DNA of 63,765 nucleotides, the filler included, from Reclinomonas americana ATCC 50394 (taxonomy: Eukaryota): assembly GCA_048213135.1 (NCBI GenBank). It is 20 parts of 20 records of this genome, joined end to end, with 100 filler letters (N's around TTAATTAATTAA, not from the genome) between each part and the next. Parts side by side here need not be neighbours in the genome. Positions count along the whole stretch, not along the records: positions 49,666 to 51,568 come from AFZH01024416.1; 19 more parts are not named here. One strand, given 5' to 3'. Shown here in pieces: positions 1 through 63,765 of this stretch. The notes below the pieces were generated by a model. That model did no database searches. It was not told the DNA's origin and saw only the letters and a program-made list of their open reading frames with translations. The number at the start of each line of letters is the position of its first letter. Position 1 is the first letter of the stretch. Position numbers and translations under genes: made by a program.

Positions 1-44
<44 letters not shown>

Positions 45-373
45 TGGAAAGATAAAATGAGAGGGGCAAGAGGCGAATGCATCAGTTGGTAGAGTACGCG
101 TGAGAGCATCCACAAAGGAGAACGCGAGTATGAGAGAGACAGAGACAGAACAGACAAAAACACCAGTTGCCGCAAACTGAGTTGCTTGTAGGAGGATACG
201 AGGTGTTGGAGAGAGACAGGCGAAGAGGCTAGAGAGAGAGAGAGACTGGCGAAGATGAGAGAAGGCAGAGATAGAGGAGATCGGTTGGAGAACGGATGCG
301 AGGCGTTGGAGAGTGACAGAAGATGGCGTGTCTGTGTGCATGAAAGAGAAAAGGCATACCCGCCTTCATATTC

Positions 374-2498
374 TCAGCCACGCAGAAAGGAGAGAGAGAG
401 AGAGAGACGAGCTTTCGCAGCCCTGATGTACGACGGGAGTGCTGATGGAGGCAGAAGAGCGATGAGCAGCACATCGTGCGTTCTCACAAGCAGGCGAAAT
501 ATGAAGAACGTATGCGACAGAGGGAAAGAGATGCGAATCCAGATGGAGGGAACAGCAACCGCGCTTGTGCACTGTGCCCACCACGCAACTGCTCCAATCT
601 CCGAATGCCACGTCTGTACAAACTGCACGTACACAAACCACAACGATCGCCCGGCCACCACAAAGATGAGCACCCAGCGGAATACCTCCAGCGGGATCAA
701 GCAGAGGATCTGTGCACGGTGTGAGACCAGCAAAGGCATGCACGCCACACACTCCACCAAACGAACCGCCACAGGAATGAACATTGCCAGCGAGTACGAC
801 ACAATTCCGAGAATCACGAGAAGTGGCACACTCTCCGAGCCGAGCAATTTGCCGGTGCCCCATAGTGCCAAGGGGACCACAGCTGTGCAGGAAAGAGAAT
901 GAGTGAAAACTCTAGATCTCCAACACCTTCAAAGTGAGCCGTTCCTTCATCTTGAGCGCTCGATCTCTCTTCTCCCCACTCACGTCATGCTTCGTTGCCC
1001 TTCCTACCTCGCATTCTTCCTCACTTCCATAATCTTCTCTTCATCGTTGTGAGCTTTCCCATTACTCAATCGTCGCTCTCAACATTCCACCCTCGCTAGC
1101 ATCTGTTCTTCAACTTCATCGTCTCACATCGTGCACTTGCTTCGGTACACGTCTTCTCTCCACACTCTCAGTCGCTCTCAGCATACAAGTCAATCGCTCG
1201 TATCTGCCACTCGTTTCTTCAATTTCATCGTCCTCATCATGCGCTTGCTTGTGTACACATTTTCTCTCCACACTCTCAGTCGCTCTCAACGTGCACTCTC
1301 TCACGCCACCCTCGTTAGCATCTGCCACTCGCTTCTTCAATTTCATCGTCTCTCATTGTGCACTTGCTTGCGGCTCTTCGCTTCGTCACTGTCTCAGTCG
1401 CTCTCAGCATACAAGTCACTCGTTCGTATCTGCCACTCGCTTCTTCAATTTCATCGTCTCTCCACACTCATCATATAATCTCTCATTCCGCCCTCGCTCC
1501 CATCTGCCACTCGCTTCTTCCAGTCCCTCGTTCCTCATTGTGAACTTACTTGCTCACACGCCTTCTCTCCACCCTCTCAGTCGCTCTAAACATACAAACT
1601 ACTGCACACGCATCTGCCACTCGCTTCGTTTGATGCAGCGCACATACTTGTGCATTCATTGACTCCACACTCTCAGTCGTTCTCAACATGAAATCTCTCA
1701 TTCCACCTTCGATCGCATCTGCCGATCCAGTGCATGTACATGTGCACGCATCTTCACTCCACAGCCTCACTTGTTTACACACAGAATCCACACCTCCTTC
1801 TCCCCTCCCCTCCCCCTTCCCCCTTCCCCTTCCCTCCCCACCTCCCTCACGCAACTGGCATACCCATAGATCAAGAGGCACGACATCGTAAACAAGTACA
1901 TGTCGTACGACCACGGCTTGATCATGGCGCCACCACCCTCCGGCTCCATGGTGTACGCATTGATCCAGGAGACGTACGAGGCGAGATTGCCCATGATGCT
2001 CATGACGATAATGAGGGTGGTGGTGATCCACAGCGGCCCGTACAGATCCGGATGCCGCGAGTACAGCTCAATAAACTCCGACTTGCGCGAGTACAGCGGC
2101 CACACGGTGCCCAGCAGGCGATTGCCAATATCCTCGGTGTTGACCTTGAAGTATGGCGCGTAGTAGGCCAGCTGCCAAAAGTACGCATTGGCCGAGGTCG
2201 GCGACATGGCGCCCGGTGCATTGCCGGGCGCAGCGGCGGCGGCCTGCGACTGTTGCGACGACGACGACTGTTGCTGGCCGGCCGGCGGCTGTCCTGGCAG
2301 CAGCGCCGCGCGATCGCCACGACTCTCCACGTCCATGTCGAAGGAGGTTCGTGGTGGGGTCGAGGGCTGCTGGAGGTGGAGTGCGCCGGGGCCCGCCGAG
2401 GGCGCCGTGAGCATTGGGAGTTTGGAGAATTCGAGGTCGTCGGGGGAGCGAATGAGGTTGCCGCTGGCGGTGCGGGTGGCCACAGTGGCGGTGGGGGC
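374..2498 (-). CDS. Yip1-domain Golgi membrane protein (YIPF1/YIPF2-like), spliced; ends approximate
   Basis: Exon 2498-1856 encodes FWQLAYYAPYFKVNT...PDLYGPLWITTTL...YGYA. Intron 1855-883 (GTTGCGT...CAG) joins it to (T)VVPLALW...YSLAMFIPVA, then ILCLIPLEVFRWVL. These match Yip1 family motifs. Confidence 0.88.
1090..1730. repeat. Degenerate ~110-bp tandem repeat inside the YIPF intron
   Basis: The motifs CACTCTCAGTCGCTCTC and ATCTGCCACTCG recur about 5-6 times at roughly 75-120 bp spacing. Confidence 0.75.
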
Positions 2499-2795
2499 CT
2501 GAGGGGAAAGGGAGAAGGTGGGAAAGGGAAAGGCAGAAGGGGAAGGAGAGAGAGACACGAAGAGCAAGGGGGAAACAGAGAGAAACTTGAACGATCGGCA
2601 GAGTGACGTAGACAGGATATGAACGGGTGCTGTCAGCAGCTGCAAACTTCTTCAAAGGTAAAGATGGAAAGAGGTACTGAGAGAGACAGAGAGAAGAGAG
2701 GCAGAGAAAGACAGAGAGACACTGCCTGATCGGCAGATTGACGCCGAGACACGAAGTGAGCGGTGCTGCCTGAAAGGGACACGAGGCACAGAGAC

Positions 2796-2992
<197 letters not shown>

Positions 2993-3092
2993 NNNNNNNN
3001 NNNNNNNNNNNNNNNNNNNNNNNNNNNNNNNNNNNNTTAATTAATTAANNNNNNNNNNNNNNNNNNNNNNNNNNNNNNNNNNNNNNNNNNNN
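2993..3092. other. Artificial contig spacer (44 N + TTAATTAATTAA + 44 N); representative of 19 identical spacers
   Basis: Identical 100-bp spacers start at 2993, 6167, 9196, 16856, 18514, 22734, 26220, 29421, 31745, 33975, 35263, 39297, 41995, 45561, 49566, 51569, 55691, 61372 and 62593. TTAATTAATTAA is palindromic and places stops in all six frames. Confidence 0.99.
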
Positions 3093-4690
3093 GGCGCCGG
3101 CAGTGACGAAGAAGATGAGGATGACGACTGCGGAGCTGCTGATGCCACCGATAAACCACTGGTGCTCACGGTGCGTATCGACTGTGCGAAAGTCGCTGCA
3201 TGCAGATGATCGAATTGACTGTTAACATGTTGTTGTTGATGGTAAGGGCGGGAGGGTAACAATACCTGGAGCGGCATTCAACGACTGCCAGGATGCCGGA
3301 CTCCTCGCCTGCTTTTTTTTTAGAGCTGTGAATTTGGTCTTTCGAGTGGGAGAGGTCTTCGGTGCCGAGGGCACAACTGGCACGTGCACCGGACCGGGTG
3401 AAATTCGCAGCATTGTCGATGCAGCACAATCAATTCCCGTGCAGCTTCTTGGCGCAGACGAGGCCACTCGCGCCACAAACACTGCTGCTCTCGAGAAGTG
3501 GTGTGATGTGCGTCACTCTGGACTTCTTTTTCGTCAGTTGGCAAGAGTCTGACATCTGTTTTCTTCACTGGGTGGGGTCAACGTTGCGTGCATGCAGGAG
3601 GCGCGCAACTTGTTGGAGGCGCCACAGCGGACGAGATCATCTGCAGCACCTGTGCCGGCGCCCATAGCCAGTGGCTCCGATCCACCCACTGCAGCACCTG
3701 AGTACGTGGCTAGTGGCTCAGCAGATCCACCCATCGCAGCACCAATATTAATGGCAGTCGCCGCACCCACTGCAACACCAGCTGTGGCAGGCGGACAACC
3801 GGCTGCAGGAGGCGTGCATGCGCAACAGTTGCGGCAGCACGACAAGTTTACCAGCAATCACGTGGTGGTGGCCTCGCGCGTCGCCAACGAAAGTGGGCAG
3901 ACTATCGCTGGGTTCTGGCGAAATGCCTGCACGTTCTTCCACCTCCTGGGGCATTGCCGTGACCGTATTACAGCCGCGACAAGCGCGATTATCGCCACAG
4001 TTGCACTTCTCGCCCGTTCTAGCGACGGTGCGAGACGTGAACTCGTGCTCACGGCAAGCACCGACGAGGGAACGTGAGTGACCTTCCTTTTGTGCCACTC
4101 TTGTGCGACTTTGTGTCGGCCATGCCACGCATCGCTCAGCGCTCCATTTGTTTCTTCCCTTCTTTGCAGGCTACGTGTGTTTCCCACGATGTTGAAAACA
4201 ATCGCGGGCAGACGGTATCACCTGCGGCGTGGAGCTGCCAAGGGCGCCAAGACGGCAGCCACAAACAGGAAGGCGGCAAAGGAGAAGGCGTCGGCATCTG
4301 GAGCGACCTACACTCCGAAGAAGTTATGTCGACATGTCTCGTACGCGCTCGTGCACACGTGTGCATGAAGCCTGATTGTGCTGATGCCTCCGATGTAACA
4401 GAAAAGGGACTGGCATATCCAAGTTTCGCGCATCTGCGCATGCAAGGAAAAAGTGTGTGTGGATTCAAGTCGAAGAGGACGTCCACATGGGAGATGGATT
4501 CTCTGTCGCATTCCGAAAACTCAAGATGCCGGTGTCGACTAGCAAGAGTGGCGACAAAGGTGCAGCGGCAAGCACGGAGCACACTGAACCACCTGTGACG
4601 TTGCGCGCACTCTGGCCCTGCTCTAGATCTATTTCGTGCTGCATGTCACACCCCACATCCTCTCACTCTTTTCATTTGACACTTCATTAG
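3093..4690 (+). CDS. Hypothetical multi-exon protein, no family recognised
   Basis: Open stretches (3592-4074, about 4170-4322, about 4402-4690) can be joined by plausible GT...AG boundaries. No conserved motif recognised. Confidence 0.3.
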
Positions 4691-4963
4691 TGTCAGTGTT
4701 GGGAGCTTTGACATCGTTGGCGACGAGAATGTTGCCGCACTTGTCGCTCCCACTCGTGCGCGATACTTGCGCGTCTTTCTTGACCACCATGATGTCACGG
4801 GAGAAACAAGGTTTGTTGCTAGTCGACTGCATGCAGCTGTCGTGCATGTTGTAGCACTTATGCACTCCCCCTGCCCGCCCATGGGTGCACACCTGATTCG
4901 AACATCGCGGTCCTCGCCTCGATGTTCGATTCGAGGTTGGCAACGATTGATTCACCCAGCAAG

Positions 4964-5040
4964 GTGTTCGATTCAGTCGACACAGTGCTCGATTCAGTCG
5001 ACACGGTGCTCGATTCAGTCGACAAGGTGTTCAATTCGAA
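4964..5040. repeat. 21-bp tandem repeat GTGYTCGATTCAGTCGACAMR, about 3.5 copies
   Basis: Directly visible; translates as (RCSIQST)n in the ORF track. Confidence 0.85.
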
Positions 5041-7151
5041 GTGACTGTAATATATCAATTCGTGTTCGGACTGTACTTGCCAATCGCATGCGCAGGCAAA
5101 GTCGAATCCCGCATCCGCCAGACCTGGTGTATGCTTGAATCGGGTGTGCGGGGGAGTTCAAAAGGAACCTGATCATGAGTCATGCGCCACATCGGCCAGA
5201 CCTGGTGTGTGCTTGACTCGTGTTCAGCGGGAGTGCAAAATGAATCAGACGGCTGCGCAGCGATCAACTCCACTCAAAGTCGCGTGCACAACAGTGGCAA
5301 AAGCGATATTGACAGTATCAATTTTGTGGTCCGCTTTGAAAAGCAAGTGCTTCAAAGAGCTTGAGACCAGAGACGTACGGATTGGGCAGCTACTGGCCTC
5401 ATTGTCTCGCGCGCTGATGCGCAGAAAAATACGCAGAACTGAAGGCAGATGCTGTTTTGCAACGTTTTCCAACACTGCAGTAGCCTGTGTTGGCCTCATA
5501 AACGCGGCGTAAACGAGCGTGCCGTTGTTTTCTCTACAGATTGCAGTAGCGTCGGCACCTTGCGCCGGCGACATGCAGAAGATAACGCATGCGCAGTTGC
5601 ATGAAATATTCACAGCGGCTCTCAAATTTTTCACGTTGGATTGTGCGTCGTCAGGGAACAAGTTTTGTAGACTCTGTGAGGCGCAAGTGATAGAGCTCCT
5701 GGAGATCTCGCGATTGCTGTACTCAGAACTGACAAACGATCAAGTGCGAAAAAAAAAGTCGAATCAAGCACGGGGTGCGCCGGCGCAATGCTCGATTCGA
5801 GCATCCAGTCGAAATTTTTCCGAATGAAGTTTAAACTTGCTGTTGGTACACCAGATTAGTGGCTGCATAATGCACGTACGTATTCGCAACGCCACGAAGC
5901 CGAATGCCCCGCATTGTTGCTTGATTTCGACACAGTCGTGTTCGAATCACATGCGAAAATGTTCGAATCACGTGCGAAAATGCGCGAATGCAGCACAACT
6001 CTGACGCTATCGAACATCGGCCTCGCGGCGGCAATGTTCGAATAGGGTGTTCCATGGTCGTTGATGCCACGTACCCAGGGGGAGTGCAAAAACTGTCCCA
6101 CATGCATGTTTGGAGTGAGTCTTCATATTGTCATCATATCATGACACACACATGTACACTCTCTCTNNNNNNNNNNNNNNNNNNNNNNNNNNNNNNNNNN
6201 NNNNNNNNNNTTAATTAATTAANNNNNNNNNNNNNNNNNNNNNNNNNNNNNNNNNNNNNNNNNNNNTTCGAGTGCTGCAGCAGGTCGCGCTTTTGTTCGT
6301 GATTTGCGACCGCTTCTGTTGGCGCCTGCGACGTCCGTTGTAGGCAACAGCGACAGTGGTGGTCGCAGTGCAGTTGCTGACCATGACATGATCGAGACAG
6401 CAGCAGGGAGTGCTGCTGCTCAGCAACATGCCGACACCTTTGTTGCAATTGGTATCAGCGTGGGGACGCACGAGATTGGTCATGGTGAGAACTTGCTGCT
6501 GTGGGGCCGTGTTGATGTGCAGCTGGCTGCAATATCGATATCTGATGCGATCAGAAACCACCGTGCACAGACGCAGATGCCGGCGGCCGCGGTGGTGACC
6601 ATGAGCAAGACAACGGCAATAGCGCTGACGAAGATGGTGAGTGTCTTTTTGCAGCGCGGATACTCTCTCTCACGCACATCGTGAGAACTGTCAATAAGAT
6701 GACTGACGCATGCAATATACACACGTACTCGACAACACAGAATCAGCAACAGCGAGTGACGGTGGTGCGCATGCTGGCAAGAAGAATGGCAAGAAAAAGA
6801 GGGGCAAGAGTCGAAAGCAAAGGCAGAAGGAGGTGGATGGTTTGTAGTCTATCCTTCTTTGCGTATTTGTCGACATGTCGACAGCAGCATGCAGTAACTG
6901 ACATTATTGTGCATATATAGACACTATTGAGTTCCAACTCAATGGAGCAATATGCGAGGCCATCAATGCTTACGGCCAAGCGCCTCCCGGCGTGGACATC
7001 GACGCTGAATGCACACGCATCGCAAGAACAAGCAAATAAAAGTAGAACGATTGGAGACGACGAATTTGAAATGAGTTGGCTCCTGATCGTTCTACTCCAG
7101 AAACCTCAGTATGTCTAACAACAACTATCACTTACTCTTCTCTCAGAAATA

Positions 7152-8676
7152 GATCAAGCACGACGTGTACTGGATCCGGATGCGGAGGAGGACATGGCAG
7201 GTGACGACGCTGCTGAACTGGAGCTGGCTCGGCAAGTACGGCTTGCCCGCGTTTCATCAGCATTGCTTGATGTGATGAATGCGGCCGCCAATATGTCCAT
7301 GACATTGTTGGGAGTCTGTCACACAATGCGAGGTGTGTTAATGTGAGCTTGTAATTGTTATTGTTGTTATCGTGTGATCTGACCTTTATGTGTGTGTGTG
7401 TGTGCGTTTTTCAGTGATGAGATCCGGCATCTGGTGGCACTCACCACCCACTGATGGGCGTGACGAGCAAATGCTTGGCGAGGACCGCGTCAACCGCTAC
7501 CTAAGGTCTGCAGCATCTGTTCTTGACAGTGCGCAGGCACGATTAGGTAACTTTGCTTTCTGTTAGAAGAAGCAATCCTGCTGCAAGCATAATGATCACT
7601 CATCATTTTCCACGTGCACCGTCACCAACACAGAATCCGCCATCGGAAGTTTCACTTACCGATGCAAGCAAAAGCTCGAAAACATGGTGGGGGAGGACAA
7701 GAAGAAGGCTGCCACCGACGACGACGGCAGCCACACCACCGCAGACACGGCTGCGAACCCCGACCCGGATGTGGAGACAGCGGCTGCGAGTGCAGAAGCT
7801 GATCGAATCGCGCTACTGGTGGAGGATGCCGCGTCCATGCTGATGCGGGCGCAGGCAGAGGAGCCAGCTGAGGAGTCGGACGTCAGTGTCACTGATGAGC
7901 CTGAATTCGAAGAAGATGGTGAGTCGATGCATGATTATTACTATTCGTGTCGTTTTGCACCTCTGACACGATGATGCGCGCACGCAGTACGGCAAGGAAT
8001 GCCACCACCCATTGGTGCGACATACGCCTCGCAGATGCACCACATCGCCATGGGCGATGTGGTGCGAAAGGCGACTCAACCGATCCTGCAGTCCCTCGTC
8101 AGTGACTGCGTTGCGCGGTTGTGCGTGCGCGATGCCGAAGAAAATGGCAGAAAGTCACTCGAAGAAGAACTGAAAATGACTTTCACCACTCTTGCAACTG
8201 ATACTGCGGAGTGGCTCTTGTTGTCGCCGACGGCAATGCGGATGACGACTGCATCTGATGCGCACTCCTTGGCAGACGCCGTGCTCAACGCTGTCAGCAC
8301 TACAATCACTTGCGACGACGACCCTGGCGGTGACGGTCCGAGTGGTGATGTTGACGACGATGGCAGTGGTGACGATCCCATGCTTTCACATTCGAATTCG
8401 GGTGTGGATGCTGAGATTCTTGAGGCCAGTCGTGCTGGAGCACAACAACAACAACAAGTACAATCCTACACTGCTGCGGGAAGTGGTGGTGAGGACAAGC
8501 ACATCATGGACGTTGATGGTACCAGTGCAAGCGGATCTGCTGCTGCGCTCGAGTTGGCGTCGGTGACGGTGGATGGCGGTAGCGGTAGCAGCAGCAGCGT
8601 CGACAAAGGTGCCAACACCGCCGACAAGGTGACACTGTCGAGGCCGGTGCAACTTGCCGCGTACAGATGTGCGTGA
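7152..8676 (+). CDS. Hypothetical acidic multi-exon protein
   Basis: D/E/A-rich open segments (QARRVLDPDAEEDMAG..., MVGEDKKK...EFEEDG|gtgagt, MPPPIG...) are bounded by GT/AG sites. No family recognised. Confidence 0.35.
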
Positions 8677-10346
8677 GTTTATCGATGGGGACTGGCGCAG
8701 AGAGTTCACAACTGTCACTCCTTCTCCCATTCTCTTCTCCTGTTGTCACACAGTGACAAGTCTCCTGTGCCTTCTTCAACTAGAAGCAGCTAGCTGTTAT
8801 GGGGATTGCGTGTTAACGCTATCCTTGCTTGTATTGGTGTTGGTGTTGATGTTTGGTGCTGTCCATTGTGTGCTACGATGTGTTATCATATGCATTCGAA
8901 TATCTGTGCATGCGCAGTTGGTGTGGGTGCATGCTCTTCTATCATGGTTATTGTTAACATGTTGTTTGTGTTTACGTCGTTTGGTGGTGCACATGCATTG
9001 TGTTGGTGCACCAGTACCACGATGCGGTCTGTAGTTGTTTGCTCTTGTTGTTGTTGTTGTTGATGCTGTTGTTGTTCTTGTACAATTGTTATTAAGACTC
9101 TGAATCGGTTGTTGTTTTCTCTTGTTCATTTTTGTTGTTGTTAACATGTTGTCTTGTTGGTCGTTTTTGCTATTGCTGTTGGTGGTAGTGTTGGTNNNNN
9201 NNNNNNNNNNNNNNNNNNNNNNNNNNNNNNNNNNNNNNNTTAATTAATTAANNNNNNNNNNNNNNNNNNNNNNNNNNNNNNNNNNNNNNNNNNNNCGCCT
9301 TCGTTGTCGTCCCTCCCTCACTCTCTCTCTCTCTCTCTCTCTCTATCTGTCTGTCTCTCTCTCCCTCAAGCTGTCTGTATCTCTTGACTGATTTCACATC
9401 TTTCTCTTCCTGCATTCTGCAACCTCTGCAGCGCTCCCTGTTGCCTCCCCTTCCCTCCTCTCTCTCTCCTCCTTCCCTCCCCCCCTCCTCTCTCTCCCTC
9501 TCCCAATCTGTTGTCCGCCCTCTCCCTTCCCTTTCCCTTACCCCCTTTCCTTTCCCTCTCCACACTTACCTCCATCACAACAACAATCACTGATCATCTC
9601 CACCGGAATCGCCCACAAGAGCGTAAACGCGATCTTGCACACAATAAGCACTGGGTAGATGAACACATAGAATGCGGCCAACACAATAATCCTTATCAAT
9701 CCCTCTGTGCATGAGATAGAGAGAGAGTAAGTGAGTGAGTGAGTGAGAGAGAGCACTCTTCTCAAGTCACGTCCATGCAGCAGCTGCAGCACCTTCCCCA
9801 AAGAGACACTCGCACACATCTCCGCAGAATTCAAGCAGCTTGCCTGTGTCATGTGTGCATGCAAATGAATTCTGTGTTCTTTCTCTGTTTGTTGAGGGTT
9901 GCGGTGACGCAACGGCACATGAGCTGTGTGCACCACAGCACGGGGTGCTGCGATGGGCCCTCAGAGAGAGGGGGAGGGATTGGCGGATTGGAGCGGTTGC
10001 GCAGGACGGGTGGACGTTGCCACACGTCAACGTTGAGTTGCCAGAGACATGGAGGGGATTGGCTTTGATCTGCTACTTTGCGGTCCTGTTCGCCATGGGA
10101 TTATACGCCATGCGACATCCTCTGCTCTGCAATTGACCCCCCACACACAAGGAACCTGCTGCTGCCTCAACTGCATCCGACCCTTTCATGGCCCTTGCAT
10201 CCTTGATCCTGCGAGTTAACCAGCAACTGCGGCACGCCAGTCGACTGCCATGCTGAACACAGGGTTATTTGCCAATTGAATGAGGCTGCTGGTAACCCTA
10301 GACATCTGTGTCCTCACCCCTGGCAGCCTACAACAACGCATACGAT

Positions 10347-10894
10347 TCATGGTGGTCTCGTAGTGGTGGTCGTCGTCGTGGTCGTCGTGGTCGAGGAGGA
10401 GGACGACGGCGGAGCACCGAATGGATGCAGTGGCGCGCTGCCGACCGTCGGCGACATGTGCTCGCGAGCCTGGTGCAACATTTGCGCTTGCAGGCGCTGC
10501 AGTTCCTCGACCGGCAGCGTCGGCTTCTTCTTCGGCTTGGAGGCCTTGGACTGCGCGAGGACAAGGAGAGAGGATAAGCTCATGTGGAAGATCCGTCTAG
10601 CATACGACGATCTCCCACTCAAGCCTGATACCAACTACTTCTCTCCCTTTCTCGTGCCGTGTGCTCGGCCTCAACTTTGTGACTCAGCAACAGTCTCACT
10701 TGAGCTCTCATCCCTTCTTCTCACACATCACGCAACATCGCGGCACTCCTTGACCACGTCACGCACAGCGGCATCGTACTGCGTAAACTCGAGTTTATGC
10801 AGCGCACGGAGAATGTGGTCGGGGTTGATGGTCTGCATGTTGTCGTCGCGCGTGGATATCTCATTCGCCTCGTCGGTGAGCATGCGGATGAACT
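10347..10894 (-). CDS. DR1: Negative cofactor 2 beta / DR1 histone-fold protein, 3' exons
   Basis: Exon 10894-10737 EFIRMLTDEANEIS...TINPDHILRALHKLEF...VVKECRD and exon 10550-10347 SKASK...PVEELQRLQAQMLHQAR match the DR1 motifs EFIHLISSEANEIC, TISPEHVIQALESLGF and PEEELLRQQQELFAKAR. The 5' exon was not found. Confidence 0.85.
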
Positions 10895-11077
10895 CTGAGA
10901 AACGGGAGAAGGGGGAGGGGGGGAAGTCAGAAAAGAGAAGTCTGTCTGTGGTAGCAACAGACGATGCATCTCGATCTCTGATCTCGTCGCGATGTGTGCC
11001 CTCTGAATGTACCAAAGCTTGATCTCTCGTGAAACAGCTGTTTCTCTCTCTCTCACTCAGTCTCCTCTCTGTCTCTG

Positions 11078-11138
<61 letters not shown>

Positions 11139-11141
11139 CTC

Positions 11142-11209
<68 letters not shown>

Positions 11210-11566
11210 GTCTATGTCTTCTGTCTTCCTTCTGCCCCACTCCCCACTTGATATATACTGCCACCCCCTCTCATCTCTCACTCACTGGCGTACATTTCTC
11301 TCCTCCTCTCCCGTTCTGGTCTTTCTCCTCACCTCGTCGTCATCACTTCTTCTCCCGCTCCCGACATCTCTTCTGCCATCTCCTTCTCACGCTCTGGCCT
11401 CTCTTTCCATCCTCCTTACGCCCCTCTCCCTCCTGGTCTCCCTCTCTCCCTCCTGCAGTCTCCACTCGCCAGCTAATCCATCCTCATCTCCTTTCTCCCT
11501 CCCTTTCCCGTTCCCTTTCCCTCCCCCTCCCTTCCCTTTTCCTTCCCCTTCCCCTCTGTGCCTCAC

Positions 11567-23345: not shown

Positions 23346-26053
23346 ATGGCATCTGCTGCAGCGACTCTTGACATCGAGTCCGATGGACTCCCCCAGTCGG
23401 CCTCCATTGACTTTGACCACCCAGCCACCGCCAATCGCTCTCTCGTCGACCCGCGTCCACGCGCGGCCTCCACACGCAACTACCCCGAAATCCACACCGC
23501 AAGCTCCGCTGGCTCCAGCAGCCCCCCCTCTTCTCCAACTGCAGTTGCTCGCCCGCGCTCAGGCTCACGCATGATGCTGCCGCTGGGCGAGGGCGCAGGC
23601 ACCACTGACGATGGAGCAGCACCACCGCCTCCATTGGGACGCGCGCGATCGGGGTCTCGCATGGCGGGACACTCGGTGTTGGCGCCCGCCGAGGCCATGG
23701 CCGTTACTGCAGTTGAGTCGCTGCCGGACGAACACACTGTGGCGCCACTGGCGCAGCTGCCGCATGCGCCGCCGTGTGTGCTCTCGTGGAAGCACCTCAC
23801 GGTGTTTGCGCACTCGCGCAAGGCGCACGGCAAGCGCAAGATTGTGATCAATAACAGCTCTGGCCAGCTCTTTGGTGGCTTCACTGCCATTCTCGGGCCG
23901 AGTGGCTCCGGCAAGAGCACGCTGCTGTCGGCGCTGGCGTGTCGTCTGGATGGCAACATGGGCCTCGAAGGAGAAATGCGTTTCAACGGCGAGCGGTACT
24001 CGCTGGCCGACATGAAGGTCTCCGGCGGCTACGTCATGCAGCAGGATCTGCTCAATGCCAACCTGACCGTGGAGGAGACGCTGTACTACACGGCGCGTCT
24101 GCGTCTGTCGAGCACCATGTCGCAGGAGGATTTGGAGCGGCGGGTCGATGCCGTGCTCAAGCAAATGGGTCTGGCGCACACGCGCCACACGATTGTCGGC
24201 GGTGCGCTGCGCAAGGGTATCTCTGGTGGCGAGCGCAAGCGCCTGTGCGTGGCCATGGAGCTCCTCTGCAGCCCGTCGATGCTGTACATTGACGAGCCGA
24301 CCTCGGGTCTCGATTCGGTGACGGCGCTCTCCGTCTGCTCCTACCTCAAGCAGCTGGCCGAGCAGCGCATCTGCACGGTGATGATCTCCATTCACCAGCC
24401 GCAGGCCAGGATTTTTGAACTGTTCGGTGCGCTCTCCCACACCTCACCTCCTCGCCTCACCCAGTATTCTGTTCTTGTTGCTGATGAACTTGCAACCCGC
24501 AGATCAAGTGATTTTGCTGAACCACGGCGAGACGGTGTACCAGGGCCCCTCCAGCCAGGCCGTCGATTTTTACGCGCGTGCCGGCTTCCCGCTGCCGCCG
24601 TTCTGCAACCCGGCCGATCACATCATGGACGTGATCTCGCCCGACCTCGACCTGCTGGCCACCGACCCTGTTGGCGCGCGCCGTGTGGCGGCCGAGAACG
24701 AGGCCAGACTGCGCAGTCAGTTGGTGTTGCCCGACGTGGATCTCTCAGTCGGTGCCTCGATCGTCGAGTCCACTGCGCCGCTGGCCGCCGGCGCCAGCAA
24801 GACGTCGCCGTCGCAGGGCCACGGCCACGGCCCGCATGGCGATCACGGCCATCCACGCAAGACGGGCGACATTGAAGAGGGCGACTTGGATTCGGAGGCA
24901 ACCAAGGCGTTGAGGGCCAGCTGGTGGCGTCAGTACACGACGCTGCTCAATCGCTGCGGCCGCGAGCAGTGGCGCATGCGATTCAACTTGCTGGTGGGCT
25001 GGATTCAAAACATGATCCTCGCCGCCTTGATTGGCGGCGTGTTCTTCCAGATTGGCGACTCGCAGTCCAGCATTGTGCGCCGCACTCCACTGCTCTTCTT
25101 CTGCTGCATCAACCAGGGTCTGGCCGGTGCGCTGGCTGTCGTCAACTCGTTCCCAGCCGAGCGCGTGCTGTCGCTGCGCGAGCGTCTCGCCGGCACGTAC
25201 GTGGTGTCGGCCTACTATTGTGCCAAGATCACCGCCGAGCTGCCGATGCAGATTTTCACGCCGGTGAGTGTTGCTGAGTAGGTGGGAGGGAGGGATTGAT
25301 GATGGCCTTTGCGTTTTGCTGACCGTTGTGCACGGGCACCGCACACAGATCACCTTCAGTATAATTGTGTACTGGATGGCTGGCCTGCGTGGTGAAGGCG
25401 GTCCTTTTATCGTATTCGTGGTGTTTATGATCCTCTGCTCGCTGGCCGCCACGTCACTCGCGCTGGCCGTGTCGGCGCTTTGCCGCACGACATCGGCCTC
25501 GATGGCCGTGCTGCCGCTGTGGTTGGAGGTGTGTGTTGGCTGATCCAAGAGATCGATGTTTGACGGGAATACTCACTGCGTGATTTCTTGTGCCAGATTT
25601 GCCGTCTGTTTGGCGGTTTCTTCTTGTCGCCGGCCGCTCTGCCCAAGTACTTCTCGTGGCTGGTGCGTAATTCGTGCTGCAATATTTGTGTAGTGATCTC
25701 TGCGTCTCATCACTGCCATCGTCTTGTGTTACACAAACAGGATGCCCTGAGTTTTGTCAAGTTTCGTCAGTGATTCGGCCGCCTCGCCTCGTCTGGTATC
25801 ACACTGTGTTGCTTACCCTTCCCGCAGATACACATACGTGGGAATTGCGCTGAATGAGCTGCAAGACCTGCCGCTGACCTGCACCAGCGCGCAACTGGTT
25901 AACGGCTCGTGTCCCATCACCTCAGGAAACCAACCCATTGGCACTCTGGGCCTGGACTACATCTCCATCGGCGGGTGCGCCGGCGTGCTCATCGCTCTCA
26001 TTGTTTTCCTCCGTGTGGTGGCCTATCTCGGCATCCGCTTCCTCAAGACGTGA
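23346..26053 (+). CDS. ABCG / White-family half transporter, apparently complete, 6 exons
   Basis: Walker A GPSGSGKST, signature ISGGERKR, Walker B LYIDEPTSGLD, SIHQP, CNPADH, ER..RERLAGTY. Exons 23346-24426, 24503-25263, 25349-25528, 25597-25662, 25741-25760 and 25828-26053 are phase-consistent. Confidence 0.95.
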
Positions 26054-26617
26054 GCGAAGAGCGAGAGAGAGATAGAGCGAGTGGTGGTTTTTTGTTAGTA
26101 AGGCCCGTTTTTTGTCGTCCTTTCATGATTAGTGGTGTTATTTTATGAAAAGAGCCGTGTGTGTGGCATGCGAGGGAGAGGGAGAGGGAGAGAGGGAGAG
26201 AGAGAGAGAGAGAGAGAGANNNNNNNNNNNNNNNNNNNNNNNNNNNNNNNNNNNNNNNNNNNNTTAATTAATTAANNNNNNNNNNNNNNNNNNNNNNNNN
26301 NNNNNNNNNNNNNNNNNNNCATCACGCAATCAGGAATCGTGCCACCCCGGCCCGCTGGGACGCGTCGATCGGACAAGACCAAAGAGGCGGCCGGTCGAGG
26401 GCCGCTTGCATCGCCGACGAAACGGCCGTGCGTTGCCATCCAGGATCGAGCGAGCCGCGCCTCTCCTCAACGGCATGCCTGCTCCCCGGCAAACGATCAA
26501 TGTCCGGTTGTGCCGGATCTTGCCCGGACGAGCCACCCGTTGTTATCGATCGGGAACAGCGAGCAGCCAGCCCGCGCTTGGCGTGACGGCTGCAGCCGTC
26601 CACGCGAGCCAGCTCTG

Positions 26618-27568
26618 CTAGGCAGCGGTCAGGAAGCGCGTCACCGCGTCAAGGAACTCGGCCGGTCGCTCGACATTGAGCATGTGAACGCCCGGCAGGA
26701 GCACCAGCCTGGCGCCAGGAATCGTTGCAGCAATCTCCTCGCTGTGGCTGGCCAAGGTCACCTTGTCATCGATGCCGCCGATCACCAGGGTCGGCGCCTT
26801 GATCAGCGCGATCGTCCGGCGCAGGTCGCAATCGCGCAAGGCAGCAAAGCAGCCGGCGAGCCCTCGCGGCGGCGTCGCCAGGACCATGGCGCGGAAGGTG
26901 TCGACGATCTCGTTCGGGCCCGCCAGCATCGAGGCCGGGAACCAGTTGCGCATGAATTGGTCCGCCGTGTCCGCCATGTCCTTGACCGCGAGCACCGCCC
27001 GGATCTGCGCGTCGAAATTGGAAGGCGGCCCGAGATAAGCCGCGGTGTTGGAGAGGATGAGCCGGCCGATCCGATCCGGCGCATGGACGGCGAGCCACTG
27101 TCCGACCCAGCCCCCCATCGACAGGCCGCAGAAATGGGCCTGCTTGATCTCCAGTGAATCCAGCAGCTCGATCACGTCGCGCCCCAGCCGGTCGACCGAG
27201 TAGGCGCCAGCCGGCGTGTCGGACTTGCCGTGGCCGCGAAAATCATAGCGCAGCACGCGGTAGGCCTCCGACAGCGTCTGCACCTGCCCGTCCCACATAT
27301 GAAGCGAGGTGGCGATCGAATTCGACAGCACCAGGACGGGACGGTCGGCGCCGCCGGTCAGCTGATAGGCGATGCGGCAGCCGTCGCCGGCGGTGAAATG
27401 GCGGGTCTCGGTCATCTTGCTCTCATAGCTTGTCTGAGTTGGGTTGATGGCGTTCGGCGCTGCCCCGATGCTGGGACCGCCGGCCGACTGCGCTGCGGCC
27501 AGGCCTGGCGCCACGAGAGCGGAACCACCGAGTGCGATTGCGCCGCGACGCGTGACGAAACCCGGCAT
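26618..27568 (-). CDS. Bacterial alpha/beta hydrolase, 3-oxoadipate enol-lactonase (PcaD)-like
   Basis: VLVLSNSIAT, RYDFRGHGKSD, nucleophile GLSMGG, PTLVIGG.DD, HMLNVERP. Start is either 27568 (GGAAGGA upstream) or 27415. Confidence 0.9.
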   Translation of the reverse strand: MPGFVTRRGAIALGGSALVAPGLAAAQSAGGPSIGAAPNAINPTQTSYESKMTETRHFTAGDGCRIAYQLTGGADRPVLVLSNSIATSLHMWDGQVQTLSEAYRVLRYDFRGHGKSDTPAGAYSVDRLGRDVIELLDSLEIKQAHFCGLSMGGWVGQWLAVHAPDRIGRLILSNTAAYLGPPSNFDAQIRAVLAVKDMADTADQFMRNWFPASMLAGPNEIVDTFRAMVLATPPRGLAGCFAALRDCDLRRTIALIKAPTLVIGGIDDKVTLASHSEEIAATIPGARLVLLPGVHMLNVERPAEFLDAVTRFLTAA

Positions 27569-27677
27569 GCCGCATGTCCTTCCGATCAAATGGGGCCTTG
27601 CTCCGGCCGCCTCGGGGCCGGCGGCACGAGTGCCGGTCGCAGATATCGCTAGGCCAAGTCAGCATCGTAGAATATTA

Positions 27678-27707
27678 CTATGTTTCGACAATCTCTGTCG
27701 GAAATAG
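27678..27707. promoter_or_regulatory. Imperfect dyad between the divergent hydrolase and LysR genes; candidate operator
   Basis: CTATGTTTCGACA-ATCTC-TGTCGGAAATAG, immediately upstream of the likely LysR start. Confidence 0.45.
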
Positions 27708-27712
27708 AGACA

Positions 27713-28618
27713 TTGAGCGAACTGAAGCTTCACGATCTCAGGTGCTTCGACGCTGTCGCCAGTCAGGGCAGTTTTCAGGCCGCAGCGGTCGTCCTGAATC
27801 GCTCGCATCCATCGGTGTTCGCAGCCGTCGCCCGCCTCGAGCATGTGCTCAAGCTGACCCTGCTCGACCGCAGCGGCTACAGGGTGAGTTTGACGGAGGC
27901 CGGGGCGCTGTTTCATGCGCGCGCCCGGCTGATGCTGCGCGAGCTCGACCATCTGCACGGCTATGCCGATCAACTGGCGAGCGGCGAGGAAACGATCCTG
28001 CGCGTCGTTCTGGGCGATGTCTGTCCGCGGCCCTGCGCCCTACGCTTGCTCGGCCGGTTTTTCGCCCGCCACAACCGGACGCGTCTCCATCTGGAGTATG
28101 AAACGATCAACGGACCGCTCGAGCGCCTGCTGGAGGGTGATGCCGACCTGATCCTGCATCGCGCCGACCCGTCGGATCCGCGCCTCGAACGGATCGATCT
28201 TTGCACGGTGGAGTTCGTTCCGGTGGTGGCGCCGGGATTCCTGTCACTCACCCCAGGGCTTGCCATCACCCCCGAGCAGATGCGGCCTTACACCCAATGC
28301 GTCATCCGCGACACGGCGCGACAGCCGTCCCCTGACAGCTATTTCCTGATCGAAGGCTCGCAGCGCTGCTCCGTCCCGGACCATCAGATGAAGAAGGAGC
28401 TGATCCTCCACAGGCTGGCCTGGGGGCATCTGCCCGCATGGCTCATCGCCGAGGAGCTCAAGGACGGCAGGCTGCTCGCGATCGCCGGCGAACATCTGCC
28501 CGGCCGGGTCGAAACCGTTGCGGCGATACGCCGGCGCGATCGGTCCCATGGCCCGGTCGCGGAAGCGCTATGGCAGCATCTGCGGGCACAGCCAGCTTCG
28601 ATCACCCGCGATTTCTAG
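27713..28618 (+). CDS. LysR-family transcriptional regulator (bacterial)
   Basis: HTH LRCFDAVASQGSFQAAAVVLNRSHPSVFAAVARLE...LLDRSGYRVSLTEAG, about 300 aa, divergent from the hydrolase. Start is TTG 27713 or ATG 27680. Confidence 0.95.
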   Translation: MSELKLHDLRCFDAVASQGSFQAAAVVLNRSHPSVFAAVARLEHVLKLTLLDRSGYRVSLTEAGALFHARARLMLRELDHLHGYADQLASGEETILRVVLGDVCPRPCALRLLGRFFARHNRTRLHLEYETINGPLERLLEGDADLILHRADPSDPRLERIDLCTVEFVPVVAPGFLSLTPGLAITPEQMRPYTQCVIRDTARQPSPDSYFLIEGSQRCSVPDHQMKKELILHRLAWGHLPAWLIAEELKDGRLLAIAGEHLPGRVETVAAIRRRDRSHGPVAEALWQHLRAQPASITRDF

Positions 28619-28659
28619 GATCGCCCTGTCCGCCGCGCTTCGGGGTGTCAGGCACTCCT

Positions 28660-28830
28660 GGCCGTTGAGGAACGCGTCCTCCTGGTCGGGATTGCCGAGC
28701 CCGTGCAGCGTCAGCAGGTCGAGCACGCCGACGCGATAGCGCTCCTCGATCGCGTCGGCTAGTTGCTCGGGGGGTGCCCGCGACGGCCCAGTGTCCGGTG
28801 TCCTGCGCCGGGATGAGCTCGCGGAGGGCA
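28660..28830 (-). pseudogene. C-terminal remnant of an NtaA/DszA-type flavin-dependent monooxygenase
   Basis: LRELI...GHWAVAGTP/EQLADAIEERYRVGVLD, read across a one-base shift in the G6 run at 28769-28774. It resembles the GTPEQIAD.LEEW motif; the upstream body of the gene is absent. Confidence 0.55.
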
Positions 28831-28939
28831 GCCCGCGGCCAAAAAATCATAGTTTTCTATTGCCATGAGCGGGGGTAACGCGGCTTGTTCTGGTCGCAAC
28901 CGCCCCATGATTTGGCTCACTCCCTTCGGAGGATTTCCG

Positions 28940-29420
28940 TTGCACGCCGTCAGTTCAAGTCCGGCATTCGAAATGAAGGTCCTGGACCCTCGAATCCATG
29001 AATGGGGATTACCTCGCTACCAAACGGACATGTCGGCCGGGATCGACCTGTACGCCTGCGTCGATGAACCGATCGAGCTCCAGCCTCAGGCAGAGCCCGT
29101 CTTGATCCCATCAGGAATTGCCATCCTGATGAACAATGCGAACATGGTAGCCTTCCTGCTCGCCCGCTCGGGATTGGGGCACAAGAAGGGTCTTGTTCTT
29201 GGTCAGGCCGTAGGGACTATCGATGCCGATTATGCGGACCAGATATTCATCAGCGCTTGGCTCAGGAATCCTCCCGGCAGCGCCTCTTTGACTGTCAATC
29301 CCGGGGACAGGATCGCTCAGCTCGTCTTCCTGCCCATTGTGAGACCGGCATTTCGGATAGTCGAGGCGTTCAGCGCGACAACGGGCCGAGGCCGAGGCGG
29401 ATTTGGCTCCACGGGGGTCT
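28940..29420 (+). CDS. dut: Trimeric dUTPase; stop codon cut by contig end
   Basis: Motifs AGIDL, ARSGLG, GTIDADY, GDRIAQL and RGRGGFGSTG; GGAGGA precedes TTG 28940. Confidence 0.95.
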
Positions 29421-29520
29421 NNNNNNNNNNNNNNNNNNNNNNNNNNNNNNNNNNNNNNNNNNNNTTAATTAATTAANNNNNNNNNNNNNNNNNNNNNNNN
29501 NNNNNNNNNNNNNNNNNNNN

Positions 29521-29745
29521 AACCGTCGCACCTCCTCGCCACTCTCCAGCGACCACACACGCACGGTACAGTCTCCACACCCACTCACTATCTGCTGGCC
29601 ATCTGGGGTGACGGCGACAGACCACACCGGACCAGTGTCTCTCTCCAGTCGTCGCACTTCTTCTCCGCTCGCCAGAGACCACATTCGAACGGTGCTGTCC
29701 ATGCATCCACCAACAATGTGCTGGCAATCGGGAGTTAAGAAGCGA
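29521..29745 (-). CDS. WD40-repeat protein fragment
   Basis: TPDCQHIVGGCMDSTVRMWSLASGEEVRRLERDTGPVWSVAVTPDGQQIVSGCGDCTVRVWSLESGEEVRR: two similar WD40 units. Confidence 0.8.
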
Positions 29746-29919
29746 GACCCTGAATGATCTGTGTTGATCACCCGCGGGTGAGACGCACATGCACAAACAA
29801 CAACCGCACACACGCACGAGCACACCAATGAACGCACAGACACCAACCACGCAAAAATGTGCATACATTCACACCTTTGTTGCCATTCTCCGTGCGTTGT
29901 GTGCGCGCGCGTGTGTTCG

Positions 29920-30000
<81 letters not shown>

Positions 30001-30823
30001 AGAAGCACCAACTCTGATTCATCCGACGGAACATCAACATCCTCTTTCTCTCGCGCGCGTGCGCCTCGCGGTGCTGTTTGTGTCTCAGTGCCCCCTGTCT
30101 CTCTGCGTCCTCGTCGTGGTGCTCCATTCTCCAACTGCGATGTGAGTGAGATGTTGCGGCATTGAATGTGCATGCATGCATGACGAGCCTGTTCCACTCG
30201 ACCCGCCATGAGCATCAACTCCCTCCGAGTCACGCACGTGAGTCGGGTGGAGAGGCAAGAACACACGATTCAGAAAGAGAGCCGGCGCCAAGAGGCAGCG
30301 CAACTCGTGTGTGGGTGCGTCACACCATTTGTTCAGGACACACACGCACGCGAGGGAAACGAGTGCGCAGGGCAAGTGCGCTCCCTCCCCGTGGCGTGTG
30401 TAACGAGAAGAGTGGCCGTCTGAATCCATGATTGATGCACTCTCCATGTTCATGCGGTGCCGGTGTGAGAATGGGAGGCGGAAATGACGCCACTGGCCGC
30501 TGCTTCAAAAAGCGACAGGCTGGCATCCACGCCGCGTTCGAATGACAAGGCGACATGAGGGGTGTGTTGGTTGGTGAAGGAGGACTCACTCAATGCCGAG
30601 TAGCATGCGTGTTAGTTCATTCCGTGGTCTCATCTCAATCGCCCACACCCATCCACACACACCTCGCACCCGGCATTCTCTTCTTGCACTCCCACTGCAC
30701 TGTGCTGTGCTGTATCTGCTTTCCGGCTGCCTGCACTTGGCACGTGCAAGGGTGAGGCGGTGTGGCGGTCAACAGGAGAGAGTCGCGCAGTGACAGCCAT
30801 CGGTCTTCGTACATTCATTGAGC

Positions 30824-31116
30824 TCACTCCGACCAGCACCATCCAGGCGCACGGCCTTTAATCACCTCTGCATCCTCCAGCACAAAACACCGCAGCACGA
30901 CGTCGACCAGGATCCAGTCACAGCCATCTTCTTCGGCAAGCAGCTCGTTGACGGCCAGCACGGCTGATCGTGCGGCCGCAAGCTCATGCCGCGCCGGCCC
31001 ACGCGGCGTGGACCACACTCGGATCGTCTCGTCTCCGCACTCCACGATGTGCTGGCCATCGGGAGTAACGACGACAGAGTATACCCATCCAGTGTGTCCC
31101 CCACAACCGTCCAACA
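30824..31116 (-). CDS. Terminal exon of a WD40-repeat protein, same repeat type as 29521-29745
   Basis: GHTGWVYSVVVTPDGQHIVECGDETIRVW followed by a helical tail. There may be a one-base shift in the C5 run at 31098-31102. Confidence 0.7.
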
Positions 31117-31545
31117 CTGCGCAACAGGAACAAAGGAAAGAAAGAAGAAACAATATGATGAGAGAGTGGGTTGTGAAGCAAGAGAGGACAGACATCGGCG
31201 AACGGGATGCAATGAGGGGAATGAGAGAGGAGTAGCGTGCTGCAATTACGTGGGTGCAAAAAGAAGAAGAGAAAGAGGGTAGGCACCAATCGGAATGGGG
31301 AGGAAGAGGATAGCAAGCGTGGAACGCGGCACTCAATCGACACGAAGCAGAACAATGCGAGACGAGAAGAAAGAGAGAGTGGGCGCACGGAGGCGTGAAC
31401 AGTGCAAGTGCATGACATGAAGGAAGGAGAACAGGGCGGATCTTGAGAAGCAGACGATGGAGAGGAGGGAGGCATTGAAAGGGAAGCCATTGAAGAGCGA
31501 TCAGCTGACACAGGAGAGAACGAAACGAGGTGAAGGAGAAAGAGA

Positions 31546-32000
31546 GTGGGAGGAGGCGTGAAGGATGCAAGTGAAAAGAGATCACGAATGGAGAAAAGGG
31601 ACCGAAAAGGGAAGTCCTTGAAGCACAGAGAGGTGAGGAGAAGGAGAGTGAGAGTGAGAGGAGGCGTGAAGGATGCAAGTGAAAAGAGATCAAAGAAGGA
31701 GAAAGGGACCGAAAGGGAAGTCCTTGAAGTACAGAGAGGTGAGGNNNNNNNNNNNNNNNNNNNNNNNNNNNNNNNNNNNNNNNNNNNNTTAATTAATTAA
31801 NNNNNNNNNNNNNNNNNNNNNNNNNNNNNNNNNNNNNNNNNNNNAGAAGCAGAGTGGATGGAGGCGTGAAGGATGCAAGTGACAAGAGATCAAGGAAGGA
31901 GAAAGAGACCGAAAAGGGAAGTCCTTGAAGCACAGAGAGGTGAGGATAAGCAGAGTGGACAGAGGCGTGACGGATGCAAGTTAACAGAGATCAACGAAAA
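31546..32000. repeat. ~110-bp tandem repeat present on both sides of the spacer at 31745-31844
   Basis: The unit GAGGCGTGAAGGATGCAAG...GGGAAGTCCTTGAAGCACAGAGAGGTGAGG occurs at about 31552, 31661, 31861 and partially 31962. Confidence 0.85.
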
Positions 32001-33189
32001 GCAACAAGGGCGGCTCACGGGAAGGGGCAATGGAGAGGAGAGAGGCCAAGAAAGGAAGGCAATAGAAGACACAAGAAAGAGCGAGACGAGGCGAGGCGAG
32101 GTGAGGAAAGGAGAGTGGGAGGAGTCGTGAAGGGTGCAAGTGAATGTGACCAAGGCGAGGGATGATGTGAGGAACAACGAGAAATAAAGGTGACGCGAAT
32201 CACTCACCAGCTGCTCAGTATGTGAGACACAAGAACACAGTCGGCGCAGCGTGTACTCGCTCCGCGTCATGGGTGCCGCACAAGGCGGGCAAGGAGAGAT
32301 CTGAATGCGATGCTGGAGCGCGCCATTGCGAGGCACATGCACACATCTCGTCGCCACGGCGCTCCGTCTCGCAAAACACAAAGGACAGATGGTGCGATGG
32401 CAGGCCTCACTTCCCTGCGACATGAGAGCGCATGTGTGAGCAAAGAAAAAAGCAGAGCAGCCGGCACTCGTGTTGCATGCACCACCACAAGCACACACCG
32501 ATCGACAGAAAATGCGTGTGGGCATTCGAGCAGTCAAGGGACACAGCGGCAGGTGACGGGATGCCGCCCAGCAGCACCTGCTGCAGCATAGCATGTGGAT
32601 CAGGCGAGTCGAAATGCGTCCCACATCTGTCGCAGAAGTGGCACCATGCGTGTCAGTGCATGACCATGCTGGTCGTCCTCCCTTCAACCTCAATCGCACA
32701 CGATCCTCTTCTCTCTCCACTCCTCTAACCGCTCCCGTCAACTCACACCGCACGTGTGTATCGTCGAACACCACCAGCATCATCAGCTGCTGTGGAGGAG
32801 TGCGTGACGGTCGACCAACGCAGAGCCACCAACAGGAAGAACAAGATGCGCCACATTGCGAATCCGGCGGTGGCCGACGACTGGCTCACACGAGCTCCCA
32901 TCGATATCACGCCGGCTGACAAGCGACGGTCGAATGGCACCGCTCTCACACAATCATCGCTTGCAGGCGGAGAGCGCGATAAGGTGAGTGTGGGCGCAGA
33001 ATTGGGTGAAGAAGGAGGGCAAAGAGAGTGAATCGGTGAATCTGAAGCGAGAGGGAGACAGAAGAAAGCAACGGTGGCATGGCGGACAAGGGGGAGAGGG
33101 GGGAGAGGGGTACAGAGACAGGAAGAGTACAGGCAAGAGGAGGATGGAGACCTAAGGGGAGAGGGAAGCAGAAGAGAAGGGAAAGGGAA

Positions 33190-33815
33190 AGAGAAGGAAG
33201 AGGCAGAGACAACAACAGAGCGATGATTCAATGGGGGTGAAGACGGAAGGGAAAGGGAAGACGCGAAGGATGAGAAGAAAGCAGAAGGGGAAAACAGGCA
33301 GAGACAACAGAGCGATGATTCAACGAGGGTGGAGACGGAAGGGAAAGGGAAGACGCGAAGGAGCTCGAGGAGAAAGCAGAAGAGAAGGAAGAGGCAGAGA
33401 CAACAACAGAGCGATGATTCAACGAGGATGAAGACGGAAGGGGAGAGGGAAGATGCGAAAGATGAGAAGAAAGCAGAAGAGAATGAAGAGGCAGAGACAA
33501 CAGAGCGATGATTCAACAAGGGTGAAGACGGAAGGGAAAGGGAAGACGCGAAAGAAGGAAAAGCAGAAAGCAGAAGGGGAAAAGAGGCAGAGACAACAAT
33601 AGAGCAATGATTCAATGAGGATGAAGACGGAAGGGAAAGGGAAGACGCGAAGGAAGGGAAGAAAGCAGAAGAGAATGAAGAGGCAGAGAAAACAACAGAG
33701 CAATGATTCAGACAGAAGGGAAAGGGAAGACGCGAAGGAAGAGAAAGCGAAAGAGGGGGGCGGAGGGGGAAGAGAGAATGAGGAGGAAGAGACAACAGTG
33801 CAATGATTCATCAAG
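33190..33815. repeat. ~95-bp purine-rich minisatellite, about 7 copies
   Basis: GAGACAACAGAGCRATGATTCA...GAAGACGGAAGGGAAAGGGAAGACGCGAA recurs, with ATGATTCA near 33223, 33314, 33414, 33508, 33607, 33703 and 33803. Confidence 0.85.
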
Positions 33816-33912
33816 GGTGGAGAGGAGAGAGAGGCGATTGCATGAACGCACAGATGCACATCCATCTGTCACTCTGAACAGAGCCATGGATGAGAAGAGG
33901 AATTCGAAGGGC

Positions 33913-33949
<37 letters not shown>

Positions 33950-34794
33950 ACGAGAGGAGAGAGAGTGTGGTGGGNNNNNNNNNNNNNNNNNNNNNNNNNN
34001 NNNNNNNNNNNNNNNNNNTTAATTAATTAANNNNNNNNNNNNNNNNNNNNNNNNNNNNNNNNNNNNNNNNNNNNAAAGGGAGTGGGAAGAGGAAGAAAAA
34101 GAGAAAGAGGCGAAGAAGGAGAAGAGGGAAAGGAATGGGGGAGAAAAAGAGAGGGAGTGGCAGGAGAAGAAAGAGAGAAAGAGGCGAAGAAGGAAAGGAT
34201 GCAGAGGGAAAGGAGCGCGCGAGGAAGAGGAAGAGAGAAGAGAAAGAGGAAGGTGACGGACGATGCACAACGTGCAAGAAGGGGAGAGGAATGAGGGAGG
34301 GATGATCATGAAGAAGGACAGGAGTGGGGAAGAAGAAGAGGCGAAGAAGGAAGGGATGCAGAGGGAAAGGAGCGGTGAAGAAAAATGGAAAGGGAGTGGG
34401 AACAGGAAGAAAAAAGAGAAAGAGGCGAAGAAGGAAAGGATAAATAGGGAAAGGAGCGCGCGAGAAAGAGGAAGAAAGCCGAAACGATAGACAGAGAAAG
34501 AAGACAGGAATATTAATGGCGGTGATGTGCAACGATGGAGGAAAGGAGAGAGGCGCGCGGTAGGAGAGCAAGGGAGACAGGAAGAAGAAAGAGAGAGAAA
34601 AAAGGTGGCGTGAGAGAGATGAAGTCGAGAAAGGAAAGGAAGGAGCGTGATCAGCAAACGGCCGATATATAATCACCGCCACACACGCACACATGCGGTG
34701 AAGAGGTACATGGAGAAGGAATAGAGGGAGAAGAGACGCAAAGAGAGAGCGAGAGAGTGTGCAATGCAGGCGGGGCGGTGGAATAACTGCATGA

Positions 34795-35262
34795 AATCGA
34801 ACACGCGGTGCACTGGCGAATCCATGCACGAAAACATTCAACATAGAGAGTGAGGACAGAGGGAAGGGAGGCGAAGAGGGAGGGAGGAAGGGAAGAAGGG
34901 AGGGGAAGGGAGGTGAAGAAGGAGAGAGCGTGATTCGTGTCGGAAGAATGGTGCAAACACGCGGAGCACTGGCGAATACATGCACACAGACACACAGCCG
35001 TGCTCTCACCAAGAGAGGAGGAGGAGGAGAGGGAGAAGAGAGTCGAGAGAGAGAAAGGGAGGTGAATAGGGAGAGGTGAAGAGGAGGAGGAATTGTGTAA
35101 TCAAGGGGAGCAATGGCGAGTCAATGCACGAAGACACGCAACACGTATAGCGAGAGAGGAGGAGGAGAGGGAGAGAGTGAGACAGAAGAGCAGAAAGGGG
35201 GAGGAAGGGAGGGAGGGGAAGAGAGTTGAGAGAGGAAGAATTGTGCAATCATGCGGAGCACT
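34795..35262. repeat. ~150-bp degenerate repeat in a GA-rich contig with no recognisable gene
   Basis: CACGCGGWGCACTGGCGAAT-like motif at about 34802, 34958, 35105 and 35250. Confidence 0.6.
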
Positions 35263-35362
35263 NNNNNNNNNNNNNNNNNNNNNNNNNNNNNNNNNNNNNN
35301 NNNNNNTTAATTAATTAANNNNNNNNNNNNNNNNNNNNNNNNNNNNNNNNNNNNNNNNNNNN

Positions 35363-35663
35363 TTTCTGGCCTTCTCGCGACACTGGCGCGATCCCGAAGA
35401 GGCTGTGGTGCAGGCCGTCAACTACGGCGGCGATGCCGACTCGATGGGTGGCATCACAGGAGCTCTGTGCGGCGGTACGACAGCCTTCATCCCCTTCACA
35501 TGCTCGTGCCTGTCCACAAGCTGACGTCTCTCGAACAGCACTGCACGGGAGTTGGTGGATTCCCGAACACTGGCAGCGAGCGATGCGCGCCTGCACCACC
35601 GTGCAGTGGCCCCTCGACACGATCGAGCAGGTGGCGCGGAACCTGGCCTTGTGCACGCTGTGA
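35363..35663 (+). CDS. ADP-ribosylglycohydrolase (ARH/DraG family), last two exons
   Basis: AVVQAVNYGGDADSMGGITGALCG|ALHGSWWIPEHW matches the GGDxDT...AGA..GA.YG...IP..W motif; one GT-AG intron. Confidence 0.88.
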
Positions 35664-35763
35664 AAGCGAAGAGAGCGAGAGGCAAGGGAGTGAGGAGAAT
35701 GAACGAAGTCGCTGTGTCCTCTGTGTGGGCGGACGCACTTTCGTTTTCTTGTTCAGAGAGGTG

Positions 35764-38584
35764 ATGTCGCAACGATCTGTGCGCGATCTGCGCGACATTG
35801 TGGGCAAGGCACGACGTGAGTCAGCGCCCACCACCACGGCCACTACCAACTCGCAGTCGACAAGTACAACTGCGGCCGCGCTCATCTCTCCCGCGGCCTC
35901 GCACAAGTCATCGTCGTCGTCGTTGTCATCAGCTGTGCAGCTGCCGGTCGCTCGCAGAGATCACGCAGAGAGTGGCGATGTTGATGGAGGCGGTGAGGAT
36001 GGCGAGGATGATGATGATGATGATGATGATCCCGATGTGTTGGCAGCGCGCGCCATGCAGCAGGCAGGAGGGAAAACGAGTGCTCGGTGTGCTCTCCTCT
36101 CTCTCTCTCTCTCTTTGTGCCTCCTTCTATCTCTCTTACGTACTACATGCAACACAGCGGTGGCGCATCCACGCTTCGTGATCTGAAGACGCGCTTGTTG
36201 GAGGACGACGACTCGACCATCATTGCCACGCTGCAGGAGCGTCTCTTGCACCAGCGCGATGAGCTGGAGTCACGCACCAACACCATTGGCAGCATCCAGC
36301 GCAACTTTTCCAACTTGTCTGGCATCTACGCCAGCACCAAGCAGCGCATCAAGAATCTGGAGGAGCAACTGGAGGCGGCGCAGAAGGAGCTGGAGGCCGC
36401 AAGGCAAGCCATGGCACAGCAGAAAGGTACGTGAGTCGCCTGCCTCTCTCTCCTGCCTCCCTTCCTCATCGTTCTCCCTCGCGGCGTTCTGACAGAGGCC
36501 ACGGAGCTCGAGTTGGCCGCTGCACGCCAGTCGCTCACAGCCGCGGAGAAGCAGGCGGCACAACAGAGAATACGCTTCGAGGAGATCAAGGCGCAGTTCG
36601 AGGAGCACGTGAAGAAGCTGCGTGACATGAGTGAGGCCAAGGAGCGCGACTGGCACTCCCGGGAGACGGCGCTGAAAGCCGAGTTGGAAGTGCGGCGCAA
36701 CTCGTGTGACTTGCTCGAGTCGCAACGGCGACAGGACCAGTCGCTGATCGCCAACCTGCAATCCACACTCGGCCAGTGCGAGCAAGAAAAGGTGGAGCTG
36801 GGTGCCAAACTGGCTGGCGCCACCGATCAGCTGCGCGAGGCACAGGTGGCGCTCGACAGCAAGAGCACGGCTTTGTCGCGGCTGGAGGCCGACCATCGCC
36901 TCGTGCAGCAGCGATTGAACGACAGTGCTGCTGAGGTCGCCCGATTGCAGAAGGAGGTCGACTCGTTGCGGCAGGCTGCGCAGCGTGCGAGTGCCGCCGA
37001 TGCCGGGAAGGAGGAGTGGCGGGTGAAGTTTGAGTTTCGGCACGGGGAGTCTGTGGGAGTGCGCGACTGAACTGTCTTGAGTCTGCTCACTCGGCGTTTC
37101 TTCTTGCAGAAACGAATTCCGGTTGCGACAAGAGAGCGAGAGTGCACGTGCAGCTCTCGAGCAGGAATTGGCGGCGACCAAGTTGAGCCTGTCGACCATG
37201 GAGCGTGATCACACTTCGCTGCGTGCACGCATGGATCTGGCCTCGCGCAACGCGCAACAAGAGTTGGCGGATTTGCACGCACAACTGCGTGCGGCACTCG
37301 AAGAGAAGCGCCAGCTGCAGGACACTGTCGATGTGCTGCGTGCCGAGGCCGCCGCCCTGAACGATCGGCTGACCGCATTGCAGGCGGCCGCAGCAGATCG
37401 TGACAGGAGTGCTGACGGTGAGCGGCGAATGCTGTGCACGGTCTTGCTTCAACGCGGGGAGTGTCTGACAGTGCCATGCCTTCCCAATCATGCAGCGGCC
37501 AGACTCATGGGCGACGAGCTGGCGGCGGAATTGCGGCGATCACGCGATGAGATTGCCACACTGCGTGGTTGGTGGTGTTGCCGCAATAGATCTGCGGATG
37601 CGCCGTGTCTCATCGTGGCGTGATGCTCTTTCGCAGCAAACTTGGTGGTGGCCACAAAGGAGACTGCCGACCTGCAGGAGCGATGGGCAGGTCGGTCTCC
37701 GCGTCAATTTTGTTTTATTGTGCAAGCGTGATTATTGTATATGTGTGCAGAGTGTCGGCGTGATCTGGAGGCCTCTCGAGAGGATGCCGAGTATGCCAAC
37801 AGCACGGTGCAGCTGATGACCGCGCAACTGGAGGGTGTGTGTGTGTGTGTACTGAGCATTCGCTGCATCCTTCGTTATTAATCGTCACATGTGGTGCAGC
37901 ACGCGACGCAACCGTCGAGAAACTGAAATCGGAGGCCGCGACGCTCACTGGCCGCTGTTCCGATGCCGAGCTGCGAGTGCAAGGTGAAGTAATGTCGTGC
38001 ACTTGCCGGACGCCGTTCCTCTGTGCTTATTCTTGTTGCAGGACTGCAACGTCTCGTCGACGATCTGCGCATGCAACTGGCCACCGACGAAACGCTGGAG
38101 AGAATACGACGCCGTGAGCTGGAGTTGTCGAATACGATCTCCCGTTTGCTGGCGGCCGAGAAGGGCACGAAAGTTAGCTGCTTTGAAAAAACTGCGTTTG
38201 TGTCAATGTCATGCGTTGTTTGCTGACGCAGATGCAGGCTGCCCTCACGTGCATGCACTGCATGCAACTGTTTACGAATCCGCTGACATGTGTGCCGTGC
38301 GGACACACATACTGTGAGCGATGTACAGACGAGATGAAGAAGGAGCACGGACTGCGACATTGGTGTGAGGTGTGCTGAGATGGAGTGTAATTTTTGTGTT
38401 GGTCGACCTGGCATCTCACTGCAGTGCGGCTTTGGCGGTGCAGGAATGCGGCACGAGTACGCCGGTGGTGTCGACAGTGACGTGTGACATTGGCGACATG
38501 CTGGCCGGCAAGTACGACTATCGAGTGTCGGTGTTGCAGTCGATTTTGGACTCGTTTGCCTCGACCACCACTGTAAAATCATGA
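35764..38584 (+). CDS. Long coiled-coil protein, multi-exon; 3' end uncertain
   Basis: Successive E/Q/L/A-rich heptad exons (about 36160-36426, 36495-37030, 37110-37417 and later) separated by short GT-AG introns. Confidence 0.6.
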
Positions 38585-38638
38585 GTGTACGTAATTGTGT
38601 GAAGATGATGATGACATGCCGTCGTTGCGTACGTACAC

Positions 38639-39296
38639 TCAGTAAGGCATGCGATCGAGCACGCGTTCCATGAAGCGAATAATAATCTCCATCACCAGGT
38701 CGATGATTTTGTCTTCGCGAGACACACCACAGCATGTGAAGCAGCAGCAACAACAGCACAGGTAGAAACACAGATTGTGGTCGTTACGTTTGTGCAGGCG
38801 AATGTACTCGGCCGTTCGCAGCGCCTGGAGGGTCTCCTTCCACTCGCAAAAGAGAGTGGATCGCAACTCTGTGCAGTGAACCACCACGATTAGAGAAAGA
38901 AGTGGTGGCCCCTTTCCCACACCCAACGCACCATAGGGAAGCATGTACGACGTCACACGGCCACTCGCACACGCCGCCACCACCAGTGGACACGTCGTAA
39001 ATGTTTCCAGATTCACCATGTACGTGCCGTCGGAGACGGTCTGCCCACGGCAGTGCATCCAGATCTTTTGCGCTCTCGTCGTGTCGCGCAACAACTTCCA
39101 CACCATCATGGTGCCGTCGTCACTGCCGCTGACCAGAAAGCGCCCGGTGCTCATAAACGCAACAGAGTTCACACAGCCGGTGTGGCCGGATGCCATCAAC
39201 AGCACGGAGCGAGCTCGCACATCGAAAATCACCACGGCGCATCCGGGGGCCCCAGTTCCGGCGGCCAACATGGCGCCCGTTGGGTACCACGACAAA
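38639..39296 (-). CDS. WD40-repeat protein, 3' part
   Basis: SGHTGCVNSVAFMSTGRFLVSGSDDGTMMVW preceded by SWYPTGAMLAAG...VVIFDVR; helical C-terminus. Confidence 0.8.
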
Positions 39297-39396
39297 NNNN
39301 NNNNNNNNNNNNNNNNNNNNNNNNNNNNNNNNNNNNNNNNTTAATTAATTAANNNNNNNNNNNNNNNNNNNNNNNNNNNNNNNNNNNNNNNNNNNN

Positions 39397-41920
39397 ATTA
39401 TCCTCATCGTCGTCGTCATCATCACTCTGCTCGCGCACAGTCGCATCAATCTGCGAGGCATCAATGTAGCTCGACGTGAACGTGTCCAGGCCGGTGGCTG
39501 TCTTGAGGTCGCCGCCAGCGCCGTGCTTCGGGCGTTTCGGAAGACGCAGCGAGATGAAGCGAACTGGACGTCGGTACTGTGCATGGAGAGGAGATGCATG
39601 TGGTATTCAGCATCATCGTGGGTAGCACACAGAAGAAGGGAAATGCCACGCCACGTACTGAAATCGGCTCGACGGCAATCTGCGGCAGCGTGGTTTCATC
39701 AGTTTGTGCCACTCCAGCCGCAATCTCCGCTTGTCGTGCCTGCTGCTCTTGACGTGCAGGATCCTCGGCTGGCGGCACCATGACAGTTGCTGCAAGCAGG
39801 CCAGGTGTCTGCAGCACAATTAAGTGTCAACATCAACAAGATGCACGAAACAAACATAAGCAAAACACACCGTGCTCTCCACCTCGACGCTAGCTGGTGC
39901 ACTGGCGACCCCGACAGCTGGCATCGCTTCGCTGGCAGCCTCATCCACCACGGACGCCAGCTGCGACGTATCGAGGTCGCCACGCGATTCGGCATCTTCC
40001 AGCTGTGCCGACCCCCCGGCAGCATCGACGTCCGGCACCACTGCTACTGGCGGTCGAGCAAGCTGTCTGGCCACTGGTGGTGGAGGCGGAGGCGGCGGTG
40101 GAGGTGGTGGTGGTGGCGGTGGAGGTGGAGGTGCTGTCTTCTGAGAGACGAAAGAGGAGAATGCTGGAATCGTGGTGGACCGAATCGGCCGCGTCGGTGC
40201 CGTCGGCGACAGTGCAGTAGAGATGGGTGGCACAGCTGCACCTTTTCCAGCAGGCGGGACCACAGGCGTGTCGGACGGGGCACGAGAAGACAGACGTCCA
40301 CGCTTGCGCAGTACGCCAGCACCATCATCACTGGTTCCGCCCGCCGGCGGTGGTGCCGCTGCAGTCTTGACGGCGGCTGTGGACAGCGGTTGCGTCTGCG
40401 TCTGCGGCTGTGGCGCCGCGGTCGGTTGCACAGCCGCCTCAGTCGCAACGGCGGCGACTGGCGGTGCTGTGGGCGGTTGTGGCGACGGTGCTGTTGGTTG
40501 CGCCGCAACAGTTGTCGGTGCTGGAGGCGGTACTTGTGATGGTGGCTGTGGCTGTGGTTGTGATGGTTGCGCAGCTTCAGGCGCAGATGCAAGAGGCACG
40601 GGCAACTCCGGCACAAACGGCAGCGCAGGCAAACGAATCTCGGGAAGTGGGCCGCCGACAAGGGTCGGTGTTGCGGGTGCACCTTCGGAGCGACGGCGCG
40701 CCATGTTGACGTCGAACGGCAACTCGCCCACCACGCCATCCACCGTCTGACCAGGCACACCGACATCCGTGATGCGCAGCACAATGTGGCCGTCGGTGTC
40801 GAACTCCACCTCAATCTGTGCATCATGTGGGTGACAGAGAAACACACACACACATGCTGTTCTCAACGCAGCACGCAACAATAACATCAAACGGCGGTTC
40901 GCGGGTGTGACTAAGTGCGAGCGCGGCGATTGGCACTGGCGGAATGGGTTTCGTGGTGAGCCGATTGTCAATGTTCTCCAACAGCCGGACTGCCACGGGA
41001 ATGTGTGCATCAGGCGGCACCGACAGCGTCACGCTGTTACGCGCGGCCAGTTCGGCGTTTGCCGAAATGATCACGTGCGACACACTGTGACGACCGGCGG
41101 AGATTTGCGCGGTCAGCGGGTGCGGAATGAGTTCCCTCAGTTGGACGTGCAACTGCCCCACAGACGGTGATGAGCGCACGACGCGACACGAAAAGTAAGA
41201 GAACACACAAGACGTGCACGCACACTTGTCTTCACAGGCAGCGGCTGACTGGTCAAGTGGCAGCCTAGCAGTGCGCTGCCGTACGCGGCCGCGTGCATGC
41301 TGTCAAAGGGCACGCTGTAGTCGCGCTTGGCGTTGCGCAGATGCTTCGCTCCAGCAACAAGATCACACACAAGCGGTGACTCGCTTCCGCCTCCCATGAG
41401 CATCAGGTCGTCGATTGCATCCCTCGACAAGCCCACCTGGTCGCACAACTGCCGGCGGCGAATGACAATGGTCAAGGAGAAGAATAAGGAGAATGATGAT
41501 GATGAGGAGGAGAAGGAGGAGGAGGGGGAGAAGAAGAAGAACAACAACAACAAGAAGAAGAAGAAGAAGAACAAGAAGAAGAAGAGAAGCATGAAGAAGA
41601 AGAAGAAGGAGAAGAAGGAGAAGAAGAAGAGTCAGCACCAGTGGTGCTGACAATCCACGATCAATAAGCAAACACCAACCTGCTCAATCAACACCGCCAG
41701 CGGCTCAAACAGTGAGCGCACCGACTGGGCGAACTCGTTGCCGAGAATGTCGAGCTCCAAGTCCTTGCCGAAATCGGCCGCATCCAGTGAAATGGTGTAC
41801 GTGCTGTTCGTACTCAGCGCCTCCTTGGCACGCACGCACTCCAAGCGCAGGTGCATCAGTGCACGCGGATCATCGCTGAACGTCTCTCCGTACTGACGTT
41901 CATAGGCGCCCAGCGCCAAC
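39397..41920 (-). CDS. Divergent Hsp70-like protein followed by a long Pro/Ala-rich region; both ends truncated
   Basis: PRALMHLRLECVRAKEALS...GKDLELDILGNEF...LF, IDDLMLMGGGSESP, AAAYGSALLG and IEVEFDTDGHIVLRITD align in order with Hsp70 NBD lobe II and the beta substrate-binding domain. Confidence 0.75.
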
Positions 41921-42206
41921 CTGCAGCACACGCAGTGAGTACATACATGAAGGGGAGATGCACAAACAGTGAGCACGGCAAGGGCGCACTTGATNNNNNN
42001 NNNNNNNNNNNNNNNNNNNNNNNNNNNNNNNNNNNNNNTTAATTAATTAANNNNNNNNNNNNNNNNNNNNNNNNNNNNNNNNNNNNNNNNNNNNAGAGAG
42101 AGAGAGAGAGAGACAGACAGACAGTGAAACAGACAGCCACACGCACGCACGACAGTGTTCGCTCAGAGGATGGAGAAGAAAGGGGAGGAGAGATGCGCTT
42201 GCTGAC

Positions 42207-44998
42207 CTCCAAGATGATTTCCCTGCCGAGCCGCTTGGCTGCATTGACAGATGCCTGCAACTGACGACGAGCCGCCTCGCGCTGCGCGACACAAACACCA
42301 TGATAAGAATGGGGAGAACAAACAAGAGCGATGCACGATCATCACCTGTCCACTCAGTTCATCCTCCAGCCGCGCGTTAAAGATCTCCTCGCGTTTCCTG
42401 ACAATGTCGCGCTTCTTCTTCTCACGCAGCACGGCCATCTCGCCAATGCGTGCAAAGTGAATCATGTCGTGTCGCATCGATTCCATCTTTTGCTTGGCCT
42501 GCAAGTCGTTTTTCTTGACCTGGAGGGGGCGGGGAAGGGAAAGGGATGGGTGCATGAAGAGAGAGGTGTCACGATGGAGCGTAGGAGCACAGTGGTATCA
42601 AAGATGCAAGTGAGAACGAGTAGGGTGACAGAGGAGAAGTATCACAACAGGGTGCAGGAGAACAGTTTTGTCGAGGTGCAACTGAGAATGAGTACGTCGA
42701 CAGAAGGGAGAAACAACAGAACGAAGAACACCAAAGGTGCAATTGAGAAGGAATACGTCGACAGAAGAGACAACACAAAAACACGGGCCAGAAACAGGTT
42801 GGCATCGAGAACGCAGATGAGAAAAGAAAAACGACAGCGGAGACGAAACAACAACAGGGTATAGAGCACAATGTTGTCGAGGTACGAATGAGAAAGAGAG
42901 GATCTACGGAAGAGAGAAAGGGGACGAAGCACAACGTTGTCGAGTTGCGAATGAGAATGAGACGAAAGTGGGCAGTTCGACAAAAGAGTGATATCAAAAT
43001 GTCCCTGCATGTGCATAGCGTGCGTACCTTCTTGCGATTAAGTCGAATCCGGAACGGCAAGAGTGGATCGGTGTCGGTGGGGTCGGGTGGTACCTGAGCG
43101 AAACATCAACACACGAGTCAGCTCGATGCGACTGGTGACGAATGGCGAGAGCGGGAGTGGGCGTGACAGACGCGTCAGAAGAGTGAGAAGTGAGATCGTG
43201 ACAGCAGCAGCAATTAGTGTGCAGTGTACGAAAGCTGCTTCTGCAGTGATCTCACCACAAGAGAAGTCGAGGCATCACAACACATTCACTTTCTCTAATC
43301 TCCTCAAGAGCAATTGAGGAGTACATGTCACATCTCATGATTCTTACTCTGCAGATGGACGAGCTGCTCCTGCTCTCTATCAGTCGTTCGCACACAGAAA
43401 TACGTCACACGAAGATGACGAAGTACTCCACTCTCGCAACGAAGATACTCGGCGTGACATCCACCTCACTCATTCACAGGTGCAACGCGTGAAACTGTTC
43501 CAAAAACATCAACTAAGCACGAGATCTGCAAGCATACTCAAAATGATCTTTTCCACTCATTCAAAAGCATGACAATGGATGCAGCAAGATAGCACCCGCG
43601 ATGAGGACACTCGGCCTCTGTTCTCACTTCACAAGCAGCACAACACACCGGGTTGCAAGTAACACGACTGATACACTTCCACTCACTCGCAAGCTCGACA
43701 CTGGATGCAACATAAAAGCACCCGCGATGAGGACACTCGACCTCTCATCCTGCTGACTCGGGTCTCACTCACGAGCAACACAACACATGCTTGCAAATGA
43801 CACTTGCGTAGCTCTTCTCACAAGCATGACACTGGATACACCATAACACCAGCAACGAGAACAATCGACCTCTCATCTGACTCTTGTCTCACTTCACGAC
43901 TTGCAAATGACACTTGCGATGCTCTCTTCCACTAACTCACAAGCTTGACACTGGATACACAATGATAGCACTCGTGATGAGAACACTCGACCTCTCATCT
44001 AGCTGACTCTGGTCTCACTGCACGAGCAGCACAAGAAATCTGCTTGCAAATGGGACTCGTGACGCTCCCTTCCACTCAGTCACTCGACGTAGCAAGTGAG
44101 CACTCGCGACAAATACATCTGCCTCTATTCTCACTCACTCACATGATTCCTGCAGCATGACGAATCATCCCCTCCTCCCCTCGCCCTTCCCCTAAATCAA
44201 CACTCACCGCAAATATCTCATTGAAGGGCCTTCCCTCGGGATAGTACCGCGCACTCTTGGTCGTCTGCCGATCCTGTCGACGCTGTCTCCATCTTCTGTA
44301 GACACTACGCACAACGGGAGCGGCAATGTGCGGCAGATTACGCGCACAATGCTGCAGGGCCACCGACGCCGTCACCAACACCTATTCGTCGTCGAACCCA
44401 ACTGCTCAGCACCCACAAAGAACACCAGCAGCACGTGCCGAGCCACTTCCAGCCACTGACCTTCTGAAAGCCCGTCAAGTTGTCAAACACATCGAATAAT
44501 CTCTCATACACCTCCTCGGTCAGCGCACGCATCGGCTGCTGCGCAATCCACGTCTCATCATCCGAATCCACCGTGTAGTCCGTCTCCGATTTCGCTGCAC
44601 ACACAACGCTCTCACAATCAGCGCTCCCAGCTTTTGATTGCCGCCCACACAATCGACGCAACGGACAGCCATGTTGTGCCGAATGTACTTCTCCGGTCGC
44701 CGAAACACACCATCGCCAGCACCATCGCTCGACTGACCGAGTGGAGGCGGTGGTGGCGGCACTGGTCTTCTCTCTACATGTCGCACCACAGGCACATCGA
44801 CCTCAATCGCCGGCATTCCCGACTCCTCCTCCTCCTTTGATACACAATGTGAATGATTGATTGATCTGCAAAATGCATGCATGCAGACTGACTGACCTCC
44901 TCCTCGGCTTGCCCATTGTGGGTCACCGGTGTGAAGGTGATAGGTAATGGAAGGTCGGGGTTGACCGGGCGAGAGCGCAACGACGCGCGTGACGACAT
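42207..44998 (-). CDS. Enhancer of polycomb-like (EPC/Epl1, NuA4 subunit), 3' truncated
   Basis: MSSRASLRSRPVNPDLPLPI, FRRPEKYIRH, DYTVDSDDETW, VYRRWRQRR, DPLLPFRIR and KKND...REKKKRD follow the EPcA motif order. Confidence 0.85.
43540..44125. repeat. ~125-bp degenerate tandem repeat inside an EPC intron
   Basis: AAGCWTGACACTGGAT...GATGAGRACACTCGACCTCT recurs at about 43565, 43690, 43822 and 43941. Confidence 0.75.
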
Positions 44999-45663
44999 GC
45001 CTCACAAACAAACAAACACACACAAACCCGCTCACGCACGCACACAGCACAACTCTGGCGTGTGCGCGTGGAGGGCACACACACACACACGCACACTCTC
45101 TCTGCAGTCGCCACCAGCGCACGTGCGCGTGTGTTGAGAGAGAGTGTGAGTGTCAATCTGCGCAATGGAAAGAGAGAGTGATGAGCACAATGACGCGCAC
45201 AACTGTGTGTGTGTGCGTGTGTGTGCAAGAGAGAGAGTGAGAGACAAGAGAGCGCGCGTGTGTGCGCGTGTGTGTGTGAAAGAAAGAAAGGGATGGCGAT
45301 CTCGCGCGCAAACAAACACACACGCACAAACGCACACGCGCGCGCACACACCACTCACACACACTCGCACACACAGAGAGAGAGCGCGTCAGTCAAAGTG
45401 TGATTGTGAACTCACAAAGTGGCGGGAGTGCGGCTTGCCTTTTTGTGACAAAAGACAACTCTTTATGTGTCACTCGCGTTTATTTGTTTTTTTGCAATGT
45501 CAACTGTGAAAGAGGTATGCTTTTTGTGGTGTTTTCCTTGGTGTTTTGTGCTGAATGCGTNNNNNNNNNNNNNNNNNNNNNNNNNNNNNNNNNNNNNNNN
45601 NNNNTTAATTAATTAANNNNNNNNNNNNNNNNNNNNNNNNNNNNNNNNNNNNNNNNNNNNCTC

Positions 45664-45756
<93 letters not shown>

Positions 45757-46349
45757 TCTCTCCATCGCTCATGTCTTCTTCGGCAAAGATGCGTGCTCTT
45801 TGCGGCGACACGCAGCTTTCTTCCATCGCCGCCCTTCCCTCTCTGATGCACTCTTCAGAGGGTGGCGATCTGCACTCGTGCATCCGTTTCTCTCTCTCTC
45901 TCTCTCTCACTCTCTCACACACTCACTCCGTTGCTCACGTCTTCTTCGACAAGAAGACAGAAAGGAGATGTGTACTCGTTGCTGTGACACCCAGCTTTCT
46001 TCCAGCGTCGCCCTTCCCTCTCTCATACACCGTTCAGAGGGTGGCGATCTGCACTCGTGCATCCGTTTCTCTCTCTCTCACTTGTGCACGTCTTTTCGGC
46101 AAGAAGAGATGGAGAGATGCGTGCTTTCACAGTGTCCAGCACTCTCCCGCCATCACTCCCCCCGCGTACCGCCAAAGAGTGGCATCTACCTTTCTCACTC
46201 TTATCATAACAAAAAGGAAGAGCACATACATGGAGAACGCCACTGTGTCCTTGATCAGTTTCTCTCGTTCTCTCTCTCTCCCCTCACTCCCCTCTCTTCC
46301 CTCCTTCTCCCTCCTCGCTCTCCTCACTCCCTCCCCTGCCCCGCCGCAG

Positions 46350-46538
46350 ATCCGCGGCAAGCTGCATGCCTTTGATCAACACTTGAACATGGTGGTGGAG
46401 GACGTGGAGGAGACGGTGACCACGGTGAACATTCGCGACGACGGCACAGAAGAGGTGCAGACGACGACGCGACATGTACCAATGTTGTTTGTGCGTGGCG
46501 ACGGCGTGATTCTGGTGTCTCCACCCGTGCGCACGTGA
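46350..46538 (+). CDS. LSM3: U6 snRNA-associated Sm-like protein LSm3, last exon
   Basis: [24 protein letters not shown]...[16 protein letters not shown] after a polypyrimidine-CAG acceptor. Confidence 0.95.
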
Positions 46539-46689
46539 GACGGGCCGCCCGCGGATGCGTGAGCGTAGTGAATTATTGGCGACGTATCATCATTAATCAT
46601 GCCACTTCACCTCGCACTTCACTGCACGACCCCGGCTGCGACTCTCTCCTATCCCGCTTTCTGCATCTCGTGCGCGAGACCACAAAAAA

Positions 46690-48633
46690 TTACAACTTGG
46701 CGCGCAACTGCAGGCGCATCTTGACCGGTCCCAGCTCCAGCACCTCCTTGGCCACGCGCTCTCCGCTCTCTAGCGCGCCCTCAATGTATCCGACCCACAC
46801 GCTGGCCGTCTCCGTGCCCGTCCAGTGGATGCGGCCGCAGGGAACGCGAAGCTGTGATGCCACCTGTGGGGGGTGCAGGGAAATGGTGCACAGTCAGTCG
46901 CGGAAGGGAGAGGGAAGAGAGAAGAGAGGGAAGAGAAAAGAGACGGGCAGATGCCCTCCCCAAAAAGAGCCACAAAGAGAGGGATGGCGAGGACGTAAAA
47001 GAGGCAACGGCTTTGGAAGCATGGACAGAATCCGCATGGGCAGAGAAGAAGCGCAATGTCGTGCATGCAACTGACATCGACGCATCTCATACCGCTGTCT
47101 CTCTTCCCCCTCACCATACCTCTCTGTGTATAGTCTCCCCACCTGTCACTCGGCCTTTCCCGCTATCTCCCTCATATTCACACAAAATTCACATGTGATT
47201 GTTATCCATGCATCACACACCGTTATCACCCGTAACCTTTGCCACTCTCTTTCTTTTGCCCTGTGAGTTCTCTGTACACCAACGGCATTTCTCTTTTCGC
47301 CCTCGCCACCCCTTTCTTTGTTCAGATGCGTCAACCAGCTGAAATCGTTGCTTCCCTTTCCCTCCCTACCCCCTTCCCCCTCTTCCCCCTCCCTTCCCCC
47401 CTCCCTTTCCCGTTACCCCACCCACCTCCTCATTCAATCCGGGCACCACATTCGCCACGTAGCAGCCGCGCGAGTGAATCTCCGACTGCCAATCGTCTGA
47501 TGTGTGCACACACACACACACACGAGTCAGCCACACACCACTCTCCCACTCCACTGGAATTATATTGAAGACGCAACGCATGGCCATGGCGAGCGGCTGC
47601 GCGGCCTCCTCGCCAAACCAGCCCACCAGCTGGTCAATCAGCTTCTTTCGCAGCTTCTCCCGCTTCGCCGGGCATCCCTCCACCGAGTTGGCGTCGGGGT
47701 TGGTGCCGGCACCGGCCCACTTGCGCGCGCTCTTGCCGACGAGGAAGCCGACCAACGCCGGGACCAGCGTGCCGTCCTTGCCGGGGAAGGAGTCGTCGTA
47801 GACGAGCGAGAAGCCGTCGCCGTCCGAGAGCACCTCGCCACTGAAGCCCTTGTTGCGCCAGAAGGGGTGGCTGTACAGCAGCAGAATCTGCCGCACAAGC
47901 ACGATTCAGGAAAAGAAACAAGAGACAAATCATCTCTCCCACGTACCTTGACGACGCTTCCCATGGGCATGTGCTGGAAAATGGCGTCGCGCGAGTACGG
48001 CAACGCCGGCTCGTACCAGATGCGGCCGGCAATAGGTGGCGGCACGGCCATGATGCACACTTGGCGCGCGTGCACCGCCGTGTAGCCCGAATCACTGTCC
48101 ATCTCCACGAGCACGCCGGTGGTTGGGCGGCCGTTGAGGGCACGCGAGGCCGCACGGCCCTGCAGCACGCGAGTCACGCGCGACTTGAGCAACAGTCGAT
48201 GCTGGGGGAGCTGGCTGGCGAGGCCCGTGGAAATCTGCATCATGCCACCGACCACGCGGTCCTGTTGCGCGCCGCCGTGGATGTTGGCCACATTGGCGTC
48301 TGACTCACATGAAGACAAAGAGTGAGACGAATCCCAAGCAGGAGGGCTAAACAGGGATGGATCACGCAACAGCCGCCGGTCTTGTTCAAAAACGTGGCAT
48401 AGTACGCCGGCGAAATCTGCTTCGGATCGCACGCATATACCGTGCGCAGCAGCAACGACAGAATGGTGCGCGCAAACGGCGTCTTCATCTCGCGCTGCAT
48501 GCGCGTCTCCATCGTTTCCTCGTCGGCGCTCTCTGGCACCGTCCCGTTCGGCACGTCCTTCAGAGCCATCACATCCAGTCGCTCGATCTCGGCGTCCAGG
48601 TCGGCGGCTGAGGTGCCGGCGCTGATGTTGCCG
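46690..48633 (-). CDS. Flavin-containing monoamine oxidase-like protein, 5' truncated, ending -AKL
   Basis: GGAQQDRVVGGMMQIS, PMGSVVK|ILLLYSHPFWR, SRGCY, RIHWTGTETA..W.GYIEGALESGER; TAA stop at 46692-46690. Confidence 0.92.
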
Positions 48634-49665
48634 CTGTGGGGAGAGGGAGGGGATGGACAGGGTGAGAAGAGGTGGAGGGGAGGGAGGCAATGAGAAGAGG
48701 TGGAGGAGAGGGAGTGGATGAGAAGGGCAGTGGCCTAGATACATATGAGGCAGTGAGTAAGAGGGACAGGAGTATCAACACGAGAGAGAATGTGCGTGAG
48801 AGAGAGAAGAAGAAGAAGAAGAAAGATAGAAAGAGAAAGGTGTCAACGGAGAGAAGGGACACCACGAAAACGATCTTCGTGTTGCACGAGAAGAGAGTAG
48901 AGATCAGAAAGAGAGTGCGCGACAGGAGAGGGAGAGGGAGAGGGAGAGAGACACAGAGGTACTAGAGAGAAGGACAAGTTGGTCACGGCGTCGACTCAAC
49001 CATCGACAACAGCAAGGAGGCAGCAAGCACGAGAAAGTGAGAGGCAAGCGCGCGCGCGCGCGCGAGAGAGAAAGGAACAGCAACAAGACGACAGAGCAGC
49101 GACCGTTGGCGTCGACTCAACCATCGACTGCAGCAAATGCAATGGCAGAGAGAGCCAAAGGGTGGCAGCAAGCAAGCACGAGAGAGTGTATGAGAGACAA
49201 AGCGAGAGATAAACAACAAGAACCAGACGAGAGAGTAGCGTCTATTCAAGCAACATCTGCGTCATCCACAGCGGAAGACAAGGGCAGACAGAGAAAAGCA
49301 GGCTGTGAGCACAACAAAGAGAGAGAGGCAAGGCAGAGAAATGAACAACAGCTACAAGACGACAGGCACCGCGTTCACGCGACAGCTCAAAGAGAGAGAG
49401 AGAAACAACACGAAACAGATGACGACTAGGCTGCAGAAGGCAAAGGGACACAAGCGTAAACAAGTAAACACTGCAGGATGAAGCGAGAGAGAGAGAGAGA
49501 GAGCGGAAGAAAAGAGAAACAGATGACGACTAGGCTGACAAAAGGCAAAGGGACACAAGCGTAAANNNNNNNNNNNNNNNNNNNNNNNNNNNNNNNNNNN
49601 NNNNNNNNNTTAATTAATTAANNNNNNNNNNNNNNNNNNNNNNNNNNNNNNNNNNNNNNNNNNNN

Positions 49666-51241
49666 TGTCAGTGCGGCGATTGTGGAGGCCGGCAGTCTGA
49701 GTGTGTCGAGTGCGTTGAGCTCGGCTGGCGTCATCAGCGGAGGGAGTGTGACGACGGCTGGCACACTGGAGAGCGGATCGCTGAGCACGTTCGGTGTGAT
49801 TAGCGGCGGCAGCTTGACGACGGCCGGGCGTGTCAGTGCGGCGATTGTGGAGGCTGGCAGTCTGAGTGTGTCGAGTGCATTGAGCTCGTCTGGCATCGTG
49901 TCCGGTGGCAGTGTGACGACGGCGGGCACATTGGAGAGCGGATCGGTCAGCACATTTGGTGTGATCAGTGGCGGCAGTGTGACGACGGTCGGTACACTGC
50001 AGAGCAGTTCAGTCAGCACCTTCGGTGTGATCAGCAGCGGCAGTGTGACGACCGCTGGTTCTCTGCAAGGCGGCAGCATCAGCACTCTCGGCGTGATCAA
50101 TGCCGGCGGTCTGATCACTGGCGGCAGCGTGACGACCGCTGGATCTCTGCAAGGCGGCAGCATCAGCACTGGGTCGAGCGTCTCCACGAGCTTTGTGACG
50201 CTGAGTACGAATTCGAGCAACCCAACTCCGCTGTCTGGGAGCATCACAGTGTTCTTTGATGGCAATGATGTTACGTGTTTTTTTTTTTCGCATCAACGGT
50301 TTCCTGTGTAATCTCCTTCTCATCTTCTTCGATAACGCAGCTCGTGTATCGCACAAGCAGTGCGACGAATTTCGTGGTCACTGCCAGCATGTCGGACGCG
50401 AAACTCAAGTCTAATGTGCGGCCCATTGAGAATGCACTCTCCGTGGTTCTGCGCCTGCAGGGTCGTCGGTACGAGTGGAATGAGGTTTGTGTTGCATCCT
50501 TCCGTCCACGGTACTTATTTTCTCCGTTCATTGGCGCTGACCGTGCCCAACAACTTGCAGATGTCTCGTGCCTTTGGCAAGACTGCAGGAAGCTCTGCCA
50601 TCGGTTTCATTGCGCAGGAGCTCGAGCAGCTGTTCCCGGAGTTGGTGACGGAGGTGACTGGTGTTCGCGGAGAGCGATTCAAGAAGGTGGACTACGGCCC
50701 TGTGGTTGCCGTTCTTGTGGAGGCCATTCGCGATCAGCAGGCCATGATGGTGGAGCGAGAGGAGCGGTTCCGCGAGCGGTTGGAGGAGGAGGTCGAAGAG
50801 AGGCTGGCGGAGGAGAGACGCCGTGATGCCGAGGAGCTCGAGGAGCGATTGGCCAAGGAGCGTGTGGCCGCGAAGCAGCGACTGGAGAAGGAGGTAGAAG
50901 AGAAGCTTGTGGAGGAGAGGCGTCGCAACACTGAGGAACTTCAGCAACGACTGGCAGAGGAGCGTGCGAATGTGCAGCAGGAGGTCGAAGAGAAGCTTGC
51001 CCGGAAGTTGGAGCAGCGGTTGGCAGAGGAGCGCTTGAACATGCAGCAGCAGCTGGCCGACCGCTCCGCAAAGGAACTTCGGCAACGACTGGCGGAGGAG
51101 CGTGCAAATGTGCAGCAGCAGCTTGCCGAGGAGAGACGCCGTGCCACCGAGCAGCTTGAGCAGCGACTTGCGGAAGAGCACTTGATCATGCAGAAGGCGC
51201 TCCGAGCCGGACTGCGCCAACTCATGGACGACAAGAAATAA
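49666..51241 (+). CDS. G/S/T/V-repeat fibre-like protein with a Peptidase_S74 intramolecular chaperone domain and coiled-coil tail; 5' truncated, 2 introns
   Basis: Exons 49666-50269, 50341-50484 and 50561-51241 give ...TASM-SDAKLKSNVRPIENALSVVLRLQGRRYEWN...IGFIAQELEQLFPELV...KKVDYGPVVAVLVEAIRD, matching the SDxRLK/GxIAQE/VxY pattern. Confidence 0.9.
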
Positions 51242-51292
51242 ACGTCCTGCAGTCCCACACTCATTTGTCCCTTCGTTTTCCTTACAAGTATC

Positions 51293-52585
51293 ATGCTGCG
51301 CGCTTTGGCCGTGCTCCTCGTGCTCCTCCACGTTGCGTCTCACCTCCTTGACACAAACACACAACAGAGAGAGACACCTAATGTAAAATTCGCGCAGGTC
51401 GCAGCTGCGTCGTCGTCGTTGTACGCGGCATTTGATGGCGCGCAGGCACTTGACACGCCCCCCGCCACTCATCTCTTCCGCTCTTCCTCTTCTTCCTCAA
51501 CAACAACAACAAGTGATGTTGTTGTGCTCAAGTCGGCGACTTCTGGTGCGGGCTTTGATCTGTTCCAANNNNNNNNNNNNNNNNNNNNNNNNNNNNNNNN
51601 NNNNNNNNNNNNTTAATTAATTAANNNNNNNNNNNNNNNNNNNNNNNNNNNNNNNNNNNNNNNNNNNNCCCCTCCTTCCCTCTCTCCTCCTCCTCCTCTC
51701 CTCCTTCCCTTCCCTTCCCTTCCCTTCCCTTCCCTTCCCTTCCTCTTCCCCTCCTTCCCCCTCCTCCCCCTTTTTCCCCCTCCTTCCCCCTCCTTCCCCC
51801 TCCTTCCCCTCTTCGCCTCACCCTCCCCACTCATCCCTCTCACACATAGCCCACCATGGACGGCCTCCACGTGGACGACGTCAGCACTCTCCTCTCCGAG
51901 GCCGGCGTCAAGGACGTGTCCTTTGACCGCGCCAGCCACGCCGTGGTGTTTGACGGTGCCGTCTTCCTCACCGTCGGCGACAAGGCCAACCGCAAGGTGC
52001 TGAATGAGCTGGTGGCGTTGGCCCGTCTGGCCGACACCCTGCCGACGACCGGCAACGTCTCGTTCTCCTTCTCGGGCCTGAAGGTGTGCCGTTCCCTTGC
52101 AATCTATCTCTTTCTTGTGATTTCTCTCATTTCTCCCCCCTTTGCCAGGCTCTCATCCGCCGCCTCGGTGGACGCACCGACGAGTACGAGACTGTGCGCG
52201 CTGCGTACGGCCAGCTGATCACCTCGTTCCTGGAGAAGACCGGCGCCCGCACGCTGACGTACGTGGCGGTGGTGGATGACTCGCGCAGCTCGACCGAGAT
52301 GACGCGCGAGCAGGCGGCCTTTGTGCAGTCGAACCTGCGCGTCAAGGCGACCAGTGGTGCCACCGTGACGACACCGCCGACGTGGCGAGTGAACAACTAC
52401 CAGCTCGGCGTGTGGACCATGATTGTGCTCTTTGTCGTCATGCTCGCCTTCACCGTCAGCACCTGCAACATGTCGAACTCCAAGGACTCGTACTCGCGCG
52501 AGGTAAGCATTGTCGCTGTCATGCTCTTTGTGTGGTGAGTGCGCTCTTAACATGGTCACTGCAGCTCTACCGCGACGAAATGTAA
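51293..52585 (+). CDS. ATP6AP2: ATP6AP2 / (pro)renin-receptor-like V-ATPase accessory protein; appears to span the spacer at 51569-51668
   Basis: Signal peptide MLRALAVLLVLLH.. and GFDLFQ lie before the gap. VLNEL...SFSGLK...G..TDEY, then NYQLGVWTMIVLFVVMLAFTVSTCNMSNSKDS..|LYR, lie after it and resemble the Renin_r TM and tail. Linkage across the gap is inferred. Confidence 0.68.
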
Positions 52586-52731
52586 CGCCTCCTCAGCGTC
52601 TGTGTTTCTTTTACGTGTGTGTTTTTTGTGTGTGCGGTGTTTGGCAAATTGAATGGTTGCTTGCGTGTGCTTGTCGTGTGTGCCTGGTTGGCATGAATGA
52701 AAGTGCGCGGTGATCGATAGCTTTCGTTTCT

Positions 52732-55419
52732 TCATTCGTCGTCTACTGTTTCCGCACCACCACGTCGACGCGGTTTGCGCTTGCTCGCCGCGTCTCCGGC
52801 AGAAGCCGTATGAGCGCGCTTCTTCGGCGGCTCATCTTCGTTTGCTACTGGTGCGGTGGCGGCAGCAGCTCCGCGCTTGCTACGCTTGCCAGCGACCTTG
52901 CCATTCCCCACCTTCTCCTCTACTGGCTGCGCCTCGACACCGTCGTCACCGTCGCCATCGCCGTCGCCGTCAACAGCGCGCTCTGCGACCCTGCCCTTGC
53001 GCTGCCGTGTCGGCTGTTTCTTGCCCCGCTTTCGCGGCGGCTCGCCGTCCTCGGTGGGCGTGGTCGGCGAGAGTGCGTCGGGCGTTGGCAGCGTGTCGCT
53101 GTCGCCACCGGCGCCATTCACCTGGAGCGGCGACAGACCCTGCTCTCCCGCATCGCGTCTGCGCTTCTTGTTCCGGCGACTCTTGCTGGCACTCGCTCCC
53201 TCCTCACCATTGGCGGCTGCTGCTGCTGCTGCGCTGGCGGGCTGTGATTTTTTTTTGGTGTGGTGAGTTAAGGGGGGACAAGCAGGTGCAACAGGATGCG
53301 AGCAACACACAACTTCCGGCGTGTCGCCGGCCTTCTTGGCAGCCGCCTGTGCGGCCTTGATTGCCTTGGTGGCTTCGGCGGTCGGCGTGAGGGGCTCGTA
53401 CACAATGTGCTTGCGACTGAGTGCACTCGACGATGTCTGCCGCTCGAGCGCGCCGGGTGCGCCTGGTGGCGGCGGGGGCGTTGGCACTTGCAGCGACAGT
53501 TCCACGGCGGCTTTCGCCGGCAGCGGTGACCCCTGCGTGGGAGACTGCGGCGATGTAACGGTAATGGCGGTGGTGTTGGCGGCTGTTGAAGCACCGACGG
53601 CAGGCTGGGACGGCGCTCTCTTGCGGCTCTTGACCATGGACAGGTAGTCGCGCTCTTCGTCGCCTGGTGGGGAAGAAGAAGTGAGCGAGGAGGAGAACAG
53701 GAGAGGGGAAGGGGAAGCGAGGCAGGACAAACCCTCAAGCAGCCGGATCGGCAAGTGTTGTGTGCCAAGTGACACGTGGTGGCCGCACGCTTGAAGAACA
53801 CGCTTGCAACCAGCCGGATTCGCCATGCGCACAAAGCACTGGAATGAGAATGGAAGAGGGTGAGCGGGAAAAATAAGGAAAGAGGTGATTCACGCTTCGC
53901 TGGTGACACACCGGGCCGGTGGAATCCGGCGACGCCAAGATCTTCTCCACGTCCACGTACGCCACCGGTGCCAGCGACATGAAGTAGTCCTGTTTATTGG
54001 AAGAAGGGATATGTGTGAGCCAAGGACAGGACAGGAGCAAGTGGGAGAATATGACTCAGGTAGACAGACGGGAGACGAGACGTGGGAGGCAACCGAGAAG
54101 GGAGAGAGGAGAGACAGAAGCAGGCGTGAAGGGACGCGCAGGGGAGAAATGATGTGAGACAGAAGATAGGAGGAGAAACAGAAGACGGGAAAAGACGTGG
54201 AAGGTAAGAGAATTAGAAAATGAGAGGCAAGAGACAACAGCAGAACAACAAAAGTGGAGAGATCGATTGCAGAGGAAAAGAAGAACGGAAGGCGGAGAAT
54301 CGAATATCCGAGAGAGCCTGTAATTACCTTGATCATCTGCCGGGTGACGCCGGGTGCCACGTTGTCCAGCACAAAAATAGTGCCTTCTTTCACTCCTTTC
54401 TTCGGTGCGTCACGGACCTGCTGCTGCGGCTTCTCTGGCGCGGCTGCCGTCTTGGCTCCTGCTTTCTTGCTGCCACTGCTGCTGCTGCTCGGTGCGGCAT
54501 CATCACCTTCAGATGTCTGCATGAGAGATGTCAGCACGGGCTTGCCGTATTCGCACTCTACAAATGGCGAATTTTGTACCTGCAAGCGCATCTGTGCCTT
54601 CTTCAGCTTCTTGAATTCGGTCTTGAAGGCCATCCACTGCAACTTGGGCATGCAGCTCCACCTGCGCACAGCGGCGTCGGCCTCCACCAGTGAGACAGCC
54701 CGGGCGACGCAGTCAGGCTCGTCAAACTCGATGAACGCGAAGCCTTTCACTTTGCGTTTCTGCGGGAAGAGGGACAAGAGCGGGTGAGATGGCAAGGGTA
54801 GAGATGTACGAAGGAGGAGACGACGACGGGGAAAGGAGGAGGAGAGGAAGTGGGAAAGAGGAAACGACGATGGGAAAGGAGGAGAAGACGACGACGGGAA
54901 AGGACGAGACGACGATGACGGGAATGGAGGAGACGACGACGGGAAAGGATAAGGAGACGACAACGGAAAGGAGGAGACGACGGCACGCCAGAAAGAGGAG
55001 ATCACGAAGACGGGACTGGCAGGAGATCATGACAGGAAACAGAACAGCGCTTCCAAACCTGCGGTTTATCGGGGCGGCTCGGCGGATGCTTGGGGATGCT
55101 GACTAGAATCACGGAGCCGGCCTGCGAAAAGTACTGCCGCAGTGATTCGTGTGTCTCCAGCGCGCCAATGCCCTCCAGGTACAGCGTGCGATCGTCGACA
55201 TTGCGCTTCTCCGGCAGCGGTCGTGTTCGCCGCACACGCAGGCCATCGTCACTCAGCTGGGGATCAGAAGATGTGAGCGCCATCGTCAGCATCACACAAC
55301 GCCCCACGTGCAAACCTCCAGCTCGGTGGATGCACGAATGCATTCGGTCAGCGTGGCAATGTCGCGCACGCCGAATTCGATTAGCTTGTTGAAGGCGAGG
55401 AAGGTGGAGAGGTCGACGT
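52732..55419 (-). CDS. LARP7: La-related protein of LARP7/p65 type (La motif, RRM1, xRRM), 5' truncated
   Basis: VDLSTFLAFNKL, LSDDGLRVRR, RTLYLE, KGFAFIEF, MPKLQWMAFKTEF (compare LARP7 SKSEWMDLKKEY), VAYVD and GDEERDY. Confidence 0.75.
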
Positions 55420-55608
55420 CTGGGTGTGAAAGGGAGAGGGTGGGTGAGCGATTAAGGACGAAGGGGGGAGAACAGGAAGAGAACTTGAAAGGCGACAGAG
55501 GAGGGCGAGGTGGAGCGGAAGTGCAGCGTGACAGTGTGACAAGAGTGAGAAGGAGAGAATGGCTGCAAGCACAGAGGCCAAGCGAAAGAGTGTGAGGCCA
55601 AGTGAATG

Positions 55609-55687
<79 letters not shown>

Positions 55688-56196
55688 TAGNNNNNNNNNN
55701 NNNNNNNNNNNNNNNNNNNNNNNNNNNNNNNNNNTTAATTAATTAANNNNNNNNNNNNNNNNNNNNNNNNNNNNNNNNNNNNNNNNNNNNAGAGAGAGAG
55801 AGAGAGAGAGAGAGAGTGAGAGAGAGGACTGACAAAGGAAGGGATTATGAAATGGAGAGAGGGAAAAGGAGCACTGGGAAGAGAGGAAAGGGAATGGATA
55901 ATGGAGGGAGTTGGGGGAGTGAGACGCTGGGAAGAGAGGAAAGGGAATGGGAAAGGAAGGAGAGAGAGAGAGGAGAGGGAAAGGAGGGAGAGTGTGAGAG
56001 AGGAGAGGGAAATTGCAAGTGAGACAGTGGCAAGAGAGGGGAAAGGGAAGGGGAAAGGATAGAGGGAGAGAGAAAAAGGGAGCGGAATGGGAAACGAAAG
56101 TGAGACAGTGGCAACAGGCGAAGGGGGAGGGGAAAGGGAGCGGACACTGGGAAAGGAAGAAATAACGGAACGTGAGATGGATCATCACAGACGCAC

Positions 56197-59100
56197 CTCG
56201 TTCAGCACGCCGGCCAAGTGCGACGGGAACAGCCGTCGCTTCCACACCACCGTGTATACGACACAGGCCACCACGCACGCAAGTGAGGTGGCCAGCAAAC
56301 CAAAGCTGCGCTTCATCAGCGTCCACGCTGCAATTAGAGAGCAAGTGAGTGTGCGCCAAACAAGGAACGGGGGTGGCGGACGAGAACGCACCCATCCACA
56401 CAATGAACATGAGCGTGACTTGGTAGAACGGGATCAGTGACATGCGTTCCAGCATGATCGGCGTCGAGTACAGCGGCGTGCCCTCTGCAGGTCGCGGGTC
56501 GCCTGATACCAGGTTTCGGTAGAACGCGTACCTGCCGAGCAGGGTCAGAAATGGATTGATGCGACAGAAGAGGGAGAGAGAGGCCACAGAGGAGGGTGGA
56601 GCTAAAGTGGAGGAGTGGCGAGGTGAAATGAGGGATGAGAGGCGACGACGGCGAGAGAAGAGGAAGAGAGGCCACATGAAAGGGTGAAGCAGCAGAGAAC
56701 GGCCGTGTAACGACAGAGGAATAGAGAGACGACGACGGCGGCAGAAAGGAAGAGGGGTCTCACGATGAAGAGGAATACATCAGCTGCAAGGAGCAGAGAG
56801 AGAGGAGACGAATAAGGCAGCAGAAGAGGGAGAAGGGCCACAAGAGGGTGGAGTAATAGAGAAGGGCGGCAAGGAGAAAGGAGAGAAGGGTGGCGAGGAG
56901 AAAGGAGGGACGAGTGAGGAAGAAGGCGACAGAAGAGGAAAAGAGGCCACATGAGGGAGAAGCAAAAGAGAAGAATGGCGAGGAGGAAGGAGGGATGAGA
57001 GGCGAAGACGGCGACAGAAGAGTGAAAGGTCACAGGAGAGGTGGAGCACAAGACGAGGGGTGGCGAGGAGAAAGGAGGGATGAGAGACGGAGACAGGAGA
57101 GAGACGAGGTGAGAGGGTTATGCAGAAGAGAATGGCAGCGAGGAGAAAGACGAAGACTGGAGAGAGACACGCAACGCAACTTGTCGGCCAGATAGTTGCA
57201 GAAGATCAGTCCGAGACCAAGTGGTGCAGTAAGAGGCAAGTAAATGCTGTCAAGCAAACATCCTATGAGCAGGAGGCAAGGTAGAGGTATCAACTGCAAC
57301 CACGCACCCCAAAACCACCACAATCGACAGTACAGTATACAAGTCGGCGATCGACGTCGTGTACTCAAAGTCCCAGGGCGCCTGTAGCGACAGGGCGTGA
57401 GTGCAACATCGTGACCACTGCACCAGTAATCAACGCACCACAGCCGATCGCAAGTCCGACGGCGTCTTGGCGAAGTACGCCTTCACGGCTGTCATCAGCG
57501 CCGGCAGGATGAACGATCCCTGTTGCAAGAGAGGCCAATCAATTACCGCTGTCTACATCCACTTTTGCACTGTCAGCAGGTCCACCCCCCTCTCTCTCTC
57601 TGTCTGTCCTCCTTTCTTTCCGAATGTCTTCTTTGTTCTATCTCCTCTCTCTCTCTCTCTCTCTCGCTCTCTGCTGACCGCTTCGCCGTCATTCTTGATC
57701 TTTCTCACTGCTTTCGCTTTCCTTCTCTACCTGTCCTCTCCTTTCCTTCTGCCTGTCGTCCTTGTTCTATCTCCTCTCTCTCTCATACACACACACACAC
57801 TCTGCTCTTGCCGCATTGCTTTCTGTCTCTATCCTTCATTTCATTCCGTGTCCTTTTCTCTACATTCCTCTGTCTCTGCCATTCTCGCTTCGCTGTCTTT
57901 CTTCCCCTCTTCCTCTCTCCCCCGTCTCTCCCTCTTTGCTCCTATCTCCCCAGCACGCACCTTGAGCGACGTCAGCAGGAAGAACACAATCATGAGGTAC
58001 GAGAAGAAGAAGGCGCCGGAGTTCGGCAGGAACGTCTGCGTGCCACCAACACCAACACATCAGTCTCATGATAACGAACTTCCAACTTGCGCGCACAAAT
58101 GCACCTGCAGCAACACATCAAAGAAATCGCGCTCCTCCACGCTGTTGCGCAGCGCCTCGAACACCGTGCCACCGATGAGCTGGATGACGACAACGGCCAC
58201 GGTGTTGTAGAGACACAGACGGAACAGGAAACGCGAATTCACCGCGTCGAGATCCAGTGGTCGGGCCAGTCGCACGAGCCCTGCAGCGCAACGGCGAAGG
58301 AGTCAGAGGCTGTTGGCTGGTAGGCGAGATGGACGCACGCACATTTCACAACAGCGGGCACAATCAGGCTGACCACAAAGAGCAGGATCACGGGGAGGTA
58401 TTGCTGCAAGCGGGGATGAAGGTGAGATCAGGTCACAAACATCGAGGAGAGTGAGACAAACACACCGTGAGCAGACTGCCGACCCACGGTGAGAGGTTGC
58501 TGATGAACTTGAGGAAGCCAACCTTGGTGGCCAGCTGCAATTCAACCAGCATCAGCAACGCAACTCGATATCTCCTTCCCCGCAACTCACGCAACAGCAT
58601 CGAGACTGGAGGCAATGACAGACGGACTGGAGAACATCACCACGAGAACGGCAAAGAGGAGACCGGCCATCACCGTCAACGCCACCTGCATGGCGCGCGA
58701 CATGTGCATGTGCTCCCAGATGATGCGGTCAAAGTGCAGATGCACTGCAGAGGTCACGCGCCACGGGAAGCGGTGCTGTGCGGACCTCGTGTGAGACAGG
58801 GAGACGGCGGGGTGCATTGATGTCAAAGCTGACCTTCAAACAGGCTTGCACGCGAGCAGGCCAGTCCAGCACGACAAACGCCCTGCCACCGCACACGCGC
58901 AGCTCGCGGCTCGCCGCCTCCAACAACTGGTCAATGTCGCGATGTTCGGTGGCCGCAGGCGGTCGTCGAGATGTTTCGGCACCGCTGGCAGACACCACCG
59001 CCAGCTCCGTGCCCCCCTGTCCAGCAATGACAGCCTGCAGGTCACGGACAGCATTTTGCAGCACGGCCAGATCCTGCGCGGCGCGCTTTGGCGTGCTAGA

Positions 59101-60800
59101 GTACCTGCACCCAAAAGAGGTGAGAAGCTGCGGTGACAAGCAACGCCCCTTGGCGGAATAAACGCAACTTTTCCCAGCAGTGGAAACACAGACAGTGCAG
59201 ACGGTGCTCGGTGAGGACATCGCGCGCCTTGGCGAGTCGGCCGCGCAGCTCCAGCACGTGCGACGCCTCCACTCGCTTCGCCACCTCCTCCAGCATGTGC
59301 ACGGCCTTGACGTACGACATGTAGTGCGGTACCACTTGCACTTGCAGCACACTGGCCGCACTCAGGCGCTGCTGGAACGACTGCAGCACTTGATCGTGCA
59401 CGAGATTCACGGGCATCTTGGGCAGGCCCTCCACCAGCACGGTTTGTCTGGTGATATGGTGAGGTGAGTGAGGGGGAAGGATGTAGAGAACAAGAGAGTG
59501 TGCGGAATACCTGGAGACGCGAGCGGCCTGCACAGAGCTCGACATGTCGCGCACTTGGACGAGAGGGCCGTCGGCGCGCAGCTCGTAGTCGGAGGACATG
59601 AGTGGGCGGAGTGCGGGGGGCAGGAAGTGGCGGGCGTCCATGAGGTAAAGGACGACGAGGGCCATGAGGATGGCGGCGGACATGTGGGCCCACAGGCGGC
59701 CGGTTTCTAGGAAGGGGGGATGAGGGGAAGGGTGAGGGGAAAGAAGGGAAGGGGGGAGGGGGTAAGGGGAAGGGGGAAGGGGAGGAAGGCAAAGGCGGAA
59801 GGGGGGAAGGGGGAAGGTGAAGGGGGGAAGGGCGGAAGGGTGAGCGAGATAAAGGGCGACCGCGAGAGGAGCGAGAGAGAGCATGGCGAGAGGAGAGAGA
59901 GCAGGGCGAGAGGAGAGAGAGCATGGCGAGAGGAGAGAGAGCATGGCGAGAGGAGAGAAAGCACGGCAAGAGGAGGGCAGCGAGAGGAGAGAAAGCACGG
60001 CAAGAGGAGGGCAGCGAGAGGAGAGCAGCGAGAGGAGGGAGCAGCGCGAGAGAGGAGAGAGAGCACAGCGAGAGGAGAGAGGGCACGGCGAGAGGAGAGA
60101 GAGCATGGCGAGAGGAGAGAGAGCATGGCGAGAGGAGAGAGAGCAGGGCGAGAGGAGAGAGAGCATGGCGAGAGGAGAGAGAGCATGGCGAGAGGAGAGA
60201 GAGCATGGCGAGAGGAGAGAGAGCATGGCGAGAGGAGAGAGAGCATGGCGAGAGGAGAGAGAGCACGGCGAGAGGAGGGAGAGCAGGGCGAGAGGAGAGA
60301 GAGCACGGCGAGAGGAGAGAGAGCAGGGCGAGAGGAGAGAGCACGGCGAGAGGAAGAGCTGCAAGGGGAGAAATTAGAGAAAGAGGGAGAGTGGGGAAGC
60401 AGCGCGGCAGAGATGAGAGAGAATACTGCTCTTACTACCACTCGGTACGCACCAGTCTGCGTGCCCTCAATGGTGGTCTGCGCCAGTGTTGGATCAATGG
60501 GAGGCGGCATGGCGCCAACCAGACTCGAGCCCGTCATGTTGACGGGGAGCACAATCACGAGCAGGATGGCGGTGATGATGGCCAGCACGAGAATGACCTG
60601 TCGCTGCACGCACAGGTACACACTGGCGTCTTGTCCGATACGGCTGGCCTCCTGCGCGCGGTAGATGAGATTGCGGGGAGGCGTGGAAGATTGTTGGAGG
60701 AGGACGCAACATTCTCGCTGCGCCACACCAGCAGCAGATCGAACCACGAGATGGTACCGGCGCCAACGACTGGCGTGGAGTGCAGAATCGCATCGCACTG
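56197..60800 (-). CDS. TMEM63/OSCA/CSC1 mechanosensitive channel family, both ends incomplete
   Basis: ISWF...IGQDASVYL, IVLPVNMTG, RLWAH, TVLVEGLP, GRAFV, IIWEHM, FSSP, GAFFFSYL and PLG...YLADKY occur in family order. Confidence 0.88.
59867..60355. repeat. 20-bp minisatellite GAGCAYGGCGAGAGGAGAGA, more than 20 copies, in a TMEM63 intron
   Basis: Directly visible; it generates several spurious repetitive ORFs in the track. Confidence 0.95.
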
Positions 60801-61104
60801 GTTTGCTGCAAACATGAAAGGTCGAGGTGAGTGCATTTTTGCATGTCTTCTGTTCCGCCATCGGTGGGTGCAGAAGTCTCAATAGATTCTTGCAACACTC
60901 GGTCATCTCACTCGCTGACACGTTATCTTGCAGCGCTGCTCTTTCTGTCCTTGCATCTCACTTCCACAAGTATGTTTCGCACTGATGAGTCTGCTAAGAG
61001 AGAGAGAGAGAGAGAGAAGACGGAGAAGGAGCAGAAACAAAAAGGTGAAGACGGAGTAGACGCAGAATGAGAAGGAGGACGAAGAGGAACGAGGACGGAG
61101 GTGA

Positions 61105-61371
61105 TGAAGAAAAAGAAGAAGAAACAAGAAGAACAAGAAGAGCAAGAAGAACAAGAAGAATGAGAAGAATGAGAAGAAGAAGAAAGTAGAGAAGGAGAAG
61201 AAGAAGAAGACGAAGAAGGACAAAAAGAAGAAGGAAAACAACAAGGGAAAGAACAACAAGAACAAGAACAAGAAGAACAAGAAGAACAAGAAAGAGGAAG
61301 AAGGGAATGAGGGGAGGAGAAGAGGGAGGAGAAGAGGAAGGAGAAGAAGAAGAAGAAGAAGAAGAAGAAGA
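61105..61371. repeat. (AAG/AAC)n low-complexity tract
   Basis: Directly visible; a similar tract lies at 41475-41630 within an Hsp70-like intron. Confidence 0.85.
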
Positions 61372-61471
61372 NNNNNNNNNNNNNNNNNNNNNNNNNNNNN
61401 NNNNNNNNNNNNNNNTTAATTAATTAANNNNNNNNNNNNNNNNNNNNNNNNNNNNNNNNNNNNNNNNNNNN

Positions 61472-61512
<41 letters not shown>

Positions 61513-62395
61513 GAGAGAGAGAGAGTGAGTCTGAGAAAGAGCGCGCTTTCACTCACCGGCATCTTTGTTGTCTCGACGTCGAATAACTTCGACAGGACTT
61601 CTTGCTGTGACCGCCACCTTGTGCTGCAGCAGTGTGGCATGTGGGCTGTCACGTGCATCTTGTAGCTCTCCATGAGCACTCGTTTGCAGGCTGGCGCAAG
61701 TGACAGGAGAGGATGTGTACTGCGACGTCGACGTTGATATCGGTCGACTGAATTGTACTTGAGTTGTCTGTCAGTGAGAAGCATGCACAAGGAGAGATCG
61801 CGACCATTTGCAGTGTCTATGTCGGTGTCGCGCTCAGCAAGAGCTGCGAGGATCGGTCGATATCGGCGTCGCGATCGACGTCGATTGCAATTGCTTTTGC
61901 TGAAGCGTATCTGTAGTTGTGCGCGTTGCATACACTTTGGGGGCGTGTAGAACCACTTAGCAATCAACTTACCTCAGAAACCCGGCGTGCTGGCTGCTGT
62001 TTCTTCTCCTTCGATCGCGCGCGAATTAAATTAATATTTGTCATTATTTCCTCGGGTTTTCCGCGAAGTCTTCTGGTGCTCACTCACTATAGTGATCACC
62101 ATGAAGCTGTAGTGCTGTTTGGATAGTTGTTGTTGTTGTTGTTGTTGTCTGTGTTCTCTCTCTCTCTCTCTCTCTCTCTCTTTGTCCTGCTCAATTTTCC
62201 GATATCGATCTCGTCCATGTTGAGACGAGGCTTGCACTCTGCCGCCAGCAGTGTGCGATTCACGCAGTTGTTTGCGCCTTCCATTGCTGCACCTGCGTGT
62301 AAGTTGGAGGTTCTCAAGTGTGAACCAACGGAGCTGCCGGTGAGTCAGTGAGGGAAGAGAGAGAAGAGGGAGAGGGTGGGAGAGGGTGAGGGAGA

Positions 62396-62434
<39 letters not shown>

Positions 62435-62519
62435 GAGGGAGAGAGCAGCCAGACAAACAGAACAACACAGACAGAGAGGAAGCAAGAGAGAATGAGTTAT
62501 GCAGCAAATGGAGACAACT

Positions 62520-62577
<58 letters not shown>

Positions 62578-62692
62578 AGAAGAAGGAGAGACNNNNNNNN
62601 NNNNNNNNNNNNNNNNNNNNNNNNNNNNNNNNNNNNTTAATTAATTAANNNNNNNNNNNNNNNNNNNNNNNNNNNNNNNNNNNNNNNNNNNN

Positions 62693-63695
62693 ATCGACAC
62701 TGGCCTACCGTTCGCGGCCATGTGGCGTCAGGCCACTTGCGCATCGTCGTCGTACCCGGACTACGTTCGGGCGTCGGCCACGGGAAGCAGGATCGACGAC
62801 AACAACTGGCATCACATTGGGTGGGACTACAACTGCAGCGACACGATTCTCCGCGTGTATGTGGACGGGCAGTTGGCCGGCACCTCGGCGGCAGTCATCA
62901 CCAACGGCAGCCAGTGCATCAATCCGAATATCAACAATGTTCCGTCGCCGCAAGGCAGTGGCTTCTTTGTCGGCGGCAGGCAGGAGATGTACGCCTCCAA
63001 TGGCGTGTCTCCATACTTTTGCACGCGCTCCCTGTCGGAGGGACGCTGGTTCACGGGCGTTCTCGACGAGCTTCGTTTCTCGACGAGCTCACGCGGTGCA
63101 GCGTACTACCAGCTGCAGTCGTGGTCCATGCAGCAGGTGCTGAACAACCAGTTCACGATGGTGGAGGCGCCGCTGTTCACCTACAGCACCATTTCGCCCG
63201 TTTCTGGTCCCTCCGGTTCGGCGGTGCGAGTGACGGGCACCACGTTTCCCAACACAGTTGATCTCGCGTGCTACGTCAACTCGCAGACACTGACAGCCAG
63301 CTACGTGTCGGCGACCGAGATTGTGTGCTGGGACTTGCCGACGCAGAGCAACGGGTCGCAGAGCACCGTGCTCATCATGTGGCAGAACGACGTGTACAAT
63401 CGGCCAACCTCAGCTCCGACATTCACGTGGGTGGTGCCGCCTGCAGTCACCTCGGTGAATCCGACACTCTCGTCCATCTATGGCGGCATCACGGTGACGG
63501 TGGTGGGTGGCACGTTCACCAGCGGTGGTCAGTTGGCCTGCCGTTTCGGCGACTCCGTGGTCACTGCCACGTACGGCAGCGGGTCACAGATCACGTGCAC
63601 GGTGCCGCCACGAGCGCGTGGCGGAAGTGTGACACTGTCGGCACGCGACGGCAGCAGCACTTTGTGGGGTGCCGGTGTCTCGTTCACTTTTGTCG
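62693..63695 (+). CDS. Internal exon of a large extracellular protein: LamG/concanavalin-like domain plus two IPT/TIG domains (absent from the ORF track)
   Basis: The frame starting at 62693 is open for 334 codons up to the donor G|GTGAGT. It reads DDNNWHHIGW...LRVYVDGQL...FTGVLDELRF (LamG), then ISPVSGPSGSAVRVTGTTF and VTSVNPTLSSIYGGITVTVVGGTF...CRFG...ITCTVPP (IPT). Confidence 0.88.
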
Positions 63696-63765
63696 GTGAG
63701 TTGTTTTATTTTTCCGTGCTCCGTTCAGTCCATCAGTGTGTGTGCGATTTCTCCGCTGAGCTGAC

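Follow-up and report, generated by a model that had tools for sequence, protein, structure and literature searches.

In phage fibre and tailspike proteins such as S16 gp37 (6f45) and GA-1 gp12 (3gud), a repetitive fibre region is followed by an intramolecular chaperone (ICA) domain, which carries an S-D-x-x-x-K dyad and precedes a C-terminal helix. The K1F endosialidase is a further phage protein with a C-terminal ICA domain. To our knowledge, the domain has a known function in eukaryotes only in MYRF-type transcription factors and is otherwise found in viruses that infect eukaryotes. The Ser-Lys dyad mechanism of ICA domains is described in two papers (PMC3742443, PMC8326128); according to the second, MYRF trimerises through the triple coiled coil that its equivalent C-terminal helix forms. 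Modular fibres with a terminal S74 domain are also encoded by polinton-like viruses, virophages and giant viruses, and often lie within protist genome assemblies (PMC12220804, PMC13620141).

The window analysed here is a stretch of 63,765 nt from the assembly of Reclinomonas americana, in which 20 small contigs are joined through artificial N/TTAATTAATTAA linkers. We know of no close sequenced relatives of this protist. One contig of 1,903 nt (49666-51568) is occupied by the 3' part of an S74 gene and the start of the next ORF. The S74 gene is probably a genuine, resident nuclear gene with introns, of a phage-fibre type gained by horizontal transfer. A self-cleaving fibre module in a single-celled eukaryote is uncommon but not unprecedented. 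Like the phage proteins, the gene places its ICA domain, dyad and predicted C-terminal helix behind a repetitive region; unlike them, it has two predicted spliceosomal-type introns, one inside the domain, and a eukaryotic genomic context. With MYRF and Dictyostelium MrfA (7dc3) it shares an ICA domain in what appears to be a eukaryotic nuclear gene, as well as a predicted C-terminal helix that may act, like its MYRF equivalent, as the trimerising element; a repeat fibre takes the place of the short MYRF stalk. The modular layout and the setting within a protist assembly recall the viral S74 fibres, from which the gene differs by its host-style introns and by a signal-peptide gene beginning 51 nt downstream. 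The features of the contig and its border are, in window coordinates:

49566..49665, no strand: artificial linker N44-TTAATTAATTAA-N44, immediately before the S74 contig; the 5' end of the gene is lost here
49666..49992, + strand: 165-nt tandem duplication, 2.0 copies, 87% matches (Tandem Repeats Finder, repeat finder)
49667..50269, + strand: exon A, 5'-truncated, 201 codons; the ORF frame, with repeats and then a non-repeat stretch to ...VFFDGND
49726..50170, + strand: five repeat units of 64-66 nt (22 aa) (Tandem Repeats Finder, repeat finder)
50270..50340, + strand: intron 1 (model), GT..AG, 71 nt, phase 0, GC 0.39, T 0.45
50341..50484, + strand: exon B, 48 codons; last stalk residues and N-terminal half of the S74/ICA domain
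50392..50409, + strand: predicted autocleavage motif S-D-A-K-L-K, with Ser219 as nucleophile and Lys224 as base (visible-protein numbering)
50485..50560, + strand: intron 2 (predicted), GT..AG, 76 nt, phase 0, within the S74 domain
50561..51241, + strand: exon C, 226 codons and TAA; C-terminal half of the S74/ICA domain (GFIAQE...VDY) and long helix
50696..51235, + strand: predicted unbroken alpha-helix of 180 residues (AlphaFold2 monomer, exon C residues 46-225)
51242..51292, + strand: spacer, 51 nt, pyrimidine-rich, ending ...CCTTACAAG before the next ATG
51293..51568, + strand: start of the downstream gene, with a signal-peptide-like N-terminus (MLRALAVLLVLLHVAS...), in the frame of the S74 ORF and running off the contig

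Position 49666 marks the edge of a contig, with an artificial linker ahead of it, and the S74 gene is 5'-truncated because this assembly break cuts its own repeats. The three coding pieces (49667-50269, 50341-50484 and 50561-51241) occupy three different reading frames and give a visible protein of 475 residues. In the frame of exon A a stop occurs at 50309-50311, and the frame of the S74 domain is open only from 50269 onwards; intron 1 is required because the open frame is otherwise broken. Because 21 frame-keeping GT-AG pairs are possible, its borders are those of the best model and are not unique; one alternative would run from 50275 to 50357. Intron 2, which has a branch-site-like GCTGAC about 25 nt upstream of its AG, is well supported, as each half of the domain has its own frame and both align in order with the same profiles: exon B and then exon C align with positions 1454-1496 and 1498-1559 of phrog_5668, and with positions 906-939 and 940-986 of phrog_8215. 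Three homologues (P0001, P0002 and P0006) align gap-free over the same junction. The introns of the S74 gene, which are T-rich, match in size and style those of a host ABC-transporter gene in the window, which measure 62-85 nt and show a GT...CTGA...AG pattern. Rfam gave no match over the whole window, and therefore nothing points to self-splicing introns. The exon structure is consistent with splicing, and the GT/AG ends and frame shifts fit the two introns proposed in the preliminary description, one of them inside the S74 domain, with the borders of intron 1 at model level. Six ORFs in the contig's remaining frames, antisense strand included, contained no Pfam family, and tblastn of the spliced protein against the window returned only the self-match.

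Judged from its sequence, the Peptidase_S74 (intramolecular chaperone) domain is genuine and its Ser-Lys dyad intact. The Pfam profile PF13884 (Peptidase_S74; length 58, cut-off 22 bits) matched exon B over profile positions 1-32 at 32.3 bits and exon C over positions 42-58 at 19 bits, which bears out the family assignment made beforehand. Among PHROGs, 11 families (10 tail-type) matched exon B and 19 (17 tail-type) matched exon C, the latter including phrog_5668 at E 4.8e-12. Against nine family members the spliced protein scored 55.6-71 bits, compared with 37-40 bits for exon C alone. A profile spanning both exons recovered phage S16 gp37 (6f45, 1.1e-20), MYRF (7dc3, 7.3e-16), a tail fibre (8jov) and GA-1 gp12 (3gud) from the PDB, and searches with single exons recovered no chain, MYRF included, at E up to 1. 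The motifs singled out in the preliminary description (M-SDAKLK, GFIAQE and VDY) were all found. Both residues of the S-D-x-x-x-K dyad are present, five residues apart, and the Ser, Asp and Lys (exon B residues S18, D19 and K23) occupy columns of alignment A1 that are at least 90% conserved, in keeping with the intact dyad reported earlier. At the +3 position the motif has Lys, where most relatives have Arg; Lys recurs in 2 of the 13 A1 homologues (P0141 and P0146). The predicted cut lies between Met218 and Ser219.

At the C-terminus of the protein lies a charged helix with 24% Glu, 17% Arg and 14% Leu, which is predicted to prolong the ICA C-terminal helix, with block-mean pLDDT values of 91-98 in the AlphaFold2 monomer. 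It carries 34- and 23-residue sequence repeats, with 102-nt and 69-nt repeats in the DNA, and RLAEE occurs five times in the tail. These repeats and the predicted helix agree with the earlier suggestion of a long (RLAEER)n element; the coiled coil named there stays putative, the hydrophobic period being about 3.8, against 3.5 in a canonical coiled coil. The tail was rightly called unusually long: it extends 181 residues past the conserved Tyr, whereas the median among 134 comparable matches is 40 and only five reach at least 180. In the exhaustive search with exon C, matches covered residues ~3-110 only, and the remainder of the helix had no relatives. A very long helix past the cleavage site is unusual and could show whether a 'discarded' chaperone fragment acquires a function.

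Exon A is fibre-like in its make-up: Ser accounts for 26%, Gly for 18%, Thr for 13% and Val for 11% of the residues, and Cys is lacking. Its 22-residue units start at 49726, 49891, 49957, 50023 and 50107 and consist of GVISGGSVTTAGTLESGSLSTF and variants, with the consensus G-V-I-S-G-G-S-V-T-T-A-G-T/S-L-x-S/G-G/S-S-V/I-S-T-F. Repeat finders recovered both these units and the 165-nt duplication in which they had been described as nested, and the Ser/Gly/Thr/Val-rich repeats upstream of the S74 domain accord with the fibre-like region described. The two 165-nt copies differ at 25 nt and 7 aa, and the resulting dN/dS of ~0.22 suggests coding constraint, which may have operated already in a donor virus prior to integration. 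No Pfam family passed its cut-off on exon A (best FapA, 20.3 bits against 31), and no PHROGs or NCBIfam family matched. Relatives of the repeat region were absent from 8,000 scored word-sharing candidates of 353-2000 aa and from metagenome contigs, where 597 pattern matches yielded none; in the atlas search the best score, 0.88, was under the useful level. The sole weak relative was a fibre-like ORF on viral contig L001 (39% identity over 94 aa, 32 bits), which was also the only match of a 22-aa-unit profile among 1946 sequences (18 bits). This ORF aside, the repeat type is absent from 172 S74 proteins and from the ORFs of the other sampled loci. The AlphaFold2 monomer of the repeat region gave no confident model (pLDDT 48.5) and was left out of the fold search.

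The nearest S74 domains are those of bacterial 'tail fiber domain-containing proteins' (65-78 bits, up to 50% identity over ~100 residues) from Bacteroidota and other phyla, such as Flavobacterium WP_264533947.1 and a Zixibacteria MAG protein; these differ from the Reclinomonas protein in having unrelated N-terminal parts, short tails and no introns. S74 domains are also present on three giant-virus MAG contigs (L014, L030 and L040), at 29-33% identity compared with 45-50% for bacterial and metagenomic domains. An exhaustive search of 1.84 billion representatives returned 743 matches, none below 1e-10, and no near-identical bacterial or viral sequence was found across 64 genome loci and 42 viral loci. 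In a tree of 178 S74 domains, built by a quick method without MYRF sequences, the Reclinomonas domain fell in an unresolved polytomy, and no supported clade united it with the bacterial tail fiber domain proteins. Eukaryotic and bacterial origins could not be told apart by codon usage (r = 0.69 versus 0.66). The identity of the domain to those of bacteria, phages and giant viruses does not exceed about 50%, and no donor is singled out.

Bacterial DNA does occur in the assembly: two of the 20 contigs, and only these, match Bosea vestrisii (16956-18513 and 26320-29420, 99% identical to its genome). This, the bacterial affiliation of the closest S74 domains and the shortness of a contig that ends inside repeats would suit a bacterial or phage contaminant with a frameshifted pseudogene, or a chimeric mis-assembly, and not a eukaryotic gene. 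We consider this very improbable. Both frame changes fall at T-rich GT...AG segments of host intron size, the removal of which yields a collinear domain; no close bacterial or viral relative emerged from the representatives and loci searched; and PF13884 is absent from the Bosea vestrisii genome searched. The preliminary description had named binning with a bacterium as grounds against a eukaryotic origin, and comparison of the S74 contig with the Bosea vestrisii genome gave nothing beyond a 44-nt chance match. The S74 contig is not derived from the Bosea contaminant. Its GC content of 0.58 lies within the 0.51-0.61 of the 17 other non-Bosea contigs and, with the phase-0 GT-AG introns of host size and the signal-peptide start of the next gene, favours the spliced gene in eukaryotic DNA that had been proposed. 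Least credible of all is a divergent MYRF/MrfA-type membrane-tethered transcription factor with its NDT80 DNA-binding domain in the lost 5' part. MYRF is a known eukaryotic ICA carrier and is matched by the two-exon profile, and the downstream ORF, with its hydrophobic start, is in frame with the S74 ORF with a single TAA between them. However, that shared frame is a 1-in-3 coincidence, because all three frames are open across the 51-nt spacer, and the MYRF match disappears when exon B or exon C is searched alone. Unlike MYRF, the protein has no transmembrane segment between the ICA domain and the stop (best 19-residue Kyte-Doolittle window 0.95), and the visible part upstream of the cleavage Ser, 218 residues or more, consists of fibre-type repeats and gave no NDT80 match. 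The gene thus does not look like the ordinary MYRF-like gene that the preliminary description had named as a refuting outcome.

A more serious contender, although we judge it unlikely, is the fibre gene of an integrated polinton-like virus, virophage or giant-virus element that is still viral or decaying and not domesticated by the host. According to two papers, S74 fibre genes are ubiquitous in the polinton-like viruses that have integrated into protist genomes (PMC12220804) and enriched in giant-virus genomic islands (PMC13620141), and a third reports host-like GC and 25-72 predicted spliceosomal introns in endogenous giant-virus elements (10.1101/2021.11.30.470594). Introns and host-like GC are therefore shared with such elements, and the term 'domesticated' used in the preliminary description is not sustained. 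The S74 domains on giant-virus MAG contigs and the viral context of the one weak repeat relative also fit a viral gene. Against it, the giant-virus domains are the less similar ones, a plausibly host signal-peptide gene begins just downstream, and the polinton-like-virus paper, from which the word 'spliceosomal' is absent, gives the introns of these elements as group I (PMC12220804). Viral hallmark domains were found in none of 247 ORFs of at least 110 aa elsewhere in the window, a count to be read with the S74 contig being only 1.9 kb long and the adjoining contigs perhaps not true neighbours.

If the contig holds an intron-bearing nuclear gene of phage-fibre type, the module would have arrived by horizontal transfer, with a bacterium, a phage or a eukaryotic virus as donor, and would since have acquired, or kept, host-type introns. 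The product would be a pro-protein, in which the ICA domain and the long helix may gather three chains and thereby template the folding of the upstream 22-residue repeats into a fibre that is trimeric and beta-structured. A cut by the Ser219-Lys224 dyad at Met218/Ser219 would then free the fibre from a 257-residue ICA-plus-helix fragment. We infer that the chains trimerise and are cleaved and how the repeats fold, and infer at most where in the cell the protein would act, to what use, and whether the host or an integrated virus would benefit; the trimeric beta-fibre of the preliminary description, and its adhesin, extrusome or coat roles, are candidates at most. It is possible, if rather doubtful, that the protist co-opted a viral or bacterial self-cleaving fibre gene, independently of MYRF and as a second eukaryotic case for the ICA domain, and that the gene still builds a trimeric fibre, such as a cell-surface or secreted filament, with a helical rod of ~27 nm gained on the released fragment. 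In that case the rod might give the chaperone fragment a separate purpose, for example in tethering or in the timing of release. A host-style fibre gene would mean that eukaryotes can also retain the ICA module in its ancestral fibre-building role, and a host gene would offer a handle on how viral structural genes turn cellular. The case is weakened by the 5'-truncated contig and by the S74 fibre genes known from integrated viruses. A full-text literature search found no report of a host gene, other than MYRF, that has introns and an S74 fibre architecture.

Downstream of the S74 gene, the preliminary description had placed an ATP6AP2-like start 51 nt away. The spacer to the ATG at 51293 has this length; the ATP6AP2-like label found no corroboration, as the ORF starting there matched no Pfam or NCBIfam family. 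Read-through from the S74 ORF into this ORF was considered and set aside, their shared frame being the coincidence described above. On the next contig, the ORF at 52149-52535, which had no Pfam match and no PDB match, shows a likeness to Renin_r clusters by language-model features only (score 0.92).

The S74 gene probably is a resident of the nuclear genome, carries introns and encodes a self-cleaving fibre pro-protein of phage type. All features listed in the preliminary description were recovered. The gene lies on a single contig (49666-51568, 1903 nt, GC 0.58), and its coding sequence occupies three frames (exon A, 49667-50269; exon B, 50341-50484; exon C, 50561-51241), split by two GT-AG segments that are both poorer in GC than the contig:

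50270-50340 (+), intron 1: 71 nt, GT...AG, phase 0, T-rich, GC 0.39
50485-50560 (+), intron 2: 76 nt, GT...AG, phase 0, T-rich, GC 0.51

The Peptidase_S74 domain that had been read from the sequence was recovered by Pfam profile matches on exon B (profile positions 1-32 of 58, 32.3 bits, cut-off 22) and exon C (positions 42-58, 19 bits). PHROG tail-fibre profiles continued straight over the junction between these exons (phrog_5668, 1454-1496 then 1498-1559 of 1567; phrog_8215, 906-939 then 940-986; phrog_18186, 474-516 then 516-569). Exons joined in silico scored 55.6-71 bits against nine of nine S74 proteins, compared with 37-40 bits for exon C alone, and the junction was crossed gap-free in three of the eight readable alignments (those to P0001, P0002 and P0006). 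Because the Pfam and PHROG matches are collinear and the joined exons give better scores and gap-free alignments, intron 2 has good in silico support. Intron 1 has to be assumed, given a stop in the repeat frame at 50309-50311 and an S74 frame that is closed upstream of 50269; among 21 possible frame-keeping GT-AG pairs, the 71-nt model combines the lowest GC with a host-like length.

The SDAKLK cleavage motif begins 17 residues into exon B, and its Ser, Asp and Lys occupy columns that are at least 90% conserved when 13 relatives are aligned with it. At +3 the motif has Lys in place of the usual Arg, as do two other S74-domain proteins (P0141 and P0146). By analogy with the family, as described in excerpts of PMC3742443 and PMC8326128, the ICA domain and its helix would trimerise and template the upstream fibre, and the Ser-Lys dyad would then cut before Ser219.

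The visible protein comprises 475 residues. Residues 1-201 (Ser 26%, Gly 18%, Thr 13%, Val 11%, Cys 0) are made up of the 22-residue repeat noticed earlier, encoded by five 64-66-nt units, and the 165-nt tandem duplication reported with it was also found (87% matches). The two copies of the duplication differ at 25 nucleotides and 7 residues (dN/dS ~0.22), which indicates that the reading frame has been constrained since the duplication; a donor could be where that constraint acted. The repeat region had no detectable relatives, the sole exception being a weak, compositionally flavoured match (32 bits, 39% over 94 residues) to a fibre-like ORF at 2500-3609 of a 114.5-kb viral contig (L001). 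Repeats in that ORF share the motif S-G-G-x-x-T-T-A-G-x-L with the 22-residue units, a weak likeness that may be compositional in origin.

After GFIAQE...VDY, AlphaFold2 predicted one unbroken helix of 180 residues (block-mean pLDDT 91-98; Glu 24%, Arg 17%, Leu 14%); it contains 34- and 23-residue sequence repeats, and its hydrophobic period is ~3.8. In MYRF, the C-terminal helix spans four heptads and forms a triple coiled coil that drives trimerisation, according to the part of PMC8326128 consulted; the predicted tail is best read as a helix of this type, greatly lengthened. Its length is unusual but not unique: 181 residues follow the conserved Tyr, against a median of 40 in the 134 proteins with a usable last S74 domain among 150 listed of 743 matches; five of the 134 had tails of at least 180 residues. 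One of these five, the metagenomic or transcript-derived protein P0137 (393 aa), carries ~200 Ala/Glu-rich, helical-looking residues after its S74 domain and, in a quick tree, sits on long branches beside giant-virus MAG domains (loci L014 and L030; support 85).

Exon C, run in an exhaustive HMMER search of 1.84 billion representatives, returned 743 matches at E<=0.001, none of them below 1e-10. Among the 150 listed, the best matching stretches lay nearly all within query residues ~3-110, the S74 half, and P0137 alone extended to residue 199. When rescored with the spliced protein, single S74 domains reached 65-78 bits, with a top identity of 50% over 100 columns; named cluster members were bacterial 'tail fiber domain-containing proteins' (Flavobacterium, a Zixibacteria MAG). 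A prokaryote genome scan gave 64 loci, mostly in Bacteroidota (26-60% identity), and viral contigs gave 42, with a top full-domain identity of 45.6% (L012); giant-virus MAG loci reached 29-33%. In a quick tree of 178 domains, the S74 gene fell in an unresolved polytomy, and a donor therefore cannot be picked out.

The main rival, to which we give a modest chance, is that the gene is the fibre gene of an integrated virus. According to PMC12220804, polinton-like viruses of protist genomes carry S74 fibres ubiquitously; PMC13620141 reports these fibres as enriched in giant-virus islands, and endogenous giant-virus elements are described as having host-like GC and spliceosomal introns (10.1101/2021.11.30.470594); introns alone are therefore no proof of domestication. 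All components are already known, as are S74 fibre genes inside protist assemblies; full-text literature searches turned up no account of a host gene, other than MYRF, that combines introns with S74 fibre architecture. A MYRF-like gene would also carry an ICA domain, but the fit is poor because the domain is not followed by a transmembrane segment and the visible part, from which the 5' end is absent, shows no NDT80 domain; we consider a MYRF-like gene unlikely.

Contamination or mis-assembly is unlikely, with a slim chance. The window is not one chromosome stretch but 20 contigs of 1.1-7.6 kb, and genomic neighbourhood across the linkers is in general not to be trusted. Position 49666, given earlier as the start, is an assembly break that falls within the repeats of the gene, whose 5' portion is absent. 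Two contigs (16956-18513 and 26320-29420), encoding a DnaA N-terminal domain, a LysR regulator, an alpha/beta hydrolase and a dUTPase, are bacterial contamination, at 99% identity to a Bosea vestrisii genome. Against that genome, the other 18 contigs, including that of the S74 gene, gave short chance matches alone, and it held no S74 family member and nothing matching the S74 contig. Codon usage did not discriminate on eukaryotic origin. Other features of the window are:

2993-3092, 6167-6266, ... 62593-62692: 19 linkers, each 100 nt, N44-TTAATTAATTAA-N44, with stops in every frame
13117-14418 (-), 29523-30269 (-), 38642-39295 (-), 45663-46535 (+), 47641-48774 (-), 62693-63763 (+): other eukaryote-type coding pieces, comprising a TMEM260-like O-mannosyltransferase, WD40 repeats (twice), LSM domain, amine oxidase fragment and IPT/TIG domain
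23622-26050: host gene for an ABCG-type half-transporter, interrupted by three or four short introns at least (62-85 nt) and ending in TGA
51856-52535, next contig: gene similar to Renin_r/ATP6AP2 clusters in language-model features only; it has one 65-nt GT-AG intron (52084-52148), and its C-terminus holds a membrane segment

The transporter introns have GT...CTGA...AG features similar to those of the S74 gene. The transporter shares only 40-64% identity with the proteins listed, and its named relatives are scattered over green algae, bryophytes, chytrids, rotifers and stramenopiles, which points to a host lineage without close sequenced relatives. A tRNA-Val called by ARAGORN at 23577-23668, on the 5' edge of the homology-supported region (alignments start at 23622), is probably spurious.

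Beginning 51 nt 3' of the S74 stop, an ORF that opens like a typical signal peptide runs past the contig end; its strongly hydrophobic first residues could form such a peptide or, possibly, anchor the protein in a membrane. The spacing given for an 'ATP6AP2-like start' thus holds, and the label is plausible only if the next contig is a true neighbour. On language-model features, the ORF there resembled clusters of Renin_r (ATP6AP2) at 0.92, with 206 features in common; it had no Pfam or PDB match. With two same-strand genes 51 nt apart, transcript organisation would be very compact or overlapping. At 51239-51568, the S74 TAA is followed by a same-frame open stretch into the downstream ORF; the shared frame is probably coincidence, because the spacer is open in all three frames. 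Pyrimidine-rich tracts ending in AG (51242-51292 and 51669-51855) directly precede the ATGs at 51293 and 51856, and could be 3' splice sites, in cis or trans, or merely compact promoters. Upstream of the linker preceding the S74 contig, 48600-49565 is ~1 kb of purine-rich (GA) low complexity that includes, towards the end of its contig, a direct repeat of ~50 nt.
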